A stretch of 64,000 nt of DNA from Paragordius varius (Eukaryota; Animalia; Nematomorpha): NCBI GenBank assembly GCA_964247055.1, contig OZ176054.1, positions 13,330,001-13,394,000 on the forward strand, written 5' to 3'. How positions within the stretch are numbered: the stretch's first letter is position 1; each line of letters opens with the position of its first letter. Made by a program: the position numbers and the translations under genes. The notes below the pieces were generated by a model, which had not been told where the DNA came from, did not search any database, and was given only the letters and a program-made list of their open reading frames with translations. Of this stretch, positions 1 to 64,000 are shown one piece after another.

Positions 1-857
1 TTTTAATAGAATTTTACTAATAAATAAGGCAATTTAAACTGCTAATTAATTCTTACAATGTGGTATAAGAGGGTACTTAACTACATAATCAACATCCTAA
101 TACTCAACGGTCATAATTACAAAATGTAAAATTTCAGTATACGGTTGACTTCCATTATTGGGGTTTTGTTAAAAAACTTAGACTTTTATACTGCATATTT
201 AAGGCCTTTTCTTATCACGTAAACTTAAAACAATTTTAAAAAATGCAAAATTGATTGTAAATAATCTCTTAATACAGGAATCACCGTCTAATTTAGTTTA
301 TTTGTGTTGTGTTATAAAAAAACACTTTAACCATATAACATTATCAGCACACTAAAAATATTTTATAAAACAAAATTTGATAAGAATTTACATAAGCAGC
401 AAAGAGTGAGGAGAGACCCCAAGACCACAAAATTGTACGCACATTAGAATTAATATTGCTTTTAGTATTGGCATTTGTTGAAACCTTTATTTTTGGTTTC
501 ATGGCATGTTTGAGTTTTTCCTTCAAACGATTCAAATAAGTTGTGGTGAATGAGACCGAATCTTGAATACTCAATTCATTGCCTAAGGTTAGCTTGTTGT
601 TTGAATCTGTCCTCCTACAATAATGATGAAAAATGAAACATTTGAGTAAAATAAGTAAATAAATGCCGTTTTTTTGATTTGATAAAAAATGTCTATTATT
701 TTGCATTTTAACCTTTTGACGTGAGCAGTTTTAAAATATATGAATAATGTAGTTACATATATCCAGTTATGATATTTTTTATTAATAGAGAAAAATCATA
801 TCTCTAAAAAAATAATATGTTTTTAAGCCATAGAAATGTAATTTTTCATTTGTAATG

Positions 858-917
<60 letters not shown>

Positions 918-3900
918 AAAAATCAATCAAAACGTGTGGGTTTCTTAAAATTCATTAGTCGTTAACATATACGCATATTCCGTATTATAATAATGAATGA
1001 AAAGTATTTTAAACTGAATACAAAATATTAAATGATATGTGCAACCCCTTAATAGTAGCAAACACCTTAACTTGTTAAAATATTAATCATACTAAAATTA
1101 TTTGATTTTTCAGTTTAGTTATATTATTTATTACAAAGGGGAGTTTTAGGGTATTAAAAAAATAATTATCCCATAAATTATTAAAAAAATTTTAGAGTAA
1201 AAACTGAAATTATACAGACACAAAGTAAAAATATAAAGACAAATATTTTTTTAAAAGACAACCATACCTCCTTATAAGCTAGTTAGTTGCAATTGTAAAA
1301 TATAGAATTGATTGTGTTAGTATTATATATCTTTCTCTATTTCACACTTTGTTATTTAAAACAATGAGTTATATTGTAATTAAATCTAGATTTAAAAAGT
1401 ATGGGGTTGTCTTTTTTACAAATGTCCGTATAATTATATCCACAATTAACTGCAAAGCTTTACTGTTTTTGTTGTATTAGATCAGCATCCACAGGATTTA
1501 TAATGTCAAAAGACCATTGAGAAGGCAATAAATGTTCCATCCAAACTTTAAGTCTTTGAAGAGCGAAATAACCCTGGTGGGATTGTAGCAAATTTTCATT
1601 TAAGTTATTAAAAGTATTTTCATCAACATTTAAAGTTATAATATCAAGGTTGGGTAAGGATGGTATCATAATACAATGTATATCAAGAGGTGAATTATTA
1701 TTAATGCTAAATAACTCTAAATACTGTTTCTCAAACATTTCACAATGGAATTCGTCATTGTTAAATGATGGCGGATTACTTGAGTTTGTATATTCCTTTA
1801 ATACTGTGCTCTAAAATAAAACACGTATTGCACGCATAAAATAATAGAAAAAAAATTAATTTTATATATATACCATTTACAAATCAAATTCACCCTCGAA
1901 CAATTCAGATTCACTCTTACAGTCATGTCTATATAGAATTGTCTTTTTTTTTATTTAAATGATTATAATTTTTTTTTAATTGTTTTGATGTTTGATATGT
2001 CAACTTTCAACATGCGCATTTTTAAGCCTTAAAATAATAGTAGCCTATTTATTGTAAGAATTTTTAATTTATAATTAAAAGATATTGCAAAATATTATTC
2101 TTGATGCACAACATGCACATATTGTAATTTTTATCTTTTGTAAAATATTAATTATAAAATTTTATTAATAAAGTTTAAACACACATAACCAAAATATAAT
2201 TTAAAAGATAAAAATATTTATTGATTATAATATTTAAATAAATTTATAATTGTTTTCATTTTCTAGGGGTTTTCTTTGCATACATTCCAACAAAGTGAAG
2301 AAAAATTATAATAATTTTTTAGATTTTTTTCCCTTCTCTCTTCGCAAAGTCTTGCAATTTTATTATGTTGCTCTAGAGGGGTACTACACCGGGGTTTTTT
2401 ATCATATTGATGTTTAATCTCATGAAAAAAACATTCAATGGGATTCAGTTGTGGCGAATATGGAGGTAAATAAACTATTTTATTCCTTAGGTCACCTAAC
2501 ACCGCGGCTTTGTGAATAGGTGCATTATCGCAAACTATTATTGAACTTTCAGGAATTCTTGTTAAACATTCCGTCAAAAAAATTCGAAAATCATCGCCTC
2601 TAAAGGCGCCTTCTTTTGTTCTGTAATTAATAACTCCCTGACAACCAATCATACATATCAATGAAACATTTTTTCCTAAAATAAATTCAAATTTTACCTT
2701 TGTTAAATCCCTCTACAATAGGAGATTTGCCCTTTGGAGCTCTACCCCATATATTTGTAAGTTTCAAACTGAAGCCTGACTCATCAATAAAAAAAACTTT
2801 TTCCTGTGGAATATCTTTCACCAATCTGGCATAATTATAACGCTTTTCTATATTCTCTGGGGTGTTTCTTTCCCGAGGTTGTAAAATACACCTCTTTCGA
2901 GTAATTTCTGAATCCGAGAGAATTTTGTAAATAGTTGCTCTGCATACTTTAATATGGTCTGGTATTTGTTCCATTATTTCATCGATTGTTAATTCACAAT
3001 CATTGTTTATTAATCTTTTGACAGCATCTATTATTTCTGGATTTCTGAATTTGTTACGCCGACCAGATTTATTTCTATCAGTAGAATTCCCAAGAATTAT
3101 TTTTCTTCTTAATATATTTATAGATGTTAAGGACATATCAAAATAATCCAAAAAATAATTTGAGGGTTTTTCCAAATTTTTGGGATCAAAAAATAATTTT
3201 TTAGCTCTATCTATTTTTTCCTTATTCCAAAAATTATGTTCTAAAATTTAAAAATATTAATACTTTTATGTTTTATTTTTTCACGAGATAATTCATTTTC
3301 ATTCAATGGAACATCCAAATCAGATACTACGAATTGTTATTTTTAAATACTTGAAGACTCTTCACTTGTATCCGATTCAAAAGTATAAACTGAGGGAGCT
3401 ATGTTTTCCTTTAATATTGGATTTTGTTCTGAACTTTTATTTTTTAATATAAACCTTCAAGTACACTAGCTGCCGAGCAAAGAAGAAATAATGGGTTATC
3501 GTTGATATTCATAATTTTTTAAAATAACTCTAGATTTATGATTTATTTCTTTATATATATAGAGATTAATTGGACATCTGCTTGGGTTTTCTTATATATT
3601 TTAAGTGCATGTTAAAAACCCCTAGAAAATGAAAACATATATTAAACTTGGTTATCATAAATTACATGGGCATGTTGTAGATAAAATGTTCAAGAATAAT
3701 ATTTTGCAACATCTTTTAATTATAAATTAAAAATTCTTACACTAAATAGGCTATTATTATTTTAAGGCTTAAAAATGCGCATGTTGAAAGTTGACATATC
3801 AAACATCAAAACAATTAAAAAAAAATTATAATCATTTAAATAAAAAAAAAGACAATTCTATATAGACATGACTGTAAATAAATTTTGTGTTTTTTAAAAT

Positions 3901-6245
3901 TAAATATAACCATTTTTTCATATTTTTAAAAAATGAAATTTTGGTTGCAATTCAATAATACTGAAAAAATAATATATGCGCCATAAATAATATATTTCAT
4001 ATAAATGATGATGGGTTATATTAGCCCGAAAACACATAATTCATTTTTAGTGAAATCAAATTGTTCAAGGAGGAATTTATATTGTTCAAAGGTGAAAATG
4101 AATTGTAAATGGTATATATATGGACAATAAAAATTATTTTTAAAGGCACAAAAACCCAATAAGTAAAAATTCAATATCTTTTTAATGCTTAAATTGTATG
4201 ATTACATTTGTGAAATATATTAAATATCGAATATCGCTTCTTCATTTTACAATTCAAAGAGGTAAGTTATATAAAAAATAGAGATGCCTTTAATCTTTAT
4301 AATTTATAATTTTACTGTAATGAAGAGACATCAAATTTTTTATTTCTCCTCGTCAATATACTGGACAAAAACATAAACATAATATAAAATAAATACTTAA
4401 TGTATTTTTTCAAAAAACTTACGGTTATGTTTTAAAATTATACAATTATTTTTTTCAATATTTTCATACGGTATTTAATTAAAATAAGAAAAGAGGTTTA
4501 TTTCAATCTTTTATAATAAAATTTTTAAAAACGAAATAATCAATTTAGAATTTTACATGCGTAATTTTAGTGTAATGTTGAATAGTTTGCAACAATTGTG
4601 TTGTAATGTATTCATTTAATGGATTATCAACCTTCACTTCTTGAGATGAGTTTTGCATTGTCAGCATATTGAAAATTAACCAGGGAATCTATGTGACATG
4701 AAAATAAAAAAAATAAGTAAACAGTATTACAGTAATAATTGAAATTATTATACGAATAAAGGATATATATTTTTTTGAAAAGACACCCAACCATACTTTT
4801 TGGATCGGAATTTTTTAATAAAAGGACAAGTGTAATTCCATTCTATATATATATAAGTAACATCAATAGATATATTTTCGTTAAATTTTTCATACTTTTT
4901 AACAATTTTAACAAATAATTTAAAAATTTAATCATTTTTATAACAAATAAAATAAAATATATATTTGTAAAATAACACATTAATAAATATGTATGATATT
5001 TTGAATTAGCAAAATAAATTTAAATTTTTCCTTAATATAATACTCTAAAGGGTTGAGAAATAGTTAAAAAACACCATTTAAATATAAATATATAACCTTG
5101 ACTGCAAGCGAATTCAATATTTCAACATACAATGCCAAATACGAGATGGGTAAAAAATGGCAGAATATATTATGTAACCATTTGCAAAGAGCTAAATTCC
5201 AATCGAAATCACAGTAAATTTCACGAAACGTTTCGCCATATTTTTCAAGGATAAGCAAATCTTTATTATCAGTGTGCCTCTATAAAAGTCAAATTAAATA
5301 TGAAAAAAATCCCTTTTTAATAAAAGGATAACCATATTTATGCAATCTTAGTTTATGTATATTATCTTTTCGCACGTTACAAAATAAAGAATAGAGATGT
5401 AATTGATAACAATCAATTTTATATCGAGAACAAAAAAAAATTAAATAATTTTTTATTATATATACATTTGGTTTATATTTTAGTCTTAAAATTAAGAATG
5501 AAAATCAATATTTGACAAAAAACGACCTAAGTCATCCATATTAGATATATGATTTAAACCTGTATTTAAAGAGCAGAATAAAAATTATTTAATGTTAAAT
5601 CACATATTCCAAAACGCCGTATTTAACGCTAAATATATGTTATACCAAAAAAAGAAAAAAAGATAGGGCTAATATTTTGGAAAAATGGCAAGATCTCCTT
5701 TTTTATATATCTTACCCTTAATTTCGACATTTGTTCCATAAAATTTTATAAAATTAACAATAACAAATGGTGGTAAAACTTTAATCGAAGTTTCATCATA
5801 AAAGTTTGACAAAGCATTCCAACTCCTTTCAAAAATGCTAATTTCTGGCTGACTCCATGTATATTTAGGCAAATTAGTTTGCCAATCTTCAGTTCGCATT
5901 TCAAGATTTTGAATAAGTTCCATTTCTGCGGCCATATCAAGCTTATCTTGCATATCAAATCGTTTGGGCATCTTATAATCAGTCTCATTGCAAACTTCGC
6001 ACAAATTATCTGATGATTCAATATCAATAATTTCATCTAAGCTACTAATAATTCATAAAAAGAGTTTACTTTGAAATATTTGATTGATTTTGTGTAAACA
6101 TATAGGTGGTGGGCCAAGCGAATTTGGTTTTTGCCGTTAAAACTTGGTAAGGTGATGCATAGGAATGATCGTGTTCTAATGATGGTTTATCCGTTTGTAA
6201 CTTTTTCAAAATTTTCAAGATAAATTTTTCATCGTAAAAGCCCAT
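1..6245 (-). CDS. KANSL3: KANSL3 (NSL complex subunit 3)-like, copy A; multi-exon, 3' exons lie before the window start
   Basis: Spliced translation MGFYDEKF..EHDHSYA..EIIDIES..EDWQTNLPKYTWSQPEISIFERSWNAL..WNLALCKWLHNIF..LYVEILNSLAVKIPWLIFNML..ILWSWGLSSLFAAY follows, from memory, human KANSL3 (LDHSYA, PIDVE, EDWEEHVNRTGWT, WDTKLIQWLH, LKGKIPTLIDRML, IILIGWNTGALVAC). Approximate exons: 6245-6070, 6044-~5764, ~5279-5100, ~4689-4558, ~1810-1463, ~613-391. GT-AG junctions are in frame; intron 6045-6069 is 25 nt. Confidence 0.85.
862..912. repeat. (TA)n microsatellite; paralogous tracts at ~26965-26978 and ~51046-51112
   Basis: Direct dinucleotide run whose length differs between cassette copies. 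Confidence 0.95.
1195..1452. mobile_element. MITE family 1 (CAGTAAAAACTGAAATTATACGGA... TIR), degenerate copy in KANSL3 intron
   Basis: Imperfect palindrome with arms gtaaaaactgaaattatac..aaagacaaatattttt..gacaaccatac and the reverse complement. Shared by copies B (~27260-27530) and C (~51395-51650). Confidence 0.75.
1920..3874 (-). mobile_element. IS630-Tc1-mariner DNA transposon, full length (1955 bp), long TIRs, TA target duplication
   Basis: TIR CAGTCATGTCTATATAGAATTGTC... of ~185 bp (1920-~2103 vs ~3690-3874) with few mismatches; TA flanks at 1918-1919 and 3875-3876. The empty site is present in copy C (ttcactctaaaataaattttgtg, ~52115). Confidence 0.95.
2263..3512 (-). CDS. DDE transposase, 384 aa after removing four micro-introns
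   Basis: Exons 3512-3455, 3428-3351, 3326-3264, 3240-2698, 2675-2263 total 1155 nt in one frame. Motifs: VFFIDESGF, RAPKG, GKNVSLI, IVCDNAPIH, YLPPYSPQLNPIE. The 22-nt intron 2676-2697 joins the two predicted ORFs. The three 5' introns are inferred from GT-AG ends and frame restoration. Confidence 0.88.
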
Positions 6246-6317
6246 TATGAAACCGAAATGTTAAAAGTTTCAAATATCTGTGCAAAAAAACTAGAGTTGA
6301 TACGGTAGTGTTTAAAA
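6246..6317. promoter_or_regulatory. Putative bidirectional promoter/5' region between divergent KANSL3 and IFT122-like start codons
   Basis: 72 bp between ATGs in A (6245/6318) and B (30301/30374), 67 bp in C (54339/54407); sequence conserved in all three copies. Confidence 0.55.
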
Positions 6318-9300
6318 ATGAAAAATGTTTCTTTTAAACACTATTACGCTTATTATGTCCAAGATGATTGTATCAATGTTATTGATCTGGCAAACAATGT
6401 ATCAGGTATCAATTTGTATTTGATTTTAGGGACCTTAAATTGTCGTTACTCAGTGGATTTCTTAAATTTGGACAATAATATTTTAACAGTTTAATAAAAA
6501 TAAAATTTTTAGGTTTTTGTTAACAAGTTCCTAATTTTATATGTCTATCAGTTACATACTGATGACCATTCTGTGATATTTGAAGGATTATATAAAACAT
6601 CTTACAAACACGTTATAAAAGATTTGCAAACTACGTTTACTAATATCTGTGTTTTGTCGGAACCGAAAAATATTATTCTTACCTTTAACGATAAATATAT
6701 TACCATTAACTTTGCTCAACCTAAAAAATATGTTACGAAAGAAGATATCCACATTTTTCCTTCACAAATCATTGCCTTAAAAATTGTTAATGATTGCCAT
6801 TTTATTATAATTTGTACAGAAATAGATGAGCAGCTTAATCTATTTGAGTCTCAATTTGACATGAATACGAATGAACTTGTTAATATCAACAAATTACTAA
6901 CTTTACCACATACATTTGAGGCAAATAATAACAATACTTTTGATATGTATTTATCTGCGGAAAACGCCTTTGTAGCCATATTAAAGGGTCAGAAACAGAC
7001 AAATTCAAATTTACTTTTATATGAAATTTTGGATGATTGGAAACTTTGCAAAGTAACATAAATATATATTCAACATACTAGATGACAATAAATGACGGGA
7101 GCGATTTAGATTGTCAAATTATGTCTTTTAAATGGCACGAAAAAATTGACCAATTTGGCTGCATTTCACGTTTTAACGAAACGCAAAGAGTCATTGAATG
7201 CATAGTTTTTGATGTGGCAAAACACCAAACGATTTTTTCAACTGACTTGCAAAACCAACAGGTTGTGTTAATTTGTTATATATTTGATATTTTGTTGCAC
7301 AAACGACTACTTTTTTCTTTCAAACTAAACCAGGCATGTCCTAATTTGTCTTTATAAAGTTTATGATTTAAAAAATTTCTGAATATTGTATATCGATTTG
7401 GAATCCAATTTTTTTTATTTTTTTTGCAGATAAAATATTATATATGTAGGTATTAGACATCCATCCACTCCTATTTATATTGATAGTTTATGCTTATATT
7501 CTATACTTTTCGTGTAAATAATGCATTTTAATTTGCACTAAATGGAAAAACTGTCGCTAATTTTATATTCCAAACAAATTATACTAAAGATATTCTGTAA
7601 TAAGTATTAAATCTTTAATGTTGATCACTTTTATGCGTTCACCATAAATTTATCTGTTTAAATACAAGGTTTATAGAATGACACTCGCATTTTTTTCACG
7701 TGCTCGGCAGCTATAATATTTTGCAAATTTGAATAGATTAAAATTATGTATATCAAAAATTTAGATTGAGAATATTGTACTCTTTCGATCAAAAACCATA
7801 TATTTCCTTGCATCCATAAGCTGCGATCAACCCATCGTAACCATAAAAATACCCAAAAAATTAATTGAGGACTACAAATACGTTTCAACTGCATCATCAC
7901 TCAAAGATGTGGAAAATGAATTGTTAGTTTTGCAACCAGAAAACTCAACTAAAATAATGATTGATAAAACAGCACAAATGTTTGAATCGAAAATTGTTCA
8001 ATCTGACCCTCTTGAGATTATGGAAAATATTGAGATATTATTACATAATGGAGATTACATTGGTGCGTACAATAACTTGTGTACAATATTGCAAAGAAAA
8101 CCTAAGTATATTAGGTATTAAAGTTAGTTTTATTTTAATCTTTTTTTAGTTTGGGTTCAAGCTGATTCGTATAAGATTTTATATATGGACCAATGCTGTT
8201 TTTACCCAAAAATTAAGCATAACTAAAAATATATACAAATTTATTCCAAAAAAAATTGATAACGTTTTATTTTGAGTGGAAAAATTATATTACGCAGAGG
8301 TACATTTTAATACATAATTAATATTATTATACTGTTTTTCACATTAGGTTGTGTTAAGAAATAAGGGTTTAAAACTTGGATTTTTCTTGAAAAACCTAAC
8401 GATTTATGTGCCTCAATACATACCAAATTTAATCAATTTTTATTGTTAAAATGTTTAGGGATATCTGTTACAAATTCCTCATTTCAATTCTTACCATGGC
8501 AAATTCACAAACAAATAACCACAAGAATATCAATCAAGAATTTAACAGTGATACATTTTCTATTAACGAAAATACTAAAGAAACCAACTTGGAGAAAACT
8601 GAAATAGATGACATGGCAAATAAAGTGTGTACCATGTATATTAATACAGTGCTGTTCCCTCAACATTTTATCCTTAAGAATGAAAATATCCCAGAAAAGA
8701 ATGAACATCCTACCCTAGAAACGTTAATACAAGAAATGGCTCAATATATTTCACATGGTTGCTGTATTTCTAACTCCTTTCAAACTAATTTCGATACGCT
8801 TTGTTCTTGGTATTTTGTAGGTTTTTTTGATTATTCAATAAATCGAGAAAATGCCAGTGAACGACTTTTTTGGATTCTCCAGTTAAATGGGAATGAAAAT
8901 TATTCTTCTTATCAAAAACATTACCATAACAAATCTTTGAAAACAGTTAATTCCGGTCACCCTATAAAATATTTAACTATTCGGGTTTGTTTCACACTTT
9001 GGCTTGAATGTTACCAACAAGTTAATGAACGTGATGAATTGTCACACAGTAATCTTAATATTCATTCTATATATTCAACAACAGGTTTTAAACATATATC
9101 CCATTGGGAAAATATATATATTTCATTTTTTAATCTTTTTGAATGATAAAAAAGATATAGTTATTATAAATTCATATTAAAATATTAATGAAATTCTTTA
9201 TTAAATGACTCTTATAAACACCAATTACATCTCAAATACACGCTCGAACATTTATAAAACTTAAACGTTTCAAATTTACACATAAAATATGTATTTAAAA

Positions 9301-12300
9301 ATTAAGACTTTAATATATAACATAATGCATCATGTATCCTATCAATAAGTTGTTGAATTAGCCTCAAAACACATATTTTTGGGGGTAAATTTGAAATATT
9401 TAAGGGTGAACTTAGATATTAAGGGTAAATTTGAAGTATTTAAGTGTTGATTTGATAGTTTAAGGGGGAATTTAAAATATTTATATGGTAATATTTAAGT
9501 TGTAAAATGGTAAAATATATTTTTTGCAAATTCATGCTTACAGTTATAACCAAATGTATCACACCTTTACAAACCCTTATTCATAACCATTATCAATTTT
9601 CAATGCCTCAAAAAACACTGAAATCAGAACAAATCAAACCAATAAATGTGACAAATATTGCGACACACTTTGTTTTACATTTCATTCGCGGACTTTTGAT
9701 TCAAAGGATGTTTGCTAATGCTGGCCGTCTTATATGGATTCTAAAAGATTTTTACGTTAAGTCATCAGGTTGTTTATTATACAATTTAAATTTTTTTTCA
9801 AGCTTTTATAGAATATTCTGGAAATAAAGAGCAAAATTATATAGTTAAATCTTAAACGAGAAATTAAAAGACAAAAATTATTTACCTTGATTCTTTGTAT
9901 AATTGAGTGTGTTACCAATTTCCACATCTTTATTATTAATCTGCAATCCGAATTGATGGGTAAAAAAGAAATATAGCCAAATAAGCAATAGGTTTAAATT
10001 GTTAACCCACTCAATTATATAATATAAAATTAAAATTTTAAATAGGTTATTTGGGTAAAATTAAGGCCTGTAAAAGCAACTATGGTTTTCTTTTAAAAAA
10101 ATATTTGTCTTTATTCTGGGACCTTTGTCTGTTTAATTTTATTAATTTGATAAAAAACAATCATACTCATTTTTTTCAGTAACACTAAATGATGAGGCAA
10201 GAACCGAGAATTATAATTATAATGTATCAACACAAACTTCATTGGTGCAAACATTACAATTTTTCAGCCTTTTTTACTTTGCTTACGATAAAATTCAACA
10301 TTTCCTGGTAAGTAAATAAGTATGTATGTTGTTCGACCGATTCTGTGAATAAACTATGCATGTAAATATTTAATTAGTAAAAGTCTCTGTGGTGTTGTCT
10401 CGTATCATCATTGAACATACATATCTCTCTGGTGTTGTCCGTCTCATCATTATATATACACACATGTCTCTGTGGTGTTGTCTCATATCATCATTGAACA
10501 CACATACATGTATTTGTGGTGTTGTTTCGTATCATCATTGAACACACATACATAGCTCTAATGCATGATTTACACCGTTTACGATTCAAATTCACCCTAA
10601 AATAAATTATCTGTTTAGCATCTAATATAAATCATCATTAAAGAAATGTATTCTTATGGCAGACTTATTATTTATTCAGTATTATAGAAATTTTAAACGA
10701 AATTTCATTTCATAAAAATATAAAAATTATGGGTAATATTTAATCTTGAAAAACACATTTTATTTTTTAGGGTTCTGAATTGTTTAAGGGTGATTTTGAA
10801 TTGTTTGGTGAAAACTTTAAATAATATATAAATTTAATTTATTGGTTGATGAGTAATTCTTGAATGGGGAAATAGTTGCATATGGTAGAAATATCAATAA
10901 TAATTTAATGTACTAATTAACGTTAAAATATATAGATAATTAACTTTTACCGCATGTTGTTTTTAACCATACACTACTGTATTTTTATAAATATATATAA
11001 TTTAAACATGAAACCACGAGAAAATATCAGATTTGCTGACATATATTAATTTTGTTTATATAATTTCTAAAGATTCATATCACCAATAATATAGCTGTTT
11101 ACTGTATAAATATATAAGGATCAATTAAAAATTTTTTTTTTATTTTTTCATACAGAATACGGCATTTAGCAATATTGGCTTAGATGAGGTTCGAATGACC
11201 GTTAGATATTTAGCTTTGATGGCTTTTAAAATCATTCTCTCAAACAAAGATATGGGCAGTGCAAAGAAATTAGATAAATACGCCCTTAAAACATCCTTTC
11301 AATCACCTGATAATAATAATATGTTGTTGTTATGGGAAGAAATGATTGAATTTATAACATTACAAGAAAATAAAAATGAAATGATGATTGAAATTATATC
11401 AAACATTTTCTGTTTGCTTTTACGATTACATCATCATCAAACGAATGATTGTGGTCTCATAACCCCAAGGATTGGACATTTGCTGGAAAAATATAGTCCT
11501 CATTTATTGAAACATTATTCAAAATCACCTCAAGGCGAATCAACAAGTGTCGAAAGTGAAAATCTTTTTAAGTAAGACTCTATATATATATGTTCTAAAT
11601 TGTCCATTTTAGGTTAATTGTTACAAGAAATTTTAATTATGAAATATGTAAAGTTGCACAATTTGTAATAATACGTTGCAGATATATATGTAATCAATAT
11701 GCTTTTTGTGGGATTCGAATTTTATACTAACTTAAAAATTTGGATTATTTTTACTAAAAAATCGGAATTAATTATAAACATACGCTTATTACTTTATAAG
11801 CAGTGAAAAATCTCTTTAAGAAGGGGGGTATACTAAATATATATAATATGTTTACACACAGGATACCAAATCCATTGTTTGAAAGGGTAACTCTACAAGA
11901 ATGTCAAGATATTTTGAAAGGAAAAAAACTTTCCTCCGACATTTTCTGTTACAATTGTCAAATGGTGACAGATTTTCAAATTGATTTTAACGCAAAAAAT
12001 TTTTGCGGAAACCAGACAACAATGCTTAATACAGCCCTAAATCCCACGATACTATGTCAAGAGTGTTTGAAACCTTTTATATTTTCCATGTTAACTTTTG
12101 GTATATTTTTATATTAAAATAATTTTGGATAAATAAATTATATAATGTCGATTTTTATGAGAAGGGGGCGCGCCATTAATATCATATAACTCTAATATAG
12201 AAAATATTAAGATAAATGGATATGATTTATTTTATAAAAAATAACTAGTCTTTTAATTTTTAAATTCGGCTTTCTATTTTAAAAAAAAGATTTTTACCTA

Positions 12301-13098
12301 ACAAGTTCACCTTTTTCAAATCAAATTAGACTTTTAAATCTAATCAGAAACTCCTATATATTTTAATTTACGCATATGTAGAGATATTGCCTTTGAGTTT
12401 AGTAGACGAATTCAACGCCACTGCAAAACCAGATAAGTTTGATTTCAATCATTTTGAAATGGGAAATAATGGGACAGCGCATTATGTTAATATCTTGCCT
12501 GATATAATGTTGGCTCAATGTAAAAATTGCAAACAAGTAATTTTAAAGTTTTATTCAAATTTCGTTTAAAAACTCCAACGATTTTATAAAGCAACAGTTA
12601 TATAAAAGTCTCCACATCTTTACAGTAAAAATTGAAATTTTACGGACAAAACTTAAAATTATAAAGATAAATATTTTTTTCAAATAGACAACCATATTTT
12701 TTAAATCTATATTTTTTTTACTCATTTTTTGAATTTCAAAGTATAAAATGGCGATGTGCATTAGTCTAATCAATCTGTGTATAATTGTAAAAAATGATTT
12801 ATATAGGATTAATTAAGGTTTAAAAAAGTATGGTTTTTTTTCGAAAAAAATTGTCCTTATATTATTACGTTTTGTCCGTATATAATTTTAATTTTTTCTG
12901 TAAGACACAATATTTATTAAATATTTTTTTAAAAAATGTTACTTTTATATGTTTTTAGAATATAAAAATTGCTATTTTTTTTATTTAATCCTTTATCAAT
13001 GAATATTGTAGATGTTTTATGCCGAAGAATGGGAATTTTATTTGATTCAACACAAACAATGTCCGTTTTGTAAAATGTTGCATGAAAATATCCAATAA
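6318..13098 (+). CDS. IFT122: Divergent IFT122-like intraflagellar transport A subunit, copy A; multi-exon, lacks N-terminal propeller, intactness unresolved
   Basis: The C-terminus FCYNC..LCQECLKPFIFSMLTFEILPL..HYVNILPDIMLAQCKNCKQ|MFYAEEWEFYLIQHKQCPFC parallels remembered human IFT122 LCYRC..[91 protein letters not shown] parallels [31 protein letters not shown]. The N-terminus HYYAYYVQDDCINVIDL..TLNCRYSVDFLNL parallels RYAYRDSMTDVIVQHL..RIKCKELVKKIAI. Introns include 6406-6429 (24 nt), 6489-6512 (24 nt) and 7053-7081 (29 nt). Exons in ~7262-7765 and ~8120-8458 were not resolved. Confidence 0.75.
10383..10552. repeat. Intronic ~40-44-bp minisatellite (catgtctctgtggtgttgtctcgtatcatcattgaacatacata), ~4 units
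   Basis: Tandem units downstream of the IQHFL|gtaagt donor; the paralogue in B (~34566-34690) has ~3 units. Confidence 0.9.
12623..12900. mobile_element. MITE family 1 in last IFT122 intron
   Basis: TA|CAGTAAAAATTGAAATTTTACGGACAAAAC ... TTTTCTG|TA. A near-identical copy lies at 61981-62258; related copies at ~36780-37040 and ~43050-43305. Confidence 0.8.
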
Positions 13099-13237
13099 AT
13101 TTATTATGTCCATTCAGAATTGAATTATAACACATAGTCGTATGACTAAATACAAAATTCAGAATTGAATTATAACACATAGTATTTGGCTAAATACAAA
13201 TTTTGGCTCTTAAAACAGATATATATATATATATATA

Positions 13238-13409
13238 CAGTAGCGTATGGCATAAAACATTTGTTAGGCCATAAAAGGATACAAAAATGTTCTTTTAAAA
13301 AAACAAGCCAAGTTGTATACACACACATCCATAATATCCCCTTGTTTTTTTTAAAAAAACGTTTTTTATTCTTTTATCGACTAATATTGTTTTATGCCAT
13401 ACGCTACTG
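13238..13409. mobile_element. MITE family 3 (CAGTAGCGTATGGCATAAAACA TIR), 172 bp, unique to copy A
   Basis: Perfect 22-bp terminal inverted repeat flanked by TA. Confidence 0.85.
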
Positions 13410-13643
13410 TATGTATATAATTGACTAAATGGAAGCGATTTATAAATGCAACTAAATATAAAATAATACTATAAGTATGTATGTAAAAAAATAAATATGC
13501 TGTTTTCATAAAAACAATATAAAACATAAAAATGACTTCGATAGTTACAAATATTTAGTGGCTAAAAATATCGTTTTCTTTATAAAAATATTAGTATTAA
13601 TTTTAAGGTCATTTATAAATATCTTTATTGTATAACAAATAAA

Positions 13644-14456
13644 TTATGATGAAGTTGATTCACTGCCTGAATCCGAAGAACTTGTAGTACTCTGACTAGT
13701 ACTCGAACTACTTGTTGTGCTACTTGAAGAACTTTTCGATGATGGGATTTTGCCTTTAGTTTTTTTATTACTTTTTGAAGTGTTGCTTTTTTCACTCGAA
13801 GTTGTTGAAGTGACTGAGGAAGTTGAAGATTTTTTCTTAACAAGGTTTTCTTTCTTTTCTTGAGGTTTTTTGCCATTCTTTTGGGCCAATGGTGGGGGCA
13901 TTTGTAAATCCTTTTTTCCTGTTGGGACTTTTGGTTTTGATGAAGGTAAACCTTGATTAGTAGTTGGAGTGTGGGTAGAGAGGGGTTTATTGGCTAAATT
14001 TTTGACTTCAACATTATCACATGGCAGTGGGACTGGTATTTTATCGCTAGTTTTTAATTTTTTAGCAGCGACACTTGAAAGGCTTTTTGCATCATTCACT
14101 TCTTTTTGCGTTTCTGTTGTTAAAGTGGACTCTGACGAAGATGAAGAACTTGATGTTGTCAGAACTTTTGCTTGAGGTTCCTTAACTTTGGCTGTTTTTG
14201 TCTCTGAGAGTCCTGATGTTTCGTTTTTATCCAATTTATCTGATAAGATAGGTGATTGGGAATCTCCAGCTAGTCTAGTCTCATCATCGGGTTTCTTTCC
14301 ATTTTCAAGGAGGGAAGGGGTGGTTGAGTCCATATGACCATTGGTGTGAATTGTTGTCAAATCATTATTTATTTCACCTAAATCCTGTGGAAATGCAAAA
14401 TATATTTATACATACACATTTATTATCAGCTGCTTGGAGCATTTTAGTTTAGACAT
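13644..14456 (-). CDS. Lys/Ser/Thr-rich low-complexity protein of unknown function, ~259 aa, copy A
   Basis: Exon 1 14456-14418 (MSKLKCSKQLIIN), 33-nt intron 14385-14417, exon 2 14384-13644. The same ATG, donor and acceptor are kept in paralogues at ~38664 and ~45885. Confidence 0.7.
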
Positions 14457-15314
14457 TTATTATCTTTATATGCCGTTATAATTTTTTAACATTTTGATAG
14501 CCCAACATATATTTTAAAAATATCATTAACACTCAAATTACGATCAAATAGGCTTAAACAATTCTAAAAATTGAATTTTACCCAAAATAAGTTTTTTCAA
14601 AAAATATATTTTAAAGCAAATATTAAATAATGCCTGAAGGGCATTTTTGCCTTTATTTTCAGAAAAGTAGCATATGAAAGGGTTCGAAGGTTTAAAATTT
14701 TGGAGCCACACACAAAATATTTTATATTATTACCTTGCTTGTAGATATAGCAGTTAGCTTTCGCCCGAAAAGTTAGTTAGTATAATGTGCACTAATTTTG
14801 TTATTTTATGTTAGTATTAGAGGATTGATAATCAAACCGCGGCCAACGCGCTGCATACAACAAAGGGCCTTTTATGATGCTAAAAATTCATTCAATATAT
14901 ACTTTTTTATTAGAACAAAATCTGCACATGTTTAAAATATCTGTGCAATTTCGTTAACATTTTATGGGGCGTCGCAGCCCTTAAGGCAGGAAAAAAATAT
15001 TTGAATTGGACCCCATCAAAATTTTTTTTGATGTAAAATAGAGTGTAAGTATTAATGATTAACTTATGAGGGTAAAAACTAAAAGCAACATTAGTATAAT
15101 TCTGATATTTTTATCTATGAACTAAACATTTGATCGGGATATTTTGCCTTTCAATTTTAGGCACCAATATAATCGCCATTCAAATAGTCGTCACTAGTCC
15201 CTAAAATTGTCAAGTTTTACGAATATTATTCAATCTAGCAAAGGTATATATTTAGGCATGTTTTATATATTAACCATTGTTCCCATAACTTATCTAATTT
15301 TTACAATCAACTTA

Positions 15315-16769
15315 CAGTAAAAACTGAAATTATACGGAAAAAAGACAAATATTTTTATCTAAAAGCCACCATACTATATCAATCTATTTTTTTATAACTA
15401 ATGGTTTTAAACTGCAACGTATGAAAACCATATGTAGATCGGTAAAACAATCAATTATATATTTTAAAATGTAATTATATAATTTATATGAGAAAAAGTG
15501 AGGTTTAAAAAAGTATGGTGTCTTTTGAAAAAAAAATATTTGTTTTATATTTACGTTTTGTCTGTATAATTTCAACTTTTATGGTAACTATATAAATGCA
15601 AACGTTAATAAATCATATTCATACTTAACATTTTAGATTATATCTATATGTTACGAAGAATAATAATTTAAATTCGGGTCGACTCTAAATTGTTATAAAT
15701 AAACAATTGATTATAGAATTTAAAGGGAAGCTATAATGAATAATTTTAAAACTAAAATAGATAGAATTTCATCTTGCCATCTGTAGTATATTATTGTGCA
15801 TGTGTCAATAACCGCTGAAATAGTTAGGTGTTATTCATTTGTTATACAGTAAAAATTGAAATAATACAAACGTAAAAATATAAAGGCAGATATTTTCAAA
15901 ACACAACCTTTTATTTCCCTATATAATTACAATCGTTGTAAAATATATAATTGATATGTGTTACCATTCTCTACTCCCTACTTTATAATTTGAAAACAAT
16001 AAGTATATACAGTAAAAATTGAAATTATACGGAGAAAACGTAAAAATATAAAGACGATTTTTTTTCAAAAGACAACAAAGTTTTTTAAACCATAATATTA
16101 TTTAAAATATTGACCTACAAACCACTGTAAAATATAAAATTGATGGGGTTCCCTATTAACATCTGTGTTTGATACATTTTAGGTAGTAAGTCATCCTGAA
16201 AATCAAGATTGAAGTAGGGTTGTCTTTTAAAAAAAAATATTACTTTATATTTTACGTTTTGTCCGTATAATTTCTATTTTTACTGTAAAAAATCATTTAG
16301 CTAAAAAAAATATTTGTCCGTAAATTTATCTGTATACCTTCAATTGTGCCTACTAGATGTTAAAATGGCAAAGAGTTTGACCCGTAATACAATGCATAGT
16401 TTATAAAGTATTTAAAAGCGATTTTTTGCATAAAAATTTTTTTTATCCAACTAAAAATATTTGACAAACAAATCTCTTAAAATATAATAAAAACTACACT
16501 TATACGGATAAAATGTAAAAATATAAAGGCAAATATATTTTTCTAAAAAACAACCATAATTTCTCAATCATCTAAAATTTTTATATATAAATTAATTATT
16601 CCAATAATAAATATATAATTGATTGCGTTACCAAATCTCTATTCCATACTTTGCAAATTTTAACAATTATTTAATTTTAAAAAAGGAAGATTTAAAAAAG
16701 TATGGTTGTCGTTAAAAAAAATATTTGCCTTTATATTTATGTTTCCTCTGATATTTTCAGTTTTTACTG
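15315..16769. mobile_element. Cluster of MITE family 1 copies (15315-~15584, ~15848-15990 partial, 16010-16285, ~16490-16769)
   Basis: Repeated TIR arms cagtaaaaa(c/t)tgaaattatacgga and the reverse complement. 16010-16285 has TA on both sides. Confidence 0.8.
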
Positions 16770-17356
16770 TATGTTTTTATAAAAAAAAATTTTGAGAATT
16801 TAACTGAGTTACAGCGGAATACAGACCCTTAATGAGGAGATAATACATAAGTCATTTTCGGGCATCCTGAAAACTTCTTTTTAAAAACACTCAATAAAAA
16901 TTTGGTTTTAAACATAATTAATATAAAATTTTTATTATTGCAATTAAATTCTAAAAATGAATGAATTTAAGAGAGTAAATTTGATTCCCACAAGTAATTT
17001 TAAACGTTAAAAATAAAATTAAAATACAAACTATAACAGATTTGAAAAAAAGAGGGTATTAAATTGTGATTTCAAGATGGTTATTTCTATACCATTTGCA
17101 CTTCAAGAGTGTCCTTGAACATTTCAAGTTGGTCCTTAAACAATTCAAGTTGGTCCTCGAACATTTCAAGTTGGTCATTGAACAATTTAAGTTGTTCCTT
17201 TGACTTTTTTGTTTTGTTTTAACCATAAATTTCGCATTTTTTATCTAATTATTTTTAACCTAATTTGTATTTATAATATATTTATTCATATAAATATAAT
17301 AAAATTTATTCAAAAACGACTTTTATGTTTCATACTGATTTTCCAATTTAACTAAA

Positions 17357-17651
17357 TGTTAGGCAAATTTGAAAGATATACTTTATTTTTATAATATTTT
17401 TCTGTGTTATATGCAAATGTGATATACATACTTTGGTTATATATTATAACTTTAACCCCTTATTTGAATTGTATTATTTTTGATATTTTTTGTGTTATAT
17501 GTAAATATACAACCTTTGTTACTTGGAATGTTATTGATATAATGCAAATCATGGACAGTTAAAATTGCTATATATACACCTTAAAAAAACCAAATAAATA
17601 GTTCAGTTCATTTCACATTTCTTTTATTATCTCTTATCTTAAAAGATAAAA
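17357..17651 (+). repeat. 5' LTR
   Basis: Begins TGTTAGGC, ends AAAAGATAAAA; direct repeat of 20888-21182. Confidence 0.95.
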
Positions 17652-17717
17652 TTGGTGGCAATTCGAGTACCGAACTAAGCTAGTGCTAGTGGAGGTCTTA
17701 CTGATACCCAATCGAAC

Positions 17718-20700
17718 ATGACAACGCCAATCAATCTCGCTAACCTATGCATCGAAAAATATAATGATAATATTAAGTTTGAGGAATACGTTGAGTATAT
17801 GACAAATGTTATGGAGGCAAAAGATATCCCTGTAACAGAACAAGCCCTCAAAACAACCTTGCTTGCGTATGGAGGTCTAATGGTGGTACGCAAAATCAAC
17901 CAACGACTCTATCCGAAAAAGATAAAAGATGCAGAATGGACCGAGATAATGGCAACGGGTTTAAAGGTATTCAATCCCACAAAGTCGAAATTCCAAAGCA
18001 GATTTGAGTTTTTCCGACTTGTGCGGAACAACACCGAATCGTTTACCCAATTTCTAGAACGGGTAAAAATCGCAGCCGAAGAGGCAAAATTTAAGGATTC
18101 AATAGAGGAACGGATTCGAGATGCCTTCGTCATTGGGTTACGGCAACCACAATTGGAAATTGACATACATTCAAGGTATCCCGATGCCGAGATCAACGGA
18201 CAACCCGTGCCTCTAGAAACGATAGTGGATCTCGCACTAGCACACGAGGCTGCCAGGGCTGGCCTTCATAACAATAATGATAATACCAATTATAATAATG
18301 GTAATAATTTAAATCGATTACAACACACCAATAATAATAACAAGGCCATGCGTTCACGACAGCCAACAGCAAAACCCCTAACACATTCGTGCAATCGTTG
18401 TGGTAATAGCCATGGACCAAACAAATGTCCTGCCTGGAACCGCAATTGCAATAAATGCGGAAAACCTCATCACTTCGCAAAAATGTGTAGATCAAAAAAC
18501 ACTGCCAAAAATTTGTTCAACCGCCAGATCCATAGAAAAGCAATGCCAACCTCACCATGGACCGTAAAAATAATGATAAACAACACAGAACAAACGTTTA
18601 TCTATGATACTGGAGCTGACATCAGTGTTATCAGCTTTGACACCTGGAAACAAGTTGGCAAGCCAAATATTAGACCCATACCGCCAGTAAAAGCCTACAA
18701 TAATAGCATAGTACCTCTACTGGGCGTAACAACAGTCACAGTGCAAATCAATGGGCAAAACTTGGGGAACGCAGAATGTTGTGTATTGAAAGAAAAAATG
18801 TCAAAGGCACCGCTCATTTGTGGCTTGGATTGGATCACGAGATTTAACATCGACATTCCTAAAGTACGAATTAACTTTCTTAAACTTGATAAAATTATTG
18901 AAAATTTCCCTAATCTATTTAAAGAGGAATTAGGTTGTTACATTGAGCCAGTTACAATTCATATAGCACCCAATGCCTCCCCCAAAGTTTGGCCTTGCCG
19001 CCGAGTACCGTTTCCCCTAAGAGCAAAAGTTGAAAATGAATTACTAAGATTACAAAAGTTAGACATTTTGGAGCCGATAGATCCCAACCTTACACCTCTG
19101 ACATGGGCCACGCCCACCGTTAATGTGCTCAAAGCGAATGGAGAGGTAAGAATTTGCAGCGATTTTAGAGTTACCATCAACAAGTGGCTCACTGAGGACT
19201 CTCATATCATTCCAACGTTTGATGATTTAGTGAGTAAGATTGGCGAAGGCCAAGTTTTCACTAAGATTGACTTGAAAGATGCCTATCTACAAATGCCCAT
19301 AACCAAAGCACAAGATCTCTTGACAATTGCGACTCACAAAGGATTTTTTCGCTACAAAAGGATGCCTTTCGGACTGTCAACAGCACCAATAATTTTCCAA
19401 CGAGTCATGGACCAGGTTATAAAAGATTGTCCCGGCACTTGTGCATATTTAGATGATGTTTTAGTAACTGGCAAATCTGAACAGGAACATTTAATAAATC
19501 TTAATAATGTTTTAAATCGGTTAGAATTAGCAGGTTTTAGATTAAGAAAAGATAAAATAAAAATTGGTGAACCTTCAGTAAGTTATCTGGGATTTGAAAT
19601 AAGTAATAAATTGCAGAAAGTAATTAAGGCGATTCATAACCAAGATTGGAGTGATGTTGAGTTGGCTGGGTTTACGAATCGGAAGGGAGAGATTTCGTAC
19701 CAATACGGATTGGTCAGTTTAAACGATCGAATTATCATTCCAGAAAGCTTACAGTCAAACGTGGTCAACTACTTACACAGCGGGCACAATAACGTAGAAA
19801 CAATGAAAGCAATGGCAAGGTTCACTTGTTTTTGGCCGAAATTAGAGAACGATTTGGTAAGAAGATACAGTGAGTGTAGTGCATGTCAGATAAACAAGCC
19901 AAGCCTAGTTGAAAATCCGACTTATCATTGGGATCCAAATGCTGCGATATGGGAACGGTTACACATCGATATAGCGGGACCAGTTGACGGGTATTATTGG
20001 TTGTTACTGATTGATAGCTCATCCAAATGGGCGGAAGGGTTCATGTTAAAAAAGGTTAATTCGGTAAACATATTGCATAAACTCGAGGAAACCTTTGCCA
20101 GGTTTGGGTTTCCGAGGACGGTTATTAGTGATAATGCTTCTTATTTTAGTAATTCGTACTTCACATCCACTCTAACAAACTTGGGTATTAAACACGTGAG
20201 GGTAACCCCCTATCATCCTAAAAGTAATGGGATGGTAGAAAGGTTAGTGGGGACCCTCAAGGGCAAGTATAGAAAAATCAAAAATGATAATATTTCACCA
20301 CAAGAAGCCTTCAATACCACTCTATGGTCATATCGTAATTCAATACATGCGACTACAAAAGAAACCCCGTTTCAACTACTCTTCAAACGAGTATCTCAAA
20401 CACCCCTCACCTGGATCAACACAAAAGCAACAATCTTAGACGCACCCCGTCCACGCCGTGAATTCTCAATAAACCAACCCGTAATGATGAGAAACGAACA
20501 AAATGTTGGATGGCGAGCCGGCGATGTTGTTGATAGAACGGGTCTCCTTTCGTACAGTGTGTGGGATCAGGTAAACCAGAAGATTGTCAGAAAGCATGCA
20601 GATCAGTTGAAACACGTAGACCTACCGGCCAACTCAACCGCACCGGTTACTCCAAACAATAGTAATGATAGTAATATAGACAATAACAATAATAATAATG

Positions 20701-20876
20701 ATAGTAGTATTGATAATAATAACAATAGTAATAACAATAATAATGATAAAATAAATGATAATAATAATGATAGTAGCAATGATAACATTAATAATAATAA
20801 TGACAATATCAATGCAAATCCGCACGAGCGACGTTACCCCGAGAGAATTCGGCGACCGCCGGTCCGGTTCTCTTAA
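17718..20876 (+). CDS. Gag-Pol polyprotein (gag with two zinc knuckles, aspartic protease, RT palm, integrase); no RT thumb or RNase H
   Basis: CNRCGNSHGPNKC/CNKCGKPHHFAKMC; FIYDTGADISVI; KIDLKDAY..RMPFGL..YLDDVLV; HSGH..CSAC; LHIDIAGP..VISDNASYF..SNGMVER; Asn-rich tail; terminal RRYPERIRRPPVRF. Confidence 0.93.
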   Translation: MTTPINLANLCIEKYNDNIKFEEYVEYMTNVMEAKDIPVTEQALKTTLLAYGGLMVVRKINQRLYPKKIKDAEWTEIMATGLKVFNPTKSKFQSRFEFFRLVRNNTESFTQFLERVKIAAEEAKFKDSIEERIRDAFVIGLRQPQLEIDIHSRYPDAEINGQPVPLETIVDLALAHEAARAGLHNNNDNTNYNNGNNLNRLQHTNNNNKAMRSRQPTAKPLTHSCNRCGNSHGPNKCPAWNRNCNKCGKPHHFAKMCRSKNTAKNLFNRQIHRKAMPTSPWTVKIMINNTEQTFIYDTGADISVISFDTWKQVGKPNIRPIPPVKAYNNSIVPLLGVTTVTVQINGQNLGNAECCVLKEKMSKAPLICGLDWITRFNIDIPKVRINFLKLDKIIENFPNLFKEELGCYIEPVTIHIAPNASPKVWPCRRVPFPLRAKVENELLRLQKLDILEPIDPNLTPLTWATPTVNVLKANGEVRICSDFRVTINKWLTEDSHIIPTFDDLVSKIGEGQVFTKIDLKDAYLQMPITKAQDLLTIATHKGFFRYKRMPFGLSTAPIIFQRVMDQVIKDCPGTCAYLDDVLVTGKSEQEHLINLNNVLNRLELAGFRLRKDKIKIGEPSVSYLGFEISNKLQKVIKAIHNQDWSDVELAGFTNRKGEISYQYGLVSLNDRIIIPESLQSNVVNYLHSGHNNVETMKAMARFTCFWPKLENDLVRRYSECSACQINKPSLVENPTYHWDPNAAIWERLHIDIAGPVDGYYWLLLIDSSSKWAEGFMLKKVNSVNILHKLEETFARFGFPRTVISDNASYFSNSYFTSTLTNLGIKHVRVTPYHPKSNGMVERLVGTLKGKYRKIKNDNISPQEAFNTTLWSYRNSIHATTKETPFQLLFKRVSQTPLTWINTKATILDAPRPRREFSINQPVMMRNEQNVGWRAGDVVDRTGLLSYSVWDQVNQKIVRKHADQLKHVDLPANSTAPVTPNNSNDSNIDNNNNNNDSSIDNNNNSNNNNNDKINDNNNDSSNDNINNNNDNINANPHERRYPERIRRPPVRFS

Positions 20877-20887
20877 GGGGGAAGTGA

Positions 20888-21182
20888 TGTTAGGCAAATT
20901 TGAAAGATATACTTTATTTTTATAATATTTTTCTGTGTTATATGCAAATGTGATATACATACTTTGGTTATATATTATAACTTTAACCCCTTATTTGAAT
21001 TGTATTATTTTTGATATTTTTTGTGTTATATGTAAATATACAACCTTTGTTACTTGGAATGTTATTGATATAATGCAAATCATGGACAGTTAAAATTGCT
21101 ATATATACACCTTAAAAAAACCAAATAAATAGTTCAGTTCATTTCACATTTCTTTTATTATCTCTTATCTTAAAAGATAAAA
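20888..21182 (+). repeat. 3' LTR
   Basis: Direct repeat of 17357-17651. Confidence 0.95.
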
Positions 21183-22544
21183 CTAAATTATTAACTTTTT
21201 AATGTTTTCAATGAAAGATTATAAATAATAACTACAAAAACTTAACTTCGTGTTAAAATCTTATAAATATCCAAAATAATTTAAATAAATTAATAAAGAT
21301 ATACGGTTTCTCAATAAAAGTTGATATTGATTTAATATTTATGTTAAATAATAGAAAATAGGTTAAAACGATAAAATAGATGAATCTACAATTTGATTGA
21401 TAAAAGTTAAAAACAAAAAAGTCAAAGGACCAACTGAAACTAGACCTTAAAGCTCTCTCCAAGTTATTAGGATAAGCCAATGATTTGTTTTGTAAAAAAT
21501 GTAAATTATTTTTATTACACTATTATGCTATCAGAAAATAAAAACGATAATTACTGTTGTGAGTCTTTAATGTCAAATTATGCAGGAATTTTTTGTTCAA
21601 GTATCGTTGTGTGGGTGTCTTCATGTCTATCCTGAAATTTTGTTTTTTCCTAGCAAATATATACATATTTAAATTTTTGATGTGCTATTATCATAAAAAT
21701 TAGATATAAAAAAGATAACAAACAATTTTTTATACTAAACCTTATTTAACACTTTATTTCCTTTCGAGGTAGTTTTATATCCCAACATATTTACAAGATT
21801 TTTAAAAAAGCATGGGGTCTAATTCTAAAATATGCTTTTAGCGTTTTAGGCGCATAATATAAAAGCATCCATTTTTATCTTTGATTTATTTTGAATCGCA
21901 TATACTAAACAAACAAATAATAGTGGAAAATGATTTTTGACAGAAGTTGAAATCGTAATACGTGGGAAAACACGTATAAATATAAAAAGAACTTTTGAAA
22001 GGTTTTTTTCGATAATTATATTAAAATAAGGTCTTTTAAACTATATATATATATAAGCTCTTGTATAATACATACAAGAGAACCAGGTATTATTAATAAC
22101 CTGCAAAACGTACCTATTTACAAGTTAAAGGTGTGGGGTACAGAATTTTCCAAATAATCGTCTTTAAAAAGGGTATTGAGTGTTAATAAAAAAAATTTGG
22201 ATAATTATGATATCGTGGAATTGACGTGAGAAACTAAAATAAAACGATTTCTCTAAGATATTATATTAAACACATTACCTCGTGAAATTAAAACAAAAAT
22301 TTTAAACGGTTTAATTTTTTATGAGAGTATATGTCAAAATAGTTGAACCATTTGCAAAATATAGTAAAATAGCAAATTCTTAAGCTTATTTTTATATAAG
22401 TTTCGATATGTCAAGCGTCAAAAATGCAAAATCAAAATTTATAATAAATTAAAGTGTATAAATTTTATAAAATATGAGAGTTTTAATAGTTAAAAAATTG
22501 AACAAAGAATTGATATTTTTAGTTTTGCACACTGGTAGCTACAC

Positions 22545-24030
22545 TTTTTGAAAACTGTGACAAGTTTGGTGTCTGAGGTTGAGAATGAAATATGCATGCC
22601 CTTCTAACATAAAAAAATAGATTACTAAAGCTTCATATTAGTTCCATATTAATTGGAAATAATCATCCATAGCTATCTAACGGGTTTATCACATGTTATT
22701 TATACAAATAAGCAACCCGTGTTTTAAAATGGACATTTTTGTTACAGTTTATTAATTTAAGAAACCCCAAAAAAACTAAATTTACAAAATATATGATTTT
22801 AACGCTTTTTACTAAAAGATTATTGCGGTCAGCCCTCAGGCGAGCGTTAAAGCCTTCACAAGTTCTGATACAATTTTAGTCCTTACCCTGAAGAGAACAT
22901 AAACTGTCTATTTGTTATTAAATACAAGCTCATAACTTTATATATTTTAGCTATTCTGCACAGTATAACTATAGAATATAACGAAAAACTATAGTAAGTA
23001 TATAGAATCTTTCACAAACTAGCCTTATCCAACATGGCAGAGATTATATTTAGTTAAACATATATGAAAAAATATTCAAACGCAATATTAATATTGAATG
23101 ATGATAATTTTAACAAAAAACTCTTTATTTCCAAAACAGAGCGACTTTATCAAAACCTAGGCAAATAATTAAATTTCAACTATTATTAATTTAAATACAA
23201 AACTTTCAGATTAACCTTTTGATCAATCAGTTAAAATTATATAATTCAAACAATTATCCAATAAATTTGATTAGAAAAAGGAAGGTTAAAAAAATTTTTT
23301 GCTTCAGTCTGTAATTTCGTAAGTGTTGGATTATTTATCTGGTCGTTGTCACTAAACTTTCCAAGTGTTTTTTTCAATGTATAAGCACTCAACCAACATA
23401 ACAATTAAATGATATCTATAATGTTGTATCTTCCCTAAAATTACAGATAAAACAGCCCCAAGACTATTCAAGTATGCTTTTCATATATAGATTGATAACA
23501 GGAGAAGAATGTGTCTGTGTTATTTAGAAAACACACAATCCCACAACCAAGAAACTCAACAAGATAAATATCCAGACTGTCTGAAGTCAAATTAAAGGTT
23601 ATAAAAAAACAAAAAAAAAATCATCCTTTTTTTGCAACTTGTTATTGTTGTGAAATAGTTGATGAACTTATAAATGCGCTCTCGAGTGGGTGCACACAGC
23701 AGGAGAAGAGAATGATAGATGGCCTTTATTATTTATGAATAGAAAAGGTTTGAGATATATAATATGCTATGTTGATAAATTATTACAAATACATTGTTAA
23801 CATATTTGGCATATTTTATTATGTCTATGCATATACATTTATTGATAAAATATAAATTTTATAAAATTTGATTTAACACAGAGTTTCATATATATCTATG
23901 TCCCGAATATAAAAATTGGCTAAAGGTTATTATATACAATTTTGTACTGCAAAATAGCCGATTGTCATTTTTTTAGATAAAATAAATCAATAGCCTAATT
24001 TAAAAAGAATTGAACCGGCAATATCTTAAA
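22545..24030. other. Unresolved conserved segment; possible micro-exon gene or pseudogene; paralogue at ~46561-48060
   Basis: Alignable between copies, with short conserved peptide-like frames (plus-strand PEY(K/E)NWLK, SVGLF(I/V)WSLSLN; minus-strand NSL(G/E)AVLSVILG) and an in-frame 12-nt indel, but also frame-breaking indels. Strand not determined. Confidence 0.3.
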
Positions 24031-24763
24031 ATTTTAATTACAGTAAAAATATATACGGACAAAACGTAGACAAATATTATTTCTAACGTTTATATGTTGA
24101 TTTTTTTAAATATACACATTAATCCATACTGCAAAGTATAAAATAGAGATGTAAATTGGTAATGCGCAAATTATGTATTATATTTTAAGTTTTAATTTTG
24201 AATTAATATATCTTGTATTATACAATTTGATTATTCTGGATAAGTTAAATAGCTGCATGATTATTCACAAAACTGCAAATATCCTCGGCGGGTCAAATTC
24301 TCAGTGCTTATATTATGCTACAATTCGTTAGGGAATTATATCATTTTTTCATATTTAGCAATCATCGGAAATTTTGCGCACATTTTAGTAATTGACAGAA
24401 AAATGCCTAAAGCCAAATTATTTAGGGAAATTTCACCTTAAGTTGTTGTAGTTTAAAAAATGGACTCAAAAATTATAAATATCATAAATTCCATTTTATA
24501 TTTTTCAATCAAAAACATCGTTTGCTCTCATTTATTGTGGTATAAATGAAACAATTATTTAGATGGGTTAGAAGGATTAGCTAATAACAAGGCCTCTTTA
24601 TGTTTCCTCTGTTGTTGTTGATAATTGAAAAACTTTAAACTATTCAAGGTGTATTGTTGATCGGTATGTTCGGTTACAATAGCTTTTTCATTATTGTTAA
24701 TTACAACAGTATAATCACCATTGTTATGTGAGTTGGTTAATACTTTGCAATCTAAAACTGACG

Positions 24764-27700
24764 CTAAATGTTGTTTAGGTGGGACAATTCAGAAATTGAG
24801 TTCTTGTAATTTACTGGGATATCATACAAACTTTTAGTATTTTTGCTTGTTGCGGCGGATAATAATGATAAGTTTCCAGAAAATTCCATGTTTTCAGCCT
24901 TGACTCCATTCAAGTGTTTATTAGGGTTAGTTATCAAAGAGGAAAACGTATTTTTATTATTCGGATGATTCAAAGAGCCAATATTAGCAATGTTTTGACC
25001 ATTTCGTTCTTCACAAATTATGATGTCATACAAGGCACTCAAAATACTTCGACTCAGTATGGCGTCAACTTCGTTTTGGGTTAAATTTATCCCCTTCAGA
25101 ACATAATCATTGTTAGCTGAGCTCTCAGTCAACATGATATCTTTATCGGTTAAACCTAAAATGAAGAAAAGATTAAAATACTCAAGTAAATTTATAATTA
25201 TTTTTTTCTCCTATTAAAAAACTCTTAATTATATTATTTTGCGGTTATGAGACCATAAAATGAAAACACTTTGTTTTTATTACGTGCGCGTACTTAGGAA
25301 TCCTATGAAATATACTCCAATTATATTACTCAGCTATTTGAATGTACGAAACCAACTGCGGTAAAACTAATGGAAAGAAAAGCAAAAACAGTCATACTTT
25401 CTCTATATTGAATGTTTTAAATTTCATATATAAATATAAAGATAACTGATAACATACTTTTATATATAGTTCATGTTAATTTTCATAAAGATTATGTAAA
25501 AAATCAAGTTATATAAATGTAAATCTTTTTTTATGGAATTTATTTTACATTTTGCTTTTAAAAAAATTACTGTGAAAATTATATAAAAAACTTTGACTCA
25601 CCAACTACAATACAAGCATTTTGGACTTTCATACGTCCGCGCAAAGTTTCCAACATATACTGATTATTTAAACCGCTAACTGTGTTTCTATCATTAACTA
25701 TAAAGATTGTGGGTGTACTTATTCGATCAAGTCCATACAATTTGGGACCTCCGGCAAATATGTTGATATTTTCTGTGGGTTCTTCTCCAGGGAGTTTAAA
25801 GTTTTTATTTTTTATTGCAAAAATTTTTTCCATTTCAGTAGATTGAGTATTTTGCACTGAAATATTACTACTGGTGCTACAGAAATCGAATGGGAATCCC
25901 AAACAAATGAGTCCATCAAACTTAAGTTCAATACAAGCCTGGTATGATATACATTACAAAAAAAATTGGTATTTGACATTTACTATATTGATTTTATTGT
26001 TTTTGATAATATGCTTGTTAACTGATATGGTTACATTTTATAATAAAACTAGTGTTACATTTTTCATTAAATTATAAGCGAAGGTATTTACATAGAGGTT
26101 AACGTAAGAAATATAAATAGCATTCTACTGGTAAATAAGACAATTTAAACTGCTATTTAATTTTTACAATATGGTATAAAAGGTTACTCAACTACATAAA
26201 CATTCTCGTGCTCAACGGTCCTAATTACATAATAGAGAAATTCCAACTTTCATATCAGGGTTTTGATAAAAAACTTAGACTTTTATACTGCATATTTAAG
26301 GCCTTTTCTTATCACGTAAACGTAAAACAATTTTAAAAAATGCAAAATTGATTGTAGATAATCCTTAATTCTATCTACCATCAATTAGTTTATTTGTGTT
26401 GTCTTGTAAAAAAATACTTTAACCATAAAACATTATCAGCGCAGAAAATAGTTTATAAAACAAATTTGATAAGAATTTACATAAGCAGCAAAGAGTGAGG
26501 AGATACCCCAAGACCATAAAATTGTACGCACATTATTATTAATGCTTTTACTATTGGCATTGGTTGAGACAACCTTTATATTTGATCTTATGACATGTTT
26601 GAGTTTTTCCTTCAAACGATTCAAGTAAGTTGTCGTGAATGAGACCGAATCTTGACTACTAAATTCATTGCCTTTGTTTGAATCTGTCGCCCTATACAAT
26701 GATGAAAAAAGAAAATTGAGTAAAATTAGTAAATTAATTGCCGTTTTTTTTGGATTTGAGAAAAAATGTCGAGTATTTTGCATTTTAACCTTTTGACATG
26801 AACAGTTTTAAAATAGATGATTATTATAGTTAGATAATTCCAATAAAATGACTTTCTTTGGATAATAGAGAAAAATTATATTGGCAAACATACATTGATT
26901 TTAATTAATATGTTGTGTTGCTAATATAAGCCATAGAAATGTAATTTTTCATTTGTAATGATCATATATATATATATATTAAAAAACAATCAAAACGTGT
27001 GGGTTTCTTAAAATTCATTAGTCGTTAACATATACGCATATTCCGTATTATAATAATGAATGAAAAGTATTTTAAACTGAATACAAAATATTAAATGATA
27101 TGTGCAACCCCTTAATAGTAGCAAACACCTTAACTTGTTAAAATATTAATCATACTAAAATTATTTGATTTTTCAGTTTAGTTATATTATTTATTACAAA
27201 GGGGAGTTTTAGGGTATTAAAAAAATAATTATCCCATAAATTATTAAAAAAATTTTAGAGTAAAAACTGAAATTATACAGACACAAAGTAAAAATATAAA
27301 GACAAATATTTTTTTTAAAAGACAACCATACCTCCTTATAAGCTAGTTAGTTGCAATTGTAATATTTAGAATTGATTGTGTTAGTATTATATATCTTTCT
27401 CTATTTCACACTTTGTCACTTAAAACAATGAGTTATATTGTAATTAACTCTAGATTTAAAAAGTATGGGGTTGTCTTTTAGGGCAAAAAATATTGTACAT
27501 TTTGTCCGTATAATTATATCCACAATTAACTGAAAAGCTTTACTGTTTTTGTTGTATTAGATCAGCATCCACAGGATTAATAATGTCAAAAGACCATTGA
27601 GAAGGCAATAAATGTTCCATCCAAACTTTAAGTCTTTGAAGAGCGAAATAACCCTCGTGAGATTGTAACAAATTTCCATTTAAGTTATTAAAAGTATTTT

Positions 27701-28812
27701 CATCAACATTTGAAGTTATAATATCAAGGTTGGGTAGGGATGGTATCATAATACAATGTATTTCAAGAGATGAATTATTATTAATGTTATGATGGGTCGA
27801 AGTAGGAAATAACTCTAAATACTGTTTCTCAAACATTTCACAATGAAATTCATCATTGTTGAATGATGGCGGATTACTTGAGTTTGTAAATTCCTTTAAT
27901 ACTGTCCTCTAAAATAAAACATATATTGCATGCATAAAATAATAGAAAAAATATTAATATTATATATACCATTTACACTTGAAATTCACCCTAAAATAAA
28001 TTTTGTGTTTTTTAAGATTAAATATAACCTATATTTTTTCATATTTAATAAAATGAAATTTTGACTGAAAATAATAAACTATGCGTCATAAAAATATATT
28101 TTATATTAATAATGAGTTATATTAACTGCCCGAAAACATATAATTTATTTTCAAGGGTGTGAATTGTTCAAGGGTGAATTTAAATTGTAAATGGTATATT
28201 TATGGACAGTAAAAATCATAATTTTAAAGGCACAAAAACTTAATAAGCATAAATCTAATATCTTTTTAATATCAAAAAACCCATTTTTAATGCTTAAATT
28301 GTATGATTGCATTTAAGAAATATATCGAATATGGCTTCCTTAATTTGCAGTTCAAAGAGATAAGTTTTATAAAAAAAACAGAGATGCCTTCAGTCTTTAT
28401 AATGTAAAATTTACTGTTATAAAGATAAAATCAATCATATTTTAATTCCATTTTCTATGCAGTCAATATACTGGACAAAAACAATATATTATAACCATTA
28501 TTATGTAGGCAAAAATTGTGTTTTATTTTCAAAAAACTTAGGGTTATATATTTTTAAAATTGGGCAAATTATTATTTTCAATATTTTCATGGCGCATTTA
28601 ATTAAAAGAAAAACGGTTATTTCAATCTTTACTGTAAATTTTTTTAACAAGAAGCGAAATAAATCAATATAGAAATTTTACAGGTTTAATTTTAGTGGAT
28701 TGTTCGATAGTTTGCAACAATTGTGTTGTAATGTATTCATTTAATGGATTATCAACCTTCACTTCTTGAGATGAGTTATGCATTGTCAGCATATTGAAAA
28801 TTAACCATGGAA

Positions 28813-28856
<44 letters not shown>

Positions 28857-30301
28857 GCTAAATTATAAAATAAACACATAATACTTTTTTATATAATAAA
28901 TTGATACTTTAAAATTTTTAAATTCAAATTTCTCATAGTTTGGGTATTTTAAAACCAGAAAATAAACCTAGGCTATATAAATGAAAAAAATATTTGATAT
29001 GTTGGATATTTTATAAACTGAATATTAATTACCATTAAACTAAAATATAAACATAATATTGTTCTCTGATATGGGTTATTTTTATTTCCAACAAATAGCA
29101 TTAATAATGTTCGGAAAACAACATTTAAAATCAAATTCTTAAGAATACTAAACCTTGATTGCAAGCAAATTCAATATTTGAGCATACAACCCCAAATACG
29201 AGATGGGTAAAAAATGGGTGAATATATTATGTAACCATTTGCAAAGAGCTAAATTCCAATCGAAATCACAGTAAATTTCACGAAACGTTTCGCCATATTT
29301 TTCAAGGATAACCAAATCTTTATTATCAGCTTGCATCTATAATAGTCGAAATTATTATGCATAATCCTTTTAAAAAAAGGAAAACCATATTTATCCAGTC
29401 TTAATTTTTATCAAATATTCCATTTTTTGCGTGTTGTATAATATAGAATAGATGTAAATGAACAATTGTATCAAGAACAAGAAAAACTGTATTAATTTTC
29501 AATATATTATATATATATATATATATATATTAATCTTTATTGTGGGTTAAAATTAAGAGTAAAAATTAATGTATGATAAACCACCTCAGTCATCCATATA
29601 AAATATAAATTGAACCTGTATATAGAGAACAGAATTATTTAGTTATATCACATATTCCAAAAAGCCGTATTTAACACTAAATGCATGTTATACTTAAAAA
29701 AGGATTAAAAGATAGGGATAATATTTTTTAAAAAAAGCCAAAATTTATTATCCTCTTATATATATTGTAAACGCCTGATCTCTAACATTTACTGTGTATG
29801 ATATAAAAAATTAACAAAACAAATGGTGGAAAAACTTTAATCGCGGTTTCATCATAAAAGTTTGACAAAGCATTCCAACTCCTTTCAAAAATGCTAACTT
29901 CCTGCTGACTCCATGTATATTTCAGCAAATTAGTTTGCCAATCTTCAGTTCGCATTTCAAGATTTTGAATAAATCCCATTTCTGCGGCCATATCAAGTTT
30001 ATCTTGCATTGAAAATCGTTTGGGCATCTTATAATCAGTCTCATTGCAAACTTCGCATAAATCATCTGATGATTCGACATCAATAATTTCATCCAAGCTA
30101 CTAATAATTCATAAAAAGAGTTTACTTTGAAATATTTGATTGATTTTGTGTAAATAAATAGGTGGTGGGCCAAGCAAATTTGCTTTTTGCCGTTAAAACT
30201 TGATAAGGTGATGCATAGGAATGATCGTGTTCTAAAGACGGTTTATCTGTTTGTAACTTTTTCAAAATTTTCAAGATGAATTTTTCATCGTAAAAGCCCA
30301 T
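24764..30301 (-). CDS. KANSL3: KANSL3-like, copy B; complete core, frameshifted C-terminal tail
   Basis: Eight exons: 30301-30126, 30100-29821, 29336-29154, ~28813-28683, ~27909-27543, ~26694-26480, ~25939-25602, ~25156-24764. AAY|ACIELKFDGLICLGFPFDF..LDRISTPTIFIV..LRGRMKVQNACIVVG|LTDKDI..GINLTQNEVD matches the remembered KANSL3 alpha/beta-hydrolase-like domain (VVCLGFP..LLDMKTPVLFVIG..FREKIRAENSLVVVGGADD..EGLTQSMVD). A 10-nt difference versus copy C near 24800 shifts the tail frame. Confidence 0.85.
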
Positions 30302-30373
30302 TATGGAACCGAAGTGTTAAGAGTTTCAAATATCTGTGCAAAAAAACTAGAGTTGATACGGTAGTATTCAAAA

Positions 30374-33300
30374 ATGAAAAATGTTTCTTTTAAACACTAT
30401 TATGTTTATTATGTCCAAGATGATTGTATCAATATTATTGATCTCTCAAACAATGTATCAGGTATTAATTTGTTTTTAATTTTAGGGACCTTAAAATGTC
30501 GTTACTTAGTGGATTTTATAAATTTGGACAATAATATTTTAACAGTATATTAAAAAATAATATTTTTAGATTTTTGTTAACAAGTTCCTAAATTTATATG
30601 TTTATCAGTTACAGACTGATGACCATTCTGTGATATTTGAAGGATTATATAAAACATCCCTTAAACACATCATTAAAGATTTGCAAACTACGTTTCCTAA
30701 TATCTGTGTTTTGTCGGAACCGAAAAATATTATTCTTACTTTTAATGATAAATATATTACCATTAACTTTGCTCAACCTAAAAAATATGTTACGAAAGAA
30801 GATATCCACATTTTCCCTTCACAAATCATTGCTCTCAAAATTGTGAAATATTCTCATTTTATTGGAATTTGTTTAGAGATAGATAATAAAATCCATGTTA
30901 TTGAGTCAAAATTTGACGTGAATACCAATGAACTTGTTGATTTTAACGAATTACAAACTTTACCATATACATTCAACGATGATAACACTACTTTTGATAT
31001 GTTTTTATCTGCAGAAAACGCTTTTGTAGCCATATTAAAGGGTCAGAAACAGACAAATTCAGTTTTACTTTTTTATGGAATTTCGGATGATAACAAACTT
31101 TGCAAAGTAAATACATTAATATATATTCAACATAATAGATTACAATAAATGAAGGAAGCGATTTAGATGGTCAAATTATGTCTTTTAAATGGCACGAAAA
31201 AATTGCCCAATTTGGCTGCATTTCACGTTTTAACGAAACGCAAAGAGTCATTGAATGCATAGTTTTTGATGTGGCAAAACACCAAACGATTTTTTCAACT
31301 GACTTGCAAAACCAACAGGTTGTGTTAATTTGTTATAAATTTGATATTTTGTTGTGCAGACGACTACTTTATTATTTAAAACTAAACAAGGGGCGTACTA
31401 ATGAGTCTTTTTATAAAGTTTATAATTTAAAAAAATCTGAATATTTTAAACCTTGGAATCGGAATCCAAAATTATATTTTTTGTGCAGATAAAATATTAT
31501 GGGGTTTGATATTGGACATCCCTGCACTCCTATTCATATTGATAGATGCTAATTACATTCTTTTCGGTGTAAATAATGTAACATTTCTGCTGCAGTTAAT
31601 TGAAAAAATGTTGTTATTCCAAACAAATTATACTAATGATATTCTCTAATAGCTATAAACTCCCCGATGTTTGATTACTTTTATGCGGCGTTCGCCATAG
31701 GTTTATTTGTCTTAATACAAGGTTTATAGAATGAGACTCGCATCTTTTTTTCACGTGCTTGGCAAAACAGCTATATTATTTTGCAAATTCGATGAAAATA
31801 AAATTATGTATCATTTTATATATCTAATATTTAGATTGAGAATATTGTACTCTTTCGATCAAAAACTATATATTTCCTTACACCCAAAAGCTGTGATCAA
31901 CCCATTGTAACCATAAAAATACCCAAAAAATTAATTGAAGACTATAAATTCGTTTCAACTCCATCATTACACAAAAATGTGGAAAATGAATTGTTAGTTT
32001 TGCAACCAGAAAACTCAACTAAAATATTGCATGATAAAACAGCAGAAATGTTTGAATCAAAAATAGCTCAATGTGACCCTCATGAGATTAGGGAAAATAT
32101 TGAGAAATTATTACATATTGGAGATTACATTGGTGCGTACAACACTTTGTGTACAACATTACAAAGAAAACCAGAGTATATTAGGTATTCAAGTTAATTT
32201 TGTTTTACTCTTTTTTGGTTTATGTTTCAAGCTGTTGTATAAGATTTTTATATATGGACCAGTACTGTTTTCACCTAAAAATTTAAGTGTCCTATTATAT
32301 TTTGTAAAAATTAATATATACAAATTTATTCTGAAAAAAAGATTGATGACGTTTTATTTTGAGTGAAAAAATAGATTTGGTAGGTAAATGTAAAGTTATA
32401 CTATTTTCACTATAAAAAATATAAAATTAGGCTTATATAATTTTTTACGAACATAATATTAAAAAGGTTTTATTAAACAATAAGGGTTTAAAATTTGGAT
32501 TTCTCTTAAAAAATCTTACTTTCTATGTGCCTCTATACATACCATTTTAATCAATTTTTACTGCTAAATTGTATAGAGATGTCTGTTTCAAATTCCTTAT
32601 TTCAATTCTCACCATGTCAAATTCACAAACAAATAACAACAAGAATATCAATCAAGAATTTAACATTGATACATTTTCTATTAACGAAAATACTAAAGAA
32701 ACCAATTTGGAGAAAATTGAAATAGCTGACATGGTAAATAAAGTGTGTAGCATGTATATTAATACAATGTTGCCCACTCAACATTTTATCACCCTCATTA
32801 ATTCAAAGAATGCAATCATTCCAAATGAGAATGAACATTCCACTCTGAAAACGCTAATACAAGAAATGGCTCAATATATTTCACAGTGTTGCTTTATTTC
32901 TAATTCCTTTCAAACTAATTTTGATACGCTTTGTTCTTGGTATTTTGTAGGTTTTTGCCCTCAAAACTCTCTCGCAGAGGTTAATTATGTTATAAATCGA
33001 GAAAATTCCGGTGAACGATTCCTTTGGATTCTCCAGTTAAATGAGAATGAAAATTATTCTTCTTATCAAAAACATAATCATAACAAATCTTTGAAAACAG
33101 TTAACTCCGGTCACCCTATAAAATATTCAATTATTCGGGTTTGTTTGACACTTTGGCTTGAATCTTACCAACAACTTAATGAACGTGAGGATGAATTGAC
33201 ACAAAGTAAGTTTGTCTCTCTATATATCCAAGAGGTCATAAACATATAAACCCATTGGGAAAATCACAATGCATCTAATTATTGCAATATCATTATTTAA

Positions 33301-36300
33301 TGATAGAAAAAAAAATTTAAACTTAATTCAAATTTTGAGGTTAAACAAAAAAATGTCAAATATAAGTTACATGTTGTTATAATAATCCAATTTTCATTTA
33401 TTTTTTTTTATAAAAAGGCTCTTACAATAACTTTTATTGCCCTTAAACGTTTCAAAACCCTAAATACTTATAATTGCATGAAATTTTGTTTAAACCATAA
33501 CATCATACAAACAAATTGTTATGTCATAATATATATATTAAAACTAGCATTGTTAAATTAACCTCAGCACACAATTATTTAGGGTAAATTTGAACTCTTT
33601 AGGGTGAATTTGAAAATTTATTGTTTAAGGGGTGAATAAATGTTTAAGGGGTGAATTCAAAATGTTTAAGGGTAAGGGTGAATTAGAAATATTTATGAGT
33701 AATATTTGAGGTGTTTAATGGTTAAATATATTATTTGCATATTCATGCTTGCAGTTATAACCAAATGTATCGATCCCTTACAATCTCTTATTCCAAACCA
33801 CTATCAACTTTCAATTCCTCAAACAACACTAAAAGCCCAAGAAATGCAAAAACAGTTAAATGTGACAAATATTGCGACACTTTTTGTTTTACAATTCATT
33901 CGCGGACTTTTGATTCAAAGGATGTATGCCGATGCTGGCCGTCTCATATGGACCTTAAAAGATTTTTACGTTAAATCATCAGGTTTTATATAACACAGAA
34001 TTTAAATTTCAAAAAAGAACCTTTTTAGAAATTTCTGCAAATAAAAGCAAAATAATACTAGGCAAATGGGACTTAAAATTAAAATACAAAGTTTATTTAA
34101 CTTGATTTTACCAATTTCCACATATTTATAAAATTATATGCAATCCGAAATGATGGGTAAAAATAAAAATATATATGTCTTTAAAACCCATCATTTTGGT
34201 GTGCTCAATAAGCAATAAAGGTTTAAATTGTTAACACTGAATTATACAACATAAAATTGATTAAATAAATTATGTGGGAAAAATCAAGGCCTGTATAAGC
34301 AACTATGGTTGTCTTTTAAAAAAATTTTTGTCTCTAAAATCTTTATTATATTGAAAAACAATCATACTCATTTTTTTCAGTAACACTAAATGATGAGGCA
34401 AGAAGCGATAATTATAAAAATGAATCAACACAAACATCATTGGTACAAACATTACAATTTTTTAGCCTTTTTTACTTTGCTTACGATAAAATACAACGTT
34501 TCCTGGTAAGTAAGTTTGATTTGATTCGGTGGATAGTTTATGCATGTTTATATATAAGTTGTAAAGTCTCTGTGGTGTTGTCTCGAATCATCATTGAACA
34601 TGCATATATGTCTCTGTGGTTTTGTTTCATATCATCATTGAACAACATGTATCTGTGGTGTTGTCTCGTATTATATTTGAACATACATAACTGTAATGCA
34701 TGATAACCGTTTATAATTCAAGTTCACCCTAAAAATAAATTATGTGTTTAGCAGCTAATATAACTCATCATATGAAATATATTCTTATGGGGCATAGTTT
34801 ATTTTTCAGTATTATATTAATTTTAAACGAAATTTCTTTTTTAAAAATAAAAAAGTATAGGTAATTTTAATCTTGATAAACACATAATTTATTTAGGGTA
34901 AATTGGAATTTTTCGAGAGTGAATTTGAATTGTTAATAATATATATTCCTAATTATTGGTTGATGAGTGCTTGTAATTGTTAATTGGGGAAAAAGTTGTT
35001 TATGGTATAAAAAAATATGTAAATAATAATATATTGTACTACATAAACGTTAAAATGTGGACAATAAATGTTTAACTGTTATCTCATGTTGTTTTACCAT
35101 ACACTACTGTATTGTACAATTATGGACATTTAAACATGAAACCACAAAAAAATATTTCAATTTGCTGACATATATTAATTTTGTAATTAATAATTTAAAA
35201 TATCCATATCACCAATAATATAGCATTTTACTGTATTTGTATAAAAGGAATATAAATTTTAAAAAAAATAATTTTTTTTGCATACAGAATACGGCATTTA
35301 GCGATATTGGCTTAGATGAGGTTCGAATGACCGTTAGATATTTATCTTTGATGGCTTTTAAAATCATTCTCTCAAACAAAGATATGGGCAGTGCAAAGAA
35401 ATTAGATAAATACGCCCTTAAAACACCATTTCAATCACCTGATAATAATAATATGTTGTTGTTATGGGAAGAAATGATTGAATTTATAACATTACAAGAA
35501 AATAAAAATGAAATGATGATTGAAATTATATCAAACATTTTCTGTTTGCTTTTACGATTACATCATCATCAAACGAATGATTGTGGTCTCATAACCCCAA
35601 GGATTGGACATTTGCTGGAAAAATATAGTCCTCATTTATTGAAACATTATTCAAAATCACCTCAAGGCGAATCAACAAGTGTCGAAAGTGAAAATCTTTT
35701 TAAGTAAGACTCTATATATATATGTTCTAAATTGTCCATTTTAGGTTAATTGTTACAAGAAATTTTAATTATGAAATATGTAAAGTTGCACAATTTGTAA
35801 TAATACGTTGCAGATATATATGTAATCAATATGCTTTTTGTGGGATTCGAATTTTATACTAACTTAAAAATTTGGATTATTTTTACTAAAAAATCGGAAT
35901 TAATTATAAACATACGCTTATTACTTTATAAGCAGTGAAAAATCTCTTTAAGAAGGGGGGTATACTAAATATATATAATATGTTTACACACAGGATACCT
36001 AATCCATTGTTTGAGAGTGTAACTCTACAAGAATGCCAAGATTTTTTGAAAGAAAAACATCTTTCCTCTGATATTTTTTGTTACAATTGTCAAAAGGTGA
36101 CAGATTTTCAAATTGATTCTAACGCAAAAAGTTTTTGCAGAAACCAGGCAACATTGCCTAATACATCCCTAAATCCCACGATACTATGTGAAGAATGTTT
36201 GGAACCCTTTATATTTTCCATGCTATCTTTTGGTATATTTTATTACAATAATAATAATATTGATTAATGAATTATATATCGTCGATTTTGTGGGAAGAGG

Positions 36301-36477
36301 GCGCTATTAATATCATATTTTAGCAAAATATAAAGTATAAAGATATGGTTTATTTTATAAAAAATAAGTAGTCTTTTTATTTTAAATTTAGGATCTTTAG
36401 AAAAAAACGATTTTTCTTGAAAATTTCGGCTTTTTTAATCAAAATAGTCCTTTAAATTTAATTAAATTTGAAACTCC

Positions 36478-36513
<36 letters not shown>

Positions 36514-37269
36514 TTTACGCATATGTAGAGATATTGCCTTTGAGTTTAGTTGTAGACGAATGCCACACCACTGCAAAACCAGAAAAGTTTGATTTCAATC
36601 ATTTTGAAATGGGAAATAATGGGACAGCGCATTATGTTAATATCTTGCCTGATATAATGTTGTCTCAATGTAAGAATTGTAAACAGGTATACATTGTTTT
36701 ACAATAAAATTGATGTTTTTTTCGTTTAAAAACTCCAACGATTTTATAGAGCAACAGTTTTAATAAAGTCCACATTTTTCAATTTGAAATTTTATGGACA
36801 AAACGTAAAATTATAAAGAAATTTTTATCAAAAAGTCAACCATACTTTTTAAATAACTCATTTTTTGAATTGCAACGTATAGAGATGTATATTGGTAACA
36901 CCAATATCATGTGTTTTATCATTGTAAAAAAATGATTTATATAGGATTCATTAAGGTTTAAAAAAGTATGGGTTTTTTCGAAAAAAATTGTCTTTATATT
37001 TTTACGTTTTGTCCGTATATAGTTTTAATTTTTCTGTAAGACACAATGGTTATTGTATATTTTTGTTTTCAATAAAAATATTGCATTGGGATTGAAATTT
37101 GAATGAAAAATATTACTATATGTTTGTAGAATATATAAAGTTCTAATTTTTTATATTAAATCTTTATCTATGAATATTGTAGATGTTTTATGCCGAAGAA
37201 TGGGAATTTTATTTGATTCAACACAAACAATGTCCGTTTTGTAAAATGTTACATGAAAAAATTCAATAA
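30374..37269 (+). CDS. IFT122: IFT122-like, copy B
   Basis: Same exon series as copy A (ORFs 30630, 31178, 31979, 32569, 33706, 35237, 35935, 36468); last exon MFYAEEW..LHEKIQ* ends at 37269. Confidence 0.72.
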
Positions 37270-37868
37270 ATTTATTATGTCCATTCAGAATTTAATTATG
37301 ACACATAGTATTTGACTAAATACAAATTTTGGTTAAAAGCAGATATATAGTACTCCTACTGTATATAATTGACTAAATGGAAGCGATCTATAAATGCAAC
37401 TAAATATAAAATAATACCATAAGTATGTAAAAAAAGAAATGTGTTGTATTCATAAATATAAAACATAAAAATGACTTAATTTAAAAAAAAATTTATCCTT
37501 AATTTATTTTTATAACTTTTGTGTGATAAGAAATGAAATTGGTGGTATTTACATCCTTATTTCGTAACCCAAATTGATACTTATGGTGTGAAAAAAACGT
37601 CATATTAGTTATATTTATCATGTCTTTTATTTTAAGTATTTCCTGTACATCTAATTTTTTATTTTCCGCAACTTTAAACGATTGATAAAAGTGTGGTGAG
37701 ATAATATACAACCATTTACTTTTAAAGTATTAAGTATTTTAAATATAATAGTTTAAATTAAAAACGATAGTTACAAATATTTAGTGGCTAAAAATATAGC
37801 TTTTTTACATAAATACCAGTATTAATTTTAAGGTCATTCATAAATTTCTTTATTGTGCAACAAATAAA

Positions 37869-38664
37869 TTATGATGAGGATGATTCACTGCTTGAATCCG
37901 AAGAACTTGTAGAACTTTTACTACTCGAACTACTTGTTGTGCTACTTGAAGAACTCTTCGATGATGGGACTTTGCCTTTAACTTTTTGATTACTCTTTAA
38001 AGTGTTGCTTTTTTCACTCGAAGTTGTTGAAGTCACTGAGGAATTTGAAGATTTTTTCTTAACAATGTTTTCTTTCTTTTCTTGAGGTTGTTTTTTGCCA
38101 TTCTTTTGAGCCAATGGTGGGGGCTTTTGTGAATCCTTTTTTGTTGTTGGGAGAACTTTTGATTTTAAAGGTAAACCTTGATTAGTACTAGGGGTAGAAA
38201 TAGAGACGGGTTTATTGGCTAAATGTTTGCTTTCAACATTATCACATGGCAGTGGGACTGGTAATTTATCGCTAGTTTTTATTTTTTAGCAGCGGCACTT
38301 GAAAGGCTTTCTGCATCATTCACTTCTGTTTGCGTTTCTGTTGTTGAAGTGGACTCTGACGAAGATGAAGAGCTTGATGTTGTCAGAACTTTTGGCTCCT
38401 TAACTTGGTCTGTTTTCGTCTCAGAGAGCGCTGATGTTTCGTTTTTATCCAATTTAACTGATGAGATGGGTGATTGGAAATTATTGTCAATTGTAACATC
38501 TGGTTTCTTTCCATTTTCGAGGAGTGAAGGGGTGGAATCCATATGACCATTAGTTTGTATTGTCGAATCATTATTTATTTCACCTAAATCCTGTGGAAAT
38601 GCAAAATATATATTTATACATACACATTTATAATCAGCTGCTTGGAGCATTTTAGTTTGGGCAT
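37869..38664 (-). pseudogene. Lys/Ser-rich gene, copy B; 1-nt frameshift near 38280
   Basis: gctagtttttattttttagc versus gctagtttttaattttttagc in copy A splits the ORF (38279-38689 / 37869-38114). This lies beside homopolymers, so it could be a sequencing error. Confidence 0.55.
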
Positions 38665-39078
38665 TTGTTATTTTTATATGCCGTAACAAAACATATTTTA
38701 AAGATATTTTTACTCAAATAGGCTTAAACAATTCTAAAAATTAAATTTTTACCAAAAGTAAGTTTTTGCAAAAATATTTTTTAATAATCTAGCACAAAAT
38801 TTATTGCGCATCGGCACTTTTGCGTTTATCGGAAAACTGCGTATGAAACGTTCGAAGGTATAAATTGAAGCCACACACAAAACATCAATTTATATTATCA
38901 CCTTGCTTGTTAAAATAAAGCAGTTAGTTTTCACCCAAAATAGTTAATTTAATGTGCACTGTTATTTTAAGTGTTAGTATTAGAAAATTGATAATCAAAC
39001 CGCGGCCCACGCGCTGCATAAAACCAAAGGGTCTTTTATGACGCTAAAAAATTCATTCAATTTTTTATTAACATTTTA

Positions 39079-39349
39079 TAGTAAAAACTGAAATTATACG
39101 GACAAAAGGTAAAAATATAAAGACAAATATTTTTTTCAAACCTTATTGTTTCCCATATAAGCTATTAAATTACGATTGTTATATAGAATTGATGATTCTC
39201 ACCAATTACATATCAATTTTATAAATTGCAATTTGAAACAATGAGTTATATTTTAAAAAATGGAGTTTAAAATAATATGGTTTTCTTTCTAAAAAAAATA
39301 TTTGTCATTATATTTTTACATTTTGTCCGTATAAATCCAATTTTTACTG
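39079..39349. mobile_element. MITE family 1 insertion absent from copy A
   Basis: TA-flanked palindrome. Empty site ttaacattttatgg at ~14955; the same insertion, truncated, is at ~46358-46560. Confidence 0.85.
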
Positions 39350-39667
39350 TATGGTTCGCGGCCCTTAAGGCAGGAAAAAAATTCTTTAGTTGGCCTCCAT
39401 TAAAATTTTTTGGTGTACTATAGAGTGTAATTCTTAATGCTTGACTGGGTAAAAACTAAAAGCAACATTATTATTCTAAATATTATTTGACGATATTTAT
39501 TTTTTTCCAATTTTGCGCACCAATATAATGGCCATTCAAATAGTGGTCACACAAGTCCCTAAAAATTGTCAGGTTTTAAGAGTTTCAATCTGGCAAAGGT
39601 ATTTAATTAGGCATATATATATTAACCATTGTTACCATAACTTATCTGATTTTTTGTAATCAAATTA

Positions 39668-39956
39668 CAGCAAAAACTGAAATATATGGACAAAAGGCGT
39701 ATATACATAAAGACAAATGTTTTTTTTCTAAAAGTCAACCATACTTTTTCAATCTTGATTGCTTAAATATAACTAATGGTTTTAAACTGCAAAGTAAAAA
39801 CGATATGTAGATCGGTAAAACAATCAATTATATATTTTAAAATGTAGTTACATAATTTATGTGAAAAAAGTTAGGTTTAAAAAGTATGGTTGTTTTTTCA
39901 AAAAATATTTGTTTTTATATTTTTACGTTTTGTCCGTATACTTTCAACTTTTACTG
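39668..39956. mobile_element. MITE family 1 (orthologous to 15315-15584)
   Basis: CAGCAAAAACTGAAAT ... TTTTACTG|TA. Confidence 0.8.
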
Positions 39957-40449
39957 TAACTATATAATTGGAAACGTTAAAAATCATATTCATACTTATT
40001 ATTTTAGATTATATCTATATACTACGAAAAAAAATAATTTAAATTCAGGTCGACCCTAAATTGCAATAAATAAACAATTGGTTATAAAGGGAACAAAAAG
40101 CTAAAAAAATAATTTGAAAGTAAAATAGATAGAATCTTAATTTTGTCATCTGTAATTTTATTATTGTACATGTGTCAATAAACCCTGGAATATATGTGTT
40201 ATTCATTTGTTATACAGTAATTAAAATTGAAATAATATAAAGACAAATATTTTTTTCAAAACTAACTAACTTATTTAAACTTTATTTCCCTACATAAATA
40301 ATATAATTACTATTGTTGTAAAATATATAATAGATTATGTGTTACCAATCTTTATTTCCTACTTTATAATTTGAACAATGAATTATATATATATTAAAAA
40401 AATCAAGTTTACAGCGATCTTATAAAAAAAATATTTGTCCGTATATTTA

Positions 40450-42743
40450 CGATAAAATTCATTACTTCCTGGTAAGTAAATATGTATGTATGTTTTTATT
40501 CGATCGGATTCGGTGGATCTATGCATGTATATATTTAAGTAGTAAAGTCTTTGTGATGTTGTCTCGTATCATCATTGAATATGCCTGCATGTTCCTGTGG
40601 TGTTGTCTCGTATCATCATTGAATATGCTAACATGTCTCTGTGGTGTTGTTTCGTATCATCATTAATCATGCATACATGTCTCTGTGGTGTTGTTGCGAA
40701 TCATCATTGAACATACATACATGTCTCTGTGGTGTTGTTTCGTATCATCATTAAAATACATGCATGTCTCTGTGGTGTTGTTTCGTATCATCATTGAACA
40801 TGCTTACATGTCTCTGTGGTGTTGTTTCGTATCATCATTAATTGCATACACGTCTCTGTGGTGTTGTCTCGTATCATCATTGAACATACATACATAGCTG
40901 TAATGCATGATTTATACCGTTTATTATTCAAATTTACTCTAAAAGAAATTATGTGTTTAGCAGCTAACATAACTCTTCACATGAAATATATTCTTATGGG
41001 GCATAGTTTATTATCTTTTCAGTATTATATTAATTTTAAACGAAATTTGATATTTTAAAAATAAATAAAAATATAGGTAATGTTTTATCTTGAAAAATAC
41101 ACAATTTATTTTTTAGGGTTTTGAATTGTTTAAGGGTGATTTTGAATTGTTTAAGGGAGAATTTGATTGTTTGGTGAAAACTTTAAATGGTATAAAATCT
41201 TGATTATTGGTTGATGAGTTCTTTAATTCTTAATTGGGAAAATAGTTGCATACGGTATAAAAATATGTCAATAATAATAATTGTATTTTTACAAATATAT
41301 ATTATTTAAACATGAAACCACGAGAACTATCAGATTTGCTGACATATATTAGTTTTGCCATTAATAATTTAAAAGATCCATATCATCAATAATATAGCTG
41401 TTTACTGTATAAATATATGAGGATCAATTGAAAAAAAATATTTTTTTTACTTTTTGCATACAGAATAGGGCATTGGGCGATATTGACTTAGATGAGGTTC
41501 GAATGACTGTCAGATACTTAACTATAAGGGCTTTTAAAATTCTCTCAAACAAAGATATGAGGAACGTAAAAAAATAGATAAAAACATCATTAAAACAACA
41601 TTTCAATCACCTGATAATAGTACGTTGTTATGGGAAGAAATGATCGAGTTTATAACATTACAAGAAAATAATTATGAAATGTTGATTAAAATTATATCAA
41701 ACATTTTCTGTTTGCTTTTACGATTACATAATCATCAAACTGGTCTCATAACCCCAAGGATTGGACATTTGCTAGAAAATATGGCCCTCACATCTTGAAA
41801 CATTATTCAAAATTATCTCAAGGCGAGTCAACAAGTATTGAAAGAGAAAATCTTTTTAAGTAAGTTCCTGTATATGTTCTAAATTGTCCATTTTAGGTTA
41901 ATTGTTTTATAAGGAATTTTTATAAAATATGTAAAATTTCGATCGATACTTACTAAAAATTTGGTTATTTGCTAAAAAACGAAAAAATAATTAACTATAA
42001 ACACCTATTACTTTATAAGCAGCGAAAAGTCTCTTAAAGAAGGGGGGGGGGGGCTTTGCTAAATTTATTTACAGTAAAAAATGAAATTATACAAAATGTT
42101 AAATATAAAGACAATATTCTTTTCTAAAGGACAAATATTTGTAAACCTTAACTATCCTAGATATAACTCACTGTTTTGAACTGTAATTATAAAATAAAAC
42201 GCTTTATATTTTTACGTTTTTCCATATAATTTCAGTTTTTACTGTATATGTTTACACACAGGATACCTAATCCATTGTTTGAGAGTGTAACTCTACAAGA
42301 ATGTCAAGATATTTTGAAAGAAAAACCACTTTCATCCGACATTTTCTGACAATTGTCAAATGGTGACAGATTTTCAAATTGATTCCAACGCAAAAATTTA
42401 CGGAAACCAGGCAACATTGTTCAATACAGCCCTAAATCCCACGATACTATGTGAGGAGTGTTTGAAGCCCTTTATATTTTCCATGCTAACTTTTGGTATA
42501 TTTGTATATTATAATAATAATATTGAATAAATAAGTTATATATCGTCGATTTTTGTGGGAAGGGGGCGCATTATATTTTAGCATAGAATATATAAAGGTA
42601 AATGGATATGGTATATATTATAAGAGATAAGTAGTCTTTTGATTTTCAAATTGGGCTTTTTATTTTAGAAAAAGATTTTTACCCTGAAATTTTCGCTTTT
42701 TAAATCAAAATAGTCCTTTAAATTTAATTAAATTTGAAACTCC

Positions 42744-42779
<36 letters not shown>

Positions 42780-43468
42780 TTTACGCATATGTAGAGATAT
42801 TGCCTTTGAGTTTAGTTGTAGACGAATGCCACACCACTGCAAAACCAGAAAAGTTTGATTTCAATCATTTTGAAATGGGAAATAATGGGACAGCGCATTA
42901 TGTTAATATCTTGCCTGATATAATGTTGTCTCAATGTAAGAATTGTAAACAGGTATACATTGTTTTACAATAAAATTGATGTTTTTTTCGTTTAAAAACT
43001 CCAACGATTTTATAGAGCAACAGTTTTAATAAAGTCCACATTTTTCAATTTGAAATTTTATGGACAAAACGTAAAATTATAAAGAAATTTTTATCAAAAA
43101 GTCAACCATACTTTTTAAATAACTCATTTTTTGAATTGCAACGTATAGAGATGTATATTGGTAACACCAATATCATGTGTTTTACCATTGTAAAAAAATG
43201 ATTTATATAGGATTCATTAAGGTTTAAAAAAGTATGGGTTTTTTTCGAAAAGATTTGTCCTTATATTATTACTTTTTGTCCGTATATTATTTTAATTTTT
43301 ACTGTAAGACACAATGGTTATTAAATATTTTTTATATGTTTTTAGAATGTAAAAAATTGCTAATTTTTTATATTAAATCTTTATCTATGAATGTTGTAAT
43401 GGGAATTTTATTTGATTCAACACAAACAATGTCCGTTTTGTAAAATGTTGCATGAAAAAATCCAATAA
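40450..43468 (+). pseudogene. IFT122: Partial IFT122-like duplicate (3' exons only, B')
   Basis: Starts mid-exon (gataaaattcattacttcctg|gtaag). Premature stop (..NVKK* near 41575), 2-nt loss near 42348, deletion of the last-exon acceptor and first codons near 43398, and a MITE at 42072-42244. Confidence 0.85.
40547..40893. repeat. Intronic ~44-bp minisatellite, ~8 units
   Basis: Same unit as 10383-10552; ORFs 40685 and 40816 are by-products of the repeat. Confidence 0.9.
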
Positions 43469-43556
43469 ATTTATTATGCCCATTTAAAATCAGAATAAAC
43501 AAATTATAACATATATTTGTTGAGACTAAATAATTTTGGTTAAAAGCAGATATATA

Positions 43557-44782
43557 CAGTATGAATACATATATATTGCTAGAAAGGTATTGCCAAATAT
43601 ACCATTTGCACTTCAAGAGTGTCCTTGAACATTTCAAGTTGGTCCTTTGACTTTTTCGTTTTGTTTTAATTTTTATCAATCAAATCGTAAATAATTCATC
43701 TATTTTATTGTTTTTAACCAATTTTCTATAATTTAACATAAATTTTAAATCGATATCAACTTTTAATCTTTGAGAAACCGTATATCTTTATAAATTTCTT
43801 AAAATAATTTTGGATAAAGATTTTGACAGGAAATTAATATATAAGTTTTCTGAATTATTAATTAAAATTTTTCAAACATTTAAAAGTCAATAATTTTGTT
43901 TAATTGAAAAAAAAATAGTTTAAAACAATAAAATGAATTTTTCAATCAAAATTTTTATTTTTATCTGAATAAATATATAATAAATAAAGAAAATTAGGTT
44001 AATAAAATAAAATAATAAATGCTTATGGTTAAATTAAAATTTATAAATTTTTAGGACCAACTTGAAGTGTTCAAGGACCAACTTGAAATGTTCAAGGACC
44101 AACTTGAACTGTTCAAAGACCAACTTGAACTCTTCAAGGCTAACCTAAAACTGTTAAAGGACCAACTTGAAGTGTTCAAGGACCAACTTGAAATGTTCAA
44201 GGACCAACTTGAACTGTTCAAGGACCAACTTGAAATGTTCAAGGACCAACTTGAACTGTTCAAAGACCAACTTGAACTCTTCAAGGCTAACCTAAAACTG
44301 TTAAAGGACCAACTTGAAGTGTTCAAGGACCAACTTGAAATGTTCAAGGACCAACTTGAACTGTTCAAGGACCAACTTGAAATGTTCAAGGACCAACTTG
44401 AAATGTTCAAGGACCAACTTGAACTGTTCAAGGACCAACTTGAAATGTTCAAGGACCAACTTGAACTGTTCAAAGACCAACTTGAACTCTTCAAGGCTAA
44501 CCTAAAACTGTTCAAGGACCAACTTGAAGTGTTCAAGGACCAACTTGAAATGTTCAAGGACCAACTTGAACTGTTCAAGGACCAACTGAACTGTTCAAGG
44601 ACCAACTTGAAGTGTTCAAGGACAATCTTGAAGTGCAAATGGTATAGTAATACAACAAAGGGGGCAGTATTATTGATTTATAGCTATTTATTTCACATAT
44701 TGTTAGCCAATAATACTGCCCTTTGTTATATTTATTATTTATCGATAATTAATAACTTTCTATCAATTTCGTACTCATGCTG
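43557..44782. mobile_element. MITE family 4 (CAGTATGA(A/G)TAC TIR) with nested MITE family 2 (43600-44644)
   Basis: The outer palindromic arms pair across the insertion. The inner element is TA|TACCATTTGCACTTCAAGA ... TCTTGAAGTGCAAATGGTA|TA. The same nested pair is at 62574-63304. Confidence 0.85.
44053..44620. repeat. 21-bp tandem array (aggaccaacttgaa(a/c/g)tgttca), ~27 units, subterminal in MITE family 2
   Basis: Direct tandem units with a variant doublet (aagaccaacttgaactcttca/aggctaacctaaaactgtt) recurring three times. Other family copies carry only 1-4 units. Confidence 0.95.
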
Positions 44783-45215
44783 TATATAATTGACTAAATG
44801 GAAGTGTTATAAATGCAACTAAATATATAATAATAAAACTATAAGTATGCAAAAAAATATAAAAATGACTTAATTTTAGTTTTTATCCAAAATTCACTTT
44901 TCTCTATGAAAGCAAATGAAATTGGTGGTATTTCCCTATTCCGTAACCCAAATTGATACTTAAAAAAGTTTGTTTTTTATTTTCCGCAACTTAAAAAAAC
45001 GATTGATAAAAGTGCGGCGGTTAGATAATATATACAAAAATATCAGCCATTTAATCTCTTAGTATTAATGTATTTTAATTTAAAATTTTAAATTCAAAAC
45101 GATAGTTACAAATATTTAGTGGCTAAAAATATCGCTTTCTTTATAAAAAATCTCAGTATTTAATTTTAAGGTCATTTAAAAATTTTTTATTGTGTAATAA
45201 GTGTTTACAAATAAA

Positions 45216-45885
45216 TTATGATGATTCACTGCTTGAATCCAAAGAACTTGAAGTACTCTTACTTGCACTCGAACTACTACTTGTGCTACTTGAAGAACTC
45301 TTCGATGATGGGACTTTGCCTTTAGCTTTTTTATTCCTCTTTGAAGTGCTACTTTTATCACTCGAAGTTGTTGAAGTCACTGAGGAAGTTGAAGATTTTT
45401 TCTTAACAATTTTTTCTTTCTTTTCTTGATTTTGGTTTCTACATTATCACATGGCAGTGAGACTGGTATTTTATCGCTAGTTTTTAATTTTTTAGCAGCG
45501 GCACTTGAAAGGCTTTCTGCATCATTCACTTCTGTTTGCGTTTCTGTTGTTGAAGTGGACTCTGACGAAGATGAAGAACTTGATGGTGTCAGAACTTTTG
45601 CTTGAGGTTCCTTAACTTTGGCTGTTTTTATCTCTGAGAGCGCTGATGTTTCGTTTTTATCCAATTTATCTGATGAGATAGGTGATTGGGAATTACCATT
45701 GAGACTAGTCTCATCATCAAGTTTCTTTCCATTTTCAAGGAGGGAAGGGGTGGAGTCCATATGACCATTAGTGTGAATTGTTGTCGAATCATTATTTATT
45801 TCACCTAAATCCTGTGGAAATGCAAAACATATATTTATACATACACATTTATAATCAGCTGCTTGGCGCATTTTAGTTTGGGCAT
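45216..45885 (-). pseudogene. Lys/Ser-rich gene, copy B'; internal deletion with frameshift
   Basis: DNVE is joined directly to the KK-rich block near 45430, and the Ser-rich tail is out of frame (ORFs 45377-45871 and 45190-45429). Confidence 0.75.
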
Positions 45886-46560
45886 TTATTATCTTTATAT
45901 GCCGTTATTTTTGACATTCTAAGAGCCTGACATATATATTTTAAAATTACCATAAAAAATTTTTGTAAAAATTAAATTTATACCCAAAGTAGGTTTTTTC
46001 AAAAAATATTTTTTAATATTATTGCGTATCGGCACTTTTGCGTTTATCGGAAAACTGCGTATGAAACGTTCGATGGTATAAAATTTTGAAGCCATACACA
46101 AAAAAATCAATTTTATATTACCTTGCTTGGTAAAATAAAGCAGTTACTTTTCACCCAAAATAGTTAATTTAATGTGCACTAATTTTGTTATTTTAAGTTA
46201 GTATTAGAGGATTGATAATCAAACCGCGGCCCACGCGTATACAACCAAAGGGCCTTTTATGGCGCTAAAAAATTCATTCAATTTTTTAATGTACCTTTTT
46301 ATTAAAATAAAATATCCACGTGTTTAAATGAGCTGTGCAATATTTGTTAACATTTTACAGTAAACTGAAATTATACGGACAAAACGTAAAAATATAAAGA
46401 CAAATAAAAAGACAACCATACTTTTTCATACCTTAATTTTTCCCATATAAGATATTTAATTACAATGAATATATATAAAATTGATTGTGTCACCAATTAT
46501 ATATCAATTTTATGAATTGCAATTTGAAACAATGAGTTATATTTTAAAAAATGGAGTTAA

Positions 46561-48060
46561 TTTTGAAAACTGTGACAAGTTTGGGGCCTGAGATGGAGAA
46601 TAAAATATGCATGCCCTTTTAACATAAAAAATAGATTCCTAAGGCTTTATATTAGTCCCATATTATATGGAAATATTCATCTATACCTACCTAAAGGGTT
46701 TATCAAATGTTATTTATACAAATAAGCAACCCATGTTTTAAAAAATTAGACATTTTTGTTACAGTTTATTAATTTAAAAAACCCCTAAACAAAACACTTT
46801 TACAAAATATTTGATTTTTTTTGATTAAAAGATTATTACGGTCAGCCCTCTGGCGATTATTAAAGCTTTCTCATGTTCTGATACAATTTTAGTCCTTATT
46901 CTTTAACGCAAAAGGAGAAAAGAGAATATTAACGGTCTATTTTTTGTTATTAAATACCAGCTCATTATGTATGTTTAGCTATCTGCACAGTATAACCATT
47001 TTTAGATCATGATGAAAAACTAGCCGACTGCTCAAAATTTTAAGTATATAAAATCTTTTATAAAGCTAGCCTTATCCAAAGTTATAACATAAACTACATT
47101 TTTGTAAAATATGGCAGTGATTATATTCGGCCAATACACAAAATAATATCATTCTTAGCTTCTAAAACCTAGGCAAACAATTAAAATTATCAATGTAGAT
47201 ACAAAAACTTCGTATTAACCTGTTTAATAAATCAGTTATAGTTAGATAATTCAAAAAATTGTTTAACAATTTGAAAAGAAAAAGGAATGTTAAGATATCT
47301 GTAACATAATCTCTAAATTTCGTAAGCTTTTTCAACACACAAAAGAGATGACTGAGTGTTGGACTATTTGTCTGGTCGTTGTCACTAAACACTCCAGCTT
47401 TTTTTTATACAATATATAAGCACTCAACCAACGTAACAATTAAATGACATTTCTAATGAAAATTGCTATCCTCCCTAAAATTACAGATAAAACAGCCTCA
47501 AGACTATTGATATTGTTTTTCAAGTATACTTTGCATATATATAATATAACAGGAGATAAATGTGTCTGTGTTTATATGTACACAATCCCACAACCAAGAA
47601 ACTCAACAAGATAAATATCCAGACTGTCTGAAGTCAAATTAAAGGTTATAAAAAAACAAAAAAAAAATCATCCTTTTTTTGCAACTTGTTATTGTGAAAT
47701 AGTTGATGAACTTATAAAAATACGCTCTCAAGTGGGTGTATAGATGGCAAGAGAGGAGAATGATAGATGGCCTTTATTATTTTATGTATAGAAAAGGTTT
47801 CAGATATATAATAGGCTATGTTGATAAATTATTATAAATACATTGTTAACATATTTGTCATATTTTATCATGTCTACTCTGCATATACATTTATTGGTAA
47901 AATATAAATTTTAAAAAATTTGATTCAACACAGAGTTACGTCTATAAGTCCCGAATATGAAAATTGGCTAAAGATTATTATTAAATCAATTTTGACCATT
48001 TGTTATCTTTGTAGATAAAATGAGCCAATAGCATAAACGAATTGAACCGGCAATATCTCT
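46561..48060. other. Paralogue of the unresolved segment 22545-24030
   Basis: Colinear similarity, including an identical ~115-bp block (47581-~47695 = ~23535-23648). Confidence 0.3.
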
Positions 48061-48747
48061 AAATTTTATATTACAGAAATGTATACGGACGAACGTATAA
48101 ATATAAAGACAAATATTTTTTTTCGATATTTGTCAAATCATATTTTTATGATATAACCCATTGTTTATTCATACAGCAAAGTATAAAATAATGATGTAAA
48201 TTGGACAACATAAATTATGTATTTTATGATTAAAAAAAATTTTATCGAATAAATTTTTAAAATATAATTGTCTTTATAGGTTTACGTTTCCGTATAATTT
48301 TAATCATTGTAAGATATCTGTTAGGATTATTTTTAATTTATTCGCCGTATGATCACACAAGGAGAATGAAAATATACCTAATGGGTCAGTTCTCAGTGCT
48401 TTTATTGAGGCTCCAAGCCATTAAGAAATTATATCATTTTTTTAATATTTAGCAATCATCGGAAATTTTGCGCACATTTTAGTAATGGACAGAAAAATGC
48501 CAAAAACCAATTATTTAGGGAAACGACATCTTAAATTGTTGTAGTTAAAATATTTTTAGCTATTGTAATTAAATAATAGAATCGAAGAACCATTTGAACA
48601 AAACGCAATAGCCCGTTTATTCAAGTTATTCTCATTATAATTGTTAACGTGTGTAAAATATCAAAAATTAAAAACATAAATTCCATTTTACATTTTTCAA
48701 TCAAATATATTATTTGCTCTCATTTATTGTAGTATAAAATGGATCAA

Positions 48748-51041
48748 TTATTTAGATGGGTTAGAAGGATTGGCTAATAACAAGGCCTCTTTATGTTTCC
48801 TCTGTTGCTGTTGATAATTGAAAAACTTTAAACTATTCAAGGTGTATTGTTGATCAGTATGTTCGGTTACAATCGATTTATCATTATTGTTGATTACAAC
48901 AGTATAATCACCATTGTTATTTGAGTTGGTCAATACTTTGCAATCTAAAGCTGGTAAATATTGCTGTTTAGGTGGGACAACTGAATTAGAAGAAAAATAT
49001 GATTTGTTGTATTTTACTGGAATATCAAACAAACTTTTGGCATTTTTGCCTGCTGTGGTGGATAATAATGCTAAGTTTCCAGAAAAGTTTGTTGATACTC
49101 CCATGTTTTCGGTCTTGACTCCATTCAAATGTTTATTAGGGTTAGTTATTGAGGAAGACGCATTATTATAAGGTAAATGATTCAAGGAGCCAATATTAGA
49201 CATGTTTTGACCATTTCGTTCTTCACAAATTATGATGTCATACAAGGCACTCAAAATACTTCGACTCAGTATGGCGTCAACCTCGTTTTGGGTTAAATTT
49301 ATCCCCTTCAGAACATAATCGGTGTTAGCTGAGCTCTCAGTCAACATGATATCTTTATCGGTTATACCTAAAATGAATTAAAAATATATAATGATTACTC
49401 TCAAGTAAATTTATAATATTTTCTTTCGCCTATTAAAAACCCTTGTATATCATTTTATGCTTTTGACAATTAAATCGGATTAAATGTATAAAACCAAATG
49501 CGGTAAAAGTTTTAATGGAAAGAAAAGCAATAAGACAGCCATACTTTCTCTCCATAAATGTATTTAATTTCATAAAGATAACTGATAACATACATATAGT
49601 ATATAGTTCACAATAGTTATTTATTATAAAGCTATGTAAAAAATCAAGGTTTATAAATGTAATTCTGTTTTTTAAAATACATATTTTACATTTTGCTTTT
49701 AAAATTTAAATTACTGTGAAAATTATATAAAAAACTTTGACTCACCAACTACAATACAAGCATTTTGAACTTTCATACGTCCGCGCAAAGTTTCCAGCAT
49801 ATACTGATTATTTAAACCGCTGACTGTGTTTCTATCATTAACTATAAAGATTGTGGGTGTACTTATTCGATCAAGTCCATACAATTTGGGACCTCCGGCA
49901 AATATATTGATATTTTCTGTGGTTTCTTCTCCAGAGAGCTCAAACTTTTTATTTTTTATTGCATGATTTTTTTCCATTTCAGAGGATTGAGTATTTTGAG
50001 CTGAGATATTACTATTGGTGCTACAGAAATCGAATGGGAATCCCAAACAAATGAGTCCATCAAACTTTAGTTCAATACAAGCCTGATATGATATACATTA
50101 TAAAAAATGCGTTTATACATGTACTATATTGATTTTATTGTTTGAATAATGCTAGTTAACCGATAAGTACATATTATAATTAACCGATATAATTACATTT
50201 TTCAAAGTATACGCGAAGGTATTTACACACAGACGTGAGAAATATAAATAGCATTCTACTAATAAATAAAGCAATTTAACTGCTAATTAATTCTTTAAAT
50301 ATGGTATAAAGCACTCAACTACATAAACATTCTCGTGCTCAACGGTCCTAATTACATAATAGAGAAATTACAACTTTGATATCAGGGTTTTGTTAAAAAA
50401 CTTAGACTTTTATACTGCATATTTAAGGCCTTTTCTTATCACGTAAACTTAAAACAATTTTAAAAAATGCAAAATTGATTGTAAATAATCCTTAATTCTA
50501 TCTACCATCAACAAATTTAGTTTATTTGTGTTGTGTTGTAAAAAAACACTTTAACCAAATAACATTATCAGCACACTGAAAATATTTTATAAAACAAATT
50601 TGATAAGAATTTACATAAGCAGCAAAGAGTGAGGAGAGACCCCAAGACCATAAAATTGTACGCACATTAGAATTATTAATGCTTTTAGTATTGGCATTTG
50701 TTGAGACCTTTATTTTTCGTTTCATGAGATCTTTGAGTTTTTCTTTTAAACGATTCAAGTAAGTTGTCGTGAATGAGACCGAATCTTGACAACTCAATTC
50801 ATTGCCTTTGTTTGAATCTGTCACCCTACACAATGATTGAAAAAAGAAAGTTTAAATTAATGCCGTTTTTGATTTGAGAAAATTTTGCATTTTAACCTTT
50901 TGACATGAACAGTTTTAAAATATATGAATAATGTAGTTACATATATCCAGTTATGATATTTTTTATTAATAGAGAAAAATCATATCTCTAAAAAAATAAT
51001 ATGTTTTTAAGCCATAGAAATGTAATTTTTCATTTGTAATG

Positions 51042-51117
<76 letters not shown>

Positions 51118-54100
51118 AAAAATCAATCAAAACGTGTGGGTTTCTTAAAATTCATTAGTCGTTAACATATACGCATATTCCGTATTATAATAATGAATGA
51201 AAAGTATTTTAAACTGAATACAAAATATTAAATGATATGTGCAACCCCTTAATAGTAGCAAACACCTTAACTTGTTAAAATATTAATCATACTAAAATTA
51301 TTTGATTTTTCAGTTTAGTTATATTATTTATTACAAAGGGGAGTTTTAGAGTATTAAAAAAATAATTATCCCATAAATTATTAAAAAAATTTTAGAGTAA
51401 AAACTGAAATTATACAGACACAAAGTAAAAATATAAAGACAAATATTTTTTTTAAAAGACAACCATACCTCCTTATAAGCTAGTTAGTTGCAATTGTAAA
51501 ATATAGAAATGATTGTGTTAGTATTATATTCTCTCTCTATTTCACACTTTGTCACTTAAAACAATGAGTTATATTGTAATTTAATCTAGATTTAAAAAGT
51601 ATGGGGTTGTCTTTTTTACATTTTGTCCGTATAATTATATCCAAAATTAATTGCAAAGCTTTACTGTTTTTGTTGTATTAGATCAGCATCAACAGGATTA
51701 ATAATGTCAAAAGACCATTGAGAAGGCAATAATTGTTCCATCCAAACTTTAAGTCTTTGAAGAGCGAAATAACCCTGGTGGGATTGTAGCAAAATATCAT
51801 TTTTAGAGTTATTAAAAGTATTTTCATCAACATTTGAAGTTATAATATCAAGGTTAGGTAGGGATGGTATCATAATACAATGTATATCAAGAGGTGAATT
51901 ATTATTAATGCTTAATAACTCTAAATACTGTTTCTCAAACATTTCACAATGGAATTCATCATTGTTAAATGATGGCGGATTACTTGAGTTTGTAGATTCT
52001 TTTAATACTGTGCTCTAAAATAGTGTTTAAAACATATATATCATAAGATAATGGAAAAAAAATTGCTTATATATATGCCATTTACACTTCAAATTTACCG
52101 TTGAACAATTCAAATTCACTCTAAAATAAATTTTGTGTTTTTTTAAGATTATATATAACCTATATTTTATCATATTAAAAAATGAAATTTTGTTTGCAAT
52201 TAAAATAATATTGAAAAATAAACTATGCGCCATAAAGATATATTTCATATTTATAATGAGTTATATTAGCCCGAAAACACATAATATATTTTAAGGGTGA
52301 ATTTATATTGTTTAAAGGTGAATTTAAATTTTAAATGGTATATATATGGACATAAAAATTATAATATTATATATATACACAAAACCCAATAAGTATAAAT
52401 CTAATATCTTTTTACTAAAAAACCCATTTTAAATGCTTAAATTGTATGATTACATTTGTAAGATTTATTAGATATCGAATATCGCTTTAGCAACTCAAAG
52501 AGATAAGTTATATGAAAAACAGATATGCCTTTAGAAATTTTCAATGTTATAAATATAAATTAATCATATTTTAAATTTTTCACTTCGCAATCAATATATT
52601 CGACAAAAACATATTATAACCATTATCATATAGGTAAAAATCGTGTTTTATTTTACAAAAACTTAGGGTTATGTTTTAACATTATGCAATTTTTTTTCAA
52701 TATTTTCATGGCGTATTTAATTAAACGAAAGAAAGAGGTTAATTTCAATCTTAAATAATAAAATTTGCTAAAAAACGAAAAATATCAATATAAAAATATT
52801 TTACAGGTGTTATTTTAGTGGATTGTTGAATAGTTTGCAACAATTGTGTTGTAATGTATTCATTTAATGGATTATCAACCTTCACTTCTTGAGATGAGTT
52901 GTGCATTGTCAACATATTTAAAATTAACCATGGAATCTATTTTACATGAAAATAAAAATATAAGAAAACATATTACAGTAAATATTAAAATAATTATACG
53001 GACAAAACGAGCAAAAGATAAATATTTTTGATAACAACCAACTATACTTTTTAAATCTGGTAAAGTGTGATTCCATTCAATATTTTATAATTGTATATAT
53101 AGGAAAAATTAAGGTTTGAAATAAAAATTGGCAAGAAATCGAAAAAAATCTAAATTTTTCTCCAAAATAAATTATTATTTTTACAACTCTAACCAGGGTT
53201 AAAAATTTTGCATTCAAAAAACAACATTTATAAAAATTAATTTGTAAAAAATTATATGTTCTTAAGAATATTAAACTACCTTGACTGCAAGCGAATTCAA
53301 TATTTCAACATACAACCCCAAATACGAGATGGGTAAATAATGGGTGAATATATTATGTAACCATTTGCAAAGAACTAAATTCCAATCGAAATCACAGTAA
53401 ATTTCACGAAACGTTTCGCCATATTTTTCAAGGATAAGCAAATCTTTATTATTAGCTTTCCTCTATAAAAGTCAAAATTTTAAATAAAAAAATCCATTTT
53501 TTTGTAAAAAAACAAAACCATATTTATGCTATAATTTTTTGAAAAAATTCCATCTTTTTACGGGTTGCTAAATACGGAAGAGGTATGTTATTGATAACAA
53601 TGAATTTTATAATGAACACATTTATTTATAGAAAATACGAGAACAATTATTAAAAAAAAATTAATGTATCATTAAAAACCACTTAAGTCATCTATATTAG
53701 ACATGTAAACGACTAAATGTGTGTTATACTCAAAAAAAGATTAAAAGATAGGAGTAATATTTTAAAAAAATAGCAAGATTTAGTTATCATCCTCTTTTAT
53801 GTTTTTAACCCCTAATCTCTAATATTTATTGCATATAATTTTATAATTTTACAATAACAAATGGTGGTAAAACTTTAATCGAGGTTTCATCATAAAAGTT
53901 TGACAAAGCATTCCAACTCCTTTCAAAAATGCTAATTTCCGGCTGACTCCATGTATATTTAGGCAAATTAGTTTGCCAATCTTCAGTTCGCATTTCAAGA
54001 TTTTGAATAAGTCCCATTTCTGCGGCCATAACAAGCTTATCTTGCATATCAAATCGTTTGGGGATCTTATAATCAGTCTCATTGCAATCTTCGCACAAAT

Positions 54101-54339
54101 CATCTGATGATTCGACATCAATAATTTCATCCAAGCTACTAATAATTCATAAAAAGAATTTACTTTGAAATATTTGATTGATTTTGTGTAAACAAATAAG
54201 TAGTTGGCCAAGCAAATTTAGTTTTTGCCGTTAAAACTTGATAAGGTGATGCATAGGAATGATCGTGTTCTAATGATGGTTTATCCGTTTGTAACTTTTT
54301 CAAAATTTTAAGAATAAATTTTTCATCGTAAAAGCCCAT
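48748..54339 (-). CDS. KANSL3: KANSL3-like, copy C; apparently the most complete copy
   Basis: All eight exons are recognisable (ATG 54339; ORF pieces 53841, ~53283-53465, ~52805-52935, 51661, 50522, 49723, 48748). The last exon is open to ..LLANPSNPSK*. Confidence 0.85.
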
Positions 54340-54406
54340 TATGAAACCGAAGTGTTGAGAGTTTCAAATATCTGTGCAAAAAAGTTGATACGGTGGTGTA
54401 TAAAAA

Positions 54407-57400
54407 ATGAAAAATATTTCTTTTAAACATTATTACGCTTATTATGTTCAAGATGATTGTATCAATGTTATTGATCTCTCAAACAATGTATCAGGTATTA
54501 ATTTGTATTTGATTTTAGGGACCTTAAAATGTCGTTATCCAATGGATTTCATAAATTTGGACAATAATATTTTAACAGTATAATAAAAATAATATTTTTA
54601 GGTTTTTGTCAACAAGTTCCTAAATTTATATGTTTATCAGTTACAGACTGATGACTATTCTGTGATATTTGAAGGAATATATAAAACATCTTTCAAACAC
54701 GTCATTAAAGATTTTCAAACTACATATCCTAATGTTTGCGTTTTGTCAAAACTGAAAAATATTATTATTACTTTTAACGATAAATATATTACCATTAACT
54801 TTGCTCAACCGAAAAAATATGTTACGAAAGAAGATATCCGCATTTTTCCTTCACAAATCATTGCTCTCAAAATTCTGAAAGATTCTCATTTCATTGGAAT
54901 TTGTACAGAAATAGATGAGCAGCTTAAAATATTTGAGTCTCAATTTGACATGAATACCAAAGAACTTGTTAATTTCAACGAATTACAAACTTTACCATAT
55001 ACATTTGAAGCAAATGATAACAATACTTTTGATATGTTTTTATCTGCGGAAAACGCTTTTTTAGCCATATTAAAGGGTCAGAAACAGACAAATTCATATT
55101 TGCTATTATATGAAATTTTGGATGATAGGAAACTTTGCAAAGTAACGTTAAAATAATTAACATACTAGATGACAATAAATGAAGAAAGCGATTTCGATTG
55201 TCAAATTATGTCTTTTAAATGGCACGAAAAAATTGCCCAATTTGGCTGCATTTCACGTTTTAACGAAACGCAAAGAGTCGTTGAATGCATAGTTTTTGAT
55301 GTGGTAAAACACCAAACGATTTTTTCAACTGACTTAAACCATCAGGTTAGTTAAGTTAATTATTTGACATTTTATTGTGCAGACGACTAGTTTATTATTT
55401 AAAACTAAACTAGGGGTCTCCTAATGAGTCTTTTAAAGTTTATAATTTAAAAAAATCCTGAATATTTTAATTCTTGATTTGGATTCCAAAATTTTTAATT
55501 TGTGCAGAATAAATATATAGTGGGTCGGTGTTGGACATCCCTGCACCACTATTAATATTGATAGTTTATGCTATAATTATATCCTCTTTGGTGTTATAGT
55601 CATGTATCCATTATTCTATCAAAAATTTATTTTTTTTGTTAAATGGGAAATATTTGGTAAAGAATGGAAAAAACAAGAGCTCTATGGTATTAACAATATT
55701 ATATTCATCAAAAAATATAAGAATCCATAGAGCTCTTGTTTTTTCCATTCTTTACCAAATATTTCCCATTTAACAAAAAAAATAAATTTTTGATAAAATA
55801 AAGGATACATGACTGTAATATTTCTTTTGCAGTAAATTGAACAAAATTATGCGAATTTAGGATTCAAAACAAATTATAATAAAATTATTTTGTATAGATA
55901 TAATCTTTCCGATGTTTGATCAATATTATGCGGCGTTCACCATAAGTTTCTCTGTCTAAATACAAGGTTTATAGAATGAGTCTCACATTTTTTTTACTGG
56001 CTGAGCAAAACAGCTATATTATTTTGCAAAATTTTAATAAAATCTAATTATGCAATATTTTATATCTTCAATTTTTTAGGTTGATATTATTGTACTTTTT
56101 CGATCAAAAACCATATATTTTCTGACAACCAAAAGCTGCGATCAACCCATTGTAATGATAAAAATACCCAAAAAATTAATTGAAGACTATAAATTCGTTT
56201 CAAATGCATCATCACACAAAAATGTGGAGAGTGAATTGTTAGTTTTGCAACCAGAAAACTCATCTAAAATAATGAATGATAAAACAGCAGAAATGTTTGA
56301 ATCGAAAATGGTTCAATCTGACCCTCATGAGATTAGAGGAAATATTGAAAAATTACTACATAAGTGGAATTACATTGGGGCATACAATACCTTGTGTACA
56401 TTATTACAAAGAAAACCTGAATTTATTAGGTATTAAAGTTAATTTTATTTTAATCTTTTTTTGTTTAGGTTTCAAATTGATTTTAAGATTTTATATATGG
56501 ACCGGAGCTCTTTTTACCTCAAAAAAGTGTCCTAATATATTTTGGAAAAACAAAGAAATATATACAAAATTATTCTGATAAATAAGAATGATAACGTTTT
56601 TTTATAGGTAAAATAGAATTAATTGACCCTTGTAAAGAATTATATTTAATTAATATTAGTATACTATTTTTTACACTAAAAAATGTAAAAATATGCTTAT
56701 ATCTATCCTTTTTTAAAAAAACCATATGAAAAATGAGGGTTAAATTAAACAATAAGGGTTTAAAATTTGGATTTTTCTTAAAAAACCATACTTTTTATGT
56801 GCTTCTATACAAACCATTTTAATCAATTTTTACTGTTGAAATGTGTAGAGATCTCTGTTTCAAATTTCTTACTTCAATTCTCACCATGTCAAATTCACAA
56901 AGAAATAACACAAACAATATCAATGAAGAATTTAACATTGATATTAGTATTAAGGAAAAAACTAAAGAAACCAATTTGAAGAAAACTGAAATAGATGACA
57001 TGTTAAATAAAGTGTGTAGCATGTATATTAATACAGTGTTACCCCCTCATTATTTTATCCCAAAGAGTGAAATCATTCCAAATAAGAATGAACATCCCAC
57101 CCTAAAAACGCTAATACAAGAAATGGCTCAATATATTTCACAATGTTGCTTTATTTCTAACTCTTTTCAAACTAATTTCGATACGCTTTGTTCTTGGTAT
57201 TTTGTAGGTTTTTTTGATTATTCAATAAATCGAGAAAATGCCAGTGAACGATTTCTTTGGATTCTCCAGTTAAATGGGAATGAAAATTATTCTTCTTATC
57301 AAAAACATTACCAAAACAAATCTTTGAAACATGTTAATTCCGGTCATCCTATAAAATATTCAACTATCCGGGTTTGTTTCACACTTTGGCTCGAATGTTA

Positions 57401-60400
57401 CCAACAACTTAATGAACGTGATGAATTGACAAACAGTAAGCTTATTGAATATACAGTAAAAACTGAAATTATACGGAAGGATAAAACGTAAAAATATAAA
57501 GACAATTGTTTTTTTTTTCTAAAAGACAACCATACTTTTAAACTTCATTTTTACAAAAGATAACTCATTGTTTAAGTTGCAAAGTATAAAATTGATATGT
57601 AAATTGGTAGCGCAATTAATTTAGTTTAGGTTTGAAAAAGTATGGTTGTCTTTTGTTGAAATATTTGTCCCTATATTTTTACGTTTTGTCCATATAATTT
57701 CAGTTATTACTGTATGTATATAACCCTAGCAATAAGATGCTAAATTAGCCTCAGCACACAATTTATTTTTAGGGTAAATTTGAACTATTTAAGGTGAATT
57801 TGAAAGTAGTTCATTGTTTAAGGGGTGAATTCGAAATGTTTAAGGATATGGGGGAATTTAAAATGTTTCAATGTAAATTTGAGGATATGGTAAAATATAT
57901 TTTTTTGCAAATTCATGCTTGCAGTTATAACCAAATGTATCAATCCTTTACAATCCCTTATTCATAACCACTATCAACTTTCAATTCATCAAACAACATT
58001 GAAATTCGAAGAAATACAAAAACAGTTTAATGTGACAAATATTGCGACACACTTTGTTTTACAATTCATTCGCGGACTTTTGATTCAAAGGATGTATGCC
58101 AATGCTGGCCGTCTTATATGGACCTTAAAAGATTTTTACGTTAAATCATCAGGTTTTACATATTACACAGAATTATATTTTCAAAAAAAATTTTTCTAGA
58201 AAATTGTAGAAATAAAAAGCAAAATTATTTCAGGCAAATTAGACTTAACGTAAGATTAAAAGACAAATTTTATTTACCTTGATATTTTGTGTAATTGAGT
58301 GTTACCAATTCCCACATCTTTATAATAATAATTTTGCAATCCGAATTGATGGGTAAAAAAAGAAATATAGCCAAATAAGCAATAGGTTTAAATTGTTAAT
58401 CCACTCAATTATATAACATAAAATTGCAATATGATAGGTTATATCGTAAGGCTTGTAAAGGCAACTATGTTCTTTTAAAATAAATATTTGTCTTTTGGTT
58501 TTTACATTTTGCCTTTAAATTTTTATTAATTTGAAAGAAATAAACACAATACTCATTTTTTCCAGTAACACTAAATGGTGAGGAAAGAAGTGAGAATAAT
58601 AATAATAATGTATCACAAACTTCATTGGTGCAAACATTACAATTTTTTAGCCTTTTTTACTTTGCTTACGATAAAATTCAACATTTCCTGGTAAGTAAAT
58701 GTATGTATGTTTTATGCATGTATATATTTAAATTGTAAAGTCTCTGTGGTGTTGTTTCGTATCATCATGGAACATGTTTACATGTCTCTGTGGTGTTTTT
58801 TCGTATCATCATGAAACATGCTTACATGTCTCTGTGGTGTTGTCTTGCATCATCATTGAACATACATACATGTCTCTGTGGTATTGTTTCGTATCATCAT
58901 TGAACATACATACAGCTCTGTGGTGTCGTATCATTATTGAATATGCTTACATGTCTCTGTGGTGTTGTCTCGTATCATCATTAAACATACATACATGTCT
59001 CTGTGGTGTCGTATCATTATTGAATATGCTTACATGTCTCTGTGGTGTCGTCTCGTATCATCATTAAACATGCATACATGTCTCTGTGGTATTGTTTCGT
59101 ATCATCATTGAACATACATACAGCTCTGTGGTGTCGTATCATTATTGAATATGCTTACATGTCTCTGTGGTGTTGTCTCGTATCATCATTAAACATACAT
59201 ACATGTCTCTGTGGTGTCGTATCAATTTTGAATATGCTTACATGTCTCTGTGGTGTCGTCTCGTATCATCATTAAACATGCATTCATGTCTCTGTGGTGT
59301 TGTTTTGCATCATCATTGAACATACATACATGTCTCTGTGGTTTTGTCTCGTCTCATCATTAAACATACATACATGTCTCTATGGTGTTGTTTTGTATCA
59401 TCATGGAACATGCTTAGATGTCTCTGTGGTGTTGTCTTGCATCATCATTGAACATACATACATGTCTCTGTGGTTTTGTCTCGTCTCATCATTAAACATA
59501 CATACATGTCTCTATGGTGTTGTTTTGTATCATCATGGAACATGCTTAGATGTCTCTGTGGTGTTGTCTTGCATCATCATTGAACATACATACATGTCTC
59601 TGTGGTTTTGTCTCGTCTCATCCTTAAACATACATACATGTCTCTGTGGTTTTGTCTCGTCTCATCATTAAACATACATACATGTCTTTGTGGTTTTGTC
59701 TCGTATCATCATTGATACATACATAGCTGTAATGCATAATTTATACCGTTTACGATTCAAATTCACCTCAAAATAAATTATGTATTTAGCAGCTAATGTA
59801 ACTCATTTTAATAAGAAACGTATTTTTATGGCATAGTTTATTATTTTTTCAGTATTGTGTTAGTTTTAAACGAAATTTCATTTTTTAAAAATATGTAAAA
59901 ATATAGGTAATTTTAATCTTAAAAAGCACATAATTTATTTTTTAGGGTGAATTCGAACTGTAAATGGTATATCTTAATTATTGATTGATAAGTCGTTTTA
60001 CTTGTTAATTAGAGAAAGGTAAAAATAATTATTTAATGTGCTACATTAATGTTAAATTATATAGACAATAAAATGTTTAACTTTTACCGCATGTTGTTTT
60101 TTACCAAACACTATTGTATTGTACAAATATGTATAATTTAAACATGAAACTACAAGAAAATATCAGATTTGCTGACATATATCTAATTTTTTTCCCTATT
60201 AGTATTTTAAAAGATCTATATCACCAATAATATAGCTGTTTACAACTGTATTTATATATAAAATCGCAATTGTAGAAAAATATTTTTTTTCATTTTGCAC
60301 ACAGAATACGGCATTTAGCGATATTGGCTTAGATGAGGTTCGAATGACCGTCAGATATTTATCTCTGATGGCTTTTAAAATCATTCTCTCAAACAAAGAT

Positions 60401-62491
60401 ATGGGCAGTGCAAAAAAAATAGATAAATACGCCTTTAAAACACCATTTCAATCACCTGATAATAATAATATGTTGTTGTGGGAAAAAATCCTTGTGTTTA
60501 TAACATTACAAGAAAATAAGAATGAAATGATGATTGAAATTATATCGAACATTTTCTGTTTGCTTTTACGATTACATAATCATCAAACGAATGATTGTGG
60601 TCTCATAACCCCAAGGATTGGACATTTGCTGGAAAAATATAGTCCTCACATATTGAAACATTATTCAAAATCACCTCAAGGCGAAACAACAAGTATCGAA
60701 AGAGAAAATCTTTTTAAGTAAGACTCTATATATTATGTTCTAAATTGTCCGTTTTAGGTTGATTATTATAAAACTTTTTTATAAAATATAAAAAGTTGCA
60801 CACTTTGTAAAAATGTCTTTTCCACATGTATATTATATATCGTTAAAATGCCCACTAAAGGATATTACTTAAATTTCAATAATGTTTTTTAGCGTGTACT
60901 TATAATACTTTTCCGATTTTTTAGCAAAAATCCAAATTTTTAAGTTTGTATGAGGGTGAGGGAAATCTACTGTACTAATAAATTTTTATATATACGTTTG
61001 CATACAGAATACCTAATCCATTGTTTGAGAGTGTAACTCTGCAAGAATGTCAAAATATATTGAAAGAAAAACCACTTTCCTCCGACATTTTCTGTTACAA
61101 TTGTCAAATGGTGACAGATTTTCAAATTGATTCCAACGCAAAAATTTACGGAAACCAGGCAACATTGCCTAATACAGCCCTAAATCCCACGATACTATGT
61201 GAGGAGTGTTTGAAGCCTTTTGTATTTTCCATGGTATCTTTTGGTATATTTTTTATAATATAATAATAATATTGAATAAATAAATTATATGTAATGTCGA
61301 TTTTTGTAAGAAGTTGCCATTAATATCATATAACTCTACTTATATAGAAATATAGGTAAATTGATATGGTTTATTTTATAAGTAGTCTTATTTCAAATTG
61401 GGCTTTTTTAAAAAAGATTTTTACCTTATCACCTTTTTTAATCAAATTGAAATGTTATACATACAATAAAAATTGGAATTATACGGAAAAATGTAAAAAT
61501 ATAAAGACAAATATTTTTTCTAAAAGACAACCATCCATACTTTTTATTTTTTAAAATATAACTTTAGGTTTCGAATTCCAATTTTTAAAATTGATATGTG
61601 TATTGGTGATATGATCAATTCTATATATAACAATTGTATTAAGGTTTGAAAAAAGTATGGTTGTCTTTATATTTTTATATTTGTCCGTTCCGTATAATTT
61701 CAGTTTTCACTGTTTTACCATATACTCATATTGCAGAGATATTACCTTTGAGTTTAGCAGACGAATGCCACACTACTTCAAAATCAAAAATATTTGATTT
61801 CAATTATTTTGAAATGGGAAATAATATGACACATTATGTTAATGTCCTGCCTGATATAATGTTGGCTCAATGTAAAAATTGCAAACAGGTAGACTTAAAG
61901 TTTTATTAAAATTTTATTTTCGTTTAAAAACTCTAACGATTTTATATAGCAACAGTTTTAAAAATGTCTCCACATCTTTACAGTAAAAATTGAAATTTTA
62001 CCGACAAAACTTAAAATTATAAAGATAAATATTTTTTTCAAATAGACAACCATATTTTTTAAATCTATATTTTTTTTATTCATTTTTTGAATTTCAAAGT
62101 ATAAAATGGCGATGTGCATTAGTCTAATCAATCTGTGTATAATTGTAAAAAATGATTTATATAGGATTAATTAAGGTTTAAAAAAGTATGGTTTTTTTTT
62201 CAAAATAAATGTCTCTATATTATTACGTTTTGTCCGTATATAATTTTAATTTTTTCTGTAAGACACAATGGTTATTGTATATTTTTGTTTTCAATAAAAA
62301 TATTGCATTGGGATTGAAATTTGAATGAAAAATATTACTATATGTTTGTAGAATATATAAAGTTCTAATTTTTTATATTAAATCTTTATCTATGAATATT
62401 GTAGATGTTTTATGCCGAAGAATGGGAATTTTATTTAATTCAACACAAACAATGTCCGTTTTGTAAAATGTTGCATGAAAAAATCCAATAA
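54407..62491 (+). CDS. IFT122: IFT122-like, copy C
   Basis: Same exon series (54662, 55169, 56155, 56841, 57915, 60344, 61021, 61646); final exon MFYAEEW..LHEKIQ* ends at 62491. Confidence 0.72.
55597..55815. mobile_element. MITE family 5, 219-bp near-perfect foldback, unique to copy C
   Basis: TA|TAGTCATGTATCC ... GGATACATGACTG|TA with ~90-bp arms. The termini resemble those of the Tc1-like element (CAGTCATGT). Confidence 0.9.
57454..57712. mobile_element. MITE family 1, 259 bp, unique to copy C intron
   Basis: TA|CAGTAAAAACTGAAATTATACGGA ... CAGTTATTACTG|TA. Confidence 0.85.
58740..59723. repeat. Intronic ~38-44-bp minisatellite, ~23 units
   Basis: Expanded form of the array seen at 10383, 34566 and 40547, with repeated blocks of variant units. 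Confidence 0.95.
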
Positions 62492-62573
62492 ATTTATTAT
62501 GTCCATTCAGAATTGAAATATGACACATAGTATTTGACTAAATACAAATTTTGGCAATTAAAGCAGATATATA

Positions 62574-63304
62574 CAGTATGAGTACGTATACATTGCTAGA
62601 AAGTTATTAATTGCCAAATATACCATTTGCATTCAAGAGTGTCCTTGAACGCTTCAAGTTGGTCCTTTGACTTTTTTGTTATATTTTTAATTTTTATCAA
62701 TCAAATCGTAAGTAATTCATATATTTTATTGTTTTTAACCAATTTTCTATTATTTAACATAAATATTAAATCGATATCAACTTTTAATCTTTGAGAACCG
62801 TATATCTTTATTAATTTCTTTATATAATTTTGAATATTTATAAGATTTTGACAGGAAATGAAAAAATATATATCTGGGTTATTAATTAAAATTTTTAATT
62901 AAAAACATTTAAAAGTCAATAAATTTGTTTAATTGAAAAAAAAAATAGTTTGATACAAAAAAGTGGTTTTTCAATCAAAATTTTTATTTTTAACTGAATA
63001 AATAAATAAAGAAAGAAAATTGGGTTAATAAATAATAAAATAAAATAATAAATGCAAAAATTATGGTTAAAAAATTTAAAAATTTTAAGGACCAACTTGA
63101 AGTGATCAAGGACTCAAGGACCAACTTGAACTGTTCAAGGACACTCTTGAATTGCAAATGGTATAGTAATACAACAAAGGAGAGAGTATTATTGATTTAT
63201 AGTTATTTATATCACTTATTGTTAGCCAATAATACTGCCCTTTGTTGTATTTACTATTTGGCGATAATTAATAACTTTCTAGTAATGTATACGTACTCCT
63301 ACTG
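62574..63304. mobile_element. MITE family 4 with nested MITE family 2 (62621-63163)
   Basis: Same nested structure as 43557-44782, but with only ~2-3 21-bp units. Confidence 0.85.
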
Positions 63305-63744
63305 TATATAATTGACTAAATGGAAGCGATTTATAAATGCAACTAAATATAAAATAATAATACTATAAGTATGCAAAATAAATGTGTTGTTTTTATAAAA
63401 ACAATATGAAACATAAAAATGTCTTAATTTTATGTATTTATCCTTAATTCACTTTCTGTATGAAAGCAAATGAAATTGGTGGTATTTCCCTATTTCGTAA
63501 CCTAAATTGATACTTAAAAAAGTTTGTTTCTTATTTTCCGCAACTTAAAACGATTGATAAAAGTGCGGTTAGATAATATAGCCTTTAAAATATCAGCCAT
63601 TTACTTTTAAAGTATTAATTATTTTAAATATAATATTTTAAATTAAAAACGATAGTTACAAATATTTAGTGAAAAATATAGCTTTTTTTACATAAATATC
63701 AGTATAAGGTCATTCATAAATTTCTTTATTGTACAACAAATAAA

Positions 63745-64000
63745 TTATGACGAAGATGATTCACTGCTTGAATCCGAAGAACTTGAAGTACTCTTACTTG
63801 TACTCGAACTACTTGTTGTGCTACTTGAAGAACTCTTCGATGATGGGACTTTGCCTTTAGCTTTTTTATTGCTCTTTAAAGTGTTGCTTTTTTCACTCGA
63901 AGTTGTTGAATTCACTGAAGAAGTTGAAGATTTTTTCTTAACAATGTTTTCTTTCTTTTCTTGAGGTTGTTTTTTGCCATTCTTTTGAGCCAATGGTGGG
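63745..64000 (-). CDS. Lys/Ser-rich gene, copy C; 3' end only, 5' part beyond the window
   Basis: AQKNGKKQPQEKKENIVKKKSS..SESSSS* matches copies A and B. Confidence 0.7.
   Translation of the reverse strand, partial: PPLAQKNGKKQPQEKKENIVKKKSSTSSVNSTTSSEKSNTLKSNKKAKGKVPSSKSSSSSTTSSSSTSKSTSSSSDSSSESSSS

Follow-up and report, generated by a model that had tools for sequence, protein, structure and literature searches.

IFT122 (DAF-10 in C. elegans) is the central subunit of IFT-A, and members of its family carry two tandem propellers (PMC10023715). In the solved IFT-A structures, the first IFT122 propeller (WD40-A) docks the C-terminal helices of IFT139, and the C-terminal TPRs and zinc-binding domain form the core of a "head" with IFT140 and IFT144 (PMC10066299, PMC10023715). 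Horsehair worms are reported to lack most ciliary genes (PMC12094185; Cunha et al. 2023 as cited there). For the gordiid Acutogordius, which may differ from the source species of the DNA analyzed here, this nematomorph survey lists IFT122, IFT139, IFT121, and IFT43 as not found and IFT140 and IFT144 as present (PMC12094185, Table S1B). IFT122 is listed as found only in the marine Nectonema (Pachinger et al. 2025, PMC12094185, Table S1B). According to the same table, hairworms retain IFT140, WDR19, IFT88, IFT172, and IFT52, and dynein-2 and nearly all transition-zone genes are absent.

The window, that is, the whole 64,000-nt stretch of Paragordius varius DNA that was analyzed, contains a gene related to IFT122 in three tandem copies. 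On balance, the gene is probably a one-propeller IFT122 descendant that is maintained by selection as three tandem paralogues and serves a residual IFT-A head module. Database searches were done exon by exon, and the joined protein was used for translation and for dN/dS.

Locus and gene model

The gene has 11 exons on the plus strand and is present in three tandem units of ~24 kb (A, B, and C), with a product of 971 aa in A and of the lengths given in Table 1 in B and C. It opens at the ATG at 6318, which translates to MKNVSFKHYYAYY..., and the corresponding starts at 30374 and 54407 each show 2 mismatches in 32 nt relative to 6318. An earlier note on this DNA had placed the same ATG in all three copies, and this was confirmed by ORF and sequence comparison. 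The stretch 6318-7052 that the note had flagged corresponds to exons 1-3 of the longer gene, which is interrupted here by three micro-introns (24, 24, and 29 nt).

In the predicted gene model, every intron is GT-AG, the phases are consistent, and the structure is the same in A, B, and C. All splice-site pairs (30/30) are conserved across the three copies. Micro-intron 1 is in frame and without a stop, so its splicing is predicted rather than obligatory; micro-intron 2 carries a stop, so its removal by splicing is obligatory. An AATAAA overlaps the stop codon of copy A exon 11. Two provisional assignments were dropped. Exon 10 had been ended at the stop at 12567-12569 until the conserved donor and exon 11 were found, and the ORF at 11129-11572 had been taken as an intronic element until the splice phases made it exon 8. 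The partial fourth copy (D) has lost the acceptor of exon 11 together with its first codons by deletion.

Table 1 Coordinates of the IFT122-like gene copies and flanking features within the window
Feature	Position	Strand	Description
Intergenic gap	6249..6317	.	69 bp; in-frame TAG at 6306-6308
Copy A exon 1	6318..6405	+	Start codon; codes for residues 1-29, with 1 nt over; ATG kept in 3 copies; pN/pS 0.22
Micro-intron 1	6406..6429	+	24 nt, GT-AG; in frame, stop-free
Copy A exon 2	6430..6488	+	
Micro-intron 2	6489..6512	+	24 nt (A, C) or 25 nt (B); holds stop
Copy A exon 3	6513..7052	+	180 aa, beta-rich, propeller-like
Micro-intron 3	7053..7081	+	29 nt (A), 32 nt (B), or 27 nt (C); splicing obligatory
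Copy A exon 4	7082..7261	+	
Copy A exon 5	7765..8114	+	Likely end of beta region and start of helical region; putative boundary
Copy A exon 6	8459..9048	+	196 aa, helical; copies differ by in-frame indels (3, 12, 24, and 3 nt)
Copy A exon 7	9544..9755	+	
Copy A exon 8	11156..11571	+	138 aa, alpha-solenoid-like; least inter-copy difference of all exons
Copy A exon 9	11862..12100	+	First zinc ribbon: CxxC ... CxxC, then PFIFS
Copy A exon 10	12382..12536	+	Terminates in first CxxC of C-terminal zinc ribbon; donor CAA/GTAATT
Copy A exon 11	13012..13098	+	28 aa + stop; second half of C-terminal zinc ribbon; pN/pS 0.05
Copy B	30374..37269	+	985 aa, intact
Copy B exons 1-6	30374-30461, 30486-30544, 30570-31106, 31139-31318, 31835-32184, 32577-33205	+	
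Copy B exons 7-11	33755-33969, 35288-35703, 35994-36232, 36529-36686, 37183-37269	+	
Copy C	54407..62491	+	967 aa, intact
Copy C exons 1-6	54407-54494, 54519-54577, 54602-55141, 55169-55345, 56080-56429, 56849-57435	+	
Copy C exons 7-11	57925-58139, 60305-60717, 61008-61243, 61737-61888, 62405-62491	+	
Partial fourth copy D	40447..43556	+	3' part only (exons 8-11); degenerate

The 5' end and its divergent neighbor

A divergent gene on the minus strand has its ATG at complement 6246-6248, and the gap to the ATG of the IFT122-like gene measures 69 bp in two units (A and B) and 64 bp in the third (C). The neighbor had been described as a KANSL3 start about 70 bp away; the ORF start at 6248 and the short gap agree with this, and the identity as KANSL3 is weak (KANSL3_1st, E=0.023, 5067-5279). 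An AG reported 9 nt 5' of the ATG was seen in A and B (GGTAG/TGT and GGTAG/TAT) and is missing in C, which reads GGTGGTGTA. In A and B, this AG belongs to a TAG that stands in frame at -12. Copy C has an in-frame TGA and an in-frame TAA, the latter at -6, and is without a usable AG acceptor near the ATG. Given these stops in all three copies and the missing acceptor in C, no cis-spliced coding exon can be joined 5' of the ATG, in line with the argument of the earlier note against a conserved upstream cis exon. No conserved plus-strand coding blocks and no WD40 or IFT122 Pfam matches were found upstream across the full ~24-kb repeat unit; a WD40-A that is distant or very diverged could be missed by this search. 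The 6 kb upstream of the gene is occupied by conserved minus-strand ORFs. In the favored reading, the coding sequence begins at the ATG at 6318, and no upstream coding continuation was found in the unit.

The alternative that survives best is a normal two-propeller IFT122, with WD40-A exons that are located a long way upstream (past the minus-strand genes or within them) or that are small and very diverged, and that are spliced to exon 2 or 3, exon 1 being an alternative first exon. Such exons might be overlooked, since Pfam and HMMER do not detect even the propeller that the gene has, and an equally diverged WD40-A in exons of <40 codons would escape; micro-introns are also frequent here. However, each of the three units would require upstream exons of its own, behind the in-frame stops and, in C, without an acceptor, in a unit that contains no independently conserved plus-strand block. 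Exon 1 is moreover among the most constrained exons (pN/pS 0.22), and we consider this alternative unlikely.

Architecture and relation to IFT122

The joined protein is laid out as ~340 aa of beta-rich sequence, ~520 aa of helical sequence, and two zinc ribbons. Anchoring of the C-terminus (residue 944 here to 1213 in human IFT122) gives a shortfall of 269 aa, about one propeller. The ESM features of exon 3 were nearest to the propellers of VPS11, VPS41, Nup133, clathrin, and RIC1 (0.88-0.91), and those of exon 8 were nearest to HEAT, TPR, and ARM solenoid fragments (0.93-0.95). DSSP of the AF2 models, whose very low pLDDT (34-37) limits their use to secondary-structure tendency, gave 11 strands and 1 helix for exon 3 (pLDDT only 36.5) and helices throughout for exon 6 (pLDDT 33.7). 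Hydrophobic-moment and Chou-Fasman profiling of the joined protein yielded no usable information, given the AT bias of this proteome.

Sequence searches with the same region gave no IFT122 match for exons 1-8 using phmmer, hmmsearch, or Pfam, nor for exons 1, 1-2 (read-through), 3, 4, 5, and 6 against PDB sequences. Exons 6-8 had no Pfam or PDB sequence match. The profile HMMER search of exon 3 against 1.84 billion representatives returned a single match, a spurious coiled-coil repeat protein. Word searches with exons 3 and 8, whose length window admits fragments only, were blank, and no match was returned for the exact product of the exon 6 ORF. The homology of the propeller and TPR parts to IFT122 is therefore deduced only from their position. 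The placement of the N-terminus at about residue 300 of human IFT122, which the earlier note had proposed, found no support from phmmer, hmmsearch, or Pfam on exons 1-8. The description as a propeller-less IFT-A subunit does not hold either, as one beta-rich, propeller-like N-terminal region of ~340 aa is retained. A missing propeller gains indirect support from the length and from the secondary-structure layout.

On these models, the protein seems to have a single N-terminal propeller where IFT122 has two. The surviving beta region would be WD40-B, which stands directly before the solenoid, and the absent propeller is most probably WD40-A, the first of the two, removed when the 5' end was truncated. 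The choice of WD40-A as the lost propeller draws on this contiguity and on a presumed alignment, in which the human sequence around the WD40-A/B junction would resemble residues 6-60 here; we use this resemblance as a lead only. The opposite assignment, that is, WD40-A retained, WD40-B lost by internal deletion, and other partners lost, is improbable. No tool result puts the surviving propeller at either position. The general Pfam WD40 repeat model normally recognizes the first IFT122 propeller and not the second, however, and it has no match in the surviving one. The presumed junction resemblance points the same way, and a 5' truncation is one event beside a new promoter.

The earlier note had also raised a split gene, with the N-terminal half encoded elsewhere or joined by trans-splicing. 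A separate gene would then supply WD40-A, either as a non-covalently bound partner or through trans-splicing between two pre-mRNAs. Nothing direct favors this, and the very short divergent gap (69 bp) would allow for an unusual way of forming the 5' end. The published partner of WD40-A, IFT139, is however among the genes that were not found in the gordiid (PMC10066299, PMC12094185), so the known reason for keeping WD40-A is gone, and a split gene is quite improbable.

The zinc ribbons carry the relation of this one-propeller protein to IFT122. Exon 11 matched PF25143 Zn_ribbon_IFT122_C with E=1.1e-5 and a score of 25.7 bits, under the cut-off of 27.3. The match spans only profile positions 12-35 of 38, and the first CxxC, which it lacks, stands at the end of exon 10. 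The top four PDB matches of exon 11 among 177,635 sequences were IFT122 chains from two entry sets, at residues 1213-1234 of 1241. Exon 9 matched PF25144 Zn_ribbon_IFT122 in every copy without reaching the gathering score (E=0.21 for A, 0.074 for B, and 0.0038 for C); these weak matches are consistent among copies and at the expected position (E=0.099 in a separate run), and phmmer with exon 9 against PDB gave no IFT122 match. The zinc-ligand cysteines are all kept in A, B, and C (8/8). Other IFT-A zinc-finger families had no Pfam match in any exon, and VPS, Clathrin, and RING Pfam families had no match to any exon at E<=1-10. The claimed homology to IFT122 thus survives HMM searching, for the C-terminal zinc ribbons only, and the predicted gene is supported as a very diverged IFT122 descendant with tool matches confined to the C-terminus.

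A different beta-propeller/alpha-solenoid coat-like protein that naturally has one propeller, such as a HOPS/CORVET VPS subunit or another IFT-A paralogue, would share much of this layout, and its likeness to IFT122 would be confined to short zinc-ribbon motifs. Proteins of the VPS11/18/41 type characteristically carry clathrin-heavy-chain-type repeats and, at the C-terminus, a RING-H2 or family-specific zinc finger. They are usually ~950 aa long, with a single propeller, a solenoid, and a zinc domain at the C-terminal end, the nearest ESM neighbors of exon 3 include the VPS11 and VPS41 propellers, and the IFT122-specific evidence spans <60 residues. Yet two different IFT122-specific Pfam models match in the right order and spacing and VPS, RING, and IFT121 models do not, Clathrin or VPS Pfam repeats were not found in the exons, and the best PDB matches of exon 11 fall at the extreme C-terminus of IFT122. 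That the gene is not an IFT122 orthologue is very improbable.

Selection and comparison with known systems

Among the copies, dN/dS was 0.36-0.44 (p<=4e-9), with 0.35-0.53 on single branches and dS of 0.16-0.20. Indels are a multiple of 3 in 11/11 cases in exons and in 37/196 cases in introns. No stop codon was observed in any copy, compared to 11-18 per copy expected by simulation. All three copies are under purifying selection and are not pseudogenes. A decaying relic, meaning three recent pseudogene duplicates whose 5' part went when cilia were lost, could draw on the moderately high dN/dS (~0.4), the extreme divergence from other IFT122s, and the degenerate copy D, but is hardly credible against three full ORFs intact at this dS, in-frame exon indels, fully conserved splice-site pairs, and the dN/dS of every branch.

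Intact reading frames, purifying selection, and triplication together imply that the gene does something without cilia. For the one-propeller IFT122 descendant proposed here, a 5' truncation would have removed WD40-A and left a degenerate propeller, the alpha-solenoid, and two zinc ribbons. WD40-A would have become dispensable once its partner IFT139 was lost, and the truncated protein, acting outside cilia, most likely would still use its strongly conserved C-terminus to pair with IFT140 and IFT144. This pairing, and the dispensability of the propeller, are suggested by the gordiid table, in which IFT139 is not found and IFT140 and IFT144 are present. The "repurposed derivative" of the earlier note would fit the purifying selection on all copies and the published gene-loss tables. 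A more far-reaching version, in which an animal without cilia has kept and tandemly amplified a remodeled IFT-A head and the propeller-stripped IFT122 clamps IFT140 and IFT144 by its zinc domain, is tentative, and we would sooner doubt than adopt it.

A "lost" IFT122 may therefore persist as a shortened protein whose role is probably non-ciliary. The gene that the survey did not find in the gordiid would be present but hidden, with only ~50 C-terminal residues detectable by BLAST or HMM and with 24-29-nt introns that are skipped by gene finders, and gene-loss calls in fast-evolving genomes with micro-introns may be artefacts. The part apparently lost is the propeller that binds IFT139, itself reported missing, and conservation is strongest in the zinc domain, whose binding partners IFT140 and IFT144 are both reported present. 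The long-standing question of cilium-independent, coat-like functions of IFT-A subunits becomes directly testable and, if the reading is true, the remodeled head module is a natural experiment for non-ciliary, coat-like IFT-A trafficking, either ancestral or newly acquired.

Compared to IFT122, the protein has two zinc ribbons in the right order with all 8 cysteines, the second matching the IFT122 type and the first weakly so, the same apparent order of propeller, alpha-solenoid, and zinc-binding domain, and a putative solenoid plus zinc domain near the human length. It differs in having one propeller-sized beta region instead of two, in being ~270 aa shorter, in a propeller and TPR part that HMMs do not recognize, and in its tandem triplication, in a lineage from which most ciliary genes are reported missing. 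The nematomorph survey agrees with this locus in that some hairworm IFT genes are retained (PMC12094185); the difference would be a cryptic gordiid IFT122 that was missed by reciprocal BLAST and, probably through its micro-introns, by gene finders. The mouse Ift122 sopb allele also has its lesion at the start of IFT122, and cilium morphology is reported to be relatively normal in sopb, in contrast to first-exon deletions or early truncations, which are reported to abolish IFT-A complex formation (PMC10066299). Sopb is, however, a laboratory mutation in a ciliated animal, whereas the short form here is a fixed natural state. Drosophila Wg signaling by IFT-A (PMC6294004) provides a precedent for IFT proteins acting without a cilium, and non-flagellated algae that keep IFT genes (bioRxiv 10.64898/2026.02.05.698958) provide one for their persistence without a cilium. 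In the parts of these two sources used here, the proteins are full length and no domain loss or gene amplification is described, unlike the shortened and triplicated gene of this locus.

Gene model and 5' boundary

The gene model was built from an alignment of the three tandem copies (A, B, and C) of the plus-strand IFT122-like gene, with tracking of splice phase. Copy A has 11 exons, the same structure is found in B and C, every intron is GT-AG, and the predicted products are 971 aa (A), 985 aa (B), and 967 aa (C). Exon 11 was located through a search for a conserved CxxC downstream; its acceptor is conserved, and an AATAAA overlaps the stop codon. Introns 1 to 3 measure 24, 24, and 29 nt in copy A. 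Across A/B/C, intron 2 is 24/25/24 nt and intron 3 is 29/32/27 nt, and because both contain stops or frame shifts and are unequal in length between copies, they must be spliced out; the gene requires micro-introns. Because intron 1 lacks a stop and keeps the frame, its splicing is one that we infer. Intron 7 carries a 44-nt tandem repeat, with few units in copy A (10396-10603) and about 1.1 kb in copy C (58666-59803); the repeat is also found at 40473-40895.

Exons of the IFT122-like gene, copy A (window positions)
Feature	Position	Strand	Remark
Exon 1	6318-6405	+	
Exon 2	6430-6488	+	
Exon 3	6513-7052	+	
Exon 4	7082-7261	+	
Exon 5	7765-8114	+	
Exon 6	8459-9048	+	
Exon 7	9544-9755	+	
Exon 8	11156-11571	+	
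Exon 9	11862-12100	+	
Exon 10	12382-12536	+	
Exon 11	13012-13098	+	beyond the gene as pictured in the earlier note

The ATG at 6318 gives the N-terminus MKNVSFKHYYAYY, and the equivalent ATGs of the other two copies are at 30374 and 54407. A divergent KANSL3 start had been placed about 70 bp upstream; a minus-strand ORF does start there, at 6248, with a head-to-head gap to the ATG of 69 bp (A, B) or 64 bp (C), and its KANSL3 identity is a weak Pfam hint (E=0.023). This KANSL3-like neighbour (3876-6248, minus strand) is triplicated along with the unit. As the earlier note had it, an AG lies 9 nt 5' of the ATG in A and B and is absent in C. In A and B, it is part of a TAG stop at -12 in frame with the ATG; in copy C, the in-frame stop is a TAA at -6. 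A second, conserved AG about 25 nt upstream is separated from the ATG by stops in every copy. No upstream exon can therefore add coding sequence in frame with exon 1.

Selection on the copies, and contents of the repeat units

Pairwise dN/dS among A, B, and C was 0.36-0.44 (dS 0.16-0.20; p<=4e-9 vs neutrality), with per-branch values of 0.35-0.53 on the three branches. Exon indels were multiples of three in 11 of 11 cases vs 37 of 196 in introns (p ~1e-8). At the substitution rate seen per lineage, neutral evolution would be expected to leave 11-18 stops per copy, and none was found. Constraint was strongest in exon 11 (pN/pS 0.05) and exon 1 (pN/pS 0.22). Taken together, these substitution and indel patterns show that all three copies are maintained by selection and that exon 1 behaves as coding sequence.

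A partial fourth copy (exons 8-11, ~40447-43556) lies inside unit B and matches copy B at 92% identity in exons 9-10. It is degenerate, and a deletion took the acceptor of exon 11 together with its first codons, which makes this copy a pseudogene fragment. A stretch of ~475 bp spanning the end of exon 8 and intron 8 is 100% identical between A (11379-11854) and B (35511-35986), with 8-20% difference in the flanking sequence, and looks like a recent gene-conversion tract.

The window consists of three tandem repeats of a ~24-kb unit, with offsets at the IFT122-like gene of ~24,056 and ~24,033 bases, and its GC content of ~26% (AT-rich) matches the published 26.9% of Gordionus montsenyensis. An LTR retrotransposon (17356-21182; GC ~40% vs 26% in its surroundings) has two identical LTRs of 296 bp (17356-17651 and 20887-21182) and a gag-pol in one open 1,065-aa frame (17679-20873), and it is absent from the other units; together, these features make its insertion in unit A very recent. 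Unit A also has a ~2-kb insertion (1897-3875), missing in units B and C, that bears Tc1/IS630-like transposase ORFs (2266-3247, minus strand). Conserved minus-strand ORFs of 77, 148, and 124 aa from an anonymous gene (24558-25953; homologues 48661-50100) share 79-93% aa identity between units, and one gave a faint, nonsignificant DUF4457 match (E=0.032). Directly downstream of the IFT122-like gene is a conserved 253-aa minus-strand ORF (13647-14405) with no match in Pfam; it recurs at 37765-38684, 45100-46357, and 63650-64000, and it is duplicated twice inside unit B. A separate tandem array with a 21-nt period occupies 43906-44692.

IFT122 identity and propeller count

The earlier assignment to IFT122 is supported by HMM search at the C-terminus; the propeller and solenoid exons had no Pfam match. 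Exon 11 matched Zn_ribbon_IFT122_C (E=1.1e-5, 25.7 bits, cut-off 27.3) over profile positions 12-35 of 38, the first CxxC being on exon 10, and exon 9 matched Zn_ribbon_IFT122 weakly in A, B, and C (E=0.0038-0.21). When the 28 aa of exon 11 were searched against 177,635 PDB sequences, the best four were the IFT122 chains 8bbf_C, 8fgw_B, 8bbe_C, and 8hmc_A, with alignments on the last residues of IFT122 (1213-1234 of 1241 in human). All eight cysteines of the two zinc ribbons are retained in A, B, and C. Exons 1, 3, 4, 5, 6, and 9 gave no IFT122 match in PDB (phmmer, hmmsearch), word searches with exons 3 and 8 were blank, and the sole match of an exon 3 profile among 1.84 billion representatives was a spurious coiled-coil repeat. 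Descent from IFT122 is well supported by the ~50 residues that match. The N-terminus MKNVSFKHYYAYY may correspond to human IFT122 near residue 300, as the earlier note has it, a match that serves as a lead.

Exon 3 ESM features were nearest coat-type beta-propellers (VPS11, VPS41, Nup133, clathrin, and the second RIC1 propeller), and those of exon 8 were nearest HEAT, TPR, and ARM solenoid fragments. AlphaFold models of exons 3 and 6 (pLDDT 36.5 and 33.7) were too poor for fold search; their low-confidence secondary structure still contrasted strongly, exon 3 having 11 strands and a single helix, and exon 6 having seven helices and no strands. These features and models point to a layout of ~340 aa beta, then ~520 aa helical, then ~110 aa zinc ribbons, with room for one predicted seven-bladed propeller, not two. 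Aligned at the C-terminal anchor (residue 944 here, 1213 in human), the protein is 269 residues short, roughly the size of one propeller; two tandem propellers define IFT122 and its paralogues (PMC10023715). The tandem repetition exposes the entire space from one gene's end to the next gene's start. The conserved ORFs in this space lie on the minus strand; conserved plus-strand ORFs are either short or antisense shadows of these. Among the 69 plus-strand ORFs with at least 40 aa, none matched WD40 or any IFT122 model, in a search with little power for a propeller that is very diverged or finely split.

IFT-A partners and proposed role

The IFT122-like gene is real and ordinary in appearance; its history is unusual. 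In IFT-A, the zinc-binding domains and TPR9-12 of IFT122 are wrapped by IFT140 (PMC10066299), and the 'base' module comprises IFT121, the N-terminal half of IFT122, IFT139, and IFT43 (PMC10023715). Ortholog status in the gordiid Acutogordius was taken from a published reciprocal-BLAST table, in which IFT140 and WDR19 (IFT144) are present and IFT122, IFT139, IFT121, IFT43, all four listed dynein-2 genes, and nearly all transition-zone genes were not found; IFT122 is present in the marine Nectonema (PMC12094185, Table S1B). On this reading, the gene would be the gordiid IFT122 that seems 'missing' from the table. It would retain, as its best-conserved portion, the region that binds the partners still present, and the propeller whose partner is gone was probably dropped. 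We infer that a residual module of the head type persists in a role outside the cilium.
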